Positions 1 through 64,000 of a stretch of DNA of 64,000 nucleotides are shown in pieces. Within the stretch, counting starts at the first letter, position 1; the number at the start of each line of letters is the position of its first letter. Source of the stretch: a virus (lineage: Duplodnaviria > Caudoviricetes); IMG/VR virus record IMGVR_UViG_3300005077_000712, positions 1 to 64,000 of that record; one strand, written 5' to 3'. Under the pieces are notes generated by a model. The model worked only from the letters and a program-made list of their open reading frames with translations. It searched no databases and was not told where the DNA came from. A program made the position numbers and the translations under genes.

Positions 1-606
1 ATTCCAACTTGAATTTGTTGACCATATACTTCCATTAAATTTTTCTGTAACTGCTGTATAAGAACCTGTATCTCCCCCAAAACATAGAGCTGAATTTTGA
101 ACACCTGCTGAACCCACATATCCTTTAGCTTCACTTAAATCACCACCAGATACAATAGACCAAGTATCTCTAATTAAGAAATCAGTATAAAGATTGTTTA
201 TAAATACTTCTTTAATACCGCTGTCAACAATTTCAAACTCATAATTTTCAGTAATTACAATAATTTCATTAGGTGGTATATATGGATGTTCAATATCAAT
301 ATATAGTAGATTTTCTACAGGAGTAAAAGAAAAAGTAATTGGTTCATTTATAAATGTTACATTTTTTTCTTTACACCATTGAGTAAGATTATTATTATTT
401 ATAGTTAAAGATGTTGAAACATCTGAAAAACTATTTAACATTTCTTGCCATGAATAGGAATTTGTTTTTATGTAGATAATTTTTAAATTATCTTTAAATT
501 TATAAACTCCTAAACTTACTTGTATAAATAAGTTGTTAAATGTATATTGGTCATATACAACATAATCATATAAATCTTTAGTTAAGTTTATATTTAATTT
601 ATTCAT
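1..606 (-). CDS. Kelch/beta-propeller repeat protein, paralog of 611..2848 (3' end outside window)
   Basis: ATG at 606 reads MNKLNINLTKDLYDYVVYDQ, matching the N-terminus of the neighbouring ORF; contains the same DTWSIVSGGDLSEAK...QNSALCFGG...AVTEKFNGS repeat. Confidence 0.85.
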   Translation of the reverse strand, partial: MNKLNINLTKDLYDYVVYDQYTFNNLFIQVSLGVYKFKDNLKIIYIKTNSYSWQEMLNSFSDVSTSLTINNNNLTQWCKEKNVTFINEPITFSFTPVENLLYIDIEHPYIPPNEIIVITENYEFEIVDSGIKEVFINNLYTDFLIRDTWSIVSGGDLSEAKGYVGSAGVQNSALCFGGDTGSYTAVTEKFNGSIWSTNSSWN

Positions 607-610
607 GTAA

Positions 611-2848
611 TTAATACCTAATTAAAATTTTATCATTTAAATCTAATAGAAACGAATCTAAAAATTTTGAAATAAATTTCTCTGTAACTGCTGTAGCTGA
701 ACCTGCATCTCCACCAAAGCATAACGCTGAATTTTGTGTTCCTGATGAACCCATATAAGCTTTAGCTTCACTTAAATTACCACTTAAAGTCCATATACTT
801 CCATTAAATTTCTCTGTAACTACTGTAAATGAACCTGTATACCCCCCAAAGCATAGAGCTGAATTTTGGGTTCCTGTTGAACCCACAGTATATTTAGCAA
901 CACTTAAATTACCACTTACAGACCATAAAAATCCATTAAATTTCTCTGTAATTGCTGTATAACCACTTGTATATCCCCCAAAGCATAGAGCTGAATTTTG
1001 AACACCTGCTGAACCCATATATCCTTTAGCAACACTTAAATTACCACTTAATGACCATGTACTTCCATTAAATTTCTCTGTAACTGCTATATAAGAACCT
1101 GTATATCCCCCAAAGCATAGAGCTGAATTTTGTGTTCCACATCCACCTATATCAGATTTAGCTTCACTTAAATTACTACTTAAAGACCATATACTTCCAT
1201 TAAATTTTTCTGTAACTGCTGCAACTGAGACTGCATACCCCCCAAAACATAGAGCTGAATTTTGGGTTCCACATCCACCTACTTGATATTTAGCTTCACT
1301 TAAATTACTACTTACAGACCATATACTTCCATTAAATTTCTCTGTAACTGCTGTTCTTGGGGGATCTATATCTCCACCAAAACATAATGCTGAATTTTGA
1401 GTTCCACATCCACCTACACCATATTTAGCAACACTTAAATCACCACCAGATACAGTAGACCAAGTATCAACTGTATTTTCCTTCCCTAATTCTCTTATAT
1501 ACTTTTTATCATATTCATCATTACTATCATCAATTTTTAAAATAACTACAACATTTGCAGGACACATAACTTTAAATATATCAACCTTATTTTTTGAACT
1601 TGTATTAATAACTGTATAAGGCTCATCTGTATGATTTGATCTTATATGTATATCTTTATAAAATGAAAGCTTCCCAATAAATTTCTCTGTAACTGCTATA
1701 TAAGAACCTGTATATCCCCCAAAACATAAGGCTGAATTTTGTGTTCCTGATGAACCCATACTACTTTTAGCAGCACTTAAATTACCACTTAATGACCATA
1801 TGCTTCCATTAAATTTTTCTGTAACTGCTATATAAGAACCTGTATATCCCCCAAAGCATAGAGCTGAATTTTGGGTTCCACATCCACCTATATAATCTTT
1901 AGCAACACTTAAATTGCCACTTAAAGACCATGTACTTCCATTAAATTTCTCTGTAACTGCTGTTCTTGAGCCTGTCCATCCACCAAAGCATAGAGCTGAA
2001 TTTTGGGTTCCTGTTGAACCCACAGTATATTTAGCAACACTTAAATTACCACTTAAAGACCATACAGAACCATTAAATTTCTCTGTAACTGCTATATAAC
2101 CACTTGTATATCCCCCAAAACATAAAGCTGAATTTTGAGTACCTGCTGAACCCATAGCATATTTAGCTTGACTTAAATTGCCACTTAAAGACCATATACT
2201 TCCATTAAATTTTTCTGTAACTGCATATTTAGCAGCAGTTAAATTACCACTTAAAGACCATATACTTCCATTAAATTTCTCTGTAACTGCTGTTCTCGGA
2301 GCTGTACTACCCCCAAAGCATAGAGCTGAATTTTGAGTACCTGCTGAACCTGCATAAACTTTAGCAACACTTAAATTACCACCAGATACAGTAGACCAAG
2401 TATCATTTATAAAATCATAAGAAGTTAAATTTTCAATACTTAAAGTCCGTAATCCATTATCAGAAATTTCAAATTCATAAAGATTTTCAGAAACTAAAAT
2501 TTTTGTAGGTACATATGATTCATATTCTTCTTCTAGATATATAGTATTTTCGACATTAGGATGTGTTACAGTTAATCCAGTTGCATCAAAAACAACATTA
2601 TGTTCTCTTGCCCATTGAATTAAATTATTTAAAGTAAATATAATATTTATTGAGGTATCAGAGAAAGAATCAAGCAAGTTTTGGTATGAATAAGTACCTG
2701 ATTTTATATAAATAGATTTAAGATTATCTTTATATTTATAATTTCCTGGACTTATTTGTGCAAATAGTTTATTGAAGGAATCTTGATTATATACAACATG
2801 GTCATATAAATCTTTAGTTAAATTTATATTTAATTTTTGGATAGGCAT
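611..2848 (-). CDS. Kelch-like repeat protein with two beta-propeller blocks (putative virion/receptor-binding protein)
   Basis: 11 full 44-aa repeats (W-x-LSGNLS-x-AK...GTQNSALCFGG...AVTEKFNGS) in two blocks plus one half repeat. Confidence 0.8.
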   Translation of the reverse strand: MPIQKLNINLTKDLYDHVVYNQDSFNKLFAQISPGNYKYKDNLKSIYIKSGTYSYQNLLDSFSDTSINIIFTLNNLIQWAREHNVVFDATGLTVTHPNVENTIYLEEEYESYVPTKILVSENLYEFEISDNGLRTLSIENLTSYDFINDTWSTVSGGNLSVAKVYAGSAGTQNSALCFGGSTAPRTAVTEKFNGSIWSLSGNLTAAKYAVTEKFNGSIWSLSGNLSQAKYAMGSAGTQNSALCFGGYTSGYIAVTEKFNGSVWSLSGNLSVAKYTVGSTGTQNSALCFGGWTGSRTAVTEKFNGSTWSLSGNLSVAKDYIGGCGTQNSALCFGGYTGSYIAVTEKFNGSIWSLSGNLSAAKSSMGSSGTQNSALCFGGYTGSYIAVTEKFIGKLSFYKDIHIRSNHTDEPYTVINTSSKNKVDIFKVMCPANVVVILKIDDSNDEYDKKYIRELGKENTVDTWSTVSGGDLSVAKYGVGGCGTQNSALCFGGDIDPPRTAVTEKFNGSIWSVSSNLSEAKYQVGGCGTQNSALCFGGYAVSVAAVTEKFNGSIWSLSSNLSEAKSDIGGCGTQNSALCFGGYTGSYIAVTEKFNGSTWSLSGNLSVAKGYMGSAGVQNSALCFGGYTSGYTAITEKFNGFLWSVSGNLSVAKYTVGSTGTQNSALCFGGYTGSFTVVTEKFNGSIWTLSGNLSEAKAYMGSSGTQNSALCFGGDAGSATAVTEKFISKFLDSFLLDLNDKILIRY
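680..2400 (-). repeat. 132-bp near-identical tandem DNA repeats encoding the Kelch blades
   Basis: Recurrent ccattaaatttctctgtaactgc and ccaaagcatagagctgaattttg blocks at about 132-bp spacing. Confidence 0.9.
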
Positions 2849-2900
2849 ATATATTTGTCCTTTAATTGTGATATATGATTATATTAAAAAAAGGGCAAAA

Positions 2901-2928
2901 AAAAAGACTAATTATTATTAGTCTTTTT
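2901..2928. terminator. Intrinsic terminator-like hairpin
   Basis: aaaaagactaat-tatt-attagtcttttt inverted repeat with A/T tails. Confidence 0.6.
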
Positions 2929-3056
2929 TCAATTTAATTATTTCTTCTATTGAAAGAAGATGTTTTAAAAAACTTATAGGTAAATCTTTAATATTAGTAT
3001 GTTTTGCAACCTCCATCTTATCAAAGATAAAAACTTCTGTTTTTTCTGTTTTTATA

Positions 3057-3416
3057 TTATGAATTTTCAACTTTCAATACATCTCTAATAATACCTTCAA
3101 AAACTTGTTTAGGAAAAGCTCCTGAAGCCATTTGTGGATTTTCATTCATAGGGATTATTAAAAAACTTGGTATTCCTTGTATTCCAAATAATTTTGCAAG
3201 TTCTTGTTCTTTTTCTGTGTTAATTTTGTAAATATCAATTTTACCTTCATATTCTTTTGAAAGTTGTTCAAGTATAGGTGATACCATTTTGCATGGTCCA
3301 CACCAATCTGCATAAAAATCAATTATAGCAGGTTTATCACCTTTAAAAGTAAATTCTTCATTATTTTCATAATCAAATACTTTTTCTATAAAAGTTTCTT
3401 TTGTTAAATTTTCCAT
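3057..3416 (-). CDS. trxA: Thioredoxin
   Basis: IDFYADWCGPCK active site; start moved to MENL, which has an AGAGG SD upstream. Confidence 0.92.
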   Translation of the reverse strand: MENLTKETFIEKVFDYENNEEFTFKGDKPAIIDFYADWCGPCKMVSPILEQLSKEYEGKIDIYKINTEKEQELAKLFGIQGIPSFLIIPMNENPQMASGAFPKQVFEGIIRDVLKVENS

Positions 3417-3462
3417 ATTACCTCTTATATTCAAAAATTTTTAAAAAATTATATTTTTTTAT

Positions 3463-3536
3463 GTAAATCAAATGGGACTCGAACCCATAACCTGCTCCTT
3501 GTAAAAGAGATTGCTCCGCCATTCGCTTTTGATTTA
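3463..3536 (-). tRNA. tRNA-Val(TAC)-like, degenerate D arm
   Basis: TAAATCA/TGATTTA acceptor, loop TTTACAA, T arm ATGGG-TTCGAGT-CCCAT; poorly paired D stem. Confidence 0.55.
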
Positions 3537-3540
3537 TAAT

Positions 3541-3738
3541 ATGGGGCTTCCACCCATTGCGATTATTAAGTCATGATCTTAATTTCTCTCTGGACCTCGT
3601 TCTTGAGTTCCCACCAAACAAGGACTCCCACCTGTTGTAGAATTAACTTGTACTTCATTAATTCCTCTGCTACTCAGTTAGCCCTTTCACTAATAACCTC
3701 CTAAAGTGTGCTTGTAAACAGAGGCATAGCAGGTCAAT
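3541..3738 (-). ncRNA. Unclassified structured RNA between two tRNAs
   Basis: GC-richer ORF-free 200 nt with complementary segments (ctgcta/tagcag, cctctg/cagagg, gacct/aggtc) and several hairpins. Confidence 0.45.
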
Positions 3739-3739
3739 T

Positions 3740-3814
3740 TGCATCCTGATGGGATCGAACCATCTACATTATAATTATGAATTATAGGCTTTAAACCAAA
3801 TGAGCTAAGAATGC
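3740..3814 (-). tRNA. tRNA-Met/Ile2(CAT)
   Basis: GCATTCT/AGGATGC acceptor, TATAA-TTCATAA-TTATA anticodon arm, TTCGATC T loop. Confidence 0.85.
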
Positions 3815-4006
3815 TTGTACTTTATCAATTTCTTTAAAAACAGATTCTATATTAATCTGATATTTTGAAATTAATTCTTCTGAAGAAACAAGACTTGTTT
3901 TTTCTGGTATGATTAATAACCATAAACATGTTTCATATGGCAAGAAAAAACATAATGCTCCATCTTCTCTAAAAAACTTAAAAGCTACAGCATGCTCACA
4001 TTGCAT
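3791..4006 (-). CDS. Hypothetical protein (3' end overlaps tRNA)
   Basis: 71-aa co-oriented ORF; last codons fall in the tRNA 5' end. Confidence 0.4.
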   Translation of the reverse strand: MQCEHAVAFKFFREDGALCFFLPYETCLWLLIIPEKTSLVSSEELISKYQINIESVFKEIDKVQAFLAHLV

Positions 4007-4026
4007 AAGTTTTAATTTCCAATATA

Positions 4027-4680
4027 TTATAATATTAAATTATCTTTAAAAGGATTTAAAAAATTTGTACCAATTGTATTATTAGGGAAATAATAAATAT
4101 TATAATCTCCACTATCTAAATAAAACAATTCAGGGAATTTATTTTTAAACCTTGAATAATTACCATTATCATCATATCCAACAAGTTCCTTTAATGTAAA
4201 TTGGCAATTATTAATTTTAGAAAAATTTTTATATTTAATTAGGTTTTCTTCTGTAGTATTTTTTGTAACAACATGAACTATTCTTACTTTTGTAAATTTA
4301 ATCAAATAATTAAAATAATCTACATCTTCTTCAAAAATATCACTACTTAAAACGCATCTATTTACATTTCTCCAAAAAGCATCATTGTAAAATTTTTCTC
4401 TTGAATGAACATCTACTTTAATGTTTCTTTCTTTACATTTAGCAAATAAAATATCCCAGAAAGTATCTTTATAAGTTTCATAATTATACAGGCAATCTCC
4501 ACCACCAGATATAGAAACTTTATCTTTTTTAAATGTATCAAAAAACTTATCCATTAAATTCCAATCTATATTTAATTGAATATCTTTTAATGGATGATTT
4601 TCCCAAATACAATACCAACAATTTGTCTGGCATCCAAAATTTGTAATTATTGATATATTAAGATTTTCTTTATTAAACAT
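4027..4680 (-). CDS. Radical SAM protein
   Basis: CQTNCWYC (CxxxCxxC) and SISGGGD motif. Confidence 0.8.
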   Translation of the reverse strand: MFNKENLNISIITNFGCQTNCWYCIWENHPLKDIQLNIDWNLMDKFFDTFKKDKVSISGGGDCLYNYETYKDTFWDILFAKCKERNIKVDVHSREKFYNDAFWRNVNRCVLSSDIFEEDVDYFNYLIKFTKVRIVHVVTKNTTEENLIKYKNFSKINNCQFTLKELVGYDDNGNYSRFKNKFPELFYLDSGDYNIYYFPNNTIGTNFLNPFKDNLIL

Positions 4681-4687
4681 AATTATA

Positions 4688-5671
4688 CTACTTTGTATGT
4701 ATTTGTGCTAATTGCCCACAACATAAGCCTGCTTCTTCACATTTAGCAATGGCATCATATATTACAGGTATCCCATGCTTTTCAAAGTCTTTACTTAATT
4801 GTACTAATTTATCATAATTTTCATAATTAGCATAAGCTGATAAATCATTTTCAAAAGCATTATTTGTTTTATTAAGTGGAATTAATTTAACAACAAATTT
4901 TTCTTTATTTAATCCTAATTCTATTAGTTTATTAACATCAACTTCAACATCATTAATTACAATAAAATTAAGAGTAACAGTTCTATTTGTTATTTCTTTA
5001 GTATTGATATACTCAATAATATCTTTTATACTTGCTACATTTGCTCCACCAAATAATTCAGATCTTTTATTTTCATCTGTAGAATTACAACTTATTTGGA
5101 AATGTAAAAATCCATCAAAGTATTTTTCTTTTACTTCAATAACTCTATCTACAATATCTTTCCAAATAAATCCTTCTAATGTTTTAACTGGTAATATAGA
5201 ATTAAAACAAGGAAGCCATTTAAAATTTTTATTATATTTCTCTGAAATTTTATATAAATTTTTCATTGCTCCTAAAACTGCATCTATATTATGAGCAGGT
5301 TCTCCCATTCTTGCAAAACCAATTTTTACCTTATTACTTTCATTAACATAATTTGTGTTAGATATTAATATTTCAATTTCTTGTTCAATTTCTTTTTGTG
5401 ATAGATTCCCACTAAATTTTAATGGGGCAACATCACAAAATTCACAATTATGAGGGCAACCTTTTTGTGTACTAACTGTTAAAAGCCATTTATCTTTATA
5501 ATCAACTAAATGATTCCAAATTACATGAGGATCTTGGCTATTCCTTACTTCTAAATGGAGTTTACCATCAATAGCAACATCTCTCATTTCTGTAGATTCA
5601 ATTATATAGCCATCTACATCAAGAATAAAAACTCTACCACTTGGTAAATAACATACATTTTTAATATTCAT
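4688..5671 (-). CDS. RlmN/Cfr-like radical SAM RNA methyltransferase
   Basis: STQKGCPHNCEFC, ARMGEP and C-terminal CCGQL motifs. Confidence 0.75.
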   Translation of the reverse strand: MNIKNVCYLPSGRVFILDVDGYIIESTEMRDVAIDGKLHLEVRNSQDPHVIWNHLVDYKDKWLLTVSTQKGCPHNCEFCDVAPLKFSGNLSQKEIEQEIEILISNTNYVNESNKVKIGFARMGEPAHNIDAVLGAMKNLYKISEKYNKNFKWLPCFNSILPVKTLEGFIWKDIVDRVIEVKEKYFDGFLHFQISCNSTDENKRSELFGGANVASIKDIIEYINTKEITNRTVTLNFIVINDVEVDVNKLIELGLNKEKFVVKLIPLNKTNNAFENDLSAYANYENYDKLVQLSKDFEKHGIPVIYDAIAKCEEAGLCCGQLAQIHTK

Positions 5672-5685
5672 AAATCCTCTATAGT

Positions 5686-5967
5686 TTAAGAAAGTTGATT
5701 ATCATTAACGTCTTTAATTTCAAAATCATCATCAAACTTCAAACGTACTAAAAATCCTTTTGCTGATATTACTTTTGCTTTTTTTCCAACATGAGATTTA
5801 AGTTCTTTAAATTGTTCTGCATTAAATCCCCAATCTTCAGCAGAACCTTGTACTTTTTTTAAGGTAACAATATCACCCTTTTTAAATTTTCCTTCAGCTT
5901 CTTTGCCAGTAGAATTTGAATCAGCATCTAATACTTTTTCAAGGTATTGTGTAAATAATGTAGACAT
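5686..5967 (-). CDS. Hypothetical protein with N-terminal YLEK motif and SH3/KOW-like domain
   Basis: MSTLFTQYLEKVL...FKKGDIVTLK; GGAGG SD. Confidence 0.65.
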   Translation of the reverse strand: MSTLFTQYLEKVLDADSNSTGKEAEGKFKKGDIVTLKKVQGSAEDWGFNAEQFKELKSHVGKKAKVISAKGFLVRLKFDDDFEIKDVNDNQLS

Positions 5968-6063
5968 AGTTTTCCTCCATAAATAAATTATATTATTATA
6001 TAATATATGGGAAACAATAAATTATCTAATTTTTATATTAAAACGCTTTTAAGCGATATTTTT

Positions 6064-6395
6064 TGGTGGATCTGGGGAGTTCTGCCACTCCCGTCTTGCA
6101 ATCCTTTATTTATAATCTTCTACACGGTTAGACAATTTAAGTTTGTCATTCTTTACGACTTTTGTTTGTCTCCACCAAACAGTTTTTAAAGAACTGATAA
6201 ACTTTTTTTGAAACAATACTTATTTTATTTTACAGAGTAATAAGTTAACTCCGATAGGTTTGACTAAGCAGCCATCCCTACAGGTGCTTGATAAGCTACA
6301 TTTTTTGCATTTAGTTTTTTTGCGTTCTTTAAGGTGACTACGCTTCACCCCGTGCTAATTATAAACTCAGATCCAATCGATACTAATTCAGACCC
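6064..6395 (-). ncRNA. ssrA: tmRNA; tag (A)AKNVAYQAPVGMAA*
   Basis: 5' GGGTCTG pairs with 3' CAGATCC-ACCA (G3.U); resume context CTAAAT-GCA; tag ORF 6308-6264 ends AA-TAG. Confidence 0.92.
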
Positions 6396-6482
6396 GTAAT
6401 AGATAGAGAACCGTATTAAACTCTATCTCGTTTTGTTTGAATGTACGCCCAGTTCCGTTACTGGTTTGTTGTGTTTTTATTT

Positions 6483-6557
6483 TGCCCTTACAAGGACTCG
6501 AACCCTGAAATGTGGGAGTAGAAATCCCACGCCTTAATCCAATTTGGCGATAAGGGC
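6483..6557 (-). tRNA. tRNA-Arg(TCT)
   Basis: GCCCTTA/TAAGGGC acceptor; TGGGA-TTTCTAC-TCCCA arm. Confidence 0.9.
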
Positions 6558-6560
6558 ATT

Positions 6561-6633
6561 TACGCTTAGAAGGACTCGAACCCTCATAACAAAGTTCGTA
6601 GCTTTGTACTCTAATCCATTGAGATATAAGCGT
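6561..6633 (-). tRNA. tRNA-Arg(ACG)
   Basis: ACGCTTA/TAAGCGT acceptor; CAAAG-CTACGAA-CTTTG arm. Confidence 0.9.
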
Positions 6634-6637
6634 ATAT

Positions 6638-6708
6638 TGCACAAGAATAGAATTGAACTACTATCTCTTGATTATCATTCAAGGGTTTTACCATTAAACT
6701 ACTTGTGC
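6638..6708 (-). tRNA. tRNA-Ile(GAT)
   Basis: GCACAAG/CTTGTGC acceptor; CTTGA-ATGATAA-TCAAG arm. Confidence 0.88.
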
Positions 6709-6713
6709 TTATG

Positions 6714-6796
6714 CGGAAGAGGTGAGACTCGAACTCACAAGGCTTTGACACCCAATAGTTTTCAGGACTACCTGTCTCCCTACTGACAACCCTTCC
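6714..6796 (-). tRNA. tRNA-Ser(TGA), C33
   Basis: GGAAGGG/CTCTTCC-G73; loop CCTGAAA; long variable arm. Confidence 0.85.
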
Positions 6797-6802
6797 ATAA
6801 AT

Positions 6803-7142
6803 TAGCTCTGATGGGATTTGAACCCATACTTGAGGGATTTTCTTACCACTATAGTTTTCACTACCATTATGTTTGTGGTCTGGACTTTCTCTTCATCATA
6901 TCATTTGACTTAGATGGACTCCCGTTAAGTCTCTGCACGTTTCTTTTAATAAAAAAGATTTCGCTCAGGATTGCCATCATCATTACATGTTAAGGTTCCC
7001 CTGAATTTGAGAGTCTCCACTTAATATATTTCTATATTAAGGCTCAATTTTTAATGCTTACTATTTTTACCTCTAATTACAAAAAAATAATAAACATTAT
7101 AGAAAAAAGTCCCTTGCCTCTACCAGATTGGGCTACAGAGCC
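6803..7142 (-). tRNA. tRNA-Leu(TAA) split by a group I intron (exons 7142-7107 and 6841-6803)
   Basis: Exon 1 GGCTCTG...AGGGACTT joined to exon 2 AAAATCCCT...CAGAGCT-A restores loop CTTAAAA. Confidence 0.85.
6842..7106 (-). mobile_element. Group I intron (IC3, trnL-UAA type), 265 nt
   Basis: IGS AATTGAGCC; P AAATTCAGGGGAACCT; Q AATCCTGAGC; R GTGCAGAGACT; S AAGAGAAAGTCC; terminal G before AAAA. Confidence 0.9.
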
Positions 7143-7290
7143 ATGTTAGATGAAAAAATTAAAATCTCCATAATTTAAATTTTTAAATATCAACCGAGTC
7201 TTTCCTTATTCAAGAATGATTCATGCTGACTTATGGAGCGTGAATATTGTTAATCTACCTCATAACTTTACCTCCTTTATTAAAATAATG

Positions 7291-7373
7291 AGCCTAGTAC
7301 TGGAGTCGAACCAGTGTGGAATTACTTCTACGGCTTACAAAACCGTCCCAATCGACCTCTATGGGAACTAGGC
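7291..7373 (-). tRNA. tRNA with TGT (Thr) anticodon and long variable arm
   Basis: GCCTAGT/ACTAGGC-U73; ACGGT-TTTGTAA-GCCGT arm; 14-nt variable region AGAAGTAATTCCAC. Confidence 0.7.
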
Positions 7374-7377
7374 AATT

Positions 7378-7464
7378 CGGAATGAATAGGATTTGAACCT
7401 ATGGATGCTTTTCAGCATCAATGGTTTAGCAAACCATCTCCTTAAACCACTCGGACATCATTCC
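7378..7464 (-). tRNA. tRNA-Ser(GCT)
   Basis: GGAATGA/TCATTCC-G73; loop TTGCTAA; long variable arm GATGC-TGAAAA-GCATC. Confidence 0.92.
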
Positions 7465-7470
7465 ATTATA

Positions 7471-8244
7471 TTAAAACATTTTTACTAAAAAATCAGATTG
7501 CATTGTCCCAGGAACAGGAACCATTGCATTATTATTAATCATAATTTCTACATCTTTAATTTCTGATAATTCTTTAGCTTTATTAATAATATTCATTATA
7601 TTGAAAGATCTAACAACACAATATTTATTAACAAATTTTGGAATCGTATCTTTTTTTATCAAAAAATGTAAACCACCTTTAGTTTCTATAAGATAAAATA
7701 AAATACCATTTTCAGCTAAACTATCATATAGATATTCAATAACTTGTTTTTCTTTTGTATCACAATCAATATCAATAAATTCTTTTCTTGAACTTGATTT
7801 TTGAATACAATTCATAAGTTCTCTTGTTTGAATATTTACAAAAGAATAATTAGGATTCTTACCGTTCATTAAAGCTGATGTAATTTCTGAAATTTGATTA
7901 CTCATTTCTTTTTGAAATTGCATATAAGCCTTTACCATACTTGAAGGATTAATATTCATATATACCACAAGAGACTTTTCAGGAATTAACATTCCGTTTC
8001 TTGTAGTTTTAAATTCAAGTAATGATTCAAGTTTTTTAATAGTATAAGTCTCTAATTTTTCTTTTGATTGAGCTATCTCTCTTCCAAACATTTCGGTTTG
8101 ACCAAGAGAATAATGTTCTCTTTCCTCTTTAGAAAGATATTTATTTCTTGCAGATAAACTTATGAAATATACTTCATCATTTTGTAATTCAGGGAGTAAA
8201 TCTATAAATTTATTAAATTGTTTTTGATCTTTAATTAATTTCAT
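7471..8244 (-). CDS. Conserved phage protein, possible AEP/prim-pol fold
   Basis: FIDIDCD (DxD) and ETKGGLH motifs. Confidence 0.45.
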   Translation of the reverse strand: MKLIKDQKQFNKFIDLLPELQNDEVYFISLSARNKYLSKEEREHYSLGQTEMFGREIAQSKEKLETYTIKKLESLLEFKTTRNGMLIPEKSLVVYMNINPSSMVKAYMQFQKEMSNQISEITSALMNGKNPNYSFVNIQTRELMNCIQKSSSRKEFIDIDCDTKEKQVIEYLYDSLAENGILFYLIETKGGLHFLIKKDTIPKFVNKYCVVRSFNIMNIINKAKELSEIKDVEIMINNNAMVPVPGTMQSDFLVKMF

Positions 8245-8753
8245 TTTATATACTCCTTCATAATTTTATCATAATAAGCAATGATTTCATCAAGTCTTAT
8301 AGGTTTATAGTTCCATTGTTCAACAGAACAATTAATAACAGGAATACCATCTATAAACATATGTTTCCATACACTATGAACATGACCACATAAAACAAAA
8401 TCACAAAAATCAGGGATTTCCGCTTTCATCATTGGCGGTATATGCTGCATTAATACAACTTTATTACCAAACTCAGCCATTACATGAGTAATAATTGTGT
8501 TAAGCCCATTATTATTATCATGATTTCCTCTAATGTAAATTATTTTTCCATTAAGCTGTTTTTCCCATTGTTTGTAATTTCCTTTAAAACAAAAATCACC
8601 AAGAAAATAAACTTCATCTTCAGGGTTTACTCTTTCATTCCAATTTTTAATTAATTGTTCATTCATATGATTTACATCTTTGAATGGTCTAAATTCAAAA
8701 TGAGTAATAGTTTTTGCATGATTAAAATGTGTATCACTAATAAACCATTTCAT
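8241..8753 (-). CDS. Calcineurin-like metallophosphoesterase
   Basis: SDTHFNH, LGDF, GNHD and GHVH motifs. Confidence 0.88.
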   Translation of the reverse strand: MKWFISDTHFNHAKTITHFEFRPFKDVNHMNEQLIKNWNERVNPEDEVYFLGDFCFKGNYKQWEKQLNGKIIYIRGNHDNNNGLNTIITHVMAEFGNKVVLMQHIPPMMKAEIPDFCDFVLCGHVHSVWKHMFIDGIPVINCSVEQWNYKPIRLDEIIAYYDKIMKEYIK

Positions 8754-8754
8754 A

Positions 8755-9000
8755 TTATTTTCCCATATTTAATATTGGAAATTTATCAACATAACTTTCA
8801 GTTTTTATAATTTCATTATCATTTTCATCAAATAAAATAAAATTCTTTTGATCTCCAATTCTTCTAAAATAATCATTACCACCATCAACAGCTATAGCAC
8901 CACATTTACATTCAACAAAATCATGTCTATATATTGACTCAATAACCGTACCACATAATTTACACTTTGCTTTATTTTTTATCATAAATATGTCCACCAT
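8755..9000 (-). CDS. Small Zn-binding protein
   Basis: CKLC...RHDFVECKCGAIAVDGG. Confidence 0.7.
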   Translation of the reverse strand: MVDIFMIKNKAKCKLCGTVIESIYRHDFVECKCGAIAVDGGNDYFRRIGDQKNFILFDENDNEIIKTESYVDKFPILNMGK

Positions 9001-10592
9001 CTCCCATTATGTTGAGGATAATCTAAACATTCCCAAAAACATCCTTTATTAAATCCTTTATTCCATACATGCCAATGGCCAAAATACCATCTCTTTGGTT
9101 GAAATTCTTTAAGAATCATAGATAACCAAATTCTTGATGGATCATCATACTTGTCATATCTATTATTAAGAACACCAAATTCCATAGGACATGTATGACT
9201 AAATACAATATCAATACCATCAAAATTTTTTATGTTATTTACAGAAGTCTCATAATCCTTTTCAGTAATTAACTCTTCAGGAAACCAATCAAACCCTGGA
9301 GTCCTGTATTTTTTATCTATACTCTCAGCACCACCAAGAAATAAACATCTTAAATCATTTATAACCTTTACAGTACCTCTTGGCATATAAATTACATTAG
9401 GCAGTAATTCATCTGTTGTTCTTGCATTGAGAGATGCAAAACAATTTCCAGTAAAAGCTACCTTTCCATCATATCGAGTTATAAGTGTACCCAACGGCAT
9501 AGTAAAACAAAATACATCATCGTTATAATTTATTATTTTACTATTTACTTTATAATTTTTTATAATATCTGAAATAGATATTTTATATATATTTTTTTTC
9601 CCAAAAGCATTTATATGTTGTTTACTTTGTTTTATAGTACAAATTTTATTAGAAGTTATACATAATTCTTGAATTATGTCTGCATCACTTTTATTTATAG
9701 TTGAAAATGTAATTCTATTATTAGAACATCTATGTCCATCTGTAAATTCTAATTCTGATAAAACTATATGTTTTTGTTCAATACTTAATTCTCTAAAAAA
9801 ATTAGGAAAACATTTTTTGGAGTTTAACATTTCATAAATTTTTCTTGAATAATCTCCATAAATTCTTATATAAAAAGGCTGTAATTTATTAAATTTTCCT
9901 TTCTTACACTCTTTAATTGTAAAGGGGAAATTTATATTATTAAGTAATTTAGTTAATCTAACTATTTTATCTTGCCTACTTAATTTAAATTGTATTCTTA
10001 TTTTTTTTGAGTTTGGTTTATAAATAGAATTATCCACAATAGTTGAATCACATACTACCCATACTAATAATCTAAGTAATTCATCTGAAATATTATATTT
10101 ATTATTACAAAATCCCGTTAATCTAAAATCATTTTCATTAATTTGTTTTTGTATTATTTCACTTGCTTTTATTTTATTATTATTTATAATAATATTATGG
10201 CCTAAAGTTACCATCTGTTTTGTATGAAATGATTCAATACTAATAATATCTTTTGCATATTTCTTAATATAATTTATTGGCTTACTATAAGATATTTCTC
10301 CTGTATTAATTTCAAACTGTGCTATTAAATCTTCATTAGTTATAAATTCAATATCTTTCCATCCATCTTTTGTTAAAACATCAGAACCTTTAGCTATACA
10401 TTCGTGATTTCCATCAAGCCATAAAACTTTAGTATCATGTGCTTTTATAAGCCCTTCAACCCAAGATGTTTGATGGGGCCAAAAACCAAAATCCCCAAGT
10501 GCTATTAAATACTCAGGATTTTGCTTATTTATTAATTTATTTAAGTGATAAAACTCCCCATGCAAATCACCACATATTGTTACTTTTCCCAT
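8982..10592 (-). CDS. Metallophosphoesterase containing an intein
   Basis: Start moved to MGKVTICGDLHG because the upstream in-frame part overlaps tRNA-Glu; LGDFG, GNHE, SHT and GHWH motifs. Confidence 0.85.
   Translation of the reverse strand: MGKVTICGDLHGEFYHLNKLINKQNPEYLIALGDFGFWPHQTSWVEGLIKAHDTKVLWLDGNHECIAKGSDVLTKDGWKDIEFITNEDLIAQFEINTGEISYSKPINYIKKYAKDIISIESFHTKQMVTLGHNIIINNNKIKASEIIQKQINENDFRLTGFCNNKYNISDELLRLLVWVVCDSTIVDNSIYKPNSKKIRIQFKLSRQDKIVRLTKLLNNINFPFTIKECKKGKFNKLQPFYIRIYGDYSRKIYEMLNSKKCFPNFFRELSIEQKHIVLSELEFTDGHRCSNNRITFSTINKSDADIIQELCITSNKICTIKQSKQHINAFGKKNIYKISISDIIKNYKVNSKIINYNDDVFCFTMPLGTLITRYDGKVAFTGNCFASLNARTTDELLPNVIYMPRGTVKVINDLRCLFLGGAESIDKKYRTPGFDWFPEELITEKDYETSVNNIKNFDGIDIVFSHTCPMEFGVLNNRYDKYDDPSRIWLSMILKEFQPKRWYFGHWHVWNKGFNKGCFWECLDYPQHNGRWWTYL
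9444..10400 (-). mobile_element. Intein (319 aa) with LAGLIDADG-like domain
   Basis: GNHE|CIAKGSDVLTKDGW...RYDGKVAFTGN|C; central LLVWVVCDS and LEFTDGH. Confidence 0.85.
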
Positions 10593-10612
10593 TTTAATAC
10601 TCTCTATTTTAT

Positions 10613-10684
10613 TAGGGCCATGGAGAATCGAACTCCAACTAACGGGCTGAAAACCCGTTGTACTAACCATTATACGATGACCCC
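10613..10684 (-). tRNA. tRNA-Glu(TTC)
   Basis: GGGGTCA/TGGCCCT acceptor; ACGGG-TTTTCAG-CCCGT arm. Confidence 0.88.
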
Positions 10685-10687
10685 ATA

Positions 10688-10821
10688 TGGGGGATAGATG
10701 GGACTTGAACCCATAACCTTCCGATTACAATTCGATGAAATGTCTTCTACCGCTATTTCTATTAGAAATAGAATTTTAAGAATCCATTTTTTTAACACTC
10801 TACCGTTGAGCTACTATCCCC
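10688..10821 (-). ncRNA. tRNA-like RNA with an inserted Y-RNA-type helix (element C)
   Basis: GGGGATAG/CTATCCCC-CA acceptor, normal D and T arms; about 58-nt insert between D and anticodon-like arm carrying TAGCGGT...CATC. Confidence 0.7.
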
Positions 10822-10826
10822 ATATT

Positions 10827-10918
10827 AAAAAATTACATGAATAATTAATAACAATTTTTTTTCTTTTTACCAAATTGTAGTTGATGTAACTGTTATAACC
10901 GCTATGTAATCATTTTTT
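10827..10918 (-). ncRNA. Putative Y-like RNA (element B)
   Basis: Terminal stem ATTACAT/ATGTAAT, AGCGGT internal loop, ATAACAGTT/AATTGTTAT helix, ACATC; downstream of Ro60. Confidence 0.65.
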
Positions 10919-10926
10919 CCTTAATA

Positions 10927-11024
10927 AAAATGATGGTGTGATTTTACGAATCAAGTTTTTTGTTCAGTAGCCAAAGTTTAAATTTGATTTGAAGTAACTT
11001 AATTCACCGCTACACCATCATTTT
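10927..11024 (-). ncRNA. Putative Y-like RNA (element A)
   Basis: 13-bp terminal stem AAAATGATGGTGT/ACACCATCATTTT, AGCGGT loop, GAATTAAGTT/AACTTGATTC helix, ACTTC; 11 nt from the Ro60 stop. Confidence 0.7.
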
Positions 11025-11035
11025 ACTATTTTATT

Positions 11036-12655
11036 CTATTGTTTGTCAACTCGTTTTTCTATTTCATCCCAAGTATTTATAATTTTTTCTGCAAATACAG
11101 CTTCTTTACCTGTCCAACCTGTTAAAATTGCACCTCTATAAATATTTTCAGGAAGTATAGAGTTATTATACCCTGCTGTTTGAACAGAAAATACATTAAC
11201 TTTTCTATTAACTGTATTTCTATATTCTTCAACAAGTTTTAATACATTTATGTTTCTAATATTAACTATATAATTTCTATAGTCATCTGTATTTAAACCA
11301 TATAATCCACCATGACCAGCTTGCATATCTGAATAAATAAATATATTATCATAATGAGTTTTATTTTTTAGAGCATCTCTAAAAAATATCCATATTCCGT
11401 TTTCAGTTGAACCACCTACATATTTAGGTGCATTTATACTATAAGTTTTATTAGCTGTATTAAGTTGAGTTAAAACTCCATTTCTTTTAGAAACAGAAAT
11501 TATTTCAAGTTTATCTCCAAAATATCCAACATAACCTTCATCAGAATTTATAGCTGTCATAAAACTTGATAAATTATTAATCTCTGCATTTACAACAGTT
11601 CCATATTCACTTGTTAATGCACCCCAAGCTGAACCCGAATTATCAGAAAGACAAATAGTTTTTCCTTTTAGTTTAGGAAAGTTATTCATTGCAATATCAA
11701 TACATTCTTCAAGAGTATCAAGAATTATTGCTTTATGATTAATATTTTCTTTTTCTATATATTTAAAAGCAGTATAGTATCTGAATGGAAATTGTTTTCC
11801 ATAAGGTACACCATTTTTTAAATATTCACAAACTTCTTTTGCAATTTCAACATCTTCAATTTCTGAAAAAATTCCTCTGAGATTACGAAGTAAAGCCATG
11901 TGCGGGACTTTAATAGTATTAAGAATTTCCTTCCAAGTTTTGCCTGCTGATTTAAGTCTTTCCCAAGTAGAATTTTCATCTTCAAGTTCAAGAACTCCTT
12001 GTGATTTCATAAGTTCATTTATTACATCTGAATGAGCATGAGATATACGAACTAAGTCACGAATCATACCTTTAGTTTGATATTTACTAATTTGATATTT
12101 ATTAAAAGTTTGAAGTTTTTCTGCCCAAGATCTTTTTACAATATTAGGCAAATTATTCTTTGAACCTTTTAAATACATATAGTATTCAAACTGATTAGTA
12201 ATATCATCAGGACGTAAAACTATTTTCTTTCCTATTTCTCTCATGAAATAAGGATTTGTTTCATTAAACTTTACACGATCTTTATGAAGCGCTGCTCTGA
12301 TAAATATAACAGCAGGATTCATACGCATAAGATAATTGTTTCTTAAATCAGATGCAAATTCGATAGTTGCTTTGAAATCATAATCAAAGGCATTATCAAT
12401 TGCTTCTGTCATTATATCAACAGTAGAAGTTTTAGGTTCTGAATATCCCATTTTACCTAATGTTGATTTAGAGCCATCTACACCTTTTCTATAGTAAGAA
12501 GGTTCACCAAAAATACCTGAAGCTAATACAATTTTAAGAGTATCTATCGGATTAAGTTTATAACTTGTTCCACCCATAAAATTAGTTACTACTTCTCCGC
12601 TATGCTTTCTAACTGTTGCTGTAGTTTTAAAAGCATGTGTTTTCAATCTGCTCAT
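11036..12655 (-). CDS. Ro60/TROVE-domain RNA-binding protein (Rsr-like)
   Basis: TROVE motifs (MRMNPA, MALLRNL, FPFRY) and vWA MIDAS DNSGS...SDMQ. Confidence 0.9.
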   Translation of the reverse strand: MSRLKTHAFKTTATVRKHSGEVVTNFMGGTSYKLNPIDTLKIVLASGIFGEPSYYRKGVDGSKSTLGKMGYSEPKTSTVDIMTEAIDNAFDYDFKATIEFASDLRNNYLMRMNPAVIFIRAALHKDRVKFNETNPYFMREIGKKIVLRPDDITNQFEYYMYLKGSKNNLPNIVKRSWAEKLQTFNKYQISKYQTKGMIRDLVRISHAHSDVINELMKSQGVLELEDENSTWERLKSAGKTWKEILNTIKVPHMALLRNLRGIFSEIEDVEIAKEVCEYLKNGVPYGKQFPFRYYTAFKYIEKENINHKAIILDTLEECIDIAMNNFPKLKGKTICLSDNSGSAWGALTSEYGTVVNAEINNLSSFMTAINSDEGYVGYFGDKLEIISVSKRNGVLTQLNTANKTYSINAPKYVGGSTENGIWIFFRDALKNKTHYDNIFIYSDMQAGHGGLYGLNTDDYRNYIVNIRNINVLKLVEEYRNTVNRKVNVFSVQTAGYNNSILPENIYRGAILTGWTGKEAVFAEKIINTWDEIEKRVDKQ

Positions 12656-12851
12656 TTTAATCCTCTTTACTTAAATTATTAGTCAAATAGCCAAGATCAC
12701 ATAAATATTTAAAATTTTTAAAACTTATTAGATTATATTGAACCCAATTATAAATTATATCTATATGATGATCTTTAGAGACTGAATTTAATTTTTTAAT
12801 TATATGATGTTTAGTTAATCTTTTTTCCATTTTATATTTCCTTTGTTAATG

Positions 12852-12923
12852 CGGAGTTACGGGGAATTGAACCCCGATCCAGTGATAGACAGTCACCGAT
12901 AATAGCCTTTATAAGATAACTCC
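12852..12923 (-). tRNA. tRNA-Asp(GTC)
   Basis: GGAGTTA/TAACTCC-G73; loop CTGTCTA. Confidence 0.88.
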
Positions 12924-12967
12924 ATAATTAATTTACATCTTTTTATGTATTCTTTTTTTAAATCATT

Positions 12968-13034
12968 TGAAACCGATGGGACTCGAACCCATATCAGACC
13001 TTTAGATCTGCTCTAACCATTGAGCTACGATTTC
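12968..13034 (-). ncRNA. tRNA-like RNA with a 4-nt anticodon loop
   Basis: Canonical acceptor, D (GCTC-AATGGTTA-GAGC) and T arms, but AGATC-TAAA-GGTCT in place of a 7-nt loop. Confidence 0.75.
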
Positions 13035-13104
13035 TATGATAAATATCCGTCGATATTTATCTACCACCACTTTTAATTCTGTGGAATGAATATAAAGCTT
13101 TATG

Positions 13105-13176
13105 TGGATACGGAGGGATTTGAACCCTTTCTTTCTCGTTGCAAGCGAGATGCTTTCCCAATTAAGCTACCGACCC
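13105..13176 (-). tRNA. tRNA-Ala(TGC), bulged acceptor stem
   Basis: G3.U70 pair; TCTCG-CTTGCAA-CGAGA arm. Confidence 0.8.
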
Positions 13177-13393
13177 ATTTTTTTATTCTTTATTAATTAA
13201 AGCAAAAAATCCAAAATTCACTAATGCAAAAAATATACGACTAAACATTTTTTCAACATCTGCACCTTGAATTAGAAGTATGGTAGCTGAAATTATTCCG
13301 AGACAACCCCATATAAGCATCATATTACTAATAGTTTTAATGATCTCTTGTTTGATCTTCATTTGTATCTCCTTTGTATCTCCTTTGTATAAT

Positions 13394-13468
13394 TAGCTTA
13401 CTTCAGATTTGAACTGAAACTTGATCGCTTCTAAGGCGATTCTCTCTACCAAATTGGAGTAGTAAGCC
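13394..13468 (-). tRNA. tRNA-Leu(TAG), short variable loop
   Basis: GGCTTAC/GTAAGCT-A73; ATCGC-CTTAGAA-GCGAT arm; variable CAAGT. Confidence 0.85.
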
Positions 13469-13471
13469 ATG

Positions 13472-13542
13472 CTCTCCTGTCAGGAATCGAACCGAAACTT
13501 ATTGATTCAAAGTCAATCGTGCTACCTTTACACCACAAGAGA
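13472..13542 (-). tRNA. tRNA-Gln(TTG)
   Basis: TCTCTTG/CAGGAGA-G73; ATTGA-CTTTGAA-TCAAT arm. Confidence 0.85.
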
Positions 13543-13555
13543 ATTTTTTACTATG

Positions 13556-13628
13556 GGAGATTAATGGGAATTGAACCCATATCTCTTGAATCACAATCAA
13601 GGGTAATAACCTTTATACCATAATCTCC
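13556..13628 (-). tRNA. tRNA-His(GTG)
   Basis: G-1:C73; loop TTGTGAT. Confidence 0.9.
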
Positions 13629-13655
13629 GTATTATTTTTAAAGAATATATAAAAT

Positions 13656-13729
13656 TCGGAGTGGTGGGACTCGAACCCACGTCTTCTCGAATCCAAATCG
13701 AGTGACTCAAACCACTAGCCTACACTCCG
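13656..13729 (-). tRNA. tRNA-Pro(TGG)
   Basis: CGGAGTG/CACTCCG-A73; loop TTTGGAT. Confidence 0.92.
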
Positions 13730-14156
13730 TGATTTCTACCCTTGTTTAAAGTTGCGGTAGAAGTACAACAAACTCAATGCCTAACTGGACTAAATTGAGT
13801 CTCTGATACTTGTTTTAAATTGCTTCAGGTGGCAATTACAACTTTTTATAGTTGTGTTTGTTTTTGAAAAAACTGAATTTAGAAAGTGATATTTCTTTTC
13901 ATATTTATATCTACTTTTTCAGTTTTTATAAAATTGCAATCATTACAAATATATTTTTTTGTAATGATTTTACTTCCATCATTAATAATTCTAACTTTAA
14001 TATTCTGTTTCCCACAATTTTTGCATTTTACCATATAAACTCCTTTTTAAGAAAAAAGTAAAAATAAAAGTAATCCTATCGCAAGCAATGAATGTCCTGA
14101 ACAAAATAAAACTATTATTAAAATCCACCACCACATTTTATTTCTCCTTTATAATT

Positions 14157-14229
14157 CTGCATGGGCAGGGATCGAACCTGCATTTTTCGATTTAACAGAT
14201 CGATGTTCGACCAATTGAACTACCATGCA
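14157..14229 (-). tRNA. tRNA-Asn(GTT)
   Basis: TGCATGG/CCATGCA-G73; TCGAT-CTGTTAA-ATCGA arm. Confidence 0.92.
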
Positions 14230-14906
14230 ATATTATATGTCTTTTCAAAATTTAATTTTTGTTTTCTATAATCAACAAAAATATTTATTTTCTCTAAATC
14301 TTCCCCTGTTAATATTTTAAGCTTTAATGGAAATTGTGTCCATTTTGCTATATCTTTTTCTGTTACATATCCTTTTATTTCATAATAACATTGCTCATCT
14401 TCAATAAAAAAATCAGGTATGTATCTTCTATACTTTTCTTCAAACTTATACAAAAATGATTCATTAGGTCTTCTCCATTGAATATTTTTTCTATCAAGAT
14501 ATTGAGCAAACTGTACTTCCCACATACCATGAAATTTAATACCATTATATTCAAAAGTCCTATGCTTTGCAAAAGATGTATGCCAAGTATCATCTTTAAT
14601 TTTTTTACTTATAGTTTTTTTTATTTTCTCTTTATGTTCTTCAGATAAACATATTCCTATTTTTTTCTTAGAACCATTTATCATTTTTTGTTTATTTATT
14701 AAATAATTAGGATTTTTATCACACTCATGAGCAACATGATACCCCAAATATTTTTTATTAAAAAGCATATTGCAATATTTACATTTATATAGCAACGATT
14801 CATCAAAAGTATATGTTAATATTTTGTGAATTGTTTTTATATGCCGTATTAAATGATGTTTATAACCAAATTTCCTTCCACAATATTCACAATAAAATTC
14901 ATTCAT
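14220..14906 (-). CDS. Free-standing putative homing endonuclease (C2H2 zinc fingers, NUMOD3-like, PD-(D/E)xK domain)
   Basis: Start MNEFYCEYCG after AGAGG; CxxC...H...H twice; YIPDFF...YYEIKGY; stop codon lies inside tRNA-Asn. Confidence 0.75.
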   Translation of the reverse strand: MNEFYCEYCGRKFGYKHHLIRHIKTIHKILTYTFDESLLYKCKYCNMLFNKKYLGYHVAHECDKNPNYLINKQKMINGSKKKIGICLSEEHKEKIKKTISKKIKDDTWHTSFAKHRTFEYNGIKFHGMWEVQFAQYLDRKNIQWRRPNESFLYKFEEKYRRYIPDFFIEDEQCYYEIKGYVTEKDIAKWTQFPLKLKILTGEDLEKINIFVDYRKQKLNFEKTYNIAW

Positions 14907-14967
14907 TTTTATTACCTCTATAATTATATTATAAAGGTAAAGAATAAAACTGTTATTTTTTATTAAT

Positions 14968-15001
14968 ACAGCCACTTGCTCCACCATTGAGCTACCTTGC
15001 A
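14968..15001 (-). pseudogene. 5' half of a second tRNA-Asn, truncated at the anticodon
   Basis: TGCAAGG-TA-GCTC-AATGGTG-GAGC-A-AGTGG-CTGT, then unrelated AT-rich sequence. Confidence 0.75.
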
Positions 15002-15063
15002 ATATCTTTAGTCGATCTTTAATGTTTTCTTCCCTCGACCAACAACATATATTATTTTATAAT

Positions 15064-15512
15064 AACCGAAGTTCCGTTATCGTAGGAACCCACACCTCTT
15101 ATGCGCTTTCAGAGGACGTTGCATGAGGTCAATAACATTCATTCCATGCAAAGAAAAGCATATCTAATTAGTTTTGATAATCTGCTCAATTATTATCATA
15201 ACCCTTTAACGTAGGAAAAAATCAATTTGGATTAACAAGAATATAAGTTTAATGTTCGATCAAAACATTATTGGCTTTATTTCCATCTCCCATGAACGCA
15301 TCCAAAATTAATTAACCCCATATTATTTCATAGATGAACTTACTTTAATATGTTTGCCATACTCTCAAGGCATTATTATTAATTAGTGATACACCCATAA
15401 TGAGTATGGAACTATGGGTAACACGTCACAATATTTAATCAGTTGTGATTCTGATATAGGATTTTACCTATATAAAAAACGAACTTCACAGTCTTAGCAA
15501 CTCCACCCGTTT
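15064..15512 (-). ncRNA. Large (about 450 nt) unclassified structured RNA
   Basis: ORF-free; GAAGTTCGTT near the 5' end pairs with AACGGAACTTC near the 3' end; about ten internal hairpins. Confidence 0.55.
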
Positions 15513-15521
15513 TTTATGATG

Positions 15522-15593
15522 AGCGTTAAGCGAGACTCGAACTCGCAACATTTAGTTTGGAGGACTAATTTTCTACCATTGAATTATTAACGC
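15522..15593 (-). tRNA. tRNA-Gly(TCC), C33
   Basis: GCGTTAA/TTAACGC-U73; TTAGT-CCTCCAA-ACTAA arm. Confidence 0.85.
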
Positions 15594-15600
15594 AAATAAA

Positions 15601-15747
15601 ATAAACAATATTCAGGGTACAGCCAAAATTTCTATATAACAAGTTATACAGCCTTTATTATTGACGTTTTTCCTGCTTGTCATCAATTCATCGTGCGCTT
15701 ATGATCACTATCACACAATTCATCTATATACCCTGAATATTGTTTAT
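15601..15747 (-). ncRNA. Structured RNA closed by a perfect 19-bp stem
   Basis: ataaacaatattcagggta...taccctgaatattgtttat enclosing about 110 nt with sub-hairpins; strand inferred from context. Confidence 0.5.
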
Positions 15748-15811
15748 GAGCTTATACTTGTTATATGAAATTAAATTATTCTAAACTTCATATAACAGGT
15801 ATAAGTTAATT

Positions 15812-15897
15812 TGTGAAATATAGGAATCGAACCTATCAAGAAGTTATTTCGGACTAGTACCTTATTACCTTCACCTCTCCATTGAGGCATATTTCCC
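15812..15897 (-). ncRNA. tRNA-like RNA with an expanded anticodon arm
   Basis: D arm GCCTC-AATGGA-GAGGT; T arm ATAGG-TTCGATT-CCTAT; GAAG-(25 nt)-CTTC in place of the anticodon arm. Confidence 0.65.
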
Positions 15898-15970
15898 AGC
15901 TTACTCATTTCACAGTTTAATAATTGTGAAGGACAGAAACCCCACACATTAGTTTAAGTTCTGTTTTATG

Positions 15971-16044
15971 CCTGACTTCTTGGTATCGATCCAAGTTCTT
16001 ACGGGCTTCAACCCGCCACTATGCACTTCACTAGCTCAAGTCAG
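15971..16044 (-). ncRNA. Non-canonical tRNA-like RNA (6-nt loop TTGAAG, T loop ATCGATA)
   Basis: CTGACTT/AAGTCAG acceptor; GCGGG/CCCGT stem; D loop lacks GG. Confidence 0.65.
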
Positions 16045-16197
16045 ATAAATAAAGTTTGTCTCTACCATAACCAAAAAAAATACATTTAGAAACATTTTTC
16101 ACAAAGCTCTACGGCCGTGCTACTAAGTTTTACATTTACCTTGAATTGCAATTTCATTTTTTAATGGTTAAGGTAAATAAACTTTAAAACTCTTATG

Positions 16198-16273
16198 TTG
16201 CAGGGGAGGGACTCGAACCCTCGTAAAAACGACTTATGAGACCGCGCTGGAACCAACTCCAGTCCACCCTGCA
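16198..16273 (-). tRNA. tRNA-Met(CAT), initiator-like
   Basis: TGCAGGG/CCCTGCA-A; GACTGG-AGTTGGTT-CCAG D arm; loop CTCATAA. Confidence 0.8.
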
Positions 16274-16278
16274 ATATT

Positions 16279-16350
16279 TGAGTTGTCAAGGACTTGAACC
16301 TCGAACTGATGGGTTACAGCCATGTATGATACCAATTTCACCAACAACTC
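16279..16350 (-). tRNA. tRNA-Tyr(GTA), short variable loop
   Basis: GAGTTGT/ACAACTC-A73; loop CTGTAAC; variable region only AGTT. Confidence 0.82.
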
Positions 16351-16356
16351 TTTTTC

Positions 16357-16507
16357 CAACTTACTAAATTCTTTAATTAAAGGAATCGAACCTTTCATAC
16401 TCCCGTATCGTCACCAAGAAACATAAGCACCCTTTTCAGGATTCTACAGGAATCGAACCTGTAACATAACCGTTATGTCACCAAGAATTAAAGAATTTAG
16501 TAAGTTG
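16357..16507 (-). ncRNA. RNA with a 22-bp terminal stem and two tandem T-arm modules
   Basis: caacttactaaattctttaatt/aattaaagaatttagtaagttg inverted repeat; two copies of TTCTTGGTGAC-hairpin-(A/C)AGG-TTCGATT-CCT. Confidence 0.7.
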
Positions 16508-16847
16508 AAAGGTGTAAACTTTCAACTTGTTTAATCACTTCACCAATGATTAAATGAAATCAATTTCTTACAGTATTTTATAACTAATAGTATAAGATTT
16601 TGATAATGGAAATAACGACACTTATTCGGGTGTATCTTTTTCTGACTTACCAAAAAGATCAAAACGGATAGTTTTCTTGACCTAAAAACTAACAAAATGA
16701 AACTTCAGAAAGTGTTATAAAAATTCTTTAGTTAAGGAATACATTAAAGCAGTATTTTGCCTTTGTTAATTAATAGGTTTATCATGTCCAAAACCTACAA
16801 AACTCCAAGTGTTTTATTTATACTCTAAATCAACGCAAAAAGAGTTA

Positions 16848-16939
16848 AAGATCCGCTTCGGAAAAAGGTACAGGCATTACTGCGTTTCCCTAACGCCGAT
16901 ATTGTTCTTTATATTCTTTCATAATCAGAGCGGAAATTT
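16848..16939 (-). ncRNA. Motif RNA copy Y (homolog of 17530..17617)
   Basis: CCGCTCT...AACAATATCGG...ACCT...CCGAAGCGG. Confidence 0.55.
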
Positions 16940-17022
16940 TATAATCAAACTTATTGTTGGACTCTATCGTTGGGATATAATCCCTATTGTTGTATGTCCT
17001 ATCTTCAGTTGGTTATACTATT

Positions 17023-17051
17023 ATTATAACATTTTTTAAATCTTTTGTCAA
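17023..17051 (-). promoter_or_regulatory. Sigma70 consensus promoter
   Basis: TTGACA-17-TATAAT. Confidence 0.9.
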
Positions 17052-17073
17052 GTTTTAATCTTTATAAGATTTT

Positions 17074-17330
17074 CAATTTACTAAATTCTTTAATTATTAA
17101 ACTGATTGGGGATTAATGTAGATGCAAAATTAAAATCTCTATAATTTAATTTTACTTCTATAAAAGTATTATAATATTCACTTACAGGTTTTCCTGCTGG
17201 AGCATATTAATAATCTTTTATAAGGCTTTTATAGGCTTAATCCACTTATACAATAGAGATTGACGTGAATCAGTTTCTAATCTACTAAAGCCATTTCCCC
17301 AATATAAAAATTAAAGAATTAAGTAAGTTG
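17074..17330 (-). ncRNA. RNA with a terminal stem homologous to 16357..16507
   Basis: caatttactaaattctttaatt/aattaaagaattaagtaagttg; inner TTGGGGA/TCCCCAA stem; starts just after a promoter. Confidence 0.6.
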
Positions 17331-17341
17331 GTTATACTAAT

Positions 17342-17370
17342 ATTATAACAGTTTTAAATCTTTTTGTCAA
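17342..17370 (-). promoter_or_regulatory. Sigma70 consensus promoter
   Basis: TTGACA-17-TATAAT. Confidence 0.9.
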
Positions 17371-17529
17371 GTTTTAATCTTTATAAGAAATCTTAATTTT
17401 ATTTAAATCTTATGAGATTCAGATTTAAATTTTTTATAAAATGGTCTCACCATTACTTACCCCTCGCAGGGGGATTTAAATGCAATTTTATAAAAATTCA
17501 AATTAAAATTTTTTATAAAAATTAAATAT

Positions 17530-17617
17530 ATAAATATCGCTTCGGGATAGGTATCGAATTTATAAACTAAAGAACCTGCTCCGATATTGTTTTTAATTTG
17601 TCTAGAGCGATATTTAT
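17530..17617 (-). ncRNA. Motif RNA copy X
   Basis: ATAAATATCGCT/AGCGATATTTAT stem; AACAATATCGG...ACCT...CCGAAGCG. Confidence 0.55.
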
Positions 17618-17663
17618 TTCAAATAAATGTTTTCAAAGATCATCTTCACTTGTTCGTGATTAT

Positions 17664-17692
17664 AGTATAACAATTTTTAAATCTTTTGTCAA
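17664..17692 (-). promoter_or_regulatory. Sigma70 promoter
   Basis: TTGACA-17-TATACT. Confidence 0.85.
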
Positions 17693-17705
17693 GTTTATAT
17701 AAACA

Positions 17706-17735
17706 AAAAGCCTTTGCTGTTTGGCAAAGGCTTTT
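17706..17735. terminator. Intrinsic terminator
   Basis: aaaagcctttgc-loop-gcaaaggctttt downstream of 17765..18088. Confidence 0.8.
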
Positions 17736-17764
17736 ATGATTTTTTAAAGTTTTTGTTAATCTGT

Positions 17765-18088
17765 TTATTTTTCTTTAAAAAACATCATAATTACAAATGC
17801 CAAGAAAACTATTGTTGGGACTGAAAGCCCTTTTAATGTTTCCGCTAAAACTCCAATTTGTGCAATAACATAATTTACAACTCCAATCTTTCCAACGAAA
17901 ACAAGATCTACTATAGCAACACCAAACAAAAATATATAAGCTAATTTTATTGGATTACTTGCTAAATCTGAAATACTTGTAATAATACCGTTGAATACTT
18001 TTTTAATTGCACCTGCTATTTCTGCTGTAGCATTATTAATTGTATTCATAAATCGTACTTTAAACGGTTGCCCTGGAACTACTGCCAT
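17765..18088 (-). CDS. Hypothetical membrane protein
   Basis: Two hydrophobic segments; GGAG SD. Confidence 0.7.
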   Translation of the reverse strand: MAVVPGQPFKVRFMNTINNATAEIAGAIKKVFNGIITSISDLASNPIKLAYIFLFGVAIVDLVFVGKIGVVNYVIAQIGVLAETLKGLSVPTIVFLAFVIMMFFKEK

Positions 18089-18315
18089 AAATTTCTCCTT
18101 TTACTTATTATTATATTATAGTATATTATATAAAAGTGTTTAATTTTTTTCTATAATTTTGCTACAAATTCCAAAAATTTTCCAAATATTTTCAGAATCA
18201 TCTTTATTATTTTTAAGAGTAATTTCTTTGCCTAATCCAATTTTTTCTCTTGGTATATAGGTATGAATTTCTTCCCCTTGTTCATTTCTTAATCCACACA
18301 TTAAATAAATCATAA

Positions 18316-18684
18316 TTAATTTATTGATACAATTTTTGATTCGGGTTTTTCTTCTAATGATTCATCAATTACATTTTCAATTGCTTTTTTTTCTTCTTCC
18401 CAATTAACTTTCTTTGGGTCGTAAATATCTCTTATAAGCATTTCATAACTTGCTTGAATTATTTTTTTTAATTCAATTCCGCCTGTTATATCACCTTTTG
18501 CTATTTGTTGAAATATTGGTGTAAAATGATTATGAGTTTCATCATAAAGTTCTTTTAATTCAATTGCACCTTTTTCTTTTTCTGGGAAGAGTGTTTTAAA
18601 GCATTTAATAGTTATTGCATTTAAATAAGAATTAAAAAATTCTCTAATTAAGGCATCTCCGTCTACTTTCATTGGTTGTTGCAT
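18316..18684 (-). CDS. Hypothetical protein
   Basis: 122-aa ORF with GAGG SD. Confidence 0.7.
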   Translation of the reverse strand: MQQPMKVDGDALIREFFNSYLNAITIKCFKTLFPEKEKGAIELKELYDETHNHFTPIFQQIAKGDITGGIELKKIIQASYEMLIRDIYDPKKVNWEEEKKAIENVIDESLEEKPESKIVSIN

Positions 18685-18739
18685 TTTTTTCCTCTTTAAT
18701 TTAATTTATAATATTATATAAATTTTAAAAAGGAAAATT

Positions 18740-19351
18740 TTATTTTTTTTTGTCTATTTTTTCAATTAATTTATCAATTTTTTCATTTCTATCTGAATCA
18801 TTTAACTTATTAATTAATTGTATTCCACCAACAGCTAATATTAAAATTGTTATTAAAGCTGTAATTGCTGTATATAATTTATTTGCAGTTGTAGCTTTTT
18901 CATTTGAATCTTTTGTATCTCTTGTAAGATTTTTAATATTTTCTTCTAAATCATCTAATTTTTTTGAAGAATCTAATATTAACCCAATTTTTGTTTCAAA
19001 GTCTTTTAAATCAAGACTAAATTTATTTTTATATTCTTGAAACTTTTTAATTTCATCAAGAATTTCTGTATTAGATGTTTTTAACATTAATTCATTCATT
19101 TTAGAAATCTTTGCAAATAAATCATTAAAAGCTTCTTTATATGTTTGAAGTATATTCATTAAACCTATAGAATCATTAACAACTTTTGTACTTAAATTAT
19201 TTATTGAATTAACAACATCACTTTGCATAGAAATGTTTCTTTCAAGAACACCCATCATTCTTTCTAAAAACTTTTCATTAGCAGACATCATTCTATCAAA
19301 ATTCAAATTATTATTGTCAATAATTGTTTGAATTATTTTATCATATTCCAA
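18740..19351 (-). CDS. Coiled-coil protein with C-terminal transmembrane helix
   Basis: Heptad-rich body; LYTAITALITILILAVGGI. Confidence 0.7.
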   Translation of the reverse strand: MEYDKIIQTIIDNNNLNFDRMMSANEKFLERMMGVLERNISMQSDVVNSINNLSTKVVNDSIGLMNILQTYKEAFNDLFAKISKMNELMLKTSNTEILDEIKKFQEYKNKFSLDLKDFETKIGLILDSSKKLDDLEENIKNLTRDTKDSNEKATTANKLYTAITALITILILAVGGIQLINKLNDSDRNEKIDKLIEKIDKKK

Positions 19352-19364
19352 TTTATATACCTAT

Positions 19365-19823
19365 TTATAATAATTTTTTAAATAAAGATTGTTGAAGTAA
19401 TTCTATCAAATAAAATCTTGAATCCATTGTATTTTTTAATAAATACCCAATATATATTTGATCTCCATTTTCCATAAAATATATTTGAAATAATAATATA
19501 TAATTTTTTAAATCAACTCTATAAAATTTATCATAATATAAAGAACTTACTAAATCACCATCTAATATCCACTTCTTAAATAATTCTGAATCTTCATCTT
19601 TAAAAATTACACATGAGCTATAACTAATTTCAAATTGTTGTGTTTCATTATTTGAAAGAGCTTTAAACATAAATAAGGATTGAAATAATTCTTCATTTGA
19701 TATATATGATTCTTCTATAATATCTTCTAATTGAGAAAGTAATTTATTTGAAATTTTGTCAAAATTTCTTGCTACTGTTGTATCTTTTAACAACAATCCA
19801 TTAATTTGGAAATTTGTTTGCAC
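19365..19823 (-). CDS. Hypothetical protein
   Basis: 152-aa ORF in a co-oriented run. Confidence 0.6.
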   Translation of the reverse strand: MQTNFQINGLLLKDTTVARNFDKISNKLLSQLEDIIEESYISNEELFQSLFMFKALSNNETQQFEISYSSCVIFKDEDSELFKKWILDGDLVSSLYYDKFYRVDLKNYILLFQIYFMENGDQIYIGYLLKNTMDSRFYLIELLQQSLFKKLL

Positions 19824-19842
19824 AAAAACCTTCTATCACATA

Positions 19843-20472
19843 TTATTTTTTTTTAATTATACTTTTAACATAATTAAAAGTAATAAATAAAAAGTTAAAT
19901 CCAATAAAAAAAGTTAATATTGCATTTATTAAAGCATAAATATTTGGATCTAAAAGAGAAGCATATCTAAATATTCCAAAAATATTTATTATAAACATTG
20001 AACTAAAAATTAATAAGAAAAATTTATAATTAAAAGTTTTATTAGCATAAAATATATAAATAATATTACCTAAACAAAAAAGATTAAAAAAACTATATAT
20101 TAATATATTAGGTAAGAAAAATACTGTCACTAAAGTAACTATGGTATAAATACCTATAACTATAAATCTATTTATATGTAATGAATTATTCTTATATAAA
20201 TTTGTTATTAATATATTTAATAAACCAAAGTAAATTAAACCATATCCATAAGAAGCTAAAATATGATTAATATTACCATGTGGTATTAATATTTCTAATA
20301 TTATTGGGAAAAAACTTAATATAAAATATAAAGCAAAATAAAAAACATATTTAAATATTGCTTGAGTCTTATCAATCTTTAATGCAATCATTCTTGCAAT
20401 CATACTAATAGAAAAAAAAGCAACAGTTATATATGTAAACATATATGCAAAATTTTTTAATTGTTCAAACAT
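19843..20472 (-). CDS. Multi-pass (about 7 TM) membrane protein
   Basis: Alternating long hydrophobic segments along the whole length. Confidence 0.7.
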   Translation of the reverse strand: MFEQLKNFAYMFTYITVAFFSISMIARMIALKIDKTQAIFKYVFYFALYFILSFFPIILEILIPHGNINHILASYGYGLIYFGLLNILITNLYKNNSLHINRFIVIGIYTIVTLVTVFFLPNILIYSFFNLFCLGNIIYIFYANKTFNYKFFLLIFSSMFIINIFGIFRYASLLDPNIYALINAILTFFIGFNFLFITFNYVKSIIKKK

Positions 20473-20588
20473 TAATTTATCCTATAATTTATTCTATTAA
20501 TATATTAAAAAAGACTGAAAAATCAGTCTCTTTTAATTTTTAAAATTTAATAAAATTTTGTTATCATATTAGTTAAAAAATATACTTT

Positions 20589-20942
20589 TTATAATGATTT
20601 AGTATATGTTTCACCAGCTAAACATTTTTCAAACCTATCTTTATAAATATTATATTGATTTTGAAAAAATGTCATATTTTCAAAATTTTCTTTCTGTTTG
20701 CGTTCTGATTCAAGAAGTTTATTTTTAATTTCACTCATTTTTTCAAAATGAGTTTGTTCCATTTTTATCATCTCAAATTTAGAAACTTCAAATTGCACAC
20801 GAACCCCAAGCCCAAAAAGCCCACCAGCAATTGTTGTGATTGTCACAATTACTGCCCATAACTTTGACCATGAAAGTTTTATAGGATATTCTTTCATTTC
20901 TTTAATATCTTCTTTAAGTTCATTTATTTCTTCTTTACTCAT
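20589..20942 (-). CDS. Membrane-anchored coiled-coil protein
   Basis: KLWAVIVTITTIAGGLFGLGV followed by a charged helix. Confidence 0.7.
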   Translation of the reverse strand: MSKEEINELKEDIKEMKEYPIKLSWSKLWAVIVTITTIAGGLFGLGVRVQFEVSKFEMIKMEQTHFEKMSEIKNKLLESERKQKENFENMTFFQNQYNIYKDRFEKCLAGETYTKSL

Positions 20943-21004
20943 ATTTTTTCCCTAAATATAATTTTTTTGTGTAATATATATATATTAAATTAATGGAGAA
21001 AATT

Positions 21005-21390
21005 ATGAGTATTTTAAATGCGTATTTAGAAAAAGTTGATGATAGTATAAAAATTAAAAAAGTGGTAAAAGAAAAGTATTTAATGAATATGAATGTTATT
21101 CAGATATGATGGATAAAACATCTGAAGCTAACATTACTCCAGAAATGGTACAAGATGTACTTGCACAACTTGGTAAATTATTATCTATGGATGAAGTGTT
21201 TATGCGTGATATAACAGAATTATGGACTGATACATATAATAATCGGATTGGTGGAGATAGTAATCGTGTTTCTTCAAAATTTGGTAATAATATAAGAACT
21301 CCAGAATCTTATATAGCACATACTATAATAAATGGGCATATTGCTACAAATAGTAGACAAAAAATTATAGACAGTTTTAAAAAATTATAA
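21005..21390 (+). pseudogene. YLEK-motif protein interrupted by a 1-nt frameshift near 21070 (or an assembly error)
   Basis: ATG 21005 with GGAG SD reads MSILNAYLEKVDD; adding one A at gaaaag joins it to 21106..21390. Confidence 0.6.
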
Positions 21391-21394
21391 TTAT

Positions 21395-21422
21395 AAAAGC
21401 CTCTGAATTTTCAGAGGCTTTT
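21395..21422. terminator. Bidirectional terminator between convergent genes
   Basis: aaaagcctctga-attt-tcagaggctttt. Confidence 0.88.
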
Positions 21423-21914
21423 TTATATAAATTTATCACAAACTTTTGTATTTGTTAATTCACCTGCTATATCACCAAGTAGCTTACATTTATACTTTGT
21501 TTTATAAATAAGTTTCCATTTACAATTTAAACAATTTTTTTCTTCAGTTGCAATACCAAAGTTAACTTCATCATTCTCAATTTTATTCTTAATTAAAAAA
21601 TCATATAGATCCTCAACTTCAGTTAAATCATCTTCCACATCTTTCCCTGTATGAATATTTCTATAAATAACTTTCTTACTACAAGTTTCATATAACCACC
21701 ATCCAATCCATTCTCCTTCATCATTAAATATTTCTTTTAATAAATGAAGAAGAGCATCATATTTAAGATTTTTAGTATTAAACATAACCCAAGAATCACA
21801 TACTAATTCTAATGATTTAGATACCTCTTTATCAATTTTATCTTGTTTTTGTATTTGCCCCATTATTTTTATAAAAACTTCTTTTGTTATCATATTATCC
21901 TTCAAATTTATCAT
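21423..21914 (-). CDS. Hypothetical protein
   Basis: 163-aa ORF with WIGWWLYE; C-terminal Cys cluster. Confidence 0.7.
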   Translation of the reverse strand: MINLKDNMITKEVFIKIMGQIQKQDKIDKEVSKSLELVCDSWVMFNTKNLKYDALLHLLKEIFNDEGEWIGWWLYETCSKKVIYRNIHTGKDVEDDLTEVEDLYDFLIKNKIENDEVNFGIATEEKNCLNCKWKLIYKTKYKCKLLGDIAGELTNTKVCDKFI

Positions 21915-22581
21915 AGTAATTAAAAACTTCTATTAACTGATTTCTATCTTTTATAGAATAAACATAATCCCCATCATTACAACGGACACAATAGTTTTCC
22001 TTATGAATTTGTTTATTATAAGGTACCTTTACAACATCTATATAAAATGTTTTTGGCTCAAAAGGAAATGATTTAATATACTGTCTACTTAAAATATCTT
22101 CTACACTCCCAGTAAATGTATCATACCTATCTTCACCTTGAAAAATTACTGCATCAAGGTAATATGCCTTTCCTTCTTTAGTTTCTTTAAAAATTGAAGA
22201 TAATCTTAAATTTTGATAATATGTTCCATCACACATTCCATATTGCCATTCTTCATCTATCCCAGTTATAGGACATATAGGTTGATGAAGGCAAAGTTTT
22301 TTTACTGCACTTGAGATTACTTGTGCTGTAAATGGTGCTGATCCACCACTCTGTCCTGATTCACTAAACTTTTTAACCAATGCAAGAACTTCAGGATAAA
22401 ATGGTTCTAATATAGGTCTATCATTTGGGCCATGGCATGATTTAGAAAGTATCTCTAATTCTTTTTCTGCTTTTAATAATCCATTACTTTTCTTTTTTTT
22501 CTTAAATATTTTTGTAAATGTTTTAAACAGGTTCATTAAATATGGATTCTTTTGTATTTGTACTTCACATGTATTATTCAT
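21895..22581 (-). CDS. Conserved phage hypothetical protein
   Basis: SGQSGGSA...PITGIDEEW motif. Confidence 0.7.
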   Translation of the reverse strand: MNNTCEVQIQKNPYLMNLFKTFTKIFKKKKKSNGLLKAEKELEILSKSCHGPNDRPILEPFYPEVLALVKKFSESGQSGGSAPFTAQVISSAVKKLCLHQPICPITGIDEEWQYGMCDGTYYQNLRLSSIFKETKEGKAYYLDAVIFQGEDRYDTFTGSVEDILSRQYIKSFPFEPKTFYIDVVKVPYNKQIHKENYCVRCNDGDYVYSIKDRNQLIEVFNYYDKFEG

Positions 22582-22901
22582 TTTCCCTCCTTCTTTTTTT
22601 CAATTTCTTTTAATTTTTTTATATAATCTTCTTGAGAACATGAATTATAAATATGAATTGTTCTTACATTTTTCCATAAAATAGTTTGTCTTGAATCTTC
22701 ACTATTAATTCTAATAATTTTTCTGTCTAAAAATACATGAGAACATTTAAAATAAATTTCAGTTCCATTATTTAATATAACAATACCAGCTTTATTCCCA
22801 GGAGTAAACTCCATTTCTTCTGGTGTAATATCAGTTTTATTAGTCAATGTTGAACATGAAATAAAACCTAAAAACATAATAAATATTAATATTTTTTTCA
22901 T
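22578..22901 (-). CDS. Putative lipoprotein
   Basis: MKKILIFIMFLGFISC lipobox. Confidence 0.7.
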   Translation of the reverse strand: MKKILIFIMFLGFISCSTLTNKTDITPEEMEFTPGNKAGIVILNNGTEIYFKCSHVFLDRKIIRINSEDSRQTILWKNVRTIHIYNSCSQEDYIKKLKEIEKKKEGK

Positions 22902-23149
22902 TTTTTGTCACTCCAAAATAAGTTATGAATTTTTAATATTACATCTACATTTACATTTTCTTTTAAAAGTATTTCAATTATTTTTAAATGTAAATCTTTA
23001 ATATCATCTCTTGGATTATATTGCCCTGTATCTTCAGGATAAATAAATTGTTGTGGCATTGGATTAGCGAAGTCATCATTAATACCACAATATTTGCAGC
23101 ATTCTGTACTACCTGTTATTGCTGGTAAAGCACAATTACATATTCTCAT
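22898..23149 (-). CDS. Hypothetical Cys-motif protein
   Basis: CNCALPAITGSTECCKYC. Confidence 0.65.
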   Translation of the reverse strand: MRICNCALPAITGSTECCKYCGINDDFANPMPQQFIYPEDTGQYNPRDDIKDLHLKIIEILLKENVNVDVILKIHNLFWSDKK

Positions 23150-23472
23150 ATTTCATACCTATTTGTTAGAGTTATTCCTTCTATATTATGATTTATTTCT
23201 TTTAAAAATACATCTGCATCATCAATGTAATATCTATCTTCAACAAAACATGATGATACTTTTTCTATTTTAAAAAATTCATCATAAGTAATTGGATCTT
23301 TAATATTAATATTTAACATTTTAGATTGTTCTTTTATATTTTTTTTTGATCTTTCGTTATAAGTAACTATAGTCCCATTATTTTTAGATGCTTCCATTAT
23401 TAATGCTGTTGTTTTCCCAGACTGTCTTTTCCCAGTAAAACAAATGATTCCATCTTCTCTTTGCATAATCAT
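23146..23472 (-). CDS. Small P-loop NTPase-like protein
   Basis: GKRQSGKTT Walker A; YYIDD Walker B-like. Confidence 0.65.
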   Translation of the reverse strand: MIMQREDGIICFTGKRQSGKTTALIMEASKNNGTIVTYNERSKKNIKEQSKMLNINIKDPITYDEFFKIEKVSSCFVEDRYYIDDADVFLKEINHNIEGITLTNRYEI

Positions 23473-23500
23473 ATTATTACCACCACAACTTAATTAAATT

Positions 23501-25822
23501 TTAACCACAGTCTCCTATACCACAAACAGGGCATTGTTTACATCCTGATATATAAATTTTCTTTGACCCACATTCTTTGCAAGTATCTGCTTCTTCTCCA
23601 TCAAGTATATAATTTTTAAGCATCCTTGTTACTGCCTTTGAAAAATCAACAATAGTTCCAGGGCATTTATTTAATTGATCTATTACATATTTAGGATGTC
23701 CACCATGTCTTAATAAACTTGACACAAGTCTTGAAAATGTTGAGTATTCATCACTATGAAATGTTTTATTAATATCTTGTATTAAAATTTCATCATCATG
23801 TTTAAATGCGTACTGCCCTGATTTAATTTTTACTAAAAATCCATTTTCAATTGTTTTAGGAATAGCCACATCTTCAATTTTTCCTACAAAAAATTCATAA
23901 GGTTTCCCTTCAAATAAACCTACAAAAATTATAAATTTTTCTTGTGATTTTTCACCTTTATCATTTTTAACCATTGCATTTACTCTATGAACTGCACAAG
24001 GCAATTCTTTAGGACGTTTTGGAGCAGAATGATATTCAATACTTGTCGGCCTGTTTATTTCTTTACTTTCTTTATGGACTAATATACCTTCTCTGCATCC
24101 ATCACGATAAACCGTTACTCCTATTATACCTCTTTTATAAGCATCTATAAATACATCACCCATTTCTTCTTTTGTAATTGAATTTGGGAGGTTAATAGTT
24201 TTAGATATTGCAAGTGATATTCTCTGTGCAACTACTTCAAGCATATTAAGATGCTCTGTAGGTGTTAAATCTCCAGCAGTAATAAAAACTTTTTTCATTT
24301 CATCAGGAATTAAATTACATTTTTGGCAAGAACCTTTATTATCAGATACTTGTTTTAAAATTTCAAGCTTTTGTTCAGAGCTAAAATTATCATCTAAATA
24401 CTTTTCAAAAATTGTATCTGTAATATACATTATATCATATTTTTTATCAAGTTGTTCAACTTTTCTCATATAAGTTAAAGCAAAAATTGGTTCAATTCCA
24501 GAAGATGTTTCCGCAATAGTAGATAAAGTCCCAGTAGGAGCAATTGAAGTTTGGCTACTATTCCTTATACCATATTCTTTTATATCTTCTTTTAATTTAT
24601 TTATATCAATATTTCTAATTTTTTTATATTTGAAAAATCTTTTATTTGCATCCATGAAGGTATCATAATCAAATTCTGGATAAGCACCATTTTTATCTAT
24701 TGTAGCTAATTTCATAGATTCATTCATTGAACATATTGTCAAATACAAAGACATTTCTTCTGCAAATTTCAATCCTTCTTCTGAGTTGTAAGCTATTCCC
24801 ATTTTAAACAACGCATGAGCTAATCCCATAAATCCAAGACCTATAGGTCTTACTGAAAGAGTTACTTTTTTAATTTCTTTAATTGGAAAATTGTTTACAT
24901 CAAGAGTATTATTTATAAAACGTGTTGCTTTAATAATTAATTGTTCAAATTTATCCCAATTAAAAATTTTATCTTCTACAAGATTAGATAAATTAATTGA
25001 TCCAAGCGCACAACTTGTATATGGTATATGGACAAATTCGCTGCAAGGATTACAAATAACTATATCACTTATATTTTTTGTTGTGCATTGTTCATAAGCT
25101 ATATCTTTATTAAATATTCCAGGTTCTGCCATAAGCCAAGCATTATTAAGAATTTTTTCCCACAATTGTTTTACTGTCACAATATTCCCATTATCATCTT
25201 GTAAAGAATACTCTAAACCATTTGAAATATTTTTAACAATATGTGGCGCGTTAGGAGTGTTTTGAAGTTTCTCATAAAAATCATTTCCAATTTTAATTGA
25301 AAAATTAAATCTATTAAATTGGTTAAGATTTAATTTAGCATCAATAAATTTAAGAATATCAGGATGACTAATATCAAGAAGAGACATGCCCGCACCCCTC
25401 CTTGCGCCCCCCTGTTGAACACCATCAAGAACTGAATTAAATATATTTATAAACTGTAATGGTCCTGATGATTTTCTACCCCCAAGACCTTTAATTCCCT
25501 CATTACTTCCTCTAAGAGTTGAAAAATCATAGCCTACACCACCACCCATGCGTGTTACTTCAGCACATTCTTTTACTGCATCAAATATACCATTTATACT
25601 GTCATCTATTTTGCCCATAGGGAAACAAGAAGAAAGAGTACCTATCCTTTCTTTTGTATTGGCGTTCATTAACGTAGGTGATGATGGTATAAAATTCATA
25701 TTTTTTATATCATCATATATTTCAGGATATATTGCTGATATTCTTTTTGCTATATGTTCCCATTCAGTTTCATCTTTAAGAAAATACCTATCTTTAAGAA
25801 TTTTAAGGATTGATTCCTTCAT
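23501..25822 (-). CDS. nrdJ: Ribonucleotide reductase, class II (B12-dependent)
   Basis: SSCF, RRGAGM, NPCSE and IAPTGT motifs; C-terminal TSCPD-like domain and Zn ribbon; no beta subunit nearby. Confidence 0.85.
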   Translation of the reverse strand: MKESILKILKDRYFLKDETEWEHIAKRISAIYPEIYDDIKNMNFIPSSPTLMNANTKERIGTLSSCFPMGKIDDSINGIFDAVKECAEVTRMGGGVGYDFSTLRGSNEGIKGLGGRKSSGPLQFINIFNSVLDGVQQGGARRGAGMSLLDISHPDILKFIDAKLNLNQFNRFNFSIKIGNDFYEKLQNTPNAPHIVKNISNGLEYSLQDDNGNIVTVKQLWEKILNNAWLMAEPGIFNKDIAYEQCTTKNISDIVICNPCSEFVHIPYTSCALGSINLSNLVEDKIFNWDKFEQLIIKATRFINNTLDVNNFPIKEIKKVTLSVRPIGLGFMGLAHALFKMGIAYNSEEGLKFAEEMSLYLTICSMNESMKLATIDKNGAYPEFDYDTFMDANKRFFKYKKIRNIDINKLKEDIKEYGIRNSSQTSIAPTGTLSTIAETSSGIEPIFALTYMRKVEQLDKKYDIMYITDTIFEKYLDDNFSSEQKLEILKQVSDNKGSCQKCNLIPDEMKKVFITAGDLTPTEHLNMLEVVAQRISLAISKTINLPNSITKEEMGDVFIDAYKRGIIGVTVYRDGCREGILVHKESKEINRPTSIEYHSAPKRPKELPCAVHRVNAMVKNDKGEKSQEKFIIFVGLFEGKPYEFFVGKIEDVAIPKTIENGFLVKIKSGQYAFKHDDEILIQDINKTFHSDEYSTFSRLVSSLLRHGGHPKYVIDQLNKCPGTIVDFSKAVTRMLKNYILDGEEADTCKECGSKKIYISGCKQCPVCGIGDCG

Positions 25823-25858
25823 ATATTAATCTCCAAAATTTTTTAAATATACTTCCAT

Positions 25859-26407
25859 TTATATTATTTTTGTAATTACTTTGTTTTTCTTTGTCACATA
25901 CATATAAGCTTGACCAATAATTGCTATATTTCTTTCAACTTCTTTTGATAAAATAAGTGGTTTATCATTATGTGCATAATATTCATCCATTTGATAACAA
26001 GCATTATGAATATTATTACTTGGCTCTTGACAATGTATTTCACTTAAATCTTTATTAATATGATTCGGATTTATAACTTTGTAAATATCATACATCATTT
26101 CTGTATATGGATATAAATTATCCATTTTAATATTTCTAAAATCTATAAAATCTTCATCATATTTTAAAGATAATTTATTTCTTGGAGCAATCCAAACTTT
26201 ACAATAAATCATATCTTTAATAAATTTTTCATTCTTTTCTGAATCTAACCACATATATAACATTTTATCTTCATTCTCATTTAAAAAATTAGTTGCTCTA
26301 AAACTTTCTAAATGATGATTTAATTTTATCTTTGATGGCATTAATCTATTTTTAAGAATACTGTTTCTATTATAATTTTCAGATATATGTATTGCAATTT
26401 TCCCCAT
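25859..26407 (-). CDS. Hypothetical protein
   Basis: 182-aa ORF. Confidence 0.65.
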   Translation of the reverse strand: MGKIAIHISENYNRNSILKNRLMPSKIKLNHHLESFRATNFLNENEDKMLYMWLDSEKNEKFIKDMIYCKVWIAPRNKLSLKYDEDFIDFRNIKMDNLYPYTEMMYDIYKVINPNHINKDLSEIHCQEPSNNIHNACYQMDEYYAHNDKPLILSKEVERNIAIIGQAYMYVTKKNKVITKII

Positions 26408-26538
26408 ATATTAATCCATTAAAAATCTTTTTATTTTGTCAAAAAATATAACTATATAAATAAAACAAAACAAAAAAATAATAAGTATTTTATCTACCCA
26501 CCATTCTATAATACTTAAAATCCATTCAAAAAAAAATT

Positions 26539-26826
26539 CTAATGTTTGCATTTACACTCCTTATTAATTTTATTAGTTATTCTTATTAACTCTTCTTCAA
26601 ATTTTTGTTCATTAGTAATAAGTTCATTTTCTAAAATATTAATTTGTTGTTTCAATTTTTCATTTTCTAATTTATAAAATTTCATACTTTTTAATTCAAT
26701 ATCATTATAAAATTCAAAAGTTTCAATATATTGCAAAACCTCTTTATCTTCTCTTTTTTTTAATATTTCTTTTATTTCCATTATTGAATCATAAGCAGTT
26801 GGAATATACTTCCCGTTAGTCATCAT
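26539..26826 (-). CDS. Hypothetical coiled-coil protein
   Basis: 95-aa ORF with GGAG SD. Confidence 0.65.
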   Translation of the reverse strand: MMTNGKYIPTAYDSIMEIKEILKKREDKEVLQYIETFEFYNDIELKSMKFYKLENEKLKQQINILENELITNEQKFEEELIRITNKINKECKCKH

Positions 26827-27123
26827 AATTTACTCCAGATTTTTATTTACTAATATTACCGCAAGTTTTACACTTTAAACTCCCATCTTTTTGTTCATAA
26901 TAATTATGACCACTTATATAACCCATTGATAAGGAAAAAAATGAAGAATAGATATAAGTATAATAAATACTACGAATAAAACAAATTATGCTGAAGATTT
27001 TTTTCATTTTTTACCTGTCTTTTATTATATTTTATAATATATAAAAAAGTCTAAAATTAAAATAAAAAACCCTAATTTTTTAAATTAGGGTTTTAACTCT
27101 TTATATAAAAAGTTAAATAATTT

Positions 27124-27381
27124 TTATTTCTTTTTCCAATGGAATCCTTTATAAATAGAATAATAAATCACATTTTCATTATGAAATCTTTTAATCTCAT
27201 ATTTACCATTATTACTAATCATTCCATTATTCTTTGTATTATAAATAAGTTTTTTGTTATTTATTATTTGCACAATTTCAATCTCTTCATATTGTTGCGA
27301 AAAAACAAAAGTTGTATTAAATAATAAAATTAAAATTAATAATTTTGTTATCATTTGTTTATTTCCCACCTTTCTTACCAC
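27124..27381 (-). CDS. Hypothetical exported protein
   Basis: Signal-like MITKLLILILLFNTTFVFS. Confidence 0.5.
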   Translation of the reverse strand: MVRKVGNKQMITKLLILILLFNTTFVFSQQYEEIEIVQIINNKKLIYNTKNNGMISNNGKYEIKRFHNENVIYYSIYKGFHWKKK

Positions 27382-27525
27382 TTTTCTTAACTTTAGGTTC
27401 TTTTTTAGTTGAACAAGCCATGAAATTTACCTCCATTATATAATATAATCTTATATTATCAAAAGGCTAAAAAAAAAAGACATTTTATTGTCTTTTTTTT
27501 ATAAAATAAAAATTTTAAAATTTAA

Positions 27526-27648
27526 TTATTTTTTTACTTCTGTTGTAACTGCCTTTTCATCAACTTTAGGAGTTTCATCAACTTTGGTACATGACATAAT
27601 ACCAACTGTAAAAATAGCAACTACAAGCAACATAAAAAATCTTTTCAT
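27526..27648 (-). CDS. 40-aa lipoprotein (not in the ORF track)
   Basis: AGAGG SD; MKRFFMLLVVAIFTVGIMSC-TKVDETPKVDEKAVTTEVKK. Confidence 0.7.
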   Translation of the reverse strand: MKRFFMLLVVAIFTVGIMSCTKVDETPKVDEKAVTTEVKK

Positions 27649-27742
27649 TCCACAACCTCTTTAAAATAATTTATCGGAAAAACCGATTTATAAAATATTA
27701 TATTATTAAATCATATAAATAATATAATTTTTATTTACTTTT

Positions 27743-28207
27743 TTAAGCTTTTTTTCCAGCAATCCATCCTCTGCAATTTTCAGAACCACATGAACAATTA
27801 AATGTATTATAAAGAACATCTTCTGTATCATTATAATCACATGTCAATCTATCAAAAACCTTAATAGGTTTAATAACAATTGCTGTTAATGTATTCATAT
27901 CTAATTTCAAATTTGGGTCACAACTATGAAGTAGTTTCCCAGAAAAAAATGGATCATGAATATATATTCCTTCTTTATGCTGAAGACTATGAAGTGTTTG
28001 TTTTGTTAAAAACCATCCTGTCCATCTAAATGCTATATCTTCAACATTAAGACTAATCAATGAAATTATTCCTTCATTAATCGCTTCAGGACTTTTTACA
28101 ATCTGAAAAAATGTTTTTAATGGTTCATAATCAAATACAGGGACTTCAATAGGATAAAACCTATCTTCTTGCTTTACATTTTCCCAATTTTTTATACTTA
28201 ATATCAT
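27743..28207 (-). CDS. SET-domain protein with post-SET Cys motif
   Basis: LLHSCDPN...LTCDY...FNCSCGSENCRG. Confidence 0.8.
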   Translation of the reverse strand: MILSIKNWENVKQEDRFYPIEVPVFDYEPLKTFFQIVKSPEAINEGIISLISLNVEDIAFRWTGWFLTKQTLHSLQHKEGIYIHDPFFSGKLLHSCDPNLKLDMNTLTAIVIKPIKVFDRLTCDYNDTEDVLYNTFNCSCGSENCRGWIAGKKA

Positions 28208-28788
28208 TCTTTCCCTCTAAATTTATAATTATTTAAAACACGAATATCCGTATCTTTAGTAAGACCTTTATTCCAATGTTTACATCCTTTATTTGCTTTA
28301 GAAATTTTTTCCTTATGCTCTTTTGTAAGAATTTTCCCAATATGAGATTGTTTCATTTTATTTCTTGATTCTAAAGAGAATTTTCTACCTATATTTGGGC
28401 CAGGTTTACCTTTGCATTTTAAACTTATTTTTAATTTTGTTTCTTCAGAATGTTTTTATGCCTTTACAACCTGATCCACCTTCTATTAAGTTATAACCAT
28501 AAATTTTATTATTACTATTAAAAAAACTTATACATTCTTTTTCACAATTATCTAGTTCTTCATATGTTTTACAATATCCTAAAATTTCCCATTTAAAATT
28601 ATGTTTTTTATATTTTCTTATAGCCATATAAAGATATTTTATGTTTTTTTATTGAAAGCCATACTTAAATGATATTTATAATATATATCAAAATTTTGTA
28701 TAGTTTGCCCAATATAAATTTTATTATTTATTAAGTTTGTTACTTTATAAATTAAACCAACAAAATTTATATTAATATCTAATTGCAA
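28204..28788 (-). pseudogene. GIY-YIG/NUMOD3 homing endonuclease with two frameshifts
   Basis: GLIYKVTNLINNKIYIGQT...(shift)...AIRKY...YGYNLIEGG...(shift)...HSEETKLKIS; both shifts lie in A runs. Confidence 0.8.
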
Positions 28789-28801
28789 TTAATCTACCTC
28801 C

Positions 28802-29116
28802 TTAAAATATAATTTTTGTTATTACTATCCAAGCTATAAAAAAAGTAATAATATTTCCTAAAATTTCTATAAAATCCATTTGTTCTTCTGTATATTTTGA
28901 GGCATTATAAAATACAAAAGATGAATTTATTAATGAAGTAGCTCCAAGCATTTTTTTAAAGAACATTAATGCTAATGCTGTAGAATAATTAATTAAAAGC
29001 AATGTTGAAGAAATATATGGGGCTATACAATTCCACATATCTTGCAAAAACATTGCATTTAAAAAAAGTGAACCAAAACTCATTATTATACCAAATATTT
29101 TTAAACCTTTATTCAT
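28802..29116 (-). CDS. Hypothetical membrane protein
   Basis: Three hydrophobic segments. Confidence 0.7.
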   Translation of the reverse strand: MNKGLKIFGIIMSFGSLFLNAMFLQDMWNCIAPYISSTLLLINYSTALALMFFKKMLGATSLINSSFVFYNASKYTEEQMDFIEILGNIITFFIAWIVITKIIF

Positions 29117-30210
29117 AAAACTTCTTCCCCCATAAAAAATATTTTACCTTTATACTTTTCTTTAAAATGAACTTTTAACTGTTTTTTTATAACAGGTAAA
29201 ATTTCTTTACCATCAAGTAGAATAAACATAATTGAACTTTCTTTTTCTTGTGCTATTTGAGTTCTTAATTCAGTTCTTTTATATTTTTTCTTTAATTCTT
29301 CTAATTTAATAGATGCCATATTTTCTTTTTCAAGAATCCAATTAGAAAATTCATCTCTGAATCCTTCAAGCATTTTAGCTTTATCAGCATATCCATAAGT
29401 ATAAAGTTCAGAAATATAATCATCAATAGATTCATTGATATATAATTCTAATATATCATTTATAGAAAACTTAGATAAAGCTCTATGTCTATTAAGATAC
29501 CATTGAGTTTTAACTTTATATAGATTACTTCCATCTCCTATTACAAAACCTTCAACCCCTTCAAGAGATTTAGTATATTCTATAAATTCTTTTAAAGTGC
29601 TAAGTTTATCATTAACATTAAAAGTATTATAAAACTGATATTCACCAGTTCTATTATTTCTTATAGCTAATGGTTGTAATTGTTGTTCTTTATATTGTAT
29701 TACAATTGGATTCTCATTATCTAAAAATTCAAATAAAGGAGTTAAACCATCTTTTAATTGAGACATAACTTTTTCTTTAACTTTATCACAAGTTTTTGAA
29801 AATAGTTCAGTTGCTTTTATAGCAACTTCAGAATAAAAACTTTTTTTAGATTTAAAAATAATCTTATCATTAACTAAAACAGGCATAACTAAAGACCCAT
29901 CCCATTTAGTATCAATATAATTAATTTTATTCCAATTAATTAAATATTCTTGAGTTTCAGGACGTTGATTAATATTGAAAAATTTATGATATGGTCTACA
30001 AATAATATCACCAGTAGACATATCAAAAGTTATACCTCTACACTCTCTTGCCAAAGCAGAATTAAAAGTAGTATCAGTTTCAATCATATAAGAAATTATA
30101 CCAAATTCAATACCATCAACTATTTCAGTTTTTAGTTTAATTTCTTTCTTATTCTTTAATATATCATCAAACTGACTTATATTTGTTATTATTGGAAAAT
30201 TCATTTTCAT
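29113..30210 (-). CDS. RNA ligase, T4 Rnl1-like
   Basis: ECRGITF, KFFN, KWDGSL (motif I), EGFVI and KVKT motifs. Confidence 0.85.
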   Translation of the reverse strand: MKMNFPIITNISQFDDILKNKKEIKLKTEIVDGIEFGIISYMIETDTTFNSALARECRGITFDMSTGDIICRPYHKFFNINQRPETQEYLINWNKINYIDTKWDGSLVMPVLVNDKIIFKSKKSFYSEVAIKATELFSKTCDKVKEKVMSQLKDGLTPLFEFLDNENPIVIQYKEQQLQPLAIRNNRTGEYQFYNTFNVNDKLSTLKEFIEYTKSLEGVEGFVIGDGSNLYKVKTQWYLNRHRALSKFSINDILELYINESIDDYISELYTYGYADKAKMLEGFRDEFSNWILEKENMASIKLEELKKKYKRTELRTQIAQEKESSIMFILLDGKEILPVIKKQLKVHFKEKYKGKIFFMGEEVL

Positions 30211-30364
30211 GCCTCAATTCACATTCAAGTTCTTCTCTTTTAAAGTCTTCTTTCTCTCTATTAACTGCATATCTTTCAATTCTTTCTCTTTCTGAAAAGG
30301 ATTTATTCATATAATTTTTCATAGTTTTCTCCTTTGTTTTAATATTCATTAAGTCCATAAGCAT
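30167..30364 (-). CDS. Hypothetical protein
   Basis: Short charged ORF; true start probably MKNYM. Confidence 0.4.
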   Translation of the reverse strand: MLMDLMNIKTKEKTMKNYMNKSFSERERIERYAVNREKEDFKREELECELRHENEFSNNNKYKSV

Positions 30365-31244
30365 CTTGTCTTACATCAAAAGTAAATAGACCAAGTTTAT
30401 CTTGCCAACATTCTGATAATACTTGAATCCTATCATCAAAAACACCAACAACATTAAACTTTGGTTCTATGTATTTTCTATATAACTCTTCTTTAATAAT
30501 TGAATCTCTTCTGTTATCTCCTTCCTCTCTCATATAAAGATAATCATTATCAATGAGATAATAATTTAACCACATAGCTGTTTCACTTCTATATTTTGAA
30601 TCTCTACCTGAAAGAACAATTATGATATAGCCTGATTTTTTTAAAGCATTTAAAATACTAATAACTGGATATATAGGAAGATCCATACCAACTTTAGTAC
30701 CATCAAAAATATCTCTATCAGGATGTTTCAAAGCTAATGTACCATCTATATCAAAAATAAATGCAGGTTTTTTATCTGATTTAACTATATAAGAAAAATC
30801 ATAACAATCTCTTTCAGGTTTATTTGCTATATATTTTTTATAAGTATTTCTTATAACTCTTTCACCAACAGAAAATGGTCTTCGTTTATCTCTTTCAATT
30901 GCATCATCAAGAGATACATCAAATCTTTTTATTTCAATATCTACTTTTGGAGATATAGTTTTAATAAACTCTATATTTTTTTTAAGAGTTTTTGGGTTAA
31001 GATTCATTTCATCTATAACAAGATTATGACCATCCCTAAGAATAGTTTTTACATTTTCTCCCCAAATTTTTTGAACAAGTTTCTCTGACTTATAAGAATA
31101 ATCATCTATCATGTGTCTAATAGCATCACGATTAACTCTTTTATAAGTTTTATTAGTTTTAAGAAATTCAGTTACCCAAGTAGATTTACCTGAGCCTTGT
31201 ATTCCTTGAGTAAGTATAACTTTCATTTTTATTCCTCTGTCCAA
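30339..31244 (-). CDS. pseT: Polynucleotide 5'-kinase/3'-phosphatase (T4 PseT-like)
   Basis: GIQGSGKST P-loop, RDAIR, HAD motif DIDGTLA, SGR, FDDR. Confidence 0.9.
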   Translation of the reverse strand: MDRGIKMKVILTQGIQGSGKSTWVTEFLKTNKTYKRVNRDAIRHMIDDYSYKSEKLVQKIWGENVKTILRDGHNLVIDEMNLNPKTLKKNIEFIKTISPKVDIEIKRFDVSLDDAIERDKRRPFSVGERVIRNTYKKYIANKPERDCYDFSYIVKSDKKPAFIFDIDGTLALKHPDRDIFDGTKVGMDLPIYPVISILNALKKSGYIIIVLSGRDSKYRSETAMWLNYYLIDNDYLYMREEGDNRRDSIIKEELYRKYIEPKFNVVGVFDDRIQVLSECWQDKLGLFTFDVRQDAYGLNEY

Positions 31245-31456
31245 TCAAAAGTTAATGAAACTTTTGATTTTTTATTTTTTTTAGATGCTTTCATTTTAAA
31301 TTCTAAAGTATCATTAAATTTCAATATTAATTGTTCTTTATCTTTTCTAAGTACAAGTTCTCCACCTTTAAAGGCAGATGCCAACATTTTTAAATAATTT
31401 GAGATTGATTTAGAATCTTGGACTGCTTTATGTTTAAAATTTAATTTTTTTTTCAT
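31229..31456 (-). CDS. Amphi-Trp domain protein
   Basis: YLKMLASAFKGGELVL...KVSLTFDW pattern with terminal Trp. Confidence 0.7.
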   Translation of the reverse strand: MKKKLNFKHKAVQDSKSISNYLKMLASAFKGGELVLRKDKEQLILKFNDTLEFKMKASKKNKKSKVSLTFDWTEE

Positions 31457-31467
31457 ATTTTTTTCTA

Positions 31468-31956
31468 TTAATTTCCTTTTAATTTAATAAATTTTCCATT
31501 ATTTGTTTCACTAAACCTTTTTAATTCAGTTTTTGCAAAATCACCATAAGCAATTAAAACCGATGGAGCATTTGCAGAATCACCTTTTCTCCCATCAACA
31601 TAATGGAAAGCAAGTCTACCTTTGAAAAAGAAAACTGCATCTGCTCTATCCCACACTTCAGAATGAAAACCTTTTGTTTCAGTTCTTGCAAAAGTTAAAG
31701 CAATACAATTATTATGTTCATGACATTTTTTTAACCAAATATATGTTTCTCTACCATATGGAGGATTACAAAAAACAAATCCTTCCCAAACTTGAATTAA
31801 ACCGTTATTATTTATATTGAAATGTTTTTTAGCAGTATCCCACGGTCTACTTATTGGGCTACATGGATCTAAATCGAAACTAAAAAAATCAGTAATATAT
31901 TTAGGTGTAAGCCATTCATCATTATTTTTTGTATTTGTATTAAAACTATTACTCAT
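31468..31956 (-). CDS. Phage DNA N6-adenine methyltransferase (Dam-type)
   Basis: NDEWLTP, FDLDPC and FCNPPY motifs. Confidence 0.85.
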   Translation of the reverse strand: MSNSFNTNTKNNDEWLTPKYITDFFSFDLDPCSPISRPWDTAKKHFNINNNGLIQVWEGFVFCNPPYGRETYIWLKKCHEHNNCIALTFARTETKGFHSEVWDRADAVFFFKGRLAFHYVDGRKGDSANAPSVLIAYGDFAKTELKRFSETNNGKFIKLKGN

Positions 31957-32273
31957 TTATTTTCCTTTAAATAATATTCTCTATATTCTGATAATATAGA
32001 TTCTAAATTACATAAAACACATGGGCATGAATCTTTAGTACAATCACCAGAATGAATTGGTTTTTTATCTTCTAAAAGACTTCTGATAAAAAGTCTTACA
32101 TTAGCAATAATATCATCATATTCACGATCATACCATTCAAACAAATTATATTTATCTTTATGTAAATTATCATTTTTATAATACTCTGTCAAGTTATTAT
32201 TTTTATCTATAATACCCGCATCTTGTAATTCTTTAAGTGCAAGAACTTGAGAAGATGATAATTTTTTTACCAT
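31953..32273 (-). CDS. Hypothetical protein
   Basis: 106-aa ORF. Confidence 0.6.
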   Translation of the reverse strand: MVKKLSSSQVLALKELQDAGIIDKNNNLTEYYKNDNLHKDKYNLFEWYDREYDDIIANVRLFIRSLLEDKKPIHSGDCTKDSCPCVLCNLESILSEYREYYLKENK

Positions 32274-32314
32274 AATTTTTTAAATCTTTAATTAGTTTTT
32301 TATTACTCATCATC

Positions 32315-32662
32315 CTATTCTTCCTTTAAATATTTAATTTCATCTTCTTCACAAGCAATAATTTTATATTCTATAGCCTTAATAAAACTTTGATTAACAA
32401 TATCAATCACTATTTTATCTATCTGCATATTAGTCAATCTATTTTTATAATATTTACCTCTTTGAGAAATAACATATTCAAATGTTTCTGGATTACACCC
32501 TCCTCCAAATGTAGCATTATTAGAATCAATTATACTACATATCTCATCTATAAAACAATCCATTTGTTTATTAGATAAAATAGTTTCAAAAGTTCCTTTA
32601 ATAGCTATATAAGGTTCAAAAAATTCTTTTATTCTTAATTTTTTTCTCAATCTCTTTTTCAC
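32315..32662 (-). CDS. YggL/DUF469-like protein
   Basis: KKRLRKKLRIKEF N-terminus; FGGG motif; GTG start with SD. Confidence 0.65.
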   Translation of the reverse strand: MKKRLRKKLRIKEFFEPYIAIKGTFETILSNKQMDCFIDEICSIIDSNNATFGGGCNPETFEYVISQRGKYYKNRLTNMQIDKIVIDIVNQSFIKAIEYKIIACEEDEIKYLKEE

Positions 32663-32715
32663 TTGTAAGTTCCTTTTAAAAAGATTATACGCACTTCTTA
32701 TAATTACTGTTATGG

Positions 32716-32931
32716 CTAATTGCCTTTTAACTTCTCCAATCGCTGAATCATTATCGCTCTGTATTTATTTGCACCTTCAATCGCTCTTACTGTCTTTATG
32801 TTGCAATATGGTAGGTTTGTGCTTCTGTCTGTAAACCACTCATCAACTTCCTGTTCGGTAGGCAACATAGCCATAACATCGGTTATATTCAATACCTTGC
32901 TTTCGTCTTGTTTTTTAGTTTTGTTTTTCAT
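32716..32931 (-). CDS. Cassette ORF, hypothetical
   Basis: N-terminus VLNITDVM is encoded by an attC arm. Confidence 0.65.
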   Translation of the reverse strand: MKNKTKKQDESKVLNITDVMAMLPTEQEVDEWFTDRSTNLPYCNIKTVRAIEGANKYRAIMIQRLEKLKGN

Positions 32932-33002
32932 ATCAAGTTTTTTTTATTATTCAAAATTTGTGTTTCAAAATCGGCACTAAATATAGCCGAGAAACGTTAG
33001 GC
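32871..33002 (-). repeat. attC-like site with the next ORF start in its loop
   Basis: ccataac-atcggttatatt...aatatagccga-gaaac-gttaggc. Confidence 0.75.
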
Positions 33003-33266
33003 GACATGCAACCTTAATCTATACATAATATCTATAAATTTGACAAGATTTTCCGTGCTTAAAAACTTAATCGGAATTTCTCCAGCATCATACATTTTTA
33101 CTATTTCCCGCACGTCTCCTAACACGGCATTTGAGTCCGCTTCGCACATTGCCTCAATTATTACATCAGCTAAAAATCCGAACACTTTCGGCGGTATTTC
33201 CTGAATGTTACCATCACCGTCATTTGCAAAATTTTTTATTATATTTAATAACTTTTCTCTATACAT
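32997..33266 (-). CDS. Cassette ORF, hypothetical
   Basis: Stop inside GCCTAAC. Confidence 0.65.
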   Translation of the reverse strand: MYREKLLNIIKNFANDGDGNIQEIPPKVFGFLADVIIEAMCEADSNAVLGDVREIVKMYDAGEIPIKFLSTENLVKFIDIMYRLRLHVA

Positions 33267-33318
33267 AACTTTCTTCTGTTAATTCGGCAACGTCTCAAAT
33301 GCCGGGTAATGTTGTACG

Positions 33319-33600
33319 TCATTTGAGCTTTGCCCACTTTGTAATATTCTTAAACGGCTCAAACCGTGAATTATCAAAACAATACATTCCTGCACACAAA
33401 TAAACCACTGGTCCACCCTCATCACATACCCATGCTTCAACGGTAAACTTTGACATCGCACATCCACCAATTCCCCCTCTCGGACCAGCTGTAGACCCGA
33501 ATGTTTCTGGATAAGCATAATAATCTAAATCCATATACTCGACTTTTCGATCCTTAAGTATATCAATAACTTCTTGCGGTGGTTTGTTTTGATAATTCAC
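33319..33600 (-). CDS. Cassette ORF, conserved phage hypothetical
   Basis: YPETFGSTAGPRGGIGG motif; GTG start after AGGAG. Confidence 0.7.
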   Translation of the reverse strand: MNYQNKPPQEVIDILKDRKVEYMDLDYYAYPETFGSTAGPRGGIGGCAMSKFTVEAWVCDEGGPVVYLCAGMYCFDNSRFEPFKNITKWAKLK

Positions 33601-33645
33601 GGCCTTTCTCCTTTCATGTATTTTATTCTGTGACGCTCAAACGAC

Positions 33646-33726
33646 GCACAACACTCGCTAAACGCTTCGCTTCGCTCGGCCTTCGGCACATGGCTTCGCC
33701 ACGTCGTTTAGCTCTGCATGTTGTAC
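33646..33726 (-). repeat. attC site
   Basis: gcacaac...ctaaac...gtttag...gttgtac with R and L boxes. Confidence 0.85.
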
Positions 33727-33739
33727 GAAAGACGCACGA

Positions 33740-33943
33740 CTAATACTCTATTGGTTCATCCTTGTATTCATAAGTGTAATTACCGGTTCCCGTCCCGCTC
33801 GTTGTTAATACGCTATGAAGTGCCTCATGCCCGCAAATAACACATCGCTTGAATGACGAGTCTCCGTGCCATACATGTTCAGGTTCTACGGTTGACCCAC
33901 ATTTTTTACACTTATAACTTTGTTCAATCTTTATATACATAAA
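33740..33943 (-). CDS. Cassette ORF, Zn-ribbon protein
   Basis: MYIKIEQSYKCKKC...CVICGH; GGAGG SD. Confidence 0.7.
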   Translation of the reverse strand, partial: FMYIKIEQSYKCKKCGSTVEPEHVWHGDSSFKRCVICGHEALHSVLTTSGTGTGNYTYEYKDEPIEY

Positions 33944-33964
33944 TCCTCCTTTCGTGCGTCCTTC

Positions 33965-34055
33965 GTACAACAAAGCGTGAAACGAAAAACGACTTTATTT
34001 TATTTACAACACTTTTACTATTCAGCGTTCTTCGTTTACGCTTGAATAGTTAGCG
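33965..34055 (-). repeat. attC site
   Basis: gtacaac-aaagcgt(g)aaacgaa...ttcgtttacgctt-gaata-gttagcg with an extrahelical base. Confidence 0.8.
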
Positions 34056-34279
34056 AACATTGCCATCGACTTGTTGCTTGTACCAATCCGCTCCCTCGCA
34101 AAATATGTGCATAGAAATACTTTCCTCAACGCCATATCTTTTGGCCAGCCACTGATATTTTTAATACGTTGTTTATTCAAATCCCCCGCATAATGGTCGG
34201 GCAACGATCCGCTAACACGGCGTAAAACGAAAGCCGTCTTTATTATCTCAATTATCTTTCTGTACCATGTAGTTTTCAT
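34022..34279 (-). CDS. Cassette ORF, hypothetical
   Basis: GGAG SD; spans attC arms. Confidence 0.45.
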   Translation of the reverse strand: MKTTWYRKIIEIIKTAFVLRRVSGSLPDHYAGDLNKQRIKNISGWPKDMALRKVFLCTYFARERIGTSNKSMAMFANYSSVNEER

Positions 34280-34334
34280 CTTGATTAAACTCCTTGTATT
34301 ATCGGCCTATCGTTTACGCCGGAATAGTTAGGCG
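34210..34334 (-). repeat. attC-like site with ORF start in its loop
   Basis: cgctaac-acggcgtaaaacga...tcgtttacgccgg-aata-gttaggc. Confidence 0.75.
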
Positions 34335-34534
34335 ACATTGCCAAACCCTTTTATGTATTTAATACATTCTTGGAATCCAGCCACAAAATATACTTGTTCC
34401 TTTTCTGATATATTTAGTCCCTCGCTTATTCTTACTGCAATACCACCTGCTTCATAAATATTTGGCAACGGTCGCCTAACAGGGCGTATATTCAATTTCG
34501 CCCTTATTGCGTTAGTAGTATTACTTGACCTCAT
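34328..34534 (-). CDS. Cassette ORF, hypothetical
   Basis: Stop inside GCCTAAC; AGGGGA SD. Confidence 0.6.
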   Translation of the reverse strand: MRSSNTTNAIRAKLNIRPVRRPLPNIYEAGGIAVRISEGLNISEKEQVYFVAGFQECIKYIKGFGNVA

Positions 34535-34600
34535 AAACTTATCCCTTTAATATGATTATTTCTATCATGCGAAACTAAACATACGCCCCATCAGTTATAT
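34474..34600 (-). repeat. attC-like site with ORF start in its loop
   Basis: gcctaac-agggcgtat...atacgccc-catca-gttatat. Confidence 0.7.
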
Positions 34601-34608
34601 GACATGGC

Positions 34609-35148
34609 TTAACTCTGGCTCGCCTTCCGTGGCTCGCTTTTTATTATCCTATCAAAACATATTTGTTTCGGCAATAAACCTCTACAAATATAAACACTCG
34701 AAAACGGAGGATTCAAACTCGGTTTTTGTTCTGTATAATCTTTAAAATATGCCACCCTTTTATTAAAATAAAGTATTTCAAAATCATTTGCTTCAAACAT
34801 AGAAAATCTTTTTTCAGACTCGAATAATCCTACAACTCCAACAAGCATAGCAAATTTTTTATTCAACTTAAACAGTCTATCAAATACTTCGCCTTTTAAA
34901 CTATAAGGAGGATTTGAAATAATAACATCACAATCAATATCAATATTAAAAAAATCATCACCGTTTGAAATATGCGTATTTTTTACGGCATTGCCATTAT
35001 TCTTTAGCATCTTTACAAAGTTACTTTCGTTCGTATCAAATGGACACCATACTGCTAAATTTGAATTTACATATTTCAATAAAGGCTCAATAGCATATTC
35101 AGGTGTATAAAATTCATCCTGTTTTTTTGTAATTAAGTCAAGTTTCAT
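34609..35148 (-). CDS. Cassette ORF, adenine methyltransferase-like protein
   Basis: DEFYTP, WCPFD, DFF and ISNPPYS motifs; start MKLD after GGAG. Confidence 0.75.
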   Translation of the reverse strand: MKLDLITKKQDEFYTPEYAIEPLLKYVNSNLAVWCPFDTNESNFVKMLKNNGNAVKNTHISNGDDFFNIDIDCDVIISNPPYSLKGEVFDRLFKLNKKFAMLVGVVGLFESEKRFSMFEANDFEILYFNKRVAYFKDYTEQKPSLNPPFSSVYICRGLLPKQICFDRIIKSEPRKASQS

Positions 35149-35215
35149 AAACTCTCCATACGTGTTCGGCATCCTGCCTCACACTAAATATATTTTTTGT
35201 TACAATCGCCACGTC

Positions 35216-35281
35216 ATATAACAACGGGTAAGCGTTCGCTTCACACACCCTTCGGGTGTCGCTTACCCTGTTCAGTTGTAC
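35216..35281 (-). repeat. attC site
   Basis: atataac-aacgggtaagcg...cgcttaccc(t)gtt-ca-gttgtac. Confidence 0.85.
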
Positions 35282-35291
35282 GAAAGACGGC

Positions 35292-35498
35292 TTAACCCCC
35301 ACCATAAACATAAAAACCTTCTGCATCTTTAATCTCTCTCGGCTCAAGCGATAAATCAGCATGGGTATATCCCAACTTTTCAAGAACAAGTTTTCTCGCT
35401 TGCTCTGAATTTTCAGCATATGCGAAGGCTATGCCTGCTGTATAATCTCTTAATACATTTTCCCATACATATAATTTTAATTTACTTATTGCTTCCAT
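35292..35498 (-). CDS. Cassette ORF, hypothetical
   Basis: KLYVWENVL...AFAYAE...YGGG; followed by an attC. Confidence 0.7.
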   Translation of the reverse strand: MEAISKLKLYVWENVLRDYTAGIAFAYAENSEQARKLVLEKLGYTHADLSLEPREIKDAEGFYVYGGG

Positions 35499-35556
35499 AC
35501 TAAATTACCTCACTTTATATTTTACTTTCAATGCGTATTCTCATAGCCTTGAATAG

Positions 35557-35826
35557 TTAGCTAAAATGCTCGCTAACTTCTGCCATTTCAATATCATATT
35601 CTAATTCCATTTGCTTAGCTCCATACCCATTAGACATCCAGTCTATAATATCTGTAAGTTTAGAAACTCTTTCTCGCAATGCTCGCACTTCAGCTAACAC
35701 GGTGTCATGCGTCATTGATTCCCTACATTTATTACAATATATAATTCCTATTGGATCACCATAATCTTTTCCACATTTAACATAATCGCTATGACAATAT
35801 CTTAATAAGGCACCACATCCCTTCAT
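35557..35826 (-). CDS. Cassette ORF, hypothetical
   Basis: GGGAGG SD; stop inside AGCTAAC. Confidence 0.65.
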   Translation of the reverse strand: MKGCGALLRYCHSDYVKCGKDYGDPIGIIYCNKCRESMTHDTVLAEVRALRERVSKLTDIIDWMSNGYGAKQMELEYDIEMAEVSEHFS

Positions 35827-35883
35827 AATATCCTCCCTTGAATATCAACGACGCATACGCAGTCTCAGTTAGGCGAAAGACGG

Positions 35884-36120
35884 CTAAACCTTTCGTATTT
35901 CAAAATTTATTATCGAATATTTAAAATAAGCAATAAACAGTCTATATAATGCTATTATCAATAATTCTGTACTATAGATTCTCCACCCCGGATCGCCAAT
36001 GTTTACACATAAAACTTGATATTTCCATCCATAACTTTCTCCTTTTAGTCGCCGTCCTTCGCCCAACACTCGGCAAACGCCATGAGTACACAGCGTCTGC
36101 CTCAGCATGTTAGCAGCCAT
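35884..36120 (-). CDS. Cassette ORF, hypothetical (start uncertain)
   Basis: N-terminal part runs through an attC. Confidence 0.35.
   Translation of the reverse strand: MAANMLRQTLCTHGVCRVLGEGRRLKGESYGWKYQVLCVNIGDPGWRIYSTELLIIALYRLFIAYFKYSIINFEIRKV
36061..36115 (-). repeat. attC site
   Basis: gcccaac-actcggcaaacgc...gcgtctgcctcagcat-gttagca. Confidence 0.75.
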
Positions 36121-36352
36121 TTAAGACAAAAAACTTTTTAGCCTTATCTCTGAACTTGCCAACTCCAGATAATCTTACCATAAAATCATCACCTATGGCT
36201 TCAATAAACTCACCTTCTTTTAAGTGTGGTTCATCTCCAATCGCACTTTCATAAATCGGATAGAATAAACGGCTGCTAACAGCAGGTATATTCAATGCCG
36301 AGCATCGAGTGTAATCAGAGTTTAGTTTTTCAATCAAGCCTTGTGTTGTCAT
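36110..36352 (-). CDS. Cassette ORF, hypothetical
   Basis: ALNIPAVSS is encoded by an attC arm; stop inside TGCTAAC. Confidence 0.65.
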   Translation of the reverse strand: MTTQGLIEKLNSDYTRCSALNIPAVSSRLFYPIYESAIGDEPHLKEGEFIEAIGDDFMVRLSGVGKFRDKAKKFFVLNGC

Positions 36353-36413
36353 ATAATTTTGTATTTCAAATTTGGCACTAAATATACCTGCTCATACGCT
36401 TAAAAAGTTAGCA
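36274..36413 (-). repeat. attC-like site with ORF start in its loop
   Basis: tgctaac-agcaggtatatt...aatatacctgct...gttagca; same family as 32871. Confidence 0.75.
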
Positions 36414-36424
36414 GAAATAACCGC

Positions 36425-36602
36425 CTAATCTTTAGTGATAATCTTATATGTATAGTAATCACTATCTTTAAACATATTCATTCTATTCTTATATAAATCT
36501 TTTAAAGATTGCTCAACTCTTTCTTTTGCTTTCTTGCCACGAAATATTTTATATAATTTATATTCATCAAATGGATTTACTCGTCTTAATATTCTATACT
36601 CC
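36425..36602 (-). CDS. Cassette ORF, hypothetical
   Basis: MEYRILRR start after GGAGGGAG. Confidence 0.55.
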
Positions 36603-36633
36603 ATATACTCCCTCCTTTGATGGCGGTTACATC

Positions 36634-36687
36634 CGCTAACATCGAGCAAGCGACATTGAAACGATCACCTACCTTTTTTAGTTAGAC
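36634..36687 (-). repeat. attC-like site, degenerate copy of 36893
   Basis: cgctaac-atcgagcaagcgacattgaaacgatcacctacc...tta-gttagac. Confidence 0.65.
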
Positions 36688-36691
36688 GTAA

Positions 36692-36858
36692 TTATTCGCC
36701 AACTTTTTCTGATGATTTAGCTCCACCGCACATCCCCATTATCATTGATAATTGTCCTATCATCTGCAATCCAAGTTCTTCATGACTTTTACTTTTCGGT
36801 ATGCTATTTATTGCACACTCGCATAACTCAATTATTTTATCATATACATCATCTTTCA
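36692..36858 (-). CDS. Cassette ORF, hypothetical
   Basis: MKDDVYDK start after GGAGG. Confidence 0.55.
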
Positions 36859-36892
36859 TTTTAATCCTCCTGTAATAATGGCGAATAACTAC

Positions 36893-36946
36893 GCCTAACA
36901 TCGGGCAAGCGACATTAAAACGGTCGCCTGCTCTGTTTAGTTAGGC
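36893..36946 (-). repeat. attC site
   Basis: gcctaac-atcgggcaagcgac-attaaaacg-gtcgcctgctctg-ttta-gttaggc. Confidence 0.8.
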
Positions 36947-37156
36947 GAAACGGCTTAAAAATATTTCCATCATTTTGACCGCCTCTTCTCTATCACTGTT
37001 TTTTTCTCCCTCTGATAAATATTTATATTCTGTTTTCATTTGTCTTTTCCATCTATCAACTGCCCACTTCGGAATAACTAAATTTTTCTCTCCGTCTGGT
37101 TCTGCTAATGTTGGCTCAAGATAAATCTCATAGCACTTGCTAAATAAATACTGCAT
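36941..37156 (-). CDS. Cassette ORF, conserved phage hypothetical
   Basis: IPKWAVDRWKRQMKTEY...EKNSDREEA; stop inside GCCTAAC. Confidence 0.7.
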   Translation of the reverse strand: MQYLFSKCYEIYLEPTLAEPDGEKNLVIPKWAVDRWKRQMKTEYKYLSEGEKNSDREEAVKMMEIFLSRFA

Positions 37157-37165
37157 CCATCCAGA

Positions 37166-37418
37166 CTATTGACTATGCGCAAATGCGGCCAGCTCCTCTT
37201 TTAGTTCAGCCGTATCGCATAACACAGCATTAGACGAAAGAGGCTTTTCGCATTCTACCGCTTTATCCAGTATCCTATTCAATGGATCAGAATAATCTTT
37301 ATTTTTTAAATACTCTATATCTTTCTCCATCCTTTCTATTCTCTCTGTTAACGCTCGCACTTCAGCTAACAGAGATATTTGATATAATTTTAAAATAGAT
37401 TCTCTCAAATCATCCATA
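37166..37418 (-). CDS. Cassette ORF, hypothetical
   Basis: MDDLRES start after GAGGAGGG. Confidence 0.55.
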
Positions 37419-37460
37419 TATTCCCTCCTCAAATTTTCGCATATTCTCAATATGTTGTAC
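37364..37460 (-). repeat. Degenerate attC-like site
   Basis: agctaac...gttgtacgaaagac; weak arms. Confidence 0.5.
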
Positions 37461-37671
37461 GAAAGACTGCTCAATCTTTTTTATATTTTAATTCTAACTC
37501 TTTATAAAAACTACATATTGCACAACAATCTAACCCACAATCACAAAATGTTCGTTTGCCAGTTTTAATATATTCTTCTTCAATCCAATCTTGATAACAA
37601 GCCCAACATTCTCCGTGTCCACAACCGCATCTCTTTTCCATTAGCTAACCCCCTTCTATTCGTTGCCCTTC

Positions 37672-37739
37672 GTACAACACTTGCTAAATGCCACTTCGCT
37701 ACATGGCTTTGATACGTTGTTTAGCTCTGCATGTTGTGC
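37672..37739 (-). repeat. attC site, same family as 33646
   Basis: gtacaac-acttgctaaa...gtttagctctgcat-gttgtgc. Confidence 0.85.
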
Positions 37740-37750
37740 GAAATTGCGCC

Positions 37751-38125
37751 TCACTCACTGCTCTTAAAATCTTCTTCTGGACTAAACCAATCGTTGTTAA
37801 CGATATGACCTATCGCATGCACCTTGCTATGCTCGCACTTTACCCGTATTGTTTTACCCTTCAACTGACTCCATTTTGAAACTTCCGCTATCTGCATTAC
37901 CCTGAAAATAAAATGTCCCGCTACAGACTCTAACTTGTAGTGCGTAAAGCTTTTCGGCAAATATAGCGCATACCCTCCAAACCCCTGACCGATCCCGCCA
38001 TAATTAAGATTCACCCACGCAGACAGACACCCGTGGTCATCATTTGTAATTTCCGCTGACTCAATAATCGCATTTCTGATTTCTAATTCCATTTCTAATC
38101 TCCTATTAATTAAGCAACGCCTCAA
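37751..38125 (-). CDS. Cassette ORF, conserved phage hypothetical
   Basis: DHGCLSAW...QGFGGYAL; followed by an attC; true start probably MELEIR. Confidence 0.7.
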   Translation of the reverse strand: MRRCLINRRLEMELEIRNAIIESAEITNDDHGCLSAWVNLNYGGIGQGFGGYALYLPKSFTHYKLESVAGHFIFRVMQIAEVSKWSQLKGKTIRVKCEHSKVHAIGHIVNNDWFSPEEDFKSSE

Positions 38126-38137
38126 ATACCATCTCTG

Positions 38138-38776
38138 TTAGTCGGCATTGCTTAAATATTTTTCTAATTCTTTTTCAAGTGCTATTACAATTCTCTCCAA
38201 ACTTGCTCTGGTATGCTCCCTGAAATTATCTTCTCGTAACAGTATTTTCATTGTATCAAGTTGAGTCATAAGATGGATAAAATCAACTTGTTCTATCAAA
38301 ACTTTGCCTAATAAAGAATCATGAGTTTCAGCTTTCGGCAAATTTTGAGGAATTACTTTATTTATTAAATCTTCTATTCGCTGACATAGTTCTGGTCTAT
38401 TATCAGCATAATCTTCCAAAAGTCCATTTACAATAATTTTTGATACTTCTCTTGAATCTATTTTTTTATCCCCTCTTCTATACTCGTTTAAAAAATCATA
38501 GACATCTGACATTGATTCAAACTGTTTATGATAATCTTTAAATTTTTCATTAAAAGAATTTAATTGATCTTTTTCACATTGTTTTTCAAATTCAGGATCT
38601 TCAAGTTTTTTAGTATAAAAATCTGTTAGTCCACTACATATACCACATCCACCGTCACCATATTTCCCATGTTCGCACCAACCATTATCTGTTGATAAAT
38701 CTTTTTCCTCTTGCATTGCTTTATCTATTCCTTTTTGAACTTTAGATTTATCATATTTTAAATCTTCTATTTTCAT
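38138..38776 (-). CDS. Hypothetical protein
   Basis: 212 aa; stop inside GACTAAC. Confidence 0.65.
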   Translation of the reverse strand: MKIEDLKYDKSKVQKGIDKAMQEEKDLSTDNGWCEHGKYGDGGCGICSGLTDFYTKKLEDPEFEKQCEKDQLNSFNEKFKDYHKQFESMSDVYDFLNEYRRGDKKIDSREVSKIIVNGLLEDYADNRPELCQRIEDLINKVIPQNLPKAETHDSLLGKVLIEQVDFIHLMTQLDTMKILLREDNFREHTRASLERIVIALEKELEKYLSNAD

Positions 38777-38780
38777 TTCT

Positions 38781-39869
38781 TTATTGCTTCTCTTCTTTCA
38801 ATAAAAATTCAGGATTAATTACTTTAAAACTTGTAAATGGAAGATCTATACTCCTAAACACAAGCCCTTCTCTATCTTTAAGAGTATTAAGGACACTCTT
38901 TCCATAACTTTCTTTTACAACACTATTTACATCAGAAAAAATAAATTTTTTTGTATCAATAATTGGAACAAGTTTTAAACCTGTTTCGTCTATAAATCTA
39001 ATAATTTCATTATATTGAAAATATTCATTTTTGTCAATATTAAATACATTAAATATATAGAACTCATTTTCTTTTAACTCATAAGGATTACCTTGAATCT
39101 TTGGCCCAATAATTTCACCTTGAATGGCAATATTCATTTTATGCTTTTTACTATATTCTTTAAGAATAAAATCAATATTATATTTTTTAGCTATATTAAA
39201 ATAAGCATTATCTTTACTATTTGAAAGATTAATATTTCTTGAAGCAAATCCAAATTTACCTTTATTAAACCAAAAAGAAGAACTCATACCATCAAGTTTT
39301 TCAGTTAAATAAAATACCCTGTTCTGATTATTCCATATAATAGATGGAATAGATTGTATTCTTGTTTCATCAGTTTTTCTAATAAATGATGGGAATCCCT
39401 TCTCTTTATCCTCAAAAAATTTAAAATAAATTGTTCTAAATACTTTAAACTTAAAAAAGAATTTAAAGAGTTTAGATTTCTTATGATTAGTATTAAAAGC
39501 TGTTTGTTCTTCAACTAATTGAGGATCATATTTTTTAATACCAAGTATATCAGTAATATCAACACCTTCTTTAGCAACTATTTTAAAGCCACTATCTCTT
39601 AATGATTGAATAGGAATTATAAGTCCCTGACTGATCTGACCACGAAGTTTAATTATTCTAACACGATATTTTCTTTCTTCAAGAAATTCAAACATAGGTA
39701 TTTGAGGGACTATAGAATCAGTCTCCATATAGCAAACAAGATCACCAACATTAAATTCACCTTTTTTAACTACAACTTCCCATCCAAGGACTTGAGCTAC
39801 TTCAATTTTATCTGCTCCTTCAATTGGACGTATTGATATTATTTTTTGTATGGTTGCTAATTGTCTCAT
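38781..39869 (-). CDS. RNA ligase, DRB0094/Rnl5 family
   Basis: N-terminal IRPIEGADKIE OB-like domain; KTDETR, TEKLDG, QGEIIG, EGLV and FKVIN motifs. Confidence 0.88.
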   Translation of the reverse strand: MRQLATIQKIISIRPIEGADKIEVAQVLGWEVVVKKGEFNVGDLVCYMETDSIVPQIPMFEFLEERKYRVRIIKLRGQISQGLIIPIQSLRDSGFKIVAKEGVDITDILGIKKYDPQLVEEQTAFNTNHKKSKLFKFFFKFKVFRTIYFKFFEDKEKGFPSFIRKTDETRIQSIPSIIWNNQNRVFYLTEKLDGMSSSFWFNKGKFGFASRNINLSNSKDNAYFNIAKKYNIDFILKEYSKKHKMNIAIQGEIIGPKIQGNPYELKENEFYIFNVFNIDKNEYFQYNEIIRFIDETGLKLVPIIDTKKFIFSDVNSVVKESYGKSVLNTLKDREGLVFRSIDLPFTSFKVINPEFLLKEEKQ

Positions 39870-39871
39870 TT

Positions 39872-40225
39872 TTATACCTCATTTATTATTTCATTTGCAA
39901 TTAATAATGCACATTGTTCACATCTTGTTACTAAATCAATTTTTGATTTATTTATATCAACTTTATACTTTCTTTGGTATTCTGATAAATAAGAAATATC
40001 AGGGATTATATAAGGACTTTTATGATTCATTCCTCTTCTTAACATTTCTTCTGCTAATTCATCATGTCTTGTTTGCATTGATTCAGGCTCAATTTGACCT
40101 AATTCAATTCTTTTATTTATAGAGTGCTTTTTCTCGAAGTTATGCTTATGTTTATGAATTTCTCCATGTTCACCAATGAGATGTTTATTACAAAGTAATT
40201 TTGGGTCTACCATCCACATTCTCAT
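39872..40225 (-). CDS. Pyrimidine-dimer DNA glycosylase (DenV-like)
   Basis: MRMWMVDPKLLCNKHLIGEHGEIH...EMLRRG. Confidence 0.75.
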   Translation of the reverse strand: MRMWMVDPKLLCNKHLIGEHGEIHKHKHNFEKKHSINKRIELGQIEPESMQTRHDELAEEMLRRGMNHKSPYIIPDISYLSEYQRKYKVDINKSKIDLVTRCEQCALLIANEIINEV

Positions 40226-42098
40226 TTATTCCTAACCTATCCTCAATAATTTTACAATATTCTTCACTTAATTCACAACCAATTGCATTTCTATTTAATT
40301 CCTTTGCAACAACTAATGTAGTACCTGCACCTGCAAATGGGTCAAGAATTGTATCATCTATATATGAAAACATTTTTATACATCTTTTTGCAAGTTCTTT
40401 TGGAAACATTGCAGGATGCCCAATTTTTTTCATCTGTGTCTCAGGTGGAAATTTCCACAAAGCTAATGACCAATCTATAAATTCTTCTTTAGTTAAATCA
40501 GTTTCACCTTTTCTGTTTAACTTCTTATCTTCTTTTGCAAATACTAATATATGCTCAAAAGGTGTTGGAAAGGATGGGCAAGATGGCGACATAAATGAAC
40601 CCCAGGAACAATTATGGAATATTACTTTACCACTATAACTTTCATCTTCTTCTACTTGCAAATTGCAAACATCAATGTTTTCCACATATTCTTTTGTAAT
40701 TTCTTTTATTTTATAAAAGCCATAATGACTTCCTATTTTGCTTTTATTATATCTATATTTAAAATTATTATTTATATCTTCATTTAAGACATTTTTTTTT
40801 ATTTTATCAATAAATTTTCCATATATTCGTAACACATAAGCATCACTATTACCTTTTATAATTCTTCCACTTTGTAACATTGTATCTCTATTATTTTTTT
40901 TATAAACAGAAGATAATATTTTAAGTCTTAATAAAATATCTCTTATTTGGTAACATAGTTCTTTAGAAATGGAAACATAACCAACTTCTGTTTCACTAAT
41001 ATACCCATCACTTCTTATTAATCCTTTTATTAATTGTTTTTGTAAAAAAAATGGTGCTTGAAATAAAAATGGATGTATCTTTTTATTTTTTGCTAATTTA
41101 CCACCTAAAACTTCTAAAATTTTAGGCAAAACTTTTTTTGATGATATACAAATACGATTTAAATTTTCTCTTTTTTCATAAAAAAAACTCCAATTAAATT
41201 CTTTACAAATATTTTCAACATCTTTACAATAATTCGTTTCATTTAGACCAAAATCTATTCTTATTGTTGTATCTTTATGCGTAGATCCATCACCTATATA
41301 ATAACCTAATAATCTAAAAAAACCTTCAGAGTAATAATTTATTTTTTCGTTAGTTATTTTAGATAATCGTTCATTAAAATTTTCAACATTCCCATGATAT
41401 TGAGTTGTATATTTTGGAACTATTGCATACCACTCACCGTTATTATATAATTCTTCTGGAGTTTTCCACAAAAAATTCCAATTTACTCTTTTTTTTGGAG
41501 TATATTTTCCACATCTTCTTTCTAATGGGGAAACATAAATTTTATGACCTTCAGTTAATACAATATCTTCTCCAAAACTTGATTTTATCTTATAAATAAA
41601 CCCACTATATTTATTTCTAAATATATTTTCAACTTTTTTAAATCTTCTATTATGAGTTAAAACTTTATCACCAATTTTTATATTTTGTATTTCTATATAA
41701 CCATTATCTGTATTTATCAATTCATCAGGTAATAAACACCTATTCCCAACTTGAGACTTTTCCCATATAATATGTGTCATTGGTATATATGTTAAATTAA
41801 CCATAAATTGAATTATATCAGAACTAGTCGGGACTCCACCGTTGCGGCCATCACCAATATTTATAACTACACGACCACCTTTAACAAGTTTCATATATAT
41901 AAGAAAAAATATAGATTTAAGCCAATTAATATATTCTTTATGGTCTTTATTATCATTATAAAGATTATAAGGATTTTTATTATATTTATTATTTCCTAAA
42001 TCAACATTGTATGGTGGAGATGTAACAACTAAATGCACACTATCATCTTGAATAGTGTGCAAAGTTTTAAAGCAATCTCCTTGTAATATTTGTATCAT
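40188..42098 (-). CDS. DNA N4-C/N6-A methyltransferase containing an intein
   Basis: VTSPPYN, HPAMFP and DPFAGAGTT motifs; start MIQIL overlaps the upstream stop. Confidence 0.88.
   Translation of the reverse strand: MIQILQGDCFKTLHTIQDDSVHLVVTSPPYNVDLGNNKYNKNPYNLYNDNKDHKEYINWLKSIFFLIYMKLVKGGRVVINIGDGRNGGVPTSSDIIQFMVNLTYIPMTHIIWEKSQVGNRCLLPDELINTDNGYIEIQNIKIGDKVLTHNRRFKKVENIFRNKYSGFIYKIKSSFGEDIVLTEGHKIYVSPLERRCGKYTPKKRVNWNFLWKTPEELYNNGEWYAIVPKYTTQYHGNVENFNERLSKITNEKINYYSEGFFRLLGYYIGDGSTHKDTTIRIDFGLNETNYCKDVENICKEFNWSFFYEKRENLNRICISSKKVLPKILEVLGGKLAKNKKIHPFLFQAPFFLQKQLIKGLIRSDGYISETEVGYVSISKELCYQIRDILLRLKILSSVYKKNNRDTMLQSGRIIKGNSDAYVLRIYGKFIDKIKKNVLNEDINNNFKYRYNKSKIGSHYGFYKIKEITKEYVENIDVCNLQVEEDESYSGKVIFHNCSWGSFMSPSCPSFPTPFEHILVFAKEDKKLNRKGETDLTKEEFIDWSLALWKFPPETQMKKIGHPAMFPKELAKRCIKMFSYIDDTILDPFAGAGTTLVVAKELNRNAIGCELSEEYCKIIEDRLGINENVDGRPKITL
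40611..41738 (-). mobile_element. Intein (376 aa) with LAGLIDADG endonuclease
   Basis: NR|CLLPDELI...LGYYIGDG...GLIRSDG...VIFHN|C. Confidence 0.9.
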
Positions 42099-42475
42099 TT
42101 TGCAAAATTCCATTTACTTGAATAATCTATAGTTTCGTATTCACCAAGTTTTATTTCTTGATTTATATTTTGTAAAACTATTTGTAACGCTATTTTTGTT
42201 TCTAAATGCAATTTATCTAATTCTTTTTCCTGTTCTTCTGTAAGATCGCTATCATCATCTTTTGATCTCAATTCAAGTATTTCAGCTATATCTCTAATAA
42301 CATCAGAATTACCATAAGGACGTTTACAATTTATTGAAGGCGCACCATATTCACAGTCCCACCAACTTACATACATATTTCTTAATAGTATAAGATGTTC
42401 TTCTCTTAAAATAAATGTTTTTTTATTCATATCTTCCTCTTTTTTGATAAAAAAAATGTCGCACTGGTGCGACAA
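42095..42475 (-). CDS. Conserved phage hypothetical protein
   Basis: APSINCKRPYGNS motif. Confidence 0.7.
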   Translation of the reverse strand: MSHQCDIFFIKKEEDMNKKTFILREEHLILLRNMYVSWWDCEYGAPSINCKRPYGNSDVIRDIAEILELRSKDDDSDLTEEQEKELDKLHLETKIALQIVLQNINQEIKLGEYETIDYSSKWNFAK

Positions 42476-42500
42476 AACACCTAATGCGACATTTTTTGTT

Positions 42501-43283
42501 TTACTTACTCTTTGCTACTTGATCCATAAGACCCCATAACAAGATATTTACTTTGGTATCTTTTACAACACTTTTGATACCTTTAGTTTTAGAACGCCTT
42601 TTCTCGCCTTGAAATTCAATTCCACCTTTAATTACATTTTCCTGCACTACATTGAAAACTGTAAAGAGGTCATTTTGAAAATCATCTTCACGTCTTGGAG
42701 TGAGAAGAGTAGAAGAATTAATTTTGCTTGTATCACCATAGATACCAATTTTAGCTTCATTAGCAAATTGTTCTTTTTCTGTTTGATTCAGTTTAATACT
42801 TTTGTAGGTATCAACTTGAGTCATAATCTTATCACTACTCTTTGCAAAGTTAAAAATCAGTTCTTCAATATCACCCACTTGCATACCTGCATGTCTTTGA
42901 TTTATTCCACCAAAGATATTTTCAGCTATTGTGAGACCATTACTACAAACAAGTCTATAAAGACCTGCAAGAGCTTGAGCTGAAAGTCTACCATTATGGC
43001 TGTTAAATACTGATATTTCAGGGGCAACATCTTTAAGAGAAAGATTTAAAAAACTTTTGTGACGAAATCTTACGTTATGAACAGCATAAGGAGAAACAGC
43101 ACCTTTTCTTGTTTTTGATTGTTTTGCAAAAGTTGGATAATATCCAAATTCCTCAAAACCTTTAATTATATCTATAGTTGGAACCATGACATATTTTTCA
43201 GACATCTTTTCGCTTGGTAATGTTGAAAATATTGAGGGAGCTTTTTCTCGAAGTTGTTCAGTAGTCAACACATTTTGTAACAT
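42501..43283 (-). CDS. DUF932-family protein
   Basis: SEKYVMVPT, NSHNG, RLVCSNGL and FNVVQEN motifs. Confidence 0.8.
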   Translation of the reverse strand: MLQNVLTTEQLREKAPSIFSTLPSEKMSEKYVMVPTIDIIKGFEEFGYYPTFAKQSKTRKGAVSPYAVHNVRFRHKSFLNLSLKDVAPEISVFNSHNGRLSAQALAGLYRLVCSNGLTIAENIFGGINQRHAGMQVGDIEELIFNFAKSSDKIMTQVDTYKSIKLNQTEKEQFANEAKIGIYGDTSKINSSTLLTPRREDDFQNDLFTVFNVVQENVIKGGIEFQGEKRRSKTKGIKSVVKDTKVNILLWGLMDQVAKSK

Positions 43284-43346
43284 ATTTTTTCTCCTTTGTA
43301 ATATTGTATATTATTTCTTGTAACAATATTTAAAAAAATTAAATAA

Positions 43347-43562
43347 TTATTGCAAATAATTATTTAATAAATTTAAGTATTGTTTTTCTTTTTTGGAGAG
43401 TTTGTTTTTGGATTGAATTTCAGATATTTTGTTTTTTAAACTATTAAGAAATATTTTTTGTTTATGTTTCTTATTATGAACAGAATTAGTAAAATATTGT
43501 TCATATTTAGTTATAATATAAAAAAACAAAATAGCAGAAAAAACAATTATAAATATAATCAT
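43347..43562 (-). CDS. Small membrane-anchored protein
   Basis: N-terminal hydrophobic segment; directly after the promoter at 43584. Confidence 0.55.
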   Translation of the reverse strand: MIIFIIVFSAILFFYIITKYEQYFTNSVHNKKHKQKIFLNSLKNKISEIQSKNKLSKKEKQYLNLLNNYLQ

Positions 43563-43583
43563 TCTTTCCTCCGCTGTTCTAAT

Positions 43584-43612
43584 ACTATAACAATTTATAT
43601 AATGTTTGTCAA
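43584..43612 (-). promoter_or_regulatory. Sigma70 promoter
   Basis: TTGACA-17-TATAGT. Confidence 0.75.
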
Positions 43613-43615
43613 ACT

Positions 43616-43843
43616 TTAATTAACATTATTCCCTATATTTTTTAATATAGATATTAATTCATTAATATTATCAAAAGGTATTGATATACCTTTTTTCAAA
43701 GGAATAATTTCATTATCTTTATTCCACATTTTTCTTATATCAATATATTTTTTATTTTTAAACTCTGATATACTTACTTTTATAAAATTTTCTGCTTCAG
43801 GATTACCAATAATTCCTACATTTTCTTTCTCATCAAATAACAT
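43616..43843 (-). CDS. PC4/YdbC-like ssDNA-binding protein
   Basis: VSISEFKNKKYIDIRKMW...KKGISI. Confidence 0.8.
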   Translation of the reverse strand: MLFDEKENVGIIGNPEAENFIKVSISEFKNKKYIDIRKMWNKDNEIIPLKKGISIPFDNINELISILKNIGNNVN

Positions 43844-44013
43844 TTTTAACCCCTTTTTTTGTCAATAAATTTCCAAACCCTTAGAATATTTAAGAAGTAT
43901 TTAATATATTAAATACCTTAATATATTTAACACTACAACCCTTTCCACAAGGTTATTATATTGTAAAAAAAATAAATAATTTAATTTTTTTTAAAAAAAA
44001 GAGAAAAAAAAAA

Positions 44014-45903
44014 TTAATCATTTAATCTTACACTACTTCCTGTAGCTTTTGCCCATTTAATTGCTTCTATATCTGCTTCTGATAGATCAAATTCATCTTC
44101 CCAGTATTTAGGCAAATTAAGTTCTTTTTTAATTGGTTCATTTGGGTCAACAAATTCATCTTCATCACCTAAAAGATAATCTTTCATTATCATTTTATCT
44201 GTTACTGCCCATCCAATTTCTTGTAAATAAACATATTGACATAAAGCCATAACTAAGTCGTCATTGCCACTAATAGCAGCAATTCTTCCTCTTGATGTCA
44301 TACCAAAATTTCTTAATTCATTTACAGTTCTTATTGAATTAATTTTTAGTTCTTTTTTTGTTAAATAACTTTCAAGAAAAGAAATTGCATTTGGTCTTAT
44401 TGGGTTAACCATAGGGAAACCTGCTACAAAATTATGTTTACTTTTTTGATGCCAATAAAATCCTTCATAATTAATAGTATTACCAAAATATTGACATATA
44501 TTAATTCCAAGTCCATTTCTTTCAACAGATAATTTAGCATTATTATAATATTCACACATTACTTCAAGAACTTCTTTATATTGTTCTGTGTTAACTTTTC
44601 CTTTATATTCTGCTACTTGATTATTACCATCTTCAGGATCAAACACATGAAAGGTACAATAGTCATTACTTTCCCCACCGCTGACATCCGCAGTTATGCA
44701 ATATTGTTTTTCAGGTTCAGGATCTTTCCATATCCAAAGACCTTTAAGATATTTATATTCAGGATCCCAATTATTTTTCATATTTACAAAGACGTTTAAA
44801 TCTTTGTAATATCCTTCTGAATTTACATCATTTGGGTTTATAAAATCAACTCTAATTGGATTTTTTGTTTCAATAGCTTGTAATATATAACCTTCAATAA
44901 GTGAATGTTCAGTTTCATAAACTTCTTGTTTACATACTTCAATTTTATATCCTCTTGTTCCAAGAGTTTCAAGCATTTCAAGATGCCATGATTTACTTCT
45001 ATAGTGAGGAATATCATCAACTTCTACATCTATAAGTTTATATTTAGAATCAGGATTATCTTGCGCTCCATGAAGGATTCTAAGATAATCATTATTAACA
45101 ACATTATTTCTTGGTAAAGTAGATATTACAAAAAACTGTGATGGTAATGTTTTATTTGTAAAGTCTGTTAATGCACCTGCTGATAGAGCAGGAGTAGCTG
45201 CACTAAGTATTGCTTGACTATCTTGGTATGAAGCAAATTCATCAGTAACAAGTAAGGAGAGAGATTCACCCTGGGCAGGATCACCTTTATTTGGGAGGGA
45301 AGTAATTTTAGAGAAGTTGTGAGCAAATGTTACTGATGTTTTTGCAAATTCACTTGTTTGTTGTTTTAACCAAACAGGTAAATGCTCATACATAAATTTT
45401 ATTCTTTCAAGGAAAGTAGTTGAATCTCTTAAAGTTTTTGAAATTACTACTATTCTTTGGGAATCAAAAAATAAAGCTCTCCATAAAGCATAAGCACCAA
45501 CCGTTGTGGAGAAGGCAACCTGTCTTGATTTTAATGAAACTACATATCTATGTTTTAAAAAATCCATAGCAGCATTTACTTGCCATTTATAAGCATTATC
45601 TTTAATAACTATTGCACCTTTTGTTGGATGTGATACAGTACAATATTCAAGAAAAAAATAAGCAAATCCTGTTCCATTTACAACATCAGTTATTTTTTTT
45701 AATTCTTCTTTTGCTTGATCTAATGTTAAATTATCTTTTTCTTCATCACTTAACATAACTATGTTATGTTCTTTATAAAACTTAATTCTATCAAATGGGT
45801 AAAAAGTTTCTTCTTCTACTCGTAATAGAGATTCATCTATTATTGTTTGATCTTCTTGTCTTATATTTTCTTGAACCTTTTCTTGAGTTTTTTTCATGCA
45901 CAC
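44014..45903 (-). CDS. terL: Terminase large subunit (T4 gp17-like)
   Basis: KSRQVAFST, VTDEFA, ADVSGG, VERNG and NDDLVMA motifs. Confidence 0.9.
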   Translation of the reverse strand: MCMKKTQEKVQENIRQEDQTIIDESLLRVEEETFYPFDRIKFYKEHNIVMLSDEEKDNLTLDQAKEELKKITDVVNGTGFAYFFLEYCTVSHPTKGAIVIKDNAYKWQVNAAMDFLKHRYVVSLKSRQVAFSTTVGAYALWRALFFDSQRIVVISKTLRDSTTFLERIKFMYEHLPVWLKQQTSEFAKTSVTFAHNFSKITSLPNKGDPAQGESLSLLVTDEFASYQDSQAILSAATPALSAGALTDFTNKTLPSQFFVISTLPRNNVVNNDYLRILHGAQDNPDSKYKLIDVEVDDIPHYRSKSWHLEMLETLGTRGYKIEVCKQEVYETEHSLIEGYILQAIETKNPIRVDFINPNDVNSEGYYKDLNVFVNMKNNWDPEYKYLKGLWIWKDPEPEKQYCITADVSGGESNDYCTFHVFDPEDGNNQVAEYKGKVNTEQYKEVLEVMCEYYNNAKLSVERNGLGINICQYFGNTINYEGFYWHQKSKHNFVAGFPMVNPIRPNAISFLESYLTKKELKINSIRTVNELRNFGMTSRGRIAAISGNDDLVMALCQYVYLQEIGWAVTDKMIMKDYLLGDEDEFVDPNEPIKKELNLPKYWEDEFDLSEADIEAIKWAKATGSSVRLND

Positions 45904-46000
45904 CTTTTTTTAAGAATTTTATTTTATTAAAAACAAATATAAGTTTAATTATTATATAATATATATATTTCATTATTATCACTAAAAATGAGGATTTTTT

Positions 46001-49000
46001 ATGGCAGAAATATTAAGTAGAAATGATGTAAAACAAGCATGGAAACAAATAGATCGTAAGTTAAAAAGAGTTACGACAGATACAGAAATTGTAGGTGAAC
46101 TTAATACTTCATTAGTCCCAACACATATGCTTCCTCTTGAATTAGATGATAATTATACTGCTTTAGGCGCATTATCAGCAAACAATATATCTCAATTACA
46201 AGAACAACTTGAACTTGATAAATTAAATAGAACAACAAGATATGATAGATTACAAAGTGCTATGGAACATCCTGAAATTGATGGTTCTCTTTCTATATAT
46301 GCTGATGAAGCAACTACAGAAGACCAAGATGGTATTACTATTCATGTTCAACATCCTGACCAAAAGGTTCAAGAGATTGTTGAACAATGTTTTGAAAGAA
46401 TAGGCATTGAAGAAAAGGCATGGCAAATAGTAAAGAATTTTTGTGGTTATGGTGATGAATTTTATGAAGTTGCAATTTCTAAAACTGTTGATTCAATTTT
46501 AAAAATTGATAAACTTCCTAGAAAAGCAGTTGAAAGGGTTGAAGAAAATAATATATTAAAAGGTTTTAAATTTAATAACGAATCACTTGATAGTGAAAAT
46601 CAATTTTTTACATACCAAATTAATTATCAATCACAGCAAGAACAAGAAGAAGAATTAATATATCCATTTAGAATACTTCATTTTAAAACTAATTCAGATA
46701 AATATGGAGTATATGGTCAAGCAATTATTGATACAATTATTTCTACTATTGACCAATTAAAAATGATGGAAAAGGCAATGGTTGTTGCAAGGGTGACAAG
46801 AGCTGCCGAAAGAAGAATATATACAATTGATGTTGGAAATTTACAAGGTGAAAAAGCTATTAAATATGCTAATCAAGTTGTAGCTAATTTTAAAAATAAG
46901 AAAAAACTTAGTTTTGGTTCAGAAACATCAAGAACACTTGATTTACAAAAAGATGTTTTTGGAACTGTAGAAGACCTTGTAATTCCTAAAAGACAAGGAT
47001 CTGAAGGAAATACAATTACTACATTAGAACAAGCTTGCCTAAGTTTAGAAACAAAAATTGATTTATTAGACGGAAGAAGTTTACCACTAAAAGATATAAT
47101 TAAAGAATATAATGAAGGTAAAGAAAATTGGGTTTATTCTTGTGATCCTATAAATGGTAAAATAGAGCCAGCATGTATTAGTTGGGCAGGCGAAACAAGA
47201 AATAATGCAGAAGTTTTAGAAATAACTTTAGACAATAATGAAAAAATAATTTGCACACCAGATCATAAATTTCCTATAAAAGATATTGGTTTTATAGAAG
47301 CAAAAGATTTGAAAGAAAACCAATCTATGATTCCTTTATATAAAAGAAAGTCTAAAGAAGGATATGAAGAAATTTTTAATAATTATAATAAAGAATGGGA
47401 ATTAACTCATAGACTAGTGCGAAAACATATTGATTTGCCAGAATATATTTTTAATGAAAGTTATAAAGATAATCCCAAAACAATAACACATCACAAAAAT
47501 TTTAAAAAAGACGTTTATAATAGAGTTGGACTTGGTTTAATCAAATATAGAAAAGAAAATAAAAATTGGCATGATAATTATCCATCACCACCTGTATGGG
47601 ATAACCAAAAAGTTATATTTGACCAAAAACTTTTAAATTGGTTTATAGATATTGTTGCAAGCAATAAATTGTATAACAAAGAACAAGCTGTAAATTATAT
47701 ACAAAGTAATTGTAATAATTTCCTTAATTATTTTTTTGAATTAAATAAAAAGCAAGATGGAAAAATATCAAAATTTGTACCACATTTTTCAATAAATTAT
47801 TTACAAAAGCTTTTAATATTTGGAAATTTTAATGGGTGGAAAAATTTTAAAGATTCTTATAATTATAATAATCATAAAATAATTTCTATTAAAACTTTAA
47901 ATGAAAAAATAAATACGGGAACAATAACAGTTAACCATAGGTTCCATACATTTGCTTTAAGTTGTGGTATTTTTACTAAAAATTCAAATTTAGGGGAAAC
48001 ATCGGATCTTGAATTTTTAAGAGATAAAATATTTCCTGCTCTTGGTATTCCAAGACAATATTTTTATGATGATACATTTGCAAACGCAAATACAAATCTT
48101 TCATCTAAATCTGTTCCATTTGCTAAAAAAATTAAAAGAGTACAAAGAGCATTTTTAACACCTTGTTATAAAATAGCAATCATTGAATTAAAATTAAAAG
48201 GAATCTCTAATGAAAAAATTAAACAATTAGTTCTTTTAATGAATAATCCATCTAATATAGATGATAGAGAAAAAATAACTCTTGAAACTGAAAGATGGAA
48301 TTTAATTGCTGCTATTAAAGGTTTAAATGCTGAAAAAACATTTTTTCCTGATTATCTCATCTATCAAGATTTTCTTAAAATGAATAAAGATGAAATAGCA
48401 ATGTTAATGAAATTAAATATTATGCAAGATAATGGTCAAAACCCATTTGATATATTTGATATTGATGAAAAACCTGAGCTTGCAAAAGATTTAAATTTGC
48501 AACCAGGAGCAGGTGGCGGCGAAGCAGGTGCTATGGGTGGTGGTATGCCTATGGGTGGTGGAGAAATTGGAGGAGAACTTGGTGGTGGAGAAGGAACAGA
48601 GATAGGTGGTGGAGAAGAAGTTGAAACTGAAATACCACAAGAAGTTAGAGAAAAATTAGGACCTCCTCCGACTGAAGGTGGTGGCGAAAAAGCAGAAGCC
48701 AAACCTGAAACAGCTTCAGCAGATATTTATAAAAAAGATAAGAAGATTTATGCAGATGATTTAAAGAAACAAGTTGAAATAAAGAAAAGTAAAATTTTAA
48801 ATAAATTATCAAGTTTTATGGAACAACATAAAATTGAGATTGAAATTGAAAGAGATGAAGATATTTATAGGGAGATGTTATTAAAAACTAAAAGGGTTTC
48901 ATTTTCTGAAATATTTCTTAATGGCCAATTAGATGGATTAGATAAGATTAAAAAAGATATAGTAATTTATGATGAAGAATATGAAAGAATGGATTTTATA

Positions 49001-49018
49001 AAAAAAGACATCAGTTAA
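46001..49018 (+). CDS. Portal protein (T4 gp20-like) with intein and Gly/acidic tail
   Basis: HPEID, RAAERRIYTIDVGNL, IPKRQG, ALGIP motifs. Confidence 0.88.
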   Translation: MAEILSRNDVKQAWKQIDRKLKRVTTDTEIVGELNTSLVPTHMLPLELDDNYTALGALSANNISQLQEQLELDKLNRTTRYDRLQSAMEHPEIDGSLSIYADEATTEDQDGITIHVQHPDQKVQEIVEQCFERIGIEEKAWQIVKNFCGYGDEFYEVAISKTVDSILKIDKLPRKAVERVEENNILKGFKFNNESLDSENQFFTYQINYQSQQEQEEELIYPFRILHFKTNSDKYGVYGQAIIDTIISTIDQLKMMEKAMVVARVTRAAERRIYTIDVGNLQGEKAIKYANQVVANFKNKKKLSFGSETSRTLDLQKDVFGTVEDLVIPKRQGSEGNTITTLEQACLSLETKIDLLDGRSLPLKDIIKEYNEGKENWVYSCDPINGKIEPACISWAGETRNNAEVLEITLDNNEKIICTPDHKFPIKDIGFIEAKDLKENQSMIPLYKRKSKEGYEEIFNNYNKEWELTHRLVRKHIDLPEYIFNESYKDNPKTITHHKNFKKDVYNRVGLGLIKYRKENKNWHDNYPSPPVWDNQKVIFDQKLLNWFIDIVASNKLYNKEQAVNYIQSNCNNFLNYFFELNKKQDGKISKFVPHFSINYLQKLLIFGNFNGWKNFKDSYNYNNHKIISIKTLNEKINTGTITVNHRFHTFALSCGIFTKNSNLGETSDLEFLRDKIFPALGIPRQYFYDDTFANANTNLSSKSVPFAKKIKRVQRAFLTPCYKIAIIELKLKGISNEKIKQLVLLMNNPSNIDDREKITLETERWNLIAAIKGLNAEKTFFPDYLIYQDFLKMNKDEIAMLMKLNIMQDNGQNPFDIFDIDEKPELAKDLNLQPGAGGGEAGAMGGGMPMGGGEIGGELGGGEGTEIGGGEEVETEIPQEVREKLGPPPTEGGGEKAEAKPETASADIYKKDKKIYADDLKKQVEIKKSKILNKLSSFMEQHKIEIEIERDEDIYREMLLKTKRVSFSEIFLNGQLDGLDKIKKDIVIYDEEYERMDFIKKDIS
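47036..47983 (+). mobile_element. Intein (316 aa) in the portal
   Basis: EQA|CLSLETKIDLLDG...CTPDHKF...HTFALSCGIFTKN|S; degenerate HNH-like centre. Confidence 0.85.
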
Positions 49019-49229
49019 TGATGTCTTTTTTTATATCAGAAAGAGTTTCGTCTAATTCTGGTGTGTTTGGTAGAATTTGTGTTCCTAATTTATTTTTATC
49101 TATATTAAACATGTCATGAGTTATTTTTTTATCTGACATTTTCTTATAAACAAATATTGAAATAATTGATGTAAATATAAGAGTTAAAAATCCAACAATA
49201 CTAATCCATATAAGTTTAATTTTATCCAT
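49011..49229 (-). CDS. Small membrane-anchored protein
   Basis: LIWISIVGFLTLIFTSIISIFVY; GAGG SD. Confidence 0.6.
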   Translation of the reverse strand: MDKIKLIWISIVGFLTLIFTSIISIFVYKKMSDKKITHDMFNIDKNKLGTQILPNTPELDETLSDIKKDIIN

Positions 49230-49331
49230 ATTAAAATCCTCTTTTTTTATGATTTTATATTAATATATTCAATTTTTTATAAAATGTTTTTTGTTTTTTT
49301 GTAAATATAACCTATATAACTATATTTTTAA

Positions 49332-49847
49332 ATGAGAGAAAATATTATGGCAAAAAAACAAAAAGAAGAATCAAATGAAATAATAGAAGTTGTTGAGCCA
49401 ATTAAAGAACCTATTTCTACTGAAATAAGAATAACTGATGAACAATTTGAGGCAATTCAAACAGCTTTACAAACAGAATCACTTGAAAAATCTAAAGGTA
49501 TTTTTGATTATATTAAAAAAGTAGCTTGTAAATTATTTAGTTCGTTTGTTAGTTTACTTTTAAGTATAATTACTTTAAAAAATACTGGTAAATGGGTTTC
49601 AGTTATTACTATTAGTTTTGTATTGTATGTTTTATATACATTTCTTAATAAACATAATTATAGTATAGAAGCAATGACTATTGCTATTCCTCATATTGCA
49701 CAAATAGCTGTAATAGTATTTACGATTATTGGTGGTGTTAAGGGTGTTGAAGGTATTGTTGAAAAACTTGCAAGTAATTCTGATATTGCAAATAAAGTAA
49801 AAAATATGGTTAAAAGTGCAACTTCAAAGGATGACGATGTTAAATAA
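49332..49847 (+). CDS. Membrane protein, possible holin
   Basis: Two to three TM segments; precedes a lipoprotein. Confidence 0.5.
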   Translation: MRENIMAKKQKEESNEIIEVVEPIKEPISTEIRITDEQFEAIQTALQTESLEKSKGIFDYIKKVACKLFSSFVSLLLSIITLKNTGKWVSVITISFVLYVLYTFLNKHNYSIEAMTIAIPHIAQIAVIVFTIIGGVKGVEGIVEKLASNSDIANKVKNMVKSATSKDDDVK

Positions 49848-50295
49848 ATTATTTTTTTTATTAATATGTTTTTCTTTAATTTCATGTTCAACATTTGAAA
49901 AAAAAGAAAAAGTATATAATGTTAATACCAATGATTTTGCTATTAAGTGGGATGTAGAATATATTCATCCAACAGATAAAGAAGGTTATTTAATAGTTAT
50001 AAATCCTGAAACAAAAAAACAATTTAAAATTAGTTATAAAGATTTTTTTGTAATGGATAAGGCTTATAAAAATTGGAGAATAGTTGAAAAAGCTAATCCA
50101 ATGATTACAAGTATTGTAGAAAAAAATGAAATTTTGATAATTACTTTTAATTATTTTGATGAAGATTCAAAAAGTATTTTATCAGGTAAATTTATAGTAA
50201 ACACAAAATATTTAACAACAGATAAAAAAGAATTATGGACATGGCGTGGTATTAGTGGTGCATTATTAATTGCATTAATAGCTGTAGCATTATAA
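49837..50295 (+). CDS. Lipoprotein with C-terminal TM helix (unimolecular spanin-like)
   Basis: MLNKLFFLLICFSLISC lipobox; terminal GISGALLIALIAVAL. Confidence 0.55.
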   Translation: MLNKLFFLLICFSLISCSTFEKKEKVYNVNTNDFAIKWDVEYIHPTDKEGYLIVINPETKKQFKISYKDFFVMDKAYKNWRIVEKANPMITSIVEKNEILIITFNYFDEDSKSILSGKFIVNTKYLTTDKKELWTWRGISGALLIALIAVAL

Positions 50296-50316
50296 AATAA
50301 GTAGGAGAAATATAAA

Positions 50317-51609
50317 ATGAATTTTATTAAATTTCAAGAAATTAAAGACAAAGTTGAAAAATTACCTAATGTTAATTTTTACTCCTTTAATGAAGATACA
50401 ATTATTGTAAAAAATACAAAGAATCAAGCATTGTATCAAATTCCATTTACAGAAGAACAAGACGAAACTCTTACACTTCACTTACAAGAAGGTGAACAAG
50501 TCACAGAGGCAACACCTACATTAGAAGAAGAATTTATCTCTTATAAAAAAGGTATAAAGAATAGTGTAAAAAAAATATTTTCAAATTATAATGAAGGTGT
50601 TTCAGACCTAAAAAAATATTTTCAAGAACTCCCTCAAATAGATATTGATAGTCTTAAAAAAGATGTTAATGAAAAAAAATCATTTGCAGAAGCTATTGAT
50701 GTTTATTCAAAAAGTGATTTTGAACCTATAAGAAATATTAATAAAAAGTTTAAAAAACAACTTATAGAAATGAATGAAGATAAAAAAGAATTTATAAATC
50801 TTCTTAATATCTTTGATGAAAATAATAATCTTAAATCATATGACTTAAATTACGATCATTTCAAATCTATGTATAATGAATCTATGTTAGCTTATGAAGA
50901 ATTTAATAATACTCTTAAAAAGATGAGTAAATTTCATAAAGCTGTTGAAAGAATTGTAATGAATGAAGATATTGCTAAAAATATTATAGAAAAACTTGAT
51001 TATACTGAAAGTGCAAAAATCTCAGTACCTAAAACTCTTGTAAAGGTGAAACAACTTTATAAAGAAGATGAATTTAAAGTTAGTATTACTGACGCATCTA
51101 AAAAAATTATTAAAACATATAATGAATTTTTTGATGTTGAAGGTGATTCTGCACCAGTTCTTTATAATAAATTCATTGATGGTGGAGATGAAATTCCTAA
51201 ATATTTAAAATTCTCTAATGGTAAATATTCAACAACTGATGTTCAAACACTTGCACATGAACTTGAACAATCTTACTATGTTCTTTCTGACCTTACTCCA
51301 GAAGATTTAATGCAAATAGCAGATTGGAGAAATCAATGTGAATATATGTCAAGAACAAATATGATCTCTGATAAAAAAGTTGATGAAATCATTAATGGAT
51401 TTAATAAAAGATTCACAGTAAATAGTGCAGAAGAATTTAATGATGGTGATATGGCATTAGGATTTAAAGATTCTGAAGAAATGGATATGGAAAATGCTGA
51501 TGGTATAGCTTATGATGGTTCTTCTGTAAAAGATGATGATATTGAAGGTGAACTTGAATATGATGATGAAGAAGATTTTGAAGAAGTTAAAGGTGCAGCA
51601 ATAGCTTAA
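50317..51609 (+). CDS. Hypothetical head-associated protein
   Basis: 430 aa with acidic tail, in the head operon. Confidence 0.65.
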   Translation: MNFIKFQEIKDKVEKLPNVNFYSFNEDTIIVKNTKNQALYQIPFTEEQDETLTLHLQEGEQVTEATPTLEEEFISYKKGIKNSVKKIFSNYNEGVSDLKKYFQELPQIDIDSLKKDVNEKKSFAEAIDVYSKSDFEPIRNINKKFKKQLIEMNEDKKEFINLLNIFDENNNLKSYDLNYDHFKSMYNESMLAYEEFNNTLKKMSKFHKAVERIVMNEDIAKNIIEKLDYTESAKISVPKTLVKVKQLYKEDEFKVSITDASKKIIKTYNEFFDVEGDSAPVLYNKFIDGGDEIPKYLKFSNGKYSTTDVQTLAHELEQSYYVLSDLTPEDLMQIADWRNQCEYMSRTNMISDKKVDEIINGFNKRFTVNSAEEFNDGDMALGFKDSEEMDMENADGIAYDGSSVKDDDIEGELEYDDEEDFEEVKGAAIA

Positions 51610-51636
51610 TTAAAAATAAAAAAAGAGGATAATGTA

Positions 51637-52041
51637 ATGAGTGAAATATTCAATAAATATATGAAAAAAGCAAAAGAGTATAATGAAGTTAATATTCAAT
51701 TTACTCAATCAAAAGGTTTAAAATCAGGAAGAGATTTTATGTCAGCAGGAATAGATGATGTTCCTGAAAAGGATAGAAGTAAAGTCAAAGCAGGGATGAG
51801 TAGAAAATTTAAACTTAATAAAAAAATAACTCAAGGTATAAATGATGGCTCATTAGACCCACAAGAGCTTATTACTGCAACTGTGAATTTTCTTCAACCT
51901 ATGATGCTTAATAGCTATGAATCATATATAGATGCAAAAATGGCAGGAGAAGAAGCTACACTCTCTGAATTTAATGACGAAGGTTCTGAAGAAGATGATA
52001 TGCTTGAATTAAGTGATACATCTGCAACTGCTCCATATTAA
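51637..52041 (+). CDS. Hypothetical head-associated protein
   Basis: 134 aa, acidic C-terminus. Confidence 0.65.
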   Translation: MSEIFNKYMKKAKEYNEVNIQFTQSKGLKSGRDFMSAGIDDVPEKDRSKVKAGMSRKFKLNKKITQGINDGSLDPQELITATVNFLQPMMLNSYESYIDAKMAGEEATLSEFNDEGSEEDDMLELSDTSATAPY

Positions 52042-52122
52042 TACATGATGAAAGTTATGAATTTATTTAATAAATATTTAATAGAGATCCAGTTGGAATA
52101 TTTAAATAAGAGAGGTTAGAAA

Positions 52123-52800
52123 ATGTCTGATTCTAAAAATTTGCGAGCTTACATATCAACAGCATGGGTTTCTAAGGCTTTTGGATATACAGAAAGTATA
52201 GATGAAAAGAGTGGATCAGCTCAATTTATTCTTGAAGGAGAATTTCAAAGAGCTAATGCACAAAATAGAAATACCCGTATTTATAAATTTGAATTACTTA
52301 ATAGAGAGAATAATAAACTTAGAGAAATTATTGAATCAAGAGGTGGACATCCTATGGGAATGGATCATCCTATTCCTGATGGCACAGAAGCATCTATGAC
52401 TCGTATTCAACGTATTGATATGGAAAATGCTTGTGGTCTTACTACATGGCTTGAAATGCAAGGTGATGTAGTTTATGGTAAAGCTAAGATAATTCTTGGT
52501 GATTATGGTACAGGTGACAAATTAGCTGCTTTTGTTAAAGCAGGATATAAGCCAGGTGTATCTTCAAGAGGACTTGGTGGTGATCCTGTTATGACTGCTG
52601 AAGGTTATATGTATGTTCCTGATGATTATAATATGATTTGTTATGATTTTGTTACTAATCCATCTACACATAATGCAATTCTTCAAAGAAGTTTTCAAGA
52701 AGAAGTTGATTATTATAGTCATCTTACTAAAGGTAATACACAAAAAAATGTTTGGGAAGTTTTAACAAGCCTTAGTAAAAAGCATATTAAAGGTGAATAA
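52123..52800 (+). CDS. Prohead protease (T4 gp21-like)
   Basis: NRNTRIY, MDHP, GVSSRGLG and DFVTNPST motifs. Confidence 0.9.
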   Translation: MSDSKNLRAYISTAWVSKAFGYTESIDEKSGSAQFILEGEFQRANAQNRNTRIYKFELLNRENNKLREIIESRGGHPMGMDHPIPDGTEASMTRIQRIDMENACGLTTWLEMQGDVVYGKAKIILGDYGTGDKLAAFVKAGYKPGVSSRGLGGDPVMTAEGYMYVPDDYNMICYDFVTNPSTHNAILQRSFQEEVDYYSHLTKGNTQKNVWEVLTSLSKKHIKGE

Positions 52801-52802
52801 TT

Positions 52803-53177
52803 ATGAAAGATTATAATGAAGTTGAAAAAATATATAATGTTGAAATTTTAAAAAAATCTATTAATGAATCAAAAACTAATAGTGTAAAAGACAAAATAAG
52901 AGAAACAATTATAAATGGTATTTTTTCTAAAAAGAAAAGTTTTAATCTTAAAAACATATTAAAAGACCTTAATGAAGATGAATATAAAAAGATATATGAT
53001 AAATGTTATGATAACGATAGATTTTTGGGTACTATTCTTGGATCTATTAAAAAAGAGTATAAAGAAAAATATCCAAATTTTGATTGGTCTTATGATACTG
53101 TAAATCATAAGCAAGATGTTATTATATCTATAAAGTTTGAAAAAAAAGAATCTACTATTAATGAAAAGGAAAAGTAA
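52803..53177 (+). CDS. Hypothetical protein
   Basis: 124-aa ORF. Confidence 0.6.
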   Translation: MKDYNEVEKIYNVEILKKSINESKTNSVKDKIRETIINGIFSKKKSFNLKNILKDLNEDEYKKIYDKCYDNDRFLGTILGSIKKEYKEKYPNFDWSYDTVNHKQDVIISIKFEKKESTINEKEK

Positions 53178-53183
53178 AAAAAT

Positions 53184-53720
53184 ATGAAAAAAAAATTAGA
53201 TACCTATTTACAAAAACTATATGCTGAAGAAACTAATAAGGTTGATTTAGGCAGTAAAAAGAAAAAAGTTATTAATGAAGTTGTAACTCAAATTGGTAGT
53301 GAATCTGAACAACGTAGAGGTCTTAATAAAAGATTTGATAATGTTACTAAAGGTCAAAAAACTCTTACATCTCAACAAAAGAAATTAGGCCAATTAATTA
53401 TTGCTAAAGTTATGGATAAATCTTTAACTGCTGATGAAGTTATTAGAGTTCTTCTAAAAGTCCTTCCTTCAAATTATATGGATCAAGTACAAATTATGCT
53501 TAATCTTAATCCTGATAAAATTAAACAAGTTCCTGTAGAAGAATCAGTTAAACCTATAAATGAATTATTTGGAGAAGATCCTTTATTGACAGATGAAGAA
53601 GGAAATTCACAAGAATACCAAAGAGGATATGATGATGGCTATGAAGAGGGTTACAATTATGGCTATGAAGATGGTTATAAAGAGGGAATTGAAAAAGAAT
53701 TATTAAGACGCAATATTTAA
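53184..53720 (+). CDS. YLEK-motif protein with GYxxG repeats
   Basis: DTYLQKLYAEE; GYDDGYEEGYNYGYEDGYKEG. Confidence 0.7.
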   Translation: MKKKLDTYLQKLYAEETNKVDLGSKKKKVINEVVTQIGSESEQRRGLNKRFDNVTKGQKTLTSQQKKLGQLIIAKVMDKSLTADEVIRVLLKVLPSNYMDQVQIMLNLNPDKIKQVPVEESVKPINELFGEDPLLTDEEGNSQEYQRGYDDGYEEGYNYGYEDGYKEGIEKELLRRNI

Positions 53721-53757
53721 TAGTTTTGAAGAGGATAATGGTTTGGATTATTAACAT

Positions 53758-54027
53758 ATGAACTTATTAAATAAATTTTTAAATGGTGTTTATACAAAAG
53801 AAATTTTTAATGAGAGTGAAGAACTTGATGAATATGAATTTTATAAACCACTAAAGAATGAAACAAAGAAACAATATATTTATAGACACACACAAAAGCT
53901 CCCAATAGACCCAAAAAATATAAAGATGTTTAAAACAGAAACAATTAAAAAAATAATAATAGAGTACAGAGAGTATTATTCAGATCTATACGATCAATAT
54001 AAAAATAATGGTAAAAGGTTAATATGA
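53758..54027 (+). CDS. Hypothetical protein
   Basis: 89 aa; duplicated in degenerate form at 54421. Confidence 0.6.
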   Translation: MNLLNKFLNGVYTKEIFNESEELDEYEFYKPLKNETKKQYIYRHTQKLPIDPKNIKMFKTETIKKIIIEYREYYSDLYDQYKNNGKRLI

Positions 54028-54419
54028 AAAGAAGTGTAATAGATGTTTATTTAGAAAAGATTTATAATGAAGATGTTTTAAACAAACAATTTTATGGGAA
54101 AGATTTAGTCCCAATTCTTAGCAAAGAATCAGTTAAATCTAAAGGTAAAAAAGTTATAAATGAATTATGGGATAATGATGATGATTATTTACCTGAAGGG
54201 AATCCAGATGAACATCAAATGGGATATGATGATGGCTATGAAATTGGTTATGAAGATGGTAAAGCAAGAATTGAAAAAGAATTAATAAGACCTGAAGATT
54301 TATTAAGACCTGAAGAGCCATTAAATGAATATCAAATAGGTTATAATGATGGTTATGAAGATGGCTATAAAGATGGCAAAGCAATGGTTGAAAAAGAATT
54401 ATTAAGACGCAATATTTAA
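54024..54419 (+). CDS. YLEK-motif protein with two GYxxG repeat blocks
   Basis: DVYLEKIYNE; C-terminal EKELLRRNI identical to 53184..53720. Confidence 0.7.
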   Translation: MKRSVIDVYLEKIYNEDVLNKQFYGKDLVPILSKESVKSKGKKVINELWDNDDDYLPEGNPDEHQMGYDDGYEIGYEDGKARIEKELIRPEDLLRPEEPLNEYQIGYNDGYEDGYKDGKAMVEKELLRRNI

Positions 54420-54420
54420 T

Positions 54421-54650
54421 GGTATTTATACAAAAAAAAATTTTAATCAGAGTGATAAATATGAATTTTATAAACCGCTAAAGAATGAAACAATTAAAAA
54501 AATAATAATAGAGTACAGAGAGTATTATTCAGATTTGTACGATCAATATAAAAATAATGGTAAAAGGTTAATATGAAAAAAATGCAATTGATATTTATTT
54601 AGAAAAGGTTTATGAGAAGTCTATTATGTATCAGAAATATATTAAATAAA
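54421..54650 (+). pseudogene. Decayed duplicate of 53758..54027 and the start of 54024..54419
   Basis: Near-identical DNA (acaattaaaaaaataataatagagtacagagag...ggttaatatgaaaa) with deletions and a frameshift. Confidence 0.75.
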
Positions 54651-54718
54651 AAAACATAAATATACAAAAAATTACGAAAGAATTTTAACAATTAACAAAT
54701 ATATATATTAGTAATAAA

Positions 54719-55654
54719 ATGGAGGATTTATTAATGAATCTTAAAAGAGTAAAGGAAATACTTGAATCCAAAAGTTTGGATGAAAAGGAAATTAAAGCTC
54801 TTGACGAATTTTTTACTCAATATACAGAGGAAGTCAAAATAGCCGAAAGAAAAAAACTTGGTATTAATGGGAATGAAGAAATGATTCCTAAATCTCTTGC
54901 AGAAAAAGCTTTTAATAAATTTAACAAAGATGCTGAAACAGCTTTTAATCTTTTTAAAGAAGATTCAAAAAACGCTTTTAATCTTTTTAAATCTGATTCA
55001 GAAAAAGCTTTTGATCTTTATGCAGAAGATTTACAAAATGAATATGCTGAGAATATGGTGAAAGGACTTCAAGATCTTTATTCTGATATTGAAACAAGAG
55101 TTAAGAAAGACTTTATGGAATCAAAGGATGCCTCTATACTTAATGGTATTAAAAGACTTGTTATGCCATTAGTAGCAGCGGAAGAGCAACAAGCATTGCT
55201 TGAAGAAATTGATAAACTAAAGAGTGAAAAGAAAATCATTCTTGAAGAAACACAAGAAGTTACTAAAGAGAATATAATTAATTCATTAGTATCTGGTTTC
55301 CCAAAAGAATATGCAGAAGATATTAAATCTTATTTAGTTCCATCTAAAAATGAAGATGAGATTTATGAGCGTTTTTCTTTTATTTGTGAAATGGTTGATA
55401 AGGGTGCAATAAAACCTAAAACTGTTATTTCAGAAGAAGTTAAAAAAGTAGAAGATAAAAAAGTTGCAAAGAAAGTTGAAAAGAAACAAATTACAGAAGA
55501 AAAAAGACCTGCTATTAAACAAAAGAAATTAATAACGGAAGAGTTAAATTCTTCTTCAAGTGTTAGATCAAAATCTAAGGAAGTAACAACTGCTCCTAAG
55601 AAATTCTTTACTGATGAAGATGATGCTATTATTAGCATGTTATTTGGTGCATAA
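54719..55654 (+). CDS. Prohead core/scaffold protein (T4 gp22-like)
   Basis: Coiled-coil with I/L-T-E-E sites; lies between protease and capsid genes. Confidence 0.75.
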   Translation: MEDLLMNLKRVKEILESKSLDEKEIKALDEFFTQYTEEVKIAERKKLGINGNEEMIPKSLAEKAFNKFNKDAETAFNLFKEDSKNAFNLFKSDSEKAFDLYAEDLQNEYAENMVKGLQDLYSDIETRVKKDFMESKDASILNGIKRLVMPLVAAEEQQALLEEIDKLKSEKKIILEETQEVTKENIINSLVSGFPKEYAEDIKSYLVPSKNEDEIYERFSFICEMVDKGAIKPKTVISEEVKKVEDKKVAKKVEKKQITEEKRPAIKQKKLITEELNSSSSVRSKSKEVTTAPKKFFTDEDDAIISMLFGA

Positions 55655-55693
55655 ATTAAACAATAATAGTTTAAAAATATTGGAGGAATTATA

Positions 55694-57385
55694 ATGTTTT
55701 ATACCGAAGCATACAAACAAAGACAAGAATTAGAAAGTTCTCTTTTGTCAAAATGGGAACCTGCTCTTAATGCAAACGGCGGTGTTGCTAATGAACACCT
55801 TGCAAGAGCTACTGCTATTCTTTGTGAGAACTATCTTACTGAACTCAAAGGTGATCCAAGACTTATCGCTGAAGATAGAGTTCAAACAGGAGCATTTAGA
55901 GGAGTTAACCTTGCTCTACTTGGTCTTATTACCCGTGTTATTCCTGCCCTTGTAGGTGCAGAACTTGTTGGTGTTCAAGCTATGCCAACCCCTAAATCAC
56001 CTATATTTACAATGACATGGCACAAATCTGCAACCAAAGGTTTCACTACTGGAAATACAGGATCATTCCCTAATCTTCCTGATGGTGATGAACTTTGGGT
56101 AACTCCTATTCCTGACTCTTATGCTGAATTTGGTGGGGTTGATCCTTACTATTCATCTAATCAGGTTTATGAGAAAAAAACCAAAGCTCAAGTAGTTGCT
56201 TTCGCAGCTTCAGCTTATGAATTTGCATGGGCTAAAGAATTGGATAAAATGGATACTAAAGGTTATCTTTATCCTGAAAGTGTTGTAGTTTATTTTCTTG
56301 ATAGTACAGCAGAAATTAAAGATTTTGCAACTTATGGACCTAATGGAAATTATCTTGCAAGAGCATATATTACAGGTGGACTCAATGGCCTTAATGAATA
56401 TGTTATGCTTTTTACAGATGTAAATGGCGTGAATATTCCTATTGCTGCTGCTGATCTTTCTTTTGATCAAACTGCAAATCCTAAACTTATTGTTGCAACA
56501 GGTACTTGGCCAAATATTATCACAGCAATTGAAACTGCTTCAGGAAAGGTTGTTGGTAATGTAATATTCTCTTATCAATATGATGCTGAAGATGAAGGTA
56601 ATATTCCTGAAATCGAATTTAAAATTTCAGAAGAAGTAATTGGTCTTACTCGTAGACAATTAAGAGGAAAATATACAGTTGATGCTGTGCAAGATCTTAA
56701 AGTATTGCATGGTATTAATCTTGATAGCGAACTTGTGAACATGATGAAAAACGAGCTTATGCACGAAATTAATCATGAAATCGTAACTGACCTTCGCAAA
56801 CTTGCTTATCATGTAAAAGAACTTGATTTTAATGATTTTGTAAACTATACTGCTGGTACTGCTGGTGCTGTTACTACAGGTAACTATGATGATGCCGCTA
56901 AACTTGCTCTCGATGCAATTAATAGAATTGCTGCAAGTATATGGGTTAAAGGACGTATGGGATATGGTAACTTCGTAGTTGGTAATCCTATCACACTTTC
57001 TTATCTTGATAGAGTTCCTGGTTTCGTAGGTTCTGGAGTTACTTATTCTGGAAGAGACCTCTCTTATGCAGGCTCAGTTGGTGGTAAACTTAAAATCTAT
57101 CACGATCCTACCTTCCCTGAAGATGAACTTCTTATCGGTTATAAAGGCGGATCTGCTCTTGAGACTGGATACTTATACTGTCCATATCTCCCTATTACAG
57201 CAACTCCTACTCTTTATAATCCAACAACAGGAGACCCAAGTAAGATTTTTTATACTCGTTATTCTAAGACTCTTAAAGAAAGTGGTTCTGGTTTAACAAG
57301 ACCAAAATCTGTTATTCTTAATGGAGAGCTTCAATATGCGAGACTTAAATTAACAAATTACCCTGGTTCTAAACTTTTTGGATAA
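55694..57385 (+). CDS. Major capsid protein (T4 gp23-like)
   Basis: LLSKWEP, LVGVQAMPTP, RQLRGKYT, EINHEI and YCPY motifs. Confidence 0.93.
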   Translation: MFYTEAYKQRQELESSLLSKWEPALNANGGVANEHLARATAILCENYLTELKGDPRLIAEDRVQTGAFRGVNLALLGLITRVIPALVGAELVGVQAMPTPKSPIFTMTWHKSATKGFTTGNTGSFPNLPDGDELWVTPIPDSYAEFGGVDPYYSSNQVYEKKTKAQVVAFAASAYEFAWAKELDKMDTKGYLYPESVVVYFLDSTAEIKDFATYGPNGNYLARAYITGGLNGLNEYVMLFTDVNGVNIPIAAADLSFDQTANPKLIVATGTWPNIITAIETASGKVVGNVIFSYQYDAEDEGNIPEIEFKISEEVIGLTRRQLRGKYTVDAVQDLKVLHGINLDSELVNMMKNELMHEINHEIVTDLRKLAYHVKELDFNDFVNYTAGTAGAVTTGNYDDAAKLALDAINRIAASIWVKGRMGYGNFVVGNPITLSYLDRVPGFVGSGVTYSGRDLSYAGSVGGKLKIYHDPTFPEDELLIGYKGGSALETGYLYCPYLPITATPTLYNPTTGDPSKIFYTRYSKTLKESGSGLTRPKSVILNGELQYARLKLTNYPGSKLFG

Positions 57386-57409
57386 GATTTAAGATTTAGT
57401 CAATTTATA

Positions 57410-57437
57410 AAAAGCGGAGAAGAAATTCTCCGCTTTT
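57410..57437 (+). terminator. Intrinsic terminator after the capsid gene
   Basis: aaaagcggagaa-gaaa-ttctccgcttttttt. Confidence 0.9.
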
Positions 57438-57476
57438 TTTTTATATAAAAGTTTTAAAAAAGTAATATAATTATAC

Positions 57477-59162
57477 ATGAGAGAAAAATATATAAAAAAA
57501 GCTAATTTAGTTCATAATAATAAATATGACTATTCAAAACTGATATATACTAATTTAAATAATAAGGGTATAATTATATGTCCTATTCATGGTGAATTTG
57601 AACAAAATTTACATGCTCATTTATATTTAAAACAAGGTTGTAAACTTTGTGGTATAGAATCAAGAATTAATAAACGAAAAAAAACTTTAATTGAATTTAA
57701 AAGAAATGCTTCATATATTCATAATAACAAGTATGATTATTCATTAGTTGAATATATAAACAACTCAACAAAAGTTATTATAATATGCCCTATTCATGGT
57801 AAATTTGAACAAATTCCAAAAGATCATTTAAATGGTCATGGGTGTAGCAAATGTGGTGGCACATCAAAATTAATTAAAGAAGATATAATTATTAATTTAA
57901 ATAATATTCATAATAATAAATATGATTATTCAAAATTAAAATATATAAACGGAAAAAATAAAATTAAAATTATATGTCCTATTCATGGTGAATTTGAACA
58001 AACACTTGAAAATCATAAAAATAGACAATCTGGCTGTCCTAAATGTCACATTGCACAATCTTCTTATGAAAAGGAAATTATAAAAATATTAATAAGTATA
58101 AAACCAGATTTAAAAATATTAAATAATATATCTATAAATAAAATAAATGAGTTAAATATGAATAATAATTTTTTAGATAAAATAAAAGATAAACCAATAA
58201 CTCTTCTTTCACCATATATTAAAAATTCAGAAAAAATAAAAGTTAAATGTAATATCTGTAATCATGAATGGAGTGTATTATCATCTAATTTGAATAAAGG
58301 CAATGGATGTCCAAATTGTTTTAATAGGATTAGTTCTTATGAAAATGAGACTTATGATATATTTAAGAATGAAAATATTCAAAGGAATAAGAGATTTAAT
58401 AATTATGAAATAGATATTTTTTTTCCTGATTATAATCTTGGCATAGAATTTCATGGATTATATTATCATTCAGATAAATTTAAAAATAAAAATTATCATA
58501 AAGATAAATATTTAAAATTTAAAGAATTAAATATAGATTTAATTCAAATATTTGAAAATGAATGGATTAATAAAAAAGATATAGTTTTATCTATTATAAA
58601 AAATAGATTAGGATTAAATAAAGAAAAGATATTTGCAAGAAAATGTGAAATAAAAAATATAGATACTGAAACAGCCAAACAGTTTTGCAATGATAATCAT
58701 ATACAAGGTTATGCAAGTAGTAGTGTAAAAATAGGATTATTTTATAAAGATGAGTTAGTTTCTTTAATTACTTTAAGGAAGAATAGATTTAATAAAAATA
58801 GTATTCAAGAGATAATAAGATTTTGTAATAAAAAAGATTTAACTATAATTGGAGGATTTAATAAATTATTAAGTTATATTAAAAACAGTTTGCATATAAA
58901 TGAACTTTCAAGTTTTGTTGATGTTAGATATTTTAATGGAAATAGTTATAAAAATTATAAATTTGAATATCATACTGTTCCTAATTATTTTTATTTCAAA
59001 ACTAATAAATTGCTTCAAAATAGAATGATGTTTCAAAAACATAAACTTAAAAATAAACTTCCTATTTTTAATGAAACATTAAGTGAATATGAAAATATGG
59101 AATTAAATGGATATTATCGGATTTTTGATGCAGGGAATTTAAAATTTAAACTTGATTTATAA
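57477..59162 (+). CDS. Free-standing putative homing endonuclease (repeated CPIHG zinc modules, Vsr/Hef-like nuclease)
   Basis: Three KYDYS..Y...IICPIHG.FEQ...H...GC..C repeats; EIDIFFPDYNLGIEFHGLYYH. Confidence 0.8.
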   Translation: MREKYIKKANLVHNNKYDYSKLIYTNLNNKGIIICPIHGEFEQNLHAHLYLKQGCKLCGIESRINKRKKTLIEFKRNASYIHNNKYDYSLVEYINNSTKVIIICPIHGKFEQIPKDHLNGHGCSKCGGTSKLIKEDIIINLNNIHNNKYDYSKLKYINGKNKIKIICPIHGEFEQTLENHKNRQSGCPKCHIAQSSYEKEIIKILISIKPDLKILNNISINKINELNMNNNFLDKIKDKPITLLSPYIKNSEKIKVKCNICNHEWSVLSSNLNKGNGCPNCFNRISSYENETYDIFKNENIQRNKRFNNYEIDIFFPDYNLGIEFHGLYYHSDKFKNKNYHKDKYLKFKELNIDLIQIFENEWINKKDIVLSIIKNRLGLNKEKIFARKCEIKNIDTETAKQFCNDNHIQGYASSSVKIGLFYKDELVSLITLRKNRFNKNSIQEIIRFCNKKDLTIIGGFNKLLSYIKNSLHINELSSFVDVRYFNGNSYKNYKFEYHTVPNYFYFKTNKLLQNRMMFQKHKLKNKLPIFNETLSEYENMELNGYYRIFDAGNLKFKLDL

Positions 59163-59190
59163 AAAAGAGAGAAGAAATTCTCTCTTTTTT
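59161..59190 (+). terminator. Intrinsic terminator, near-copy of 57410
   Basis: aaaaaagagagaa-gaaa-ttctctcttttttt. Confidence 0.88.
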
Positions 59191-59271
59191 TTATATACTG
59201 AAAAAATATATATATAAATTAACAAAAATTACAAATATAAATTTATCACTAATTTGTGGAGAAATTTATAA

Positions 59272-60537
59272 ATGATTAATTTTAACATTGATGATAAAAG
59301 TATAAAAAGTATGTTTCAATATTTTGAAGCAATTGATAAAAAAGATGATATAAGTATTTCTGAAATTATTAAAAAACAAAACTTAAAAAAATCAGGTCGT
59401 AAATCTATAGAATTTAGTTTAATAAATTCTTTGAAAGAAAAAGATATGAGTGATATAGCAATCTATACTGCTTTATATCTTTCTAAACTAACAACTAATA
59501 AATGGTCTATGGATGATATTGAAAATGTTTTAGAGAACGAAAATTTTATAGATGAAACATTAATACCAATGTTATCAAAAAATTTTATTGATACAAATAA
59601 TTTAGATGAAGACCAAATAAGAGAAATTGCTAAGAAAGTACAAGAAAATATAGTTGAAAATGAAAAGAAAACAATATTAATGGTATCTGACTTTATTAAT
59701 GAGAGAAAGAGTGATAATACTATTTTTGTTCATCAATTAACACAATCTCAATTAAGTTCAATTCAAAATTTAATTATAGAAACTTTACAAATATTTGAAA
59801 ATGTTTTAGAGGATTATAACATTTCTGATTTCTTAAATCATGAAGCATCTGAAACATCATTAGAACAAACATATTTATTTATGAATAAATTACTTGGTGG
59901 TAATTTTGAATCAAAAACAACCTCATTATTATCAGAAATTAAAGTAGTTATAGATACTTTAGAAGATGTAAAAAAAACAACTAAATTAAATGAAACAGGT
60001 CAAAAAAAAGTAGAAAAATATTTAAAACTTCTTAATAAAGCAAAAGATGTATTTGAAAAATTAAGTGAAAAAACTATAATTTGGATTCAAGCAGAAAATT
60101 CAATAACTGATATAGAATCTCTTAAAAATTACTTTGATCAATTAGAAGCTGATAGAGCAAAATCTATAAAAGTAATATCACAATATAAAAAATTAAGCAA
60201 AAAACAGACTCAAATACCATCTGAAAATCTAGAAGAAGATGAGGAAATGAGTGGATCAGATTGGTCACATGAAAGACTTAAAAAAGAAATCAAAGAAATT
60301 GCAAGAATAATAGTAAAAGAAAAAAGAATTTCAAATCTTTCTGCTGAAGAACTTACTAAATTAAGTAATGAACTTGCTGAAAGTTTTATTAATGACAAAA
60401 AAAATATTGGGATAAAACAATATTTAAGAACAAGTGGGCATAAGGATTATGTTAGTGAAATAGCAAGTCAATTTGCAATTCAGTTAAAATCTAAAAATGT
60501 AACAGTAGGTAGACCTAAAGGAGTGGTTAAAAAATGA
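59272..60537 (+). CDS. Hypothetical virion protein
   Basis: 421-aa helical ORF in the structural operon. Confidence 0.65.
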   Translation: MINFNIDDKSIKSMFQYFEAIDKKDDISISEIIKKQNLKKSGRKSIEFSLINSLKEKDMSDIAIYTALYLSKLTTNKWSMDDIENVLENENFIDETLIPMLSKNFIDTNNLDEDQIREIAKKVQENIVENEKKTILMVSDFINERKSDNTIFVHQLTQSQLSSIQNLIIETLQIFENVLEDYNISDFLNHEASETSLEQTYLFMNKLLGGNFESKTTSLLSEIKVVIDTLEDVKKTTKLNETGQKKVEKYLKLLNKAKDVFEKLSEKTIIWIQAENSITDIESLKNYFDQLEADRAKSIKVISQYKKLSKKQTQIPSENLEEDEEMSGSDWSHERLKKEIKEIARIIVKEKRISNLSAEELTKLSNELAESFINDKKNIGIKQYLRTSGHKDYVSEIASQFAIQLKSKNVTVGRPKGVVKK

Positions 60538-60872
60538 GTAAAAAATTTTTTCATTATTTAAATAGATCAAATAAATTAAACAAAGAAGAAGAAAAAGATT
60601 TAGTTTCTTTTGTTGAAAATTTTGATGAAATAACTAAATCAAAAGAATATTTTGAAGATGATTATTCATTACCTTTATCACAACATATAAAACTAATTAT
60701 TGAATCAGAACAAAGTGAACTTGATAAGGCAAAGAATATGTTTTCTATGCTTATAAAAAATAAAATTGATAATGAAATGGCAGCAAAAAGACTTATGACT
60801 GCTTTTGGAGTTGATAAAGAAATAAAGAGCAAAGTAATAGCATTATTTAAAGAAAATAAAGGTGAAGCATAA
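60534..60872 (+). CDS. Hypothetical protein
   Basis: 112 aa, translationally coupled. Confidence 0.65.
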   Translation: MSKKFFHYLNRSNKLNKEEEKDLVSFVENFDEITKSKEYFEDDYSLPLSQHIKLIIESEQSELDKAKNMFSMLIKNKIDNEMAAKRLMTAFGVDKEIKSKVIALFKENKGEA

Positions 60873-61654
60873 TGCCAATAGGTGATTCTACATTTATCCC
60901 ATTAAATCCACAACTTTTTAATGATAATAATGAATTATCAAATTTTAAAAGTTATATATTAAGACAACTTGGGTGGCCTCTTATAAGAGTTGAAATTACA
61001 GAAGAACAACTTATGGATTGTATATTGGATGCAGTTCAATTATATCATGAGTATGCTGCTTCTGATTATGATGTAAGAGTAATTTCTGGATTTGCTGGTA
61101 ATCAGGTTGATATTCCAATGGATATAAATCCTAAATTTATTCTTGATGTAATATTTGAAAGAGATTATTATGATACTATGTCTGCTGGTTTAGGTGCTAT
61201 GGGTTATGAAGAAACTCTTGGTGGAGTATTACCATATAATATATCAGGAAGATCTGCTTTAGTACAAGATTTTGATATAGCAGGTTATTATTTATATTTA
61301 CAACATATGGAAGATTTTAAAAAAATGTTAGGAATAAGAAATTATTTTGAAGTTATTGGGAATAAGATACATTTATTTCCTGCTACTGTTAGTTATAGTA
61401 GGGTTGGTATTATTTATAAACCTATGATGAATGAACAAAAAATTGAGAATGAAATGTGGGTTAAAAAGTATGCTATTGCAAAAGCTAAGATGATAGTTGG
61501 AACTATTAGAAGTAAACTTGGTGGATTTTCAAGTACAGGTACAAACATTGCTGTTGATGGTGAAGCAATGAAATCAGAGGCACAAGCAGAAATAGATAAA
61601 CTTGAAGAAAAGTTACAATTTCTTGGTGTTCCTATGCCAATTATGCAGATGTAA
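60872..61654 (+). CDS. Neck protein (T4 gp13-like)
   Basis: LRQLGWPLIRVEITEEQL..CI.DA. Confidence 0.82.
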   Translation: MPIGDSTFIPLNPQLFNDNNELSNFKSYILRQLGWPLIRVEITEEQLMDCILDAVQLYHEYAASDYDVRVISGFAGNQVDIPMDINPKFILDVIFERDYYDTMSAGLGAMGYEETLGGVLPYNISGRSALVQDFDIAGYYLYLQHMEDFKKMLGIRNYFEVIGNKIHLFPATVSYSRVGIIYKPMMNEQKIENEMWVKKYAIAKAKMIVGTIRSKLGGFSSTGTNIAVDGEAMKSEAQAEIDKLEEKLQFLGVPMPIMQM

Positions 61655-61689
61655 AAATAATTTTAAATATATTGGGATAATAAAAAAAT

Positions 61690-63225
61690 ATGTCTATTAA
61701 AAGAAATTCTAAAAAAATAAAATTCATTAATCCTTTAGACGAAATTTATAATAATGAACTTTTTAATGAATATAGAAGAGATGTTGAAAATCTTGATAAA
61801 ACCTATGTTGAATTAATGAGTTTTAGTTTATTAAATAAAAAGAAACCAATTTATGAAAATTATTTTTTTGAGGCTGTTACACCCATTAACTCATCTTTTT
61901 TTGAATTATTTTTGGAAGCTATGGCTAAAGGTTTTATAAAAAATGAAAAATCTTTTGAAACTTTTTTAAAGAATTTATATAATGATGAAAATAATGTAAA
62001 TGTTTTTAAAAAGAATTTAAAAGATGCAATACAAAAAGATAATGAGTATAAAAATTTATCACAAGAACAAATAGATGAAAGAACTCAAAATGTTATAGAT
62101 AAAACTAAAGAAGAATATAAAGAAAATTATGATAGATCTTTGTCTGATTTCATTGAGGCGTTTAATAAATTATCAGATAATGAAATTACATTTTTATATA
62201 AAAAATATTTGACTTCTAATGAAGTTAAACAAATTAATGAAAATATTTCAAAATTTGAACAAGGTCAAAACAAAAACTTAAATTTATTCATTAATAAAAT
62301 TTCTAAATTAATGAGTGATAGAAAAGATGTTAATTTAGATGATAAAGAGGAAGAAGAAGGTAATAAACAAACTATAAAACTTAATATGATATATGAAGTA
62401 TTAGAAAAATCTAATGCTTTACAAGAAGTTTATTCTGTATTAAGAAATAATCATATACAAGTTTTAACAGATGGAATGAATTTAGCTGGTGAAAAAGTTG
62501 GTGTATCTTTGGCAAATGCTGGAAGTAGTAATAGCAAATTTGCTCCTGTTACTGGTAATGATGATAGAAGTAATAATATAAGAATTGCTCAAAAAGCTTC
62601 TATTTCTTATATAACAATTATGTCTTGTGTAGTTTTTATATCAGGAACATATCAGAATAAAGAAGAAGTTAATGAAGCATTTTTATTAAAGCAAATTAAC
62701 AAAACTTTATATAGTGAAGGCCTTTCTAATTTTGTGATGAGACCAATAAAATTTGCATCTAATATGATAAATAAATATATTACTGTTACAAGTTTTGAAC
62801 AGCTTTTAAGAGATCCAGGGGTGTTTGCAAAAAATGTATATAAATTTTTTAAATCAAGTAATTATACATTAAATAAAGTTTTATCTGATGCAGGAATACA
62901 AATAAAACCAAGAGATTTAGAAGAATTATTAAAAGATGGATTAGACAAAAATAATTTTGAAACTGCAAAAAACTTTTTAATTTCATATCTGAAACAATAT
63001 ATGAACAAAGACAACGTGAAGAGTATAACTCTTGAATATTTTCAAAACTTTGGAATTAAACAATCAGCAGGTGCAAAATTAAGAGAAGGTATTAAAAGTG
63101 TTGGTAAAGCATTAGGAATGAATAAGGAAAGTAGAGAACTTGAAGCACAAAGTAATCAAGCAGGGCAAAGAATGTCTGGTGAGTTAAGTAACGCTTCTAA
63201 TCCACCTACTAAGACTGAGGTTTAA
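61690..63225 (+). CDS. Hypothetical virion protein
   Basis: 511-aa ORF between neck genes. Confidence 0.65.
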   Translation: MSIKRNSKKIKFINPLDEIYNNELFNEYRRDVENLDKTYVELMSFSLLNKKKPIYENYFFEAVTPINSSFFELFLEAMAKGFIKNEKSFETFLKNLYNDENNVNVFKKNLKDAIQKDNEYKNLSQEQIDERTQNVIDKTKEEYKENYDRSLSDFIEAFNKLSDNEITFLYKKYLTSNEVKQINENISKFEQGQNKNLNLFINKISKLMSDRKDVNLDDKEEEEGNKQTIKLNMIYEVLEKSNALQEVYSVLRNNHIQVLTDGMNLAGEKVGVSLANAGSSNSKFAPVTGNDDRSNNIRIAQKASISYITIMSCVVFISGTYQNKEEVNEAFLLKQINKTLYSEGLSNFVMRPIKFASNMINKYITVTSFEQLLRDPGVFAKNVYKFFKSSNYTLNKVLSDAGIQIKPRDLEELLKDGLDKNNFETAKNFLISYLKQYMNKDNVKSITLEYFQNFGIKQSAGAKLREGIKSVGKALGMNKESRELEAQSNQAGQRMSGELSNASNPPTKTEV

Positions 63226-63228
63226 AAT

Positions 63229-63822
63229 ATGTATCGTCCAACAGCTCCAAGAATGTTTGAGCCTTTAAATCCAGAACATTCTCTTGTTGATTCTATAACT
63301 GAAGAAATGCACATGAGTGAAAGTCCTGAAATTATTTATTGGAGATTAAAAAAACCAGAAGAAATTGATGCTCAACCTGAAAATATAATAAGTGGTGAAA
63401 GTTACTTAGATGATCTTGATAAGACTTATGGTGAAAAATCATCTAAGGAAGGAAAGTTACTATATAAAGATCCTGTAAGGATTTATGGTAAGATAGACAT
63501 ACAGCCGATTATAAATGAATTACAAAGGATGGGATTAACAACAATAAAACAAATTGACCTTTACATTAATATTGCTCATGCACATGAAAGGTTAGAGGAG
63601 GTTCCGAAAGGTGGTGATGTTTTTAGAGTAACATATTTGATAAGGGATACAGATGGTGAGTTGAAGGACAAATATGTTTACTATCACATAGCTAACGTAA
63701 CGGAGGTTGATTTATATAATTATCAATATATTAATTATCAACTATTTGCAGAGCAAACAAATATGATGGATGTTGCTGATGAAATTAAGCAATATTTTGT
63801 AGACAATGAATTTAAAAAATAA
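63229..63822 (+). CDS. Head completion/neck protein (T4 gp14-like)
   Basis: DSITEEMH...LDKTYGE...PVRIYG...GDVF, downstream of the gp13-like gene. Confidence 0.6.
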   Translation: MYRPTAPRMFEPLNPEHSLVDSITEEMHMSESPEIIYWRLKKPEEIDAQPENIISGESYLDDLDKTYGEKSSKEGKLLYKDPVRIYGKIDIQPIINELQRMGLTTIKQIDLYINIAHAHERLEEVPKGGDVFRVTYLIRDTDGELKDKYVYYHIANVTEVDLYNYQYINYQLFAEQTNMMDVADEIKQYFVDNEFKK

Positions 63823-63837
63823 ATTGAGGTAATAATT

Positions 63838-64000
63838 ATGAGTAAATTTTCAGATAGGGCTGAACAATTCTATATGGAACAATTTAAAGATATGTTCAAT
63901 CAAGAAAAAGACAAAGAAAAAGCACAAAAACAACTTCGTAAAAAACTTAAAAAAGTAAATGATGAAGTAATTTTTGAAGATGTTCTTTCAACCATTGCTG
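63838..64000 (+). CDS. Hypothetical protein, partial
   Basis: GAGG SD; MSKFSDRAEQF stays open to the window end. Confidence 0.6.
   Translation, partial: MSKFSDRAEQFYMEQFKDMFNQEKDKEKAQKQLRKKLKKVNDEVIFEDVLSTIA

What the first reader, a model, noticed from the sequence alone, without database searches (positions are those of the whole stretch)
10688..10821. Circularly permuted Y-RNA/tRNA chimera next to Ro60
Seen: a tRNA scaffold with free acceptor ends (GGGGATAG/CTATCCCC-CA) and normal D and T arms carries an insert between the D arm and an anticodon-like hairpin (loop ATTGTAA). The insert folds as stem, AGCGGT/TAAAATTC internal loop, AGAAGACATTT/AAATGGATTCT helix, then CATC. This is the same module as elements A and B, but closed by an AAT loop so its strand order is reversed. 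Established: bacterial YrlA RNAs join a Ro60-binding stem to a tRNA-like domain, with the ends in the Ro60 stem and the acceptor stem looped. Inference: this is the opposite permutation, potentially processed by RNase P and CCA-adding enzyme and even chargeable while tethered to Ro60.
Basis: partly seen in the sequence, partly recalled or inferred. Interest (0 to 1): 0.88.

Follow-up and report, generated by a model that had tools for sequence, protein, structure and literature searches.

The report
tRNA-shaped Y RNA beside phage Ro60
Next to its Ro60 gene (Ro60 is a ring-shaped RNA quality-control protein), this phage encodes a complete tRNA whose anticodon stem carries an extra arm with the probable Ro60 docking site; this is the known bacterial Y RNA "YrlA" with its strand order turned back to that of a normal tRNA, a form I found in no paper I could search.

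Summary
Window 10688-10821 (- strand) is an intact tRNA-Thr(UGU) cloverleaf with a 59-nt insert. Rfam tRNA scores 43.5 bits. ARAGORN calls a perfect 73-nt tRNA once the insert is removed in silico.

The insert holds every conserved part of the Y-like modules that follow the Ro60 gene, but in reversed strand order and capped by an AAU loop. One refinement: it sits inside the 5' strand of the anticodon stem, after nt 28.

The Ro60 ORF (11036-12655) is a true Ro60 by fold. The AGCGG...UUAC(U/A)UC module recurs about 100 times next to Ro60 genes in about 50 related phage contigs.

The nearest relative with DNA in hand (L018, Ro60 65% identical) has three such chimeras. One is the Thr(UGU) counterpart, with 7 compensatory stem changes, no broken pairs and a covarying 15:48 pair. 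Cultured phage crAss001 has two unannotated RNAs of the same design after its TROVE gene.

Best reading (0.6): a Ro60-bound Y RNA whose effector domain is a full, end-processed tRNA, a third topology beside YrlA and Yrn1. Ro60 binding, end processing and charging are untested.

Earlier notes of this scan report the same class on other DNA.

The parts
11036..12655 (-). Ro60 (TROVE + vWA) gene, 539 aa
   Evidence: Pfam TROVE E 1.4e-9. phrog_850 'RNA-binding protein' E 3.6e-39 over aa 18-517. PDB sequence hit to Thermus phage phiLo Ro60 (9KOP), E 1e-10. The AlphaFold model (pLDDT 80, pTM 0.83) matches 9KOP, 1YVP, 9NEN and 2NVO over the full length.
11020..11049 (-). sigma-70-like promoter match TTGACA-18-TAAAAT just before element A
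   Evidence: 11 of 12 consensus positions, the best in 10300-13000. This is a consensus match only.
10926..11024 (-). Element A: standard-order Y-like RNA. Terminal stem, AGCGGU (11006-11011), stem 2, GUUACUUCA, apical loop, A-run, stem 2', GUAAAAUC, terminal stem, U-run.
   Evidence: Sequence, fold, pattern hit. The same grammar occurs in about 100 modules of relatives.
10827..10918 (-). Element B: second standard-order Y-like RNA (AGCGGU at 10898-10903)
10688..10821 (-). The chimera: tRNA-Thr(UGU) body with a 59-nt permuted Y module. G-1 is 10821, acceptor 5' strand 10814-10820, acceptor 3' strand 10691-10697, C73 10690, CA 10688-10689.
   Evidence: Rfam tRNA 43.5 bits. ARAGORN tRNA-Thr after removal of the insert. 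7 compensatory changes against L018_3.
10735..10793 (-). 59-nt insert in the 5' strand of the anticodon stem. In 5'->3' order on the - strand: A-rich linker 10793-10790; stem 2 strand AAAUGGAUUCU 10789-10779; UAAAAUUC 10778-10771; cap hairpin AUUUCU-AAU-AGAAAU 10769-10755; AGCGGU 10754-10749; stem 2 strand AGAAGACAUUU 10748-10738; CAU 10737-10735.
   Evidence: Sequence. The MFE fold keeps the module. Module stems pair 9/11 and 6/6.
10720..10734 (-). Lower anticodon stem and loop: CGA, then the loop AUUGUAA (U33, UGU, A37), then UCGGA. UU at 10794-10795 completes the 5-bp stem.
   Evidence: ARAGORN cloverleaf. Three compensatory changes in this stem against L018_3.
10612..10685 (-). tRNA-Glu(UUC), 3 nt after the chimera's CCA-like end; the two form a tRNA-type tandem
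   Evidence: ARAGORN; Rfam 59.3 bits.
8982..10592 (-). Downstream ORF: metallophosphoesterase split by an insert of about 300 aa
   Evidence: Pfam Metallophos E 1.3e-11; phrog_1649 E 2.8e-32.

Best explanation
The element is a non-coding partner RNA (Y RNA) of the phage Ro60. Its effector domain is a whole tRNA, laid out in normal tRNA order.

Inferred steps:
1. It is transcribed with Y-like RNAs A and B and tRNA-Glu from the strand of the Ro60 gene.
2. RNase P cuts at its 5' end, which also frees the 3' end of element B. tRNA 3'-end enzymes trim it and complete CCA.
3. It folds into an L-shaped tRNA. An extra arm leaves the 5' strand of the anticodon stem.
4. That arm carries the internal loop AGCGGU // UAAAAUUC between two helices, which is the conserved Ro60-linked module. 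Here the module is closed by a 6-bp AAU-capped hairpin where ordinary Y RNAs have their 5' and 3' ends.
5. Ro60 docks on this arm. The tRNA body tethers Ro60 to something that recognises tRNA (a processing, repair or translation factor), as Yrn1 tethers Rsr to PNPase and as proposed for YrlA.

Shown here: the architecture, its conservation with covariation, its link to Ro60 genes, and the Ro60 fold of the protein.
Inferred: Ro60 binding, end processing and the tether role.
For: (1) The tRNA scaffold is intact. Rfam gives 43.5 bits. ARAGORN calls tRNA-Thr(UGU) after in-silico removal of the insert.

(2) The insert holds every conserved element of the standard modules (A-run, stem 2, WWWUUC loop, stem 1, AGCGGU, stem 2', UUCAUC) in permuted order.

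(3) The module is tied to Ro60. There are 3 of 3 hits in the 89-kb record next to the gene, and about 100 modules beside Ro60 genes in L001-L047.

(4) Recurrence: L018 (Ro60 65% identical) has three chimeras after its Ro60 gene. One has the module in place of the whole anticodon arm, which is exact YrlA geometry with the ends swapped.

(5) Selection on structure, window against L018_3: 7 double-sided and 2 single-sided changes and 0 broken pairs in 21 tRNA stem pairs, at 68% identity. The module helices are replaced yet still paired. The Levitt pair is A15:U48 in one and G15:C48 in the other (sequences).

(6) crAss001 has two unannotated tRNA-shaped RNAs with the same grammar after its TROVE gene.

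(7) The protein is a genuine Ro60. A phage Ro60 has been shown to bind Y-like RNAs encoded next to it (PMC12135203). M. smegmatis YrlA is cut by RNase P and receives CCA in vivo (PMC4201824).
Against: - There are no expression, end-mapping or binding data. No sequencing run was listed.
- The module lacks the published GNCGAAN0-1G / CGAA motif. Rfam Y_RNA and YrlA models do not hit it even at E<=10.
- Three of the four members keep canonical 7-nt anticodon loops (U33, A37) and perfect anticodon stems. A pure tether would not need these.
- The insert position varies (25/26, 28/29, 29/30).
- Only 2 of about 60 family loci carry chimeras within +-4 kb.
Confidence: 0.6

Rival explanations
1. It is a precursor of a decoding tRNA-Thr(UGU). 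The 59-nt module behaves as an intron: it is cut out and the exons are joined, perhaps releasing a small hairpin Y RNA. Alternatively the insert is tolerated and the whole RNA is charged and decodes ACA.
For: Removing the insert gives flawless tRNAs in three cases: Thr, Thr and Arg. Canonical anticodon loops and compensated anticodon stems are kept. The window's only other Thr(UGU) tRNA is an odd 84-nt form with a long variable arm. The phage encodes Rnl1- and Rnl2-type RNA ligases.
Against: No bacterial or phage pathway is known that splices an insert out of an anticodon-stem strand (established knowledge). At 59 nt it is far too short for a group I intron, and Rfam Intron_gpI does not hit it. 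I see no bulge-helix-bulge at the junctions. L018_2 and crAss001 RNA 2 have no anticodon arm to restore. The insert is the Ro60-linked module, not arbitrary sequence.
Confidence: 0.15
2. It is a bait or decoy tRNA. The exposed Thr(UGU) or Arg(UCU) anticodon loops attract a host tRNA-cutting defence nuclease. The attached Ro60 captures the cut RNA or hands it to the phage RNA ligases. This is a special case of the tether model with a defined partner.
For: Canonical anticodon loops are kept. Rnl1-type ligase, the T4 tRNA-repair enzyme family, is encoded in the same record, as are phosphoesterases just downstream. Bacterial rsr and Y RNA genes sit in the RtcB repair operon that responds to damaged tRNAs (PMC7790460). 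The crAss001 TROVE gene is expressed early (PMC8375218).
Against: The case is purely contextual. The ligase genes lie 18-28 kb away. No nuclease target is known for these anticodons in the unknown host. The crAss001 chimeras lack canonical anticodon loops.
Confidence: 0.15
3. It is a dead tRNA gene, disrupted by chance insertion or duplication of a neighbouring Y module, and has no function of its own.
For: The chimera lies directly beside two copies of the module. ARAGORN does not call it.
Against: The same design is kept in a phage whose Ro60 is only 65% identical. It shows 7 compensatory changes, no broken pairs and a covarying tertiary pair. An analogous design is found in crAss001.
Confidence: 0.05

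Closest known systems
YrlA (Y RNA-like A) of bacteria and mycobacteriophages (Chen et al. 2014, PMC4201824; structure by Wang et al. 2018, doi 10.1101/312249)
   Same: It is encoded next to Ro60 and is modular: a Ro60-binding helix plus a tRNA-like domain with D and T arms and tRNA tertiary pairs. The Ro60 helix leaves the tRNA body at the anticodon-stem position. L018_2 has exactly this graph.
   Different: YrlA has its 5' and 3' ends in the Ro60 stem, a loop-closed acceptor stem and no anticodon loop; its authors describe it as 'circularly permuted tRNAs'. Here the ends are in a 7-8-bp acceptor stem, the Ro60-type helix is loop-capped, and the window RNA also keeps a full anticodon arm. The sequence motif differs (AGCGGU against GNCGAAN0-1G). 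Rfam models do not detect it.
[quoted passage not shown]
   Same: It is a Ro60-bound tRNA-like RNA with an open, CCA-tailed acceptor end.
   Different: There the open acceptor arises by cutting a closed RNA, which leaves two pieces. Here it is encoded as one continuous tRNA-order molecule.
Deinococcus radiodurans Yrn1 (PMC4201824)
   Same: It is a Y RNA with tRNA-like T and D features and a possible anticodon-like arm. It tethers Rsr to PNPase.
   Different: In Yrn1 the Ro60 stem takes the acceptor position and holds the ends. Here it is an extra capped arm on the anticodon stem.
Yrl1 and Yrl2 of Thermus phage phiLo with phiRo60 (PMC12135203; PDB 9KOP, 9L5Y)
   Same: A phage Ro60, the best structural match to this protein, binds small RNAs encoded beside its gene. 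These RNAs have a stem, internal-loop, stem layout like elements A and B.
   Different: They are standard-order hairpins with a CGAA loop, and no tRNA body is described.
Engineered 'tRNA scaffold' RNAs, with foreign RNA grafted into the anticodon stem for stable expression (recalled from my own knowledge, not checked here)
   Same: The acceptor, D and T arms give processing and stability, and a passenger helix replaces or extends the anticodon arm.
   Different: Those are artificial. Here the design is natural, conserved and linked to a specific protein gene.

Membership tests
Y RNA / YrlA family | Encoded next to a Ro60 (TROVE) gene | tested here: met
   It lies 215 nt downstream of the Ro60 stop on the same strand. 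Ro60 identity rests.
Y RNA / YrlA family | Ro60-binding helix with the conserved 5'-strand motif (GNCGAAN0-1G / CGAA; PMC4201824, PMC12135203) | tested here: inconclusive
   The window modules read GU/AU-AGCGGU. Most relatives read YGA-AGCGG, and some read CCGAAGCGG, which contains CGAA. It is a conserved internal-loop helix, but not the published motif.
Y RNA / YrlA family | 5' and 3' ends paired in the Ro60-binding stem | tested here: not met
   That stem is closed by an AAU loop (10755-10769). The only free-end helix is the acceptor stem.
Y RNA / YrlA family | tRNA-like domain with D and T arms and tRNA tertiary pairs | tested here: met
   Rfam tRNA 43.5 bits. U8, G18 G19, U54 U55 C56 and G53:C61 are present. 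The 15:48 pair covaries between the window and L018_3.
Y RNA / YrlA family | Match to the curated covariance models in Rfam (no family other than tRNA matched; the accession RF02553 for YrlA comes from earlier scan notes) | tested here: not met
   No such hit at gathering score in the window, at E<=10 in 10400-11200, or in relatives.
Y RNA / YrlA family | Bound and stabilised by Ro60 | not testable with these tools
   This needs RIP or EMSA.
tRNA (RF00005) | Cloverleaf with acceptor, D, anticodon and T arms above the gathering score | tested here: met
   43.5 bits against 29. ARAGORN calls it only after removal of the insert.
tRNA (RF00005) | Uninterrupted anticodon stem and a length of 70-95 nt | tested here: not met
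   There is a 59-nt insert after nt 28, and the total length is 134 nt.
tRNA (RF00005) | Aminoacylation and decoding | not testable with these tools
   The anticodon loop is canonical (U33, UGU, A37), but G-1:C73 is a tRNA-His-type acceptor signature (established knowledge).
Intron-containing tRNA (bacterial group I, archaeal BHB) | Group I ribozyme in the anticodon loop, or a bulge-helix-bulge at the splice sites | tested here: not met
   Intron_gpI hits 6861-7063 and not this site. The insert is 59 nt and lies in the stem. By inspection the junctions form a three-way junction with A4 and CAU linkers, not a BHB.
Ro60 protein (TROVE HEAT ring + vWA) | Full-length Ro60 fold | tested here: met
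   Foldseek: 9KOP E 2e-14 (TM 0.65/0.75), then 1YVP, 2I91, 9NEN and 2NVO at E about 1e-10 over about 500-600 alignment columns. vWA domains match the C-terminal part.

The most novel reading that the evidence does not exclude
The chimera is a working, aminoacylated tRNA that carries Ro60 as cargo. It would be charged as Thr or, given G-1:C73, as His on a UGU anticodon, and bound by EF-Tu or synthetase while Ro60 sits on the extra arm. The phage would then place an RNA-surveillance ring directly on the translation or tRNA-repair machinery, or offer a Ro60-guarded bait to host anticodon nucleases. This would be the first natural tRNA that doubles as a protein tether.
Probability: 0.12. Interest if true: 0.9.

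Novelty: new variant of a known kind. Interest (0 to 1): 0.72.

Why it matters
Y RNAs are defined by a Ro60-binding stem made from their own two ends. YrlA was explained as a circularly permuted tRNA with a closed acceptor. A natural form in true tRNA order, with an open acceptor end, a loop-capped Ro60-type arm and, here, a canonical anticodon loop, has three consequences.
- The Ro60 site does not need the RNA termini.
- It gives a plausible evolutionary bridge from tRNA to Y RNA.
- It makes the long-open question "what does the tRNA-like half of bacterial Y RNAs bind?" testable with RNAs that could be substrates of RNase P, the CCA enzyme, synthetases and EF-Tu.

The same design sits unannotated in the cultured gut phage crAss001, where the TROVE gene is an early gene, so experiments are feasible now. 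It also shows that tRNA finders (ARAGORN) and the Rfam YrlA model both miss this class.

Tried and rejected
- The look-up of sequencing runs: none was listed and no RNA holder was listed. This is not evidence either way.
- IMG/VR scan with AGCGGT..TWCATCG..GTTCRA: 120+ hits, essentially all coding-sequence chance matches.
- Stricter scan with D arm plus module: one chance hit in IMG/VR and none in GTDB genomes.
- Ro60 searches with P0002, P0003 and P0004 in IMG/VR and with the window protein in GTDB genomes gave no relative above 60%.
- My first structural detector for permuted modules was too permissive: 257 hits in control DNA. It was replaced by motif-constrained and tRNA-based detectors.
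- MAFFT alignments of the chimeras (A1, A2) were not structurally consistent in stem 2, so I built no covariance model. Pairs were counted helix by helix in a script instead.
- Intron readings (group I, BHB) were considered and rejected; see the membership test.
- The pseudogene reading was rejected on covariation.
- Literature searches found no description of a tRNA-order Y RNA. Two Wolin-lab reviews (PMC10870794, PMC6047535) are not held.

Full report
CONTEXT

The window is 64 kb of an 89-kb IMG/VR virus record, CheckV completeness 41%. It is A+T-rich and has the RNA content of a large virulent phage: about 20 tRNA genes, a tmRNA and a group I intron, all on the - strand.

ORF 11036-12655 (-) is a Ro60. 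The evidence:
- Pfam TROVE, E 1.4e-9.
- phrog_850, E 3.6e-39 over nearly the full length.
- Sequence match to the Ro60 of Thermus phage phiLo, PDB 9KOP and 9L5Y.
- An AlphaFold model (pLDDT 80, pTM 0.83) whose best PDB matches are all full-length Ro60 rings: phiLo, Xenopus, human and Deinococcus Rsr.

The nearest named relative is Bacillus phage G gp540, 51% identical.

THE OBSERVATION

On the - strand the order after the Ro60 stop is as follows:
1. A strong sigma-70-like promoter match (11049-11020).
2. Element A (11024-10926).
3. Element B (10918-10827).
4. The finding (10821-10688).
5. Three nucleotides later, tRNA-Glu (10685-10612).
6. A metallophosphoesterase ORF.

- Rfam's tRNA model matches 10690-10820 at 43.5 bits (gathering 29), with a 74-nt stretch where 15 model positions of the anticodon arm should be.
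- ARAGORN does not call the native sequence.
- When the 59 nt from 10793 to 10735 are removed in silico, ARAGORN returns a textbook 73-nt tRNA-Thr(UGU): 7-bp acceptor, 4-bp D stem, 5-bp anticodon stem, loop AUUGUAA, 5-nt variable loop and 5-bp T stem.

The insert is inside the 5' strand of the anticodon stem: UU | insert | CGA pairs with UCGGA.

THE INSERT IS A PERMUTED COPY OF THE RO60-LINKED MODULE

Elements A and B, and about 100 modules beside Ro60 genes in about 50 related contigs, share one grammar (phage G, 13+10 IMG/VR loci, 30 metagenome loci):

5'-stem 1 / AGCGG(N) / stem 2 (7-10 nt) / (G)UUAC(U/A)UC(A/G) / variable apical part / A-run / stem 2' / WWWWUUC / stem 1'-3'

The chimera's insert reads:

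A-run / stem 2' (AAAUGGAUUCU) / UAAAAUUC / stem 1' (AUUUCU) / AAU / stem 1 (AGAAAU) / AGCGGU / stem 2 (AGAAGACAUUU) / (UU)UCAUC

So all conserved parts are there. The helix that holds the two ends in A and B is closed by a triloop. The side that faces the variable apical part in A and B is joined to the tRNA.

The 5'-half pattern AGCGGT-N7-RTTWCWTC occurs three times in the whole 89-kb record, all three here, against 0 for the reversed control.

IS IT A CLASS?

The closest relative whose DNA I could read is L018, a 42-kb metagenome contig with Ro60 65% identical. Like the window, it has its modules downstream of Ro60. It carries three standard-order ones, then an ORF, then three chimeras.
- L018_1 (about 5714-5847) becomes tRNA-Arg(UCU) after removal of a 61-nt insert at position 25/26.
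- L018_3 (6051-6183; Rfam tRNA 52.5 bits) becomes tRNA-Thr(UGU) after removal of a 58-nt insert after nt 29.
- In L018_2 (about 5853-5950) the module replaces the whole anticodon arm. Its MFE fold is exactly acceptor, D arm, module and T arm. That is the YrlA graph with the ends moved to the acceptor.

Comparing the window with L018_3:
- The tRNA part is 68% identical.
- The 21 tRNA stem pairs show 7 double-sided (compensatory) changes, 2 single-sided changes and no broken pair.
- Three of the compensatory changes lie in the anticodon stem that the insert splits.
- Both module helices are different in sequence but still paired.
- The tertiary Levitt pair switches from A15:U48 to G15:C48 (sequences).

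A generic detector (7-bp acceptor, U8, D arm with GG, T arm, length 95-200) was run over about 955 kb, both strands counted, of about 60 Ro60 loci plus the window. It reports only the window element, L018_1 and L018_3. The background for such objects is therefore essentially nil. The chimeras are also confined to the window/L018 lineage among the loci held. The other lineages have their modules upstream of Ro60 and no chimera within +-4 kb.

AN INDEPENDENT LINEAGE

The 900-nt gap after gp96 carries no annotation. It holds standard-order modules (UAGUGUA / stem 2 / NUUACUUCA ... A-run / stem 2' / GUUGUUC) and two tRNA-shaped RNAs, L179:4378-4520 and L179:4633-4770. Both have full acceptor and T arms and the same permuted, hairpin-capped module. 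In the first, the insert again follows nt 29 of the anticodon stem (GUA | insert | GC pairs with GCUAC).

The crAss001 TROVE protein is only about 26% identical to the window's Ro60, so the design is old or has arisen more than once. The 5' loop strand differs between the lineages (AGCGGU against UAGUGUA), while UUAC(U/A)UCA, the A-run and the ...UUC loop are shared. This is what co-evolution of a protein-contact strand would look like, but that is an inference.

HOW IT MOST LIKELY WORKS

What is shown: a conserved, structurally constrained RNA that is a complete tRNA plus a capped arm carrying the Ro60-linked internal loop, encoded in the Ro60 operon.

What is inferred from established Y RNA biology:
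- Ro60 binds the conserved helix, mainly its 5' strand (Stein et al. 2005, as summarised in 10.1101/312249).
- Y RNAs tether Ro60 to an effector, as Yrn1 does with PNPase.
- phiLo Ro60 binds adjacent Y-like RNAs (PMC12135203).
- M. smegmatis YrlA is cut by RNase P and gets CCA (PMC4201824).

From this I infer that Ro60 docks on the extra arm and that the tRNA body supplies RNase P and 3'-end processing and tethers Ro60 to a tRNA-recognising partner.

Element B ends 6 nt before the chimera, and tRNA-Glu starts 3 nt after it. tRNA-type cleavage would therefore also release B and define the chimera's trailer.

I put 0.6 on this model, 0.9 on the RNA being real and functional, and about 0.2 on its being aminoacylated.

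RIVALS

- An intron-like insert that is removed to give a decoding tRNA-Thr (0.15). The flawless underlying tRNAs, the canonical anticodon loops and the lack of a normal-sized Thr(UGU) tRNA in the window favour it. Against it: no known splicing route, and family members with no anticodon arm to restore.
- A bait for tRNA-cutting host defences with Ro60 and phage ligases as the repair crew (0.15). The phage does encode Rnl1- and Rnl2-type ligases but no RtcB. The evidence is only contextual.
- A dead tRNA gene (0.05). The covariation contradicts it.

COMPARISON WITH THE KNOWN

It works like YrlA and is best seen as a third topology of tRNA-like Y RNAs.
- In YrlA the ends are in the Ro60 stem and the acceptor is closed. 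Its authors call it a circularly permuted tRNA.
- In Yrn1 the Ro60 stem takes the acceptor position.
- Here the ends are in the acceptor and the Ro60-type helix is a capped side arm or replaces the anticodon arm.

It fails two defining features of the Y RNA/YrlA family as published: termini in the Ro60 stem, and a match to the curated model. It fails one feature of tRNA, a continuous anticodon stem. I therefore file it as a new variant, not a member.

I found no paper describing this form. Two reviews were not available.

The scan itself has noted the same class before on other DNA: cyanobacterial rsr loci, a crAss-like phage and other uncultured phages. I verified only the crAss-type case, on crAss001.

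OPEN POINTS

- Both Thr-type chimeras have G-1 paired with C73, the tRNA-His acceptor signature, on a UGU anticodon.
- The insert position is not fixed.
- Canonical anticodon loops are retained without an obvious need.

Noticed in passing
window 12968-13034 (-): A 67-nt tRNA-like gene (Rfam tRNA 51.9 bits, missed by ARAGORN). Its 'anticodon arm' is a 6-bp stem CAGAUC/GGUCUG closed by a UAAA tetraloop, and there is no variable loop. It lies about 310 nt upstream of the Ro60 start and is another non-decoding tRNA mimic beside Ro60.
   Followed up: partly
window 7290-7373 (-): An 84-nt tRNA-Thr(UGU) with a 15-nt variable arm and a 10-nt D loop. Apart from the chimera it is the only Thr(UGU) tRNA in the window.
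   Followed up: partly
window 10821/10690 and L018:6051/6181: Both Thr(UGU)-type chimeras have an extra G-1 paired with C73 and followed by CA, the acceptor signature of tRNA-His. Among the tRNAs of the loci in hand, the one most similar to the window's tRNA body is phage G tRNA-His (75%).
   Followed up: partly
L179:4104-5010 (Bacteroides phage crAss001, NC_049977 about 95964-96870): The unannotated gap after TROVE gp96 holds at least 3 standard-order Y-like modules and two tRNA-shaped RNAs with the permuted module (4378-4520, 4633-4770). None is in the record's feature table.
   Followed up: partly
window 29113-30210 (-) and 38781-39869 (-): Rnl1-type (PF09511, E 1e-27) and Rnl2-type (PF09414, E 2e-24) RNA ligase genes. 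There is no RtcB in the 89-kb record.
   Followed up: partly
window 6861-7063 (-) and 6064-6395 (-): A group I intron (79 bits) lies between what look like tRNA halves. A tmRNA gene (77.6 bits) carries an encoded CCA.
   Followed up: no
window 8982-10592 (-): A metallophosphoesterase whose catalytic halves (aa 3-90 and 395-517) are separated by an insert of about 300 aa of unclear nature (weak PhoH-like PHROG hit). It lies directly downstream of the RNA cluster.
   Followed up: partly
L018:5333-5440 and L018:5950-6050: A standard-order module encloses a T-arm-like hairpin GCAGG-UUCAUAC-CCUGC (YrlB/YrlA-like). A further structured stretch with a T-arm-like GCAG-UUCGAUA-CUGC lies between chimeras 2 and 3.
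   Followed up: no
L002-L008, L012, L026-L043 about 3040-3260 or 3540-3760: In the lineages without chimeras, the first module upstream of Ro60 is about 210 nt long (UUCUUGA-AGCGGU ... GAUUUC-UCAAGAA) with a large conserved interior. It may be their standard-order, YrlA-type tRNA-like RNA. Rfam calls nothing there.
   Followed up: no
modules in the window, L001-L047 and L179: UUAC(U/A)UCA directly after stem 2 and an A-run before stem 2' are shared by the T4-like/phage G family and crAss001, although their Ro60s are only about 26% identical. From memory, human Y1 has GUUAUCUCA at the equivalent place; this is an unchecked lead.
   Followed up: no
L019:5590-6080 and L186:61-282: A G+C-richer, apparently structured 500-nt stretch follows a tRNA downstream of Ro60 in L019. 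In L186 there is a possible 222-nt tRNA-like element containing GUUACUUCA.
   Followed up: no

What the first reader, a model, noticed from the sequence alone, without database searches (positions are those of the whole stretch)
10827..12655. Phage Ro60 followed by a tandem set of Y-like RNAs sharing an AGCGGT...GTTAC(T/A)TC motif
Seen: directly after the TROVE stop are two 90-100 nt elements with different sequences but the same fold: terminal stem, 5'-AGCGGT bulge, compensated 9-10 bp helix ending GTT, AC(T/A)TC and a small hairpin. Established: Ro60 orthologs are encoded next to their Y RNAs, often with RNA repair genes. Inference: several Y RNAs with different effector loops could redirect one Ro60 to different partners during infection.
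Basis: partly seen in the sequence, partly recalled or inferred. Interest (0 to 1): 0.8.

Follow-up and report, generated by a model that had tools for sequence, protein, structure and literature searches.

The report
Short Y RNAs beside phage Ro60
Just after its Ro60 gene (Ro60 is a ring-shaped RNA quality-control protein), this large phage encodes two small structured RNAs of a conserved family that sits next to Ro60 genes in many related phages, so they are very probably Ro60's "Y RNA" partners: new examples of a known kind, not a new kind.

Summary
On the minus strand, 12 nt after the TROVE/Ro60 stop, lie two elements (11024-10927 and 10911-10831). Each has a terminal stem, an unpaired AGCGG, a 9-bp helix, UUAC(U/A)UC, an A-rich loop, the return strand, and an A/U-rich loop ending in C.

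A covariance model built only from relatives in other phage contigs finds exactly these two in the whole 64-kb window (E 5.5e-10 and 3e-9; next best 0.026). The model recovered 77 distinct copies. Both helices covary: 92% of cells paired against 59% in shuffles.

Every copy that shares a locus with a TROVE gene is on its strand. Bacillus phage G (497 kb) has five copies just upstream of its TROVE gene and one in the nearby tRNA cluster, with none elsewhere. Some relatives carry the same stem module joined to a tRNA-like domain, as in published YrlA Y RNAs.

The protein folds as Ro60 with an intact MIDAS site.

Phage Ro60 with adjacent Y-like RNAs is already known (Chen 2014; Thermus phage phiLo 2025). 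These are therefore new members. They are short, lack a tRNA-like domain, lack the CGAA motif and match no Rfam family. Transcription and Ro60 binding remain untested.

A third, rearranged copy inside the neighbouring tRNA-shaped gene was reported separately by this scan.

The parts
11036..12655 (-). Ro60 orthologue (TROVE HEAT-repeat ring plus vWA domain), 539 aa
   Evidence: Pfam TROVE E 1.4e-9. PHROG 850 'RNA-binding protein', residues 18-517, E 3.6e-39. Best PDB sequence hits are phage phiLo Ro60, 9KOP/9L5Y. The AlphaFold model's top 13 Foldseek hits are all Ro60 structures, TM 0.56-0.74. MIDAS residues D338-x-S340-x-S342, T417 and D443 are invariant.
11020..11049 (-). Sigma-70-like promoter match TTGACA-18-TAAAAT overlapping the TROVE stop. 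It would start transcription within the 5' strand of element 1's terminal stem.
   Evidence: Best match (11 of 12) in 8800-14300. This is a consensus match only, and promoter-like sites are not enriched in this AT-rich region.
10927..11024 (-). Y-like RNA 1. Terminal stem 11024-11012 / 10939-10927, AGCGG 11011-11007, helix 11006-10998 / about 10956-10948, UUACUUC 10997-10991, 34-nt loop, 3' loop 10947-10940.
   Evidence: Fold z -5.2. R1 model 40.6 bits, E 3e-9. Covariation with six relatives in an alignment not fitted to the model.
10831..10911 (-). Y-like RNA 2. Terminal stem 10911-10904 / 10838-10831, AGCGG 10903-10899, helix 10898-10890 / about 10855-10847, UUACAUC 10889-10883, A-rich 28-nt loop, 3' loop 10846-10839.
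   Evidence: R1 model 43.1 bits, E 5.5e-10. Its fold alone is unremarkable, z -0.9.
10688..10821 (-). tRNA-shaped RNA with acceptor, D and T arms. A roughly 58-nt insert after position 26 carries a third AGCGG-N9-UUUCAUC module in circularly permuted order: return strand, AAAAUUC, 7-bp stem capped by AAU, GCGG, forward strand.
   Evidence: Rfam tRNA 43.5 bits with a 74-nt insert. The minimum-energy fold shows the capped module, z -3.0. The helix pairs only 8 of 11, and no second permuted example was found. This scan reported it separately.
10612..10685 (-). tRNA-Glu(UUC), next gene in the same-strand RNA array. Together with the tRNA-shaped RNA it gives RNase P sites that could define 3' ends of the upstream RNAs.
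   Evidence: ARAGORN and Rfam. In relatives, Y-like RNAs sit 1-5 nt from flanking tRNAs.

Best explanation
Elements 1 and 2 are small non-coding Y RNA-like RNAs that partner the phage's own Ro60.

Docking module (conserved). This comprises the terminal stem, the internal loop with AGCGG on the 5' side and an A/U-rich loop ending in C on the 3' side, the 9-bp helix, and the unpaired UUAC(U/A)UC. It is the likely docking site for the Ro60 ring.

Effector module (variable). The variable loops (48% A overall; 34 and 28 nt in the window) are the likely effector-binding part. By analogy with Deinococcus Y RNA and phage phiLo Yrl1/Yrl2, they would tether Ro60 to a host partner such as the exoribonuclease PNPase, or gate Ro60's cavity.

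Biogenesis. The RNAs are probably made from the same-strand RNA array (Ro60, Y1, Y2, tRNA-shaped RNA, tRNA-Glu) and cut out by tRNA-processing enzymes.

Shown here: the family, its structure and its strict linkage to Ro60 genes. Inferred: transcription as discrete RNAs, Ro60 binding, and the tether function.
For: - A model built only from relatives finds just these two sites in the window.
- There are 84 hits, 77 distinct. G9, C10, G12, U24, C26 and C29 are invariant, and the C closing the 3' loop is present in 76 of 77.
- 91.8% of pair cells are paired against 59% in shuffles and 42-49% when the partner is slid. All 16 pairs show double changes. RNAalifold on an unfitted alignment gives the same two helices.
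- All 54 hits in 30 TROVE-anchored metagenome loci are on the TROVE strand. The same holds for the viral loci.
- In the whole 497-kb phage G genome, 6 of 6 significant hits lie within 4 kb of gp540 TROVE.
- The closest relatives (63-65% TROVE identity) also place 3 copies directly downstream of TROVE and share the window's GU|AGCGG variant.
- The same module carries T-arm / closed acceptor-like stem-loop / D-arm domains in L029, L009 and L072. The published mycobacteriophage ET08 YrlA locus has the same architecture (PMC4201824).
- phiLo Ro60, the best PDB match of this protein, binds two adjacent Yrl RNAs and forms a complex with PNPase (PMC12135203).
- Copies lie flush between tRNAs in relatives. 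All 5 of the larger contigs with such copies encode TROVE.
Against: - There are no expression or binding data for this phage or any member of this subfamily.
- The window's two RNAs lack the CGAA / GNCGAAN0-1G motif that the literature ties to Ro60 binding. They read GUAGCGG and AUAGCGG.
- No Rfam family matches, including metazoan Y_RNA.
- Element 2 is not thermodynamically distinctive on its own.
- Five small contig fragments with a copy showed no TROVE gene, although these are only 3-38% complete.
- The covariation counts come from an alignment fitted to the model.
Confidence: 0.8

Rival explanations
1. They are cis-acting elements rather than free RNAs. They could be Ro60 binding sites in the untranslated region of the Ro60 mRNA for autoregulation, or processing and stability signals for the tRNA operon.
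For: They directly abut the TROVE ORF, 12 nt after the stop here and 70-470 nt before the start in relatives. No terminator separates TROVE from element 1 in the window.
Against: Position relative to TROVE flips between upstream and downstream while the structure is kept. Some copies lie far from TROVE, flush between tRNAs, where processing would free them. In L001-type loci a promoter-like site precedes the array, and a hairpin with a U-run, seen by eye but not flagged by the scan, lies between the array and TROVE. Known relatives (YrlA, phiLo Yrl1/2) are free RNAs.
Confidence: 0.1
2. They are structured small RNAs that work with something other than Ro60, for example a host RNA chaperone or nuclease through the A-rich loop. 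On this view the linkage to Ro60 reflects shared residence in the tRNA/RNA-gene island.
For: The loops are 48% A. Copies occur inside tRNA arrays several kb from TROVE. The CGAA motif is absent in the window.
Against: Five of the six copies in the 497-kb phage G genome lie in the 1-kb gap in front of TROVE. Strand concordance is total. The part that is conserved is the stem module, not the loop, and that module is shared with YrlA-type RNAs.
Confidence: 0.07
3. They are decayed tRNA genes or a selfish repeat with no RNA-level function.
For: They lie in a tRNA array. The neighbouring gene is a tRNA with an insert carrying the same motif.
Against: Elements 1 and 2 have no D or T arm. The sequences differ while the pairs are kept by compensatory changes across 77 copies, and the unpaired nucleotides are invariant. 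That pattern indicates selection on an RNA structure. In 100 bacterial and archaeal loci carrying the bare 14-nt motif, none has the structure.
Confidence: 0.02

Closest known systems
YrlB and YrlA of Salmonella Typhimurium and other bacteria, and YrlA of mycobacteriophages (Chen et al. 2014, PMC4201824)
   Same: They are encoded within 4 kb of the Ro60 gene on the same strand, often several per locus. The 5' and 3' ends pair, a purine-rich motif sits at the stem/loop junction, a second helix follows, and a conserved YUAY (here UUAC) opens the loop. In relatives (L029, L009, L072) the same stem module carries the YrlA tRNA-like domain. The ET08 locus read here shows three tandem RNAs with the same layout.
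   Different: The window's two RNAs have no tRNA-like domain. In that respect they resemble the short YrlB rather than YrlA. They also lack GNCGAAN0-1G: the invariant element is AGCGG, and the preceding GA|UC closing pairs are swapped for GU|AC or AU|AU. Model R1 does not detect the GC-rich ET08 RNAs. The link therefore rests on shared architecture and on intermediate loci, not on a single model.
Yrl1 and Yrl2 of Thermus phage phiLo with phiRo60 (NAR 2025, PMC12135203; PDB 9KOP, 9L5Y)
   Same: This is a phage Ro60 with two short Y-like RNAs encoded next to it, each with a stem-bulge-stem docking region. phiRo60 is the best sequence and structure match in the PDB to the window's protein.
   Different: The phiLo RNAs lie upstream of the gene and were picked out by a CGAA motif. 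Binding was shown there (KD about 17 nM) and a PNPase complex was formed. Nothing has been tested for the family described here. Protein identity is only about 20%.
Metazoan Y RNAs (Rfam RF00019) and Deinococcus radiodurans Yrn1
   Same: The overall logic is the same: a terminal stem with an internal loop or bulge as the Ro60 site, plus a variable loop as the effector module (the PNPase tether in Deinococcus). The GGGUUAU after the upper stem of human Y RNAs (recalled from memory) loosely resembles GGUUACUUC.
   Different: No Rfam match at E up to 10. The GGUCCGA bulged helix is absent. The resemblance to GGGUUAU was not tested.

Membership tests
Bacterial/phage Y RNA-like RNAs (Yrl; Ro60-associated ncRNAs) | Encoded within about 4 kb of a Ro60 orthologue, on the same strand | tested here: met
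   Element 1 starts 12 nt after the TROVE stop and element 2 is 15 nt further on, both on the same strand. The same rule holds for every family member that shares a locus with TROVE.
Bacterial/phage Y RNA-like RNAs (Yrl; Ro60-associated ncRNAs) | 5' and 3' ends pair into a stem, followed by an internal loop and a second helix (stem-bulge-stem), then a large loop | tested here: met
   Folds. All 16 pairs show compensatory changes, 92% paired. Independent RNAalifold result.
Bacterial/phage Y RNA-like RNAs (Yrl; Ro60-associated ncRNAs) | GNCGAAN0-1G / CGAA motif near the 5' end (Chen 2014; phiLo 2025) | tested here: not met
   The window reads GGUGUAGCGG and UUACAUAGCGG. In relatives the junction is YGAAGCGG, and 32 of 77 read CGAAG. 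AGCGG is the invariant element instead.
Bacterial/phage Y RNA-like RNAs (Yrl; Ro60-associated ncRNAs) | Conserved YUAY at the start of the loop after the helix | tested here: met
   UUAC in both elements. Across 77 copies, U24 and C26 are invariant and A25 is present in 74.
Bacterial/phage Y RNA-like RNAs (Yrl; Ro60-associated ncRNAs) | Physical association with Ro60 in cells or in vitro | not testable with these tools
   This needs Ro60 immunoprecipitation or gel-shift assays.
YrlA subclass (tRNA-mimic Y RNAs) | Internal domain with T-arm, closed acceptor-like stem-loop and D-arm | tested here: not met
   No tRNA hit from ARAGORN or Rfam inside elements 1 and 2. The domain is present in relatives L029, L009 and L072. 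In the window it occurs only in the neighbouring tRNA-shaped RNA, in permuted order.
Rfam Y_RNA (RF00019) or any other Rfam family | Match to the curated covariance model | tested here: not met
   Nothing at E up to 10 over 10500-13300 except tRNAs and chance hits. Nothing on the elements in five related loci.
Ro60 / TROVE protein family | HEAT-repeat ring plus vWA domain with a MIDAS site | tested here: met
   Pfam TROVE. Foldseek top 13 hits are all Ro60 structures over 519-598 aligned columns. DxSxS, T and D are invariant. The model is of moderate quality (pLDDT 73.7).

The most novel reading that the evidence does not exclude
This phage lineage uses a Ro60 recognition code of its own. Unpaired AGCGG, UUACUUC and an A/U-rich 3' loop ending in C replace the CGAA/GGUCCGA element. 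The Y RNAs are produced as passengers of tRNA arrays and cut out by RNase P and tRNA 3'-end processing enzymes. Arrays of two to six Y RNAs with different A-rich or multi-hairpin loops let one Ro60 engage several host partners during infection, for instance to handle tRNA or rRNA damage inflicted by host defences.
Probability: 0.3. Interest if true: 0.65.

Novelty: new member of a known kind. Interest (0 to 1): 0.5.

Why it matters
Short Y RNAs without a tRNA-like domain have mostly escaped computational discovery. Chen et al. say so explicitly.

The stem-module model built here finds them directly. It recovered 77 distinct RNAs in phage G-like and actinophage-like contigs, in arrays of up to five or six, some embedded in tRNA arrays.

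This gives three things:
- a ready set of mutational targets (AGCGG, UUACUUC and the C closing the 3' loop) for asking how phage Ro60 recognises its RNAs;
- evidence that the CGAA motif is not universal;
- a cultured system, Bacillus phage G, in which to test what phage Ro60-Y RNA particles do.

The general idea that phage Ro60 comes with neighbouring Y-like RNAs is already published, so this extends a known picture rather than opening a new one.

Tried and rejected
- Rfam gave no family for the elements, at gathering and at E-value thresholds, in the window or in five related loci.
- The R1 model did not detect the published ET08 Y RNAs or Gordonia phage Rabbitrun. The link to YrlA therefore rests on reading the ET08 sequence and on intermediate loci such as L072.
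- Listeria phage A511 was tried because a related phage has abundant unexplained RNAs upstream of an Rsr-like gene (PMC12282133). There was no significant hit, best E 0.11, so that expression evidence could not be borrowed.
- The bare 14-nt motif scan is noisy. About 75 of the 120 viral hits, and all of the 100 bacterial/archaeal hits checked, lack the structure.
- A custom search for other circularly permuted modules found nothing beyond chance: 10 real hits against 6 in shuffled sequence.
- RNA-repair context: only metallophosphoesterases next door, plus a below-threshold RNA-ligase hit 8 kb away. This is no support for a repair operon.
- No intrinsic terminator was found after TROVE or after the elements on the minus strand.
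- Supplementary tables of Chen 2014 are not held. I could not check which phage G RNA they listed.

Full report
**What is there**

The window is the first 64 kb of an 89-kb IMG/VR phage record estimated to be 41% complete. It is AT-rich and carries 18 tRNA genes, a tmRNA and a group I intron, almost all on the minus strand.

ORF 11036-12655 (minus strand, 539 aa) is a Ro60 orthologue:
- Pfam TROVE, E 1.4e-9.
- PHROG 850, residues 18-517, E 3.6e-39.
- The best PDB sequence matches are the Ro60 of Thermus phage phiLo, 9KOP and 9L5Y.
- An AlphaFold model (pLDDT 73.7) has as its top 13 Foldseek hits only Ro60 structures from phiLo, Xenopus, human and Deinococcus, aligned over nearly the full length.
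- The vWA MIDAS residues DxSxS...T...D are invariant in 14 homologues.

**The observation**

Reading the minus strand, element 1 begins 12 nt after the stop codon and spans 11024-10927. It has a 13-bp terminal stem, unpaired AGCGG, a 9-bp helix, UUACUUC, a 34-nt loop, the return strand, GUAAAAUC and the 3' strand of the stem. Element 2 (10911-10831) has the same order of parts with different helix sequences.

Element 1 folds far better than shuffles (z -5.2). Element 2 does not (z -0.9). AGCGGT occurs 7 times in the window, and three of these lie within 260 nt on this strand.

**Is it more than chance?**

Thirteen viral contigs encode a TROVE protein 49-58% identical to this one. In them the same arrangement appears two or three times upstream of TROVE on its strand.

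I aligned 12 such elements from relatives only and imposed the two helices. From this I built covariance model R1. With filters off over the whole window and both strands, R1 finds element 2 (43.1 bits, E 5.5e-10) and element 1 (40.6 bits, E 3e-9). The next best hit is at E 0.026. This is an independent confirmation, because the model had never seen the window.

**The family**

R1 recovers 84 hits, 77 of them distinct. The consensus runs as follows:
- a terminal stem closing with G-A paired to U-C;
- A-G-C-G-G, with G9, C10 and G12 invariant;
- a 9-bp helix of free sequence ending in a G-C pair;
- U-U-A-C-(U/A)-U-C, with U24, C26 and C29 invariant;
- a loop of 15-125 nt (median 23) that is 48% A;
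- the return strand;
- AAUAUUC, with the final C present in 76 of 77.

On a 51-sequence set, 91.8% of pair cells are standard pairs, against 59% after shuffling and 42-49% when partners are slid. All 16 pairs show double compensatory changes. That alignment is fitted to the model. I therefore also ran RNAalifold on a plain MAFFT alignment of the seven elements from the window and its closest relatives. It gave the same two helices, with 11 of 14 pairs showing compensatory change.

**Linkage to Ro60**

- In 30 metagenome loci anchored on TROVE, all 54 hits are on the TROVE strand.
- The closest relatives (63-65% protein identity; L154-L156) place three copies directly downstream of TROVE, as in the window. 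They share its variant junction, GU|AGCGG paired with AC in place of GA|...|UC, which is itself a compensatory swap.
- In the complete 497-kb genome of Bacillus phage G (TROVE gp540, 51% identical), R1 finds five copies in the 1-kb gap just upstream of gp540. A sixth lies 3.7 kb downstream in the tRNA/tmRNA cluster. There is nothing else below E 0.01.
- A motif-only scan of viral contigs, blind to TROVE, gave 120 loci. About 32 of them carry the full structure. Sixteen of those show TROVE within 3.5 kb on the same strand.
- The remaining structured copies mostly sit inside tRNA arrays, 1-5 nt from the flanking tRNAs. Among contigs with such copies, the five larger ones all encode TROVE elsewhere. 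Five small fragments (3-38% complete) do not.
- As a negative control, 100 bacterial and archaeal loci carrying the same 14-nt motif gave no R1 hit.

**Link to known Y RNAs**

Chen et al. 2014 (PMC4201824) define bacterial and phage YrlA by four features. These are location within 4 kb of Ro60 on the same strand, a 5' GNCGAAN0-1G motif, a YUAY that opens the loop after the stem, and an internal tRNA-like domain of T arm, closed acceptor-like stem-loop and D arm.

In L029, in L009 (downstream copy) and in the GC-rich contig L072, the very same module (GA|AGCGN, 9 bp, UUACUUC ... AUC|UC) encloses exactly such a domain. L072 has five tandem RNAs, of which at least two are of YrlA type.

The published ET08 locus, read directly, has three tandem RNAs of the form stem-GCCGA..-helix-GGUUA(C/U)CUC...CAUGU-stem. 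That is the same architecture.

The window's elements are therefore short members of the Y RNA-like superfamily that lack the tRNA-like domain, comparable to Salmonella YrlB. They fail one literature criterion, since CGAA is absent.

The 2025 phiLo study (PMC12135203) shows that a phage Ro60 binds two adjacent short Yrl RNAs and forms a PNPase complex. It also states that Y-like RNAs were already reported for mycobacteriophages, CcrColossus and phage G. The concept is therefore established.

**How it probably works**

- Docking. The invariant unpaired nucleotides flanking a helix of free sequence are what a protein-recognition site looks like. This is inference.
- Effector. The loops differ between copies, ranging from A-rich single strands to a conserved multi-hairpin domain of about 165 nt in the first RNA of L001-type arrays. 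This fits the tether model, but it is inference.
- Biogenesis. A strong promoter-like site overlaps the TROVE stop (11049-11020, 11 of 12 matches). Similar sites precede the arrays in L001 and phage G. Element 2 ends 6-10 nt before a tRNA-shaped RNA, and relatives have copies flush between tRNAs. Excision by RNase P and tRNA 3'-end enzymes is therefore plausible. This too is inference.

**The neighbour at 10688-10821**

This is a tRNA-like RNA (Rfam 43.5 bits, with a 74-nt stretch in place of the anticodon arm). It holds a third AGCGG-N9-UUUCAUC. Upstream of that motif lie, in order, a return strand, AAAAUUC, and a 7-bp stem capped by AAU. This is the module in circularly permuted order.

With the insert removed, what is left looks like a 75-nt tRNA-Thr(UGU) with a weak anticodon stem. 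The helix pairs only 8 of 11, and I found no second example. I hold this reading at about 50-60%. The scan's own follow-up on that site reached the same reading.

**Verdict**

The elements are new members of a known kind. What this work adds is a model of the docking module, a census of the family, and evidence that CGAA can be dispensed with. Transcription and Ro60 binding remain to be shown.

Noticed in passing
window 10688-10821 (-): A tRNA-shaped RNA whose anticodon region carries a third AGCGG...UUUCAUC module in circularly permuted order. Without the insert it resembles tRNA-Thr(UGU). It has four 5' G residues and ends in ...CCCCCA, so a G-1:C73 pair as in tRNA-His is possible.
   Followed up: partly
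window 12968-13034 (-): A 67-nt tRNA-like gene with intact acceptor, D and T arms, but with a 5-bp stem capped by a UAAA tetraloop where the anticodon loop should be. Rfam tRNA scores it 51.9 bits; ARAGORN does not call it. It lies just upstream of the Ro60 gene.
   Followed up: no
window 7290-7373 (-): An 84-nt tRNA called Thr(UGU) with a long variable arm, which is unusual for tRNA-Thr.
   Followed up: no
L001:2542-2758, L003:2534-2764, L004:2531-2762, L011:2534-2762: In relatives the first RNA of the array carries the same docking module around a conserved multi-hairpin insert of about 165 nt. The insert is not tRNA-like and matches no Rfam family.
   Followed up: partly
L072:4690-5310 (-): A GC-rich, actinophage-like contig with five tandem Y RNAs upstream of TROVE. 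At least two have full T-arm / closed acceptor-like stem-loop / D-arm domains. This locus bridges the AT-rich family and the published YrlA RNAs.
   Followed up: partly
L014:1700-2390 and NC_023719 412775-412840: Bacillus phage G has five tandem family members between gp539 and gp540 (TROVE) and a sixth after tRNA-Gly in the tRNA/tmRNA cluster. None is annotated in the record.
   Followed up: yes
L154:4338-4440: The third downstream RNA of the closest relative has the docking module plus a single T-arm-like hairpin (GCAGG UUCAUAC CCUGC). This recalls Deinococcus Yrn1, which has only a T arm.
   Followed up: no
contig behind L095 (G009: 35219-35482 and 42547-42780): One phage contig encodes two TROVE proteins, of 549 and 590 aa.
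   Followed up: no
window 3057-3434 (-); L001:2200-2480: A thioredoxin gene sits immediately upstream of the Y RNA array in L001-type relatives (WCGPC motif). A thioredoxin is also present in the window's RNA-gene island.
   Followed up: no
window 21895-22581 (-): Homologue of Tad3, an inhibitor of the type I Thoeris defence system (Pfam PF25185, E 1.9e-21).
   Followed up: no

Follow-up and report, generated by a model that had tools for sequence, protein, structure and literature searches.

Described cassette arrays and the locus in the window

Clusters of attC sites that lack an integrase, known as CALINs (Cury et al. 2016, PMC4889954), have been reported 17 times in phage genomes (Qi et al. 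2023, PMC9892861), and an earlier remark that integron arrays are unusual in phages therefore needs qualifying. Integron arrays and CALINs consist of co-oriented, mostly single-gene and promoterless-looking units, separated by folding sites with invariant AAC...GTT triplets and variable loops; in integron arrays the two ends of a unit are mutually complementary, CALINs have no integrase nearby, and several phage CALINs carry a methyltransferase. The locus described here shares all of these features. Two other systems also bear on it: the promoter-early stem-loops (PeSLs) of T4-type phages, which lie between small variable genes and accompany the shuffling of units (PMC2839356, PMC4122927), and cassette rows in the early region of Baltic Flavobacterium phages (morran9-1, lillamy, stinky and others), whose genomes were published by Nilsson et al. 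2020 with the cassettes unmentioned (PMC7077304).

The window is a stretch of 64,000 nucleotides from a large, T4-like phage. Among small variable genes between conserved genes, its minus strand carries 14 hairpin sites plus two remnants, interspersed with about 16 small ORFs that share one orientation, in good agreement with the first-pass annotation, which had described about 13 hairpins with short co-oriented ORFs. The block starts at an AAC box within the stop of a native gene and finishes at an AAC box with no trailing hairpin. Its features, in the direction of the genes, are:

32709-38143, minus: whole cassette array, from the AAC box of the gene A stop to the last AAC box, 5.4 kb
38138-38776, minus: gene A, 212 aa, native phage gene, GC3 0.15
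38143-38137, minus: stop TAA of gene A in GACTAAC, upstream array edge
38112-38136, minus: first short hairpin piece, before cassette B, degenerate GTT box at 38118-38112
37751-38092, minus: ORF B, 113 aa, phrog_30930 match, more than 1600 metagenomic homologs at 70-85% identity
37672-37739, minus: site B/C, family 1
37471-37641, minus: ORF C, 56 aa, Cys-rich, cassette body 37678-37454
37364-37460, minus: site C/D, RBS and ATG of ORF D in the loop
37166-37417, minus: ORF D, 83 aa, LAEVRAL module after the core at 37370, spans a remnant site (37235-37217)
36941-37156, minus: ORF E, 71 aa, cassette body 37223-36940
36893-36946, minus: site E/F, 54 nt, family 4
36692-36859, minus: ORF F, 55 aa, cassette body 36899-36681, own-end pairing 21 nt
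36634-36687, minus: site F/G, family 4
36425-36604, minus: ORF G, 59 aa, cassette body 36640-36407
36274-36413, minus: site G/H, 140 nt, start of ORF H in the loop
36110-36352, minus: ORF H, 80 aa, reads through the core at 36280, cassette body 36280-36109
36061-36115, minus: site H/I, hairpin
35868-36067, minus: cassette body I, no convincing ORF, AT-rich interior
35692-35874, minus: site I/J, 183 nt, loop codes for the 42-aa Cys-rich N-terminus of ORF J
35557-35826, minus: ORF J, 89 aa, zinc-ribbon-like N-terminal part and LAEVRAL module joined across the core at 35698
35562 to about 35425, minus: remnant site before ORF K, no GTT box
35292-35498, minus: ORF K, 68 aa, phrog_34232
35216-35281, minus: site K/L, hairpin
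34609-35148, minus: ORF L, EcoRI-type N6-adenine DNA methyltransferase, cassette body 35222-34594
34474-34600, minus: site L/M, start of ORF M in the loop
34328-34534, minus: ORF M, 68 aa, cassette body 34480-34327
34210-34333, minus: site M/N, 5-nt/1-nt spacer type, start of ORF N in the loop
34022-34279, minus: ORF N, 85 aa, cassette body 34216-34049
33965-34055, minus: site N/O, 5-nt/1-nt spacer type, hairpin
33740-33940, minus: ORF O, 66 aa, zinc ribbon, cassette body 33971-33720, own-end pairing 20 nt
33646-33726, minus: site O/P, family 1
33319-33600, minus: ORF P, 93 aa, cassette body 33652-33311
33117-33317, minus: site P/Q, 201 nt, loop codes for the first 47 codons of ORF Q
32997-33266, minus: ORF Q, 89 aa, cassette body 33123-32996, no homolog found among 5.8 billion proteins
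32871-33002, minus: site Q/R, 18-mer and 14-mer in its two arms also present in one morran9-1 site
32716-32931, minus: ORF R, 71 aa, cassette body 32877-32709
32715-32709, minus: terminal half-site CCATAAC, array end, no hairpin after it

Read on the minus strand, the sites have the form xxxxAAC ... GTTxxxx. The AAC and GTT of the RYYYAAC...GTTRRRY frame proposed earlier are invariant, while only about half of the sites strictly match RYYYAAC, GTACAAC and TGCTAAC being common among the boxes; the motif GTTRKRC reaches 1.83 per kb in the block versus 0.22-0.27 per kb outside it. Three previously named site families hold up (33646 with 37672, 86% alike; 36634 with 36893, 82%; 32871 with 36274, 71%), as does the placement of ORF stops in CTAAC-type boxes, with TAA inside xCTAAC in 6 of the approximately 16 ORFs. 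Extra unpaired bases do exist, but they occupy the spacer that separates the R box from the following stem, where the 5' arm is 3-4 nt longer, and are not bulges in the L box. In-array hairpins are of moderate stability (-1.5 to -24.5 kcal/mol; site C/D is unfolded, at +0.5), and seven units have their start codon and RBS inside the site loop.

The block is GC-richer than its flanks, as had been seen (0.35-0.40 versus about 0.26), and GC3 averages 0.31 in the cassette ORFs (range 0.16-0.47), against 0.11 for the genes of the phage itself and 0.09-0.15 for the small genes on either side of the block. By codon composition, the cassettes are foreign to the phage. We consider it likely that about 16 mobile gene cassettes make up the block, assembled by site-specific recombination at the AAC/GTT core of folding (hairpin) sites, so that it would work like an integron cassette array.

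Complementary cassette ends

Cassette bodies begin with GTT and finish with AAC, and their two ends are complementary over 10-21 nt. Scored for pairing, a cassette's own ends average 12.9, compared with 5.3 for the two half-sites of one in-array hairpin and 5.1 for non-self pairs overall; the observed sum was not reached in any of 20000 permutations, and the best own-end-type pairs of the whole contig concentrate in the array. Genuine integrons used as positive controls behave similarly, with own-end scores of 10.0 in Vibrio phage p16 (versus 5.3/4.8) and 9.3 in Shewanella phage M16-3 (versus 5.0/4.9). Such complementarity is the trace left by a circular intermediate: the cassette was once a circle, whose two ends folded with the hairpin piece into a single long stem-loop.

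Inverted repeats of 10-21 nt around every body are also what miniature transposons with terminal inverted repeats, mobilised by a DDE or HUH transposase, would display. Nevertheless, the ends have no target-site duplications, the repeats differ from unit to unit apart from the GTT/AAC core, all units face the same way and adjoin hairpin pieces, and a search of the contig for Y1 HUH transposases (PF01797) found none. We regard transposons as the least probable of the explanations considered.

Most window cassettes carry a G.T wobble (C.A on the opposite strand) at position 11 from the core. The pattern WWWWWWWWWWUWWWW is present ungapped in 10 of 15 cassettes, and in two more with a bulge. Among the non-Watson-Crick positions of the end stems, 17 of 22 are sense-strand G.T pairs, with G always at the 5' end and T always at the 3' end, and the summed folding energy is -151.5 kcal/mol for the sense strand versus -130.5.

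Site family and unit mobility in relatives

The same WWWWWWWWWWUWWWW pattern is found in 13/13 cassettes of the cultured Flavobacterium phage morran9-1, in 5/5 cassettes of a Spirochaetota MAG prophage, and in the Flavobacterium contigs G072:C32, G080:C35 and G142:C20, including all 10 cassettes of the first. On sequence grounds, the array sites are best placed in a family apart from attC, common to Flavobacterium phages, Flavobacterium genomes and the MAG prophage, and recognizable by about 15 nt of end pairing, the position-11 wobble, asymmetric spacers and a start codon that is frequently in the loop. Besides this end signature, the Baltic phage rows and the window have in common the 5-nt/1-nt spacer geometry, ORFs that begin inside the loop and encode V-L where they cross the GTT box, and an EcoRI-type methyltransferase cassette (50% amino-acid identity). 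The Baltic phages differ in being siphoviruses with small genomes of about 38 kb and uniform sites, whereas in the large phage of the window the sites fall into at least four families, the end stems are longer and the cassettes are far richer in GC than the phage itself.

Sister phages of morran9-1 that are 99% identical show mobility: the methyltransferase unit is missing from them, or a different unit occupies a new position. These are whole hairpin-plus-gene units, and the junctions fall exactly at the 3-nt AAC core between otherwise dissimilar sequences. A search for a close relative of the window phage found none, so that mobility is seen in the morran9-1 sisters and not for these particular cassettes. 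Cassette L and a MAG prophage cassette have a 16-mer in common at the start and a 20-mer at the end; homology stops no more than 2 nt from GTT and AAC, and the two carry different cargo. The first-pass reading is supported in part, namely as to a cassette array made by site-specific recombination at an AAC/GTT core, units foreign to the phage, and a locus that provides a shuffleable store of accessory genes.

The relatives and the array termini lead us to infer that crossover takes place at the AAC box of the gene-sense strand. If so, a cassette consists of a hairpin followed by its gene, in mirror image to the order in an integron, and new units would insert after an AAC. Sites M/N and N/O share homology that starts at the upstream cassette end, covers the hairpin and breaks off precisely at GTT, and the LAEVRAL module of ORF J likewise breaks at GTT; both observations point to exchange on the GTT side too.

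Two further readings were weighed. Pairing of cistron ends, together with hairpins at the RBS and start, could control RNA processing or translation, the DNA array being incidental; the constant orientation of the G.T pairs, the seven start codons and RBSs in loops and the somewhat better folding of the sense strand fit such a role. We nevertheless find it very unlikely as the whole explanation, since it does not account for the foreign composition, the AAC-precise loss and transposition of units in near-identical phages or the cassette ends common to unrelated phages, and the array elements match no Rfam family. An RNA-level function could be an added layer instead of a rival. The other reading, that PeSL-type composites of terminator and early promoter separate small genes shuffled via ordinary homologous recombination, draws on the T4-like nature of the phage, in whose kind PeSLs are documented, on the position of the block and on the recurrence of related site families. 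However, the block has no promoter-terminator composite: the 30 sigma-70-like promoters do not amount to an enrichment over the 27.7 expected, and terminators (5 versus 2.8) are not clearly enriched either. Ordinary recombination would also leave the fixed AAC/GTT core, the cassette-specific end pairing and the position-11 wobble unaccounted for, while the relatives' junctions are site-specific rather than homologous and the cassettes are foreign in composition. We hold this explanation to be extremely improbable.

Departures from attC and the putative recombinase

The first-pass annotation had taken the sites to be classical attC served by IntI. Indeed, a CALIN derived from a host chromosomal integron, its attC sites recombined by IntI as folded bottom strands, would explain the invariant triplets, the imperfect hairpins of variable length, the co-oriented ORFs and an own-end footprint matching that of genuine integrons; the genuine class 1 attC estX also has a GTACAAC box, and attC clusters in phages have precedent (PMC9892861). 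Yet an attC covariance model that we built and trained on genuine attC, and which gives 17-55 bits to class 1 and Shewanella attC left out of training, finds no attC in the array, in morran9-1 or in the MAG prophage, the array yielding only R-box-only matches of 4.5-7.9 bits. The geometry also differs: array spacers are 5-8 nt long in the AAC arm and 0-5 nt in the GTT arm (a single nucleotide there in the 5-nt/1-nt class), against 5 versus 4-6 nt in genuine attC, and the L stem has no extrahelical bases. Genuine cassettes lack the conserved position-11 G.T within some 15-21 nt of end pairing, and ORFs of the array, unlike theirs, frequently have their start in the loop and continue across the GTT box. 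In addition, crossover in relatives lies at the gene-strand AAC, with the hairpin before its gene. A search of the 89-kb contig (about 41% of the genome) for IntI or any tyrosine, serine or HUH recombinase found none. We therefore judge an IntI-served attC cluster unlikely.

The only recombinase near a related array is encoded by a 265-aa gene 4.8 kb away, which scores 67 bits against TIGR02249, far below the cut-off of 265 and the 394 and 494 bits of genuine IntI. A link to a Xer-like enzyme may be drawn from this one gene, which is perhaps just a prophage integrase. For the array of mobile cassettes favoured here, the enzyme would be a tyrosine recombinase other than IntI, and its source may be the 59% of the phage genome absent from the contig, the host or a co-infecting phage. 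Host takeover and anti-restriction would be the roles of the cargo, which comprises a DNA methyltransferase and small phage-type proteins.

The phage and its cassette block

The window comprises the initial 64 kb of a viral contig of 89,208 nt (completeness ~41% by CheckV), which belongs to a very divergent T4-like phage. The contig carries genes for a gp23 capsid protein, a gp20 portal protein with an intein and a ribonucleotide reductase, together with about 20 tRNAs, a tmRNA and a group I intron; its GC content is ~26%, and the capsid protein is at most 26% identical to that of any cultured relative. We found no close relative of this phage, and a search through the RNA ligase and polynucleotide kinase genes flanking the block returned one unrelated phage of 48% GC and nothing more.

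Genes flanking the cassette block (32709-38143, minus strand)
38781-39869, RNA ligase gene, on one flank of the block
32315-32662, YggL-like gene, on the other flank, directly after the last cassette
30339-31244, polynucleotide kinase gene, on the same flank as the YggL-like gene

The ligase combines a PHA02142 OB domain with an RNA_ligase domain and, with the polynucleotide kinase/phosphatase encoded at 30339-31244, brackets the cassette block; the two look like a T4-style tRNA-repair pair with a variable locus in between. The YggL-like gene, which matches the YggL family of 50S ribosome-binding proteins, is native to the phage (GC3 0.11). Elsewhere in the window, the gp20-like portal gene (46001-49018) contains its intein and a 641-aa N6/N4 DNA methylase (40188-42113) contains a LAGLIDADG domain, and the phage is therefore rich in selfish insertions. 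A TROVE-domain (Ro60-like) protein is encoded at 11036-12655, adjoining the tRNA, tmRNA and group I intron region. At 17012-17349, in the tRNA region, a 19-nt near-palindrome (GTTATA...TATAAC) occurs in two copies 337 nt apart; both are AT-rich and, by composition, unrelated to the array.

On its minus strand, the block holds 14 complete sites, each a hairpin running from xxxxAAC to GTTxxxx, with two remnants, a terminal AAC half-site and about 16 small ORFs that all point in the same direction. The array of hairpin sites and co-oriented ORFs described in the first-pass annotation is therefore real, and comparison of the sites bears out the site families proposed there. The RYYYAAC...GTTRRRY boundaries it assigned hold at their cores: inverted R''/R' boxes with AAC and GTT triplets are present in 14 of 14 complete sites, the full RYYYAAC consensus in only about half. 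GTTRKRC is enriched about 7-fold inside the block. As had been noticed, the block is also richer in GC than its flanks, rising from ~0.26 to 0.35-0.40, a rise that sits partly in the sites (0.34-0.57 GC) and also in codons. The third-position GC content (GC3) of the cassette ORFs is 0.31 (range 0.16-0.47), against 0.11 for 17 long genes of the phage and 0.09-0.15 for small genes flanking the block; the cargo is thus of foreign and mixed origin.

Recognisable cargo, with ORFs lettered A-R in gene order on the minus strand (A native, B-R in the array), comprises an EcoRI-type N6-adenine methyltransferase (ORF L), two PHROG families without assigned function (ORFs B and K) and small zinc-ribbon-like proteins. 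ORF B (37751-38092) belongs to a very conserved family of small viral proteins, with more than 1600 homologs at 70-85% identity in phages of 37 to more than 50% GC; those homologs that were traced to viral and metagenome contigs sit in ordinary phage operons that lack sites of this kind. ORF N (34022-34279) has no stop in its own AAC box, and reads through to end within the next hairpin piece.

No Rfam family was found in the block at gathering and E-value thresholds, a crude folding-energy search for AAC...GTT hairpins did not separate it from the AT-rich background, viral contigs scanned for exact copies of a 15-mer and a 19-mer taken from the sites yielded chance-level single matches or none, and the plasmid collection matched only at the level of the methyltransferase. 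If the units were regulatory cassettes of the PeSL type known from T4-type phages, each junction should combine an intrinsic terminator with an early sigma-70 promoter; promoter-like sites numbered 30 against 27.7 expected, and terminator-like sites 5 against 2.8. This reading is unlikely because neither class is enriched.

Cassette ends and relatives of the site family

Every cassette body opens with GTT and closes with AAC, and the 10-21 nt at its start are reverse-complementary to the sequence at its own end, the end sequences varying from one cassette to another. We scored 15 starts against 16 ends, and the observed sum for own ends was reached in 0 of 20,000 permutations.

Mean end-pairing scores in the array
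Start and end of one and the same cassette: 12.9
Both halves of a single hairpin in the array: 5.3
All starts with ends of other cassettes: 5.1

When the whole contig was scanned, nearly all top end pairs fell in the block. As positive controls, the same script was run on the genuine, phage-borne integrons of Vibrio phage p16 and Shewanella phage M16-3 (PMC9892861), where own ends scored 10.0 (vs 5.3/4.8) and 9.3 (vs 5.0/4.9), respectively. The footprint in the window is that of integron cassettes, whose two ends were once joined, with the exchange point at the inner edge of the box. These comparisons are strong evidence that the block was built by site-specific recombination of circular units.

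The end stems carry a further signature. Among their 22 non-Watson-Crick positions, 17 are G.T on the gene strand, always with G in the 5' end and T in the 3' end. In 10 of 15 window cassettes (ungapped), the G.T lies exactly at position 11 counted from the G of GTT, in otherwise unrelated surrounding sequences, and in two further cassettes the wobble sits beside a one-base bulge. Neither this wobble nor anything similar was found in the genuine cassettes of the control integrons.

The same features occur in morran9-1, a cultured Flavobacterium phage that we reached through a weak DNA match of the window's methyltransferase. Its early region is a row of 13 cassettes, in all of which the ends pair over 13-15 nt (mostly 15) and position 11 is G.T. 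The two phages share a 5-nt/1-nt spacer geometry, ORFs that start in the loop and a V-L read across the GTT box, and the methyltransferase cassette of morran9-1 encodes a protein 50% identical to ORF L. An 18-mer and a 14-mer in the two arms of one morran9-1 site also recur in the window site between cassettes Q and R; AT-rich sequences often have 14-mers in common, so this similarity is no more than suggestive.

Compared with morran9-1, sister phages of 99% identity show differences of whole units: lillamy9-1 and lillamy9-7 are without a unit consisting of a hairpin and the methyltransferase body, and lillamy9-7 has another unit at a new position. In comparisons of morran9-1 with lillamy9-7, lillamy9-1 and stinky9-1, all unit junctions coincide exactly with the AAC box, and the sequences joined there are otherwise dissimilar. 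The elements might instead act purely at the RNA level, but such a role leaves these precise DNA junctions unexplained. The sense-strand orientation of the wobbles allows for an RNA role, which may exist as an added layer upon recombination. Methyltransferase content has been linked to plating efficiency in phages of the morran9-1 type by Nilsson et al. 2020, with the cassettes unmentioned (PMC7077304), and we found no published description of integron-like cassettes of this Flavobacterium-phage type.

The site family extends beyond cultured phages. A degenerate pattern derived from the window's commonest site family led to a prophage that encodes terminase, tail, SSB and clamp proteins, on a contig assigned to a Spirochaetota MAG. 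All five of its cassettes carry the same end signature, including the position-11 G.T, and one shares a start 16-mer and an end 20-mer with window cassette L; homology between these two cassettes gives out within 2 nt of GTT and of AAC, and the cargo differs. The shared ends show that units of this site family move between unrelated phages (26% vs ~53% GC backgrounds). Among 201 sampled Flavobacterium genomes, several short contigs consist of nothing but such arrays; the signature is present in all 10 cassettes of G072:C32, and also in G080:C35 and G142:C20. In the window, as expected for this cassette type, the spacer on the AAC side is the longer one (5-8 nt vs 0-5 nt).

Comparison with classical integrons and candidate recombinases

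Integrons, the textbook bacterial device for stockpiling and reshuffling genes, are defined by the integrase IntI and by attC sites of one architecture. The array resembles their cassettes in its inverted AAC/GTT boxes and complementary cassette ends, and departs from classical attC sites in spacer geometry, the unbulged next stem, the position-11 G.T and its lack of a match to an attC model. We built this covariance model (R1) on 20 genuine sites, taken from aadA1 and from Vibrio and Shewanella, and set its R and L pairs explicitly. It found untrained genuine sites at 17-55 bits, including the class 1 sites of aadA2, psp, cmlA1, estX and a dfrA cassette and a separate Shewanella cluster, and failed on two class 1 sites. 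In the window, R1 gave no match, and once filters were disabled it matched R boxes alone, at 4.5-7.9 bits; it likewise gave no match in the arrays of morran9-1 and the MAG prophage. By this model, the array does not have the R-UCS-L architecture with extrahelical bases. In genuine attC sites, 5 nt are followed by an L stem with bulged bases and then by 4-6 nt on the opposite side. In the window's sites, the AAC-side spacer measures 5-8 nt (14 at one site) and the GTT-side spacer 0-5 nt, and the next stem is without bulges. These sites vary too much in length and geometry for a good alignment among themselves. The first-pass identification of classical attC sites is thus not upheld by our home-made model. 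Clusters of attC sites in phages have already been published (PMC9892861).

The proposed partner of such sites, an IntI integrase (TIGR02249), is likewise absent from the 89-kb contig, which covers ~41% of the genome. The same stretch contains no match to PF00589 (controls 14/14) and no tyrosine recombinase, serine recombinase or Y1 HUH enzyme. Read as transposons, the units lack target duplications, and a search of the contig for a transposase of the Y1 HUH type gave no match. An Xer-like tyrosine recombinase was found neither on the window's contig nor in morran9-1, and no tyrosine recombinase was found on the short Flavobacterium contigs that carry arrays. The MAG contig does encode a predicted 265-aa, Xer-like tyrosine recombinase, 4.8 kb from the array, with no close homolog in cultured phages. 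Judged by its TIGR02249 score of 67 bits (cut-off 265; genuine IntI proteins 394 and 494), this putative enzyme is not an integron integrase; it may serve the cassettes or be the integrase of the prophage.

Polarity, possible module exchange and implications

The array opens immediately behind an AAC box in which a native gene has its stop codon and closes at an AAC box with no hairpin beyond it, and 7 of 16 ORFs have their start codon in the loop of the upstream hairpin. These features fit a layout in which each hairpin is owned by the downstream gene. Given the junctions at AAC in the sister phages, a cassette in the morran9-1 family is a hairpin followed by its downstream gene, the mirror image of an integron cassette.

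The opposite edge of the hairpin has also left traces. The sites between cassettes M and N and between N and O are alike from the end of the upstream cassette through the hairpin and diverge at GTT. The LAEVRAL module, C-terminal in ORF J, is found in no fewer than seven metagenomic proteins, each time behind an unrelated N-terminus; the break, at ORF J residues 38-45, coincides with the GTT core, and ORF D, an in-window paralog of this module, has a different leader. Scans of viral contigs and genome contigs with the ORF J module returned nothing. In the MAG prophage (L072, G001:C6), two adjacent cassettes at 117358-117899 have identical 20-nt ends, one core and related C-terminal modules ending in LPDPPAFD, and their loop-encoded N-termini are unrelated. 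The G|TT junctions anticipated by the first-pass annotation thus find a divided answer: junctions between the Flavobacterium sister phages lie at AAC, and in the window homology breaks at GTT in M/N, N/O and ORF J. Since the layout points to the AAC side and homology breaks at GTT, both hairpin edges appear to have been exchange points over evolutionary time.

Module swapping across the core is therefore a live possibility. The loop would provide a ribosome-binding site, a start codon and a module for the N-terminus, the reading frame would run on across the GTT box into a module for the C-terminus, and recombination at the core would exchange protein modules as well as whole genes. We put forward only tentatively, and as a somewhat unlikely reading, that the arrays represent a widespread, IntI-independent integron analogue in phages of several phyla, with reading frames assembled across the recombination core.

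The array follows integron logic: its cassettes are circular units, its core is a constant 3 nt and its genes are stored in a row. It lies in a large phage of lytic type, very different in composition from the cassettes. The site design of the array escapes our attC model, and its polarity appears reversed. Because the site family is shared by cultured phages and genomes of Flavobacterium and by a prophage assigned to another phylum, phages may trade genes by a dedicated recombination system. The traded genes may serve anti-restriction and host takeover, and current integron finders would not see such a system. Cultured carriers exist in morran9-1 and its sisters, which grow on Flavobacterium LMO6 and LMO9, so that the enzyme, the strand used and the cut position are directly testable.

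Outside the window, at G000:C1:66616-66911, an isolated, matched GTT.../...AAC pair of 18-nt ends lies 295 nt apart, with mismatches that favour the plus strand; the pair may mark a lone cassette at another place in the phage genome.
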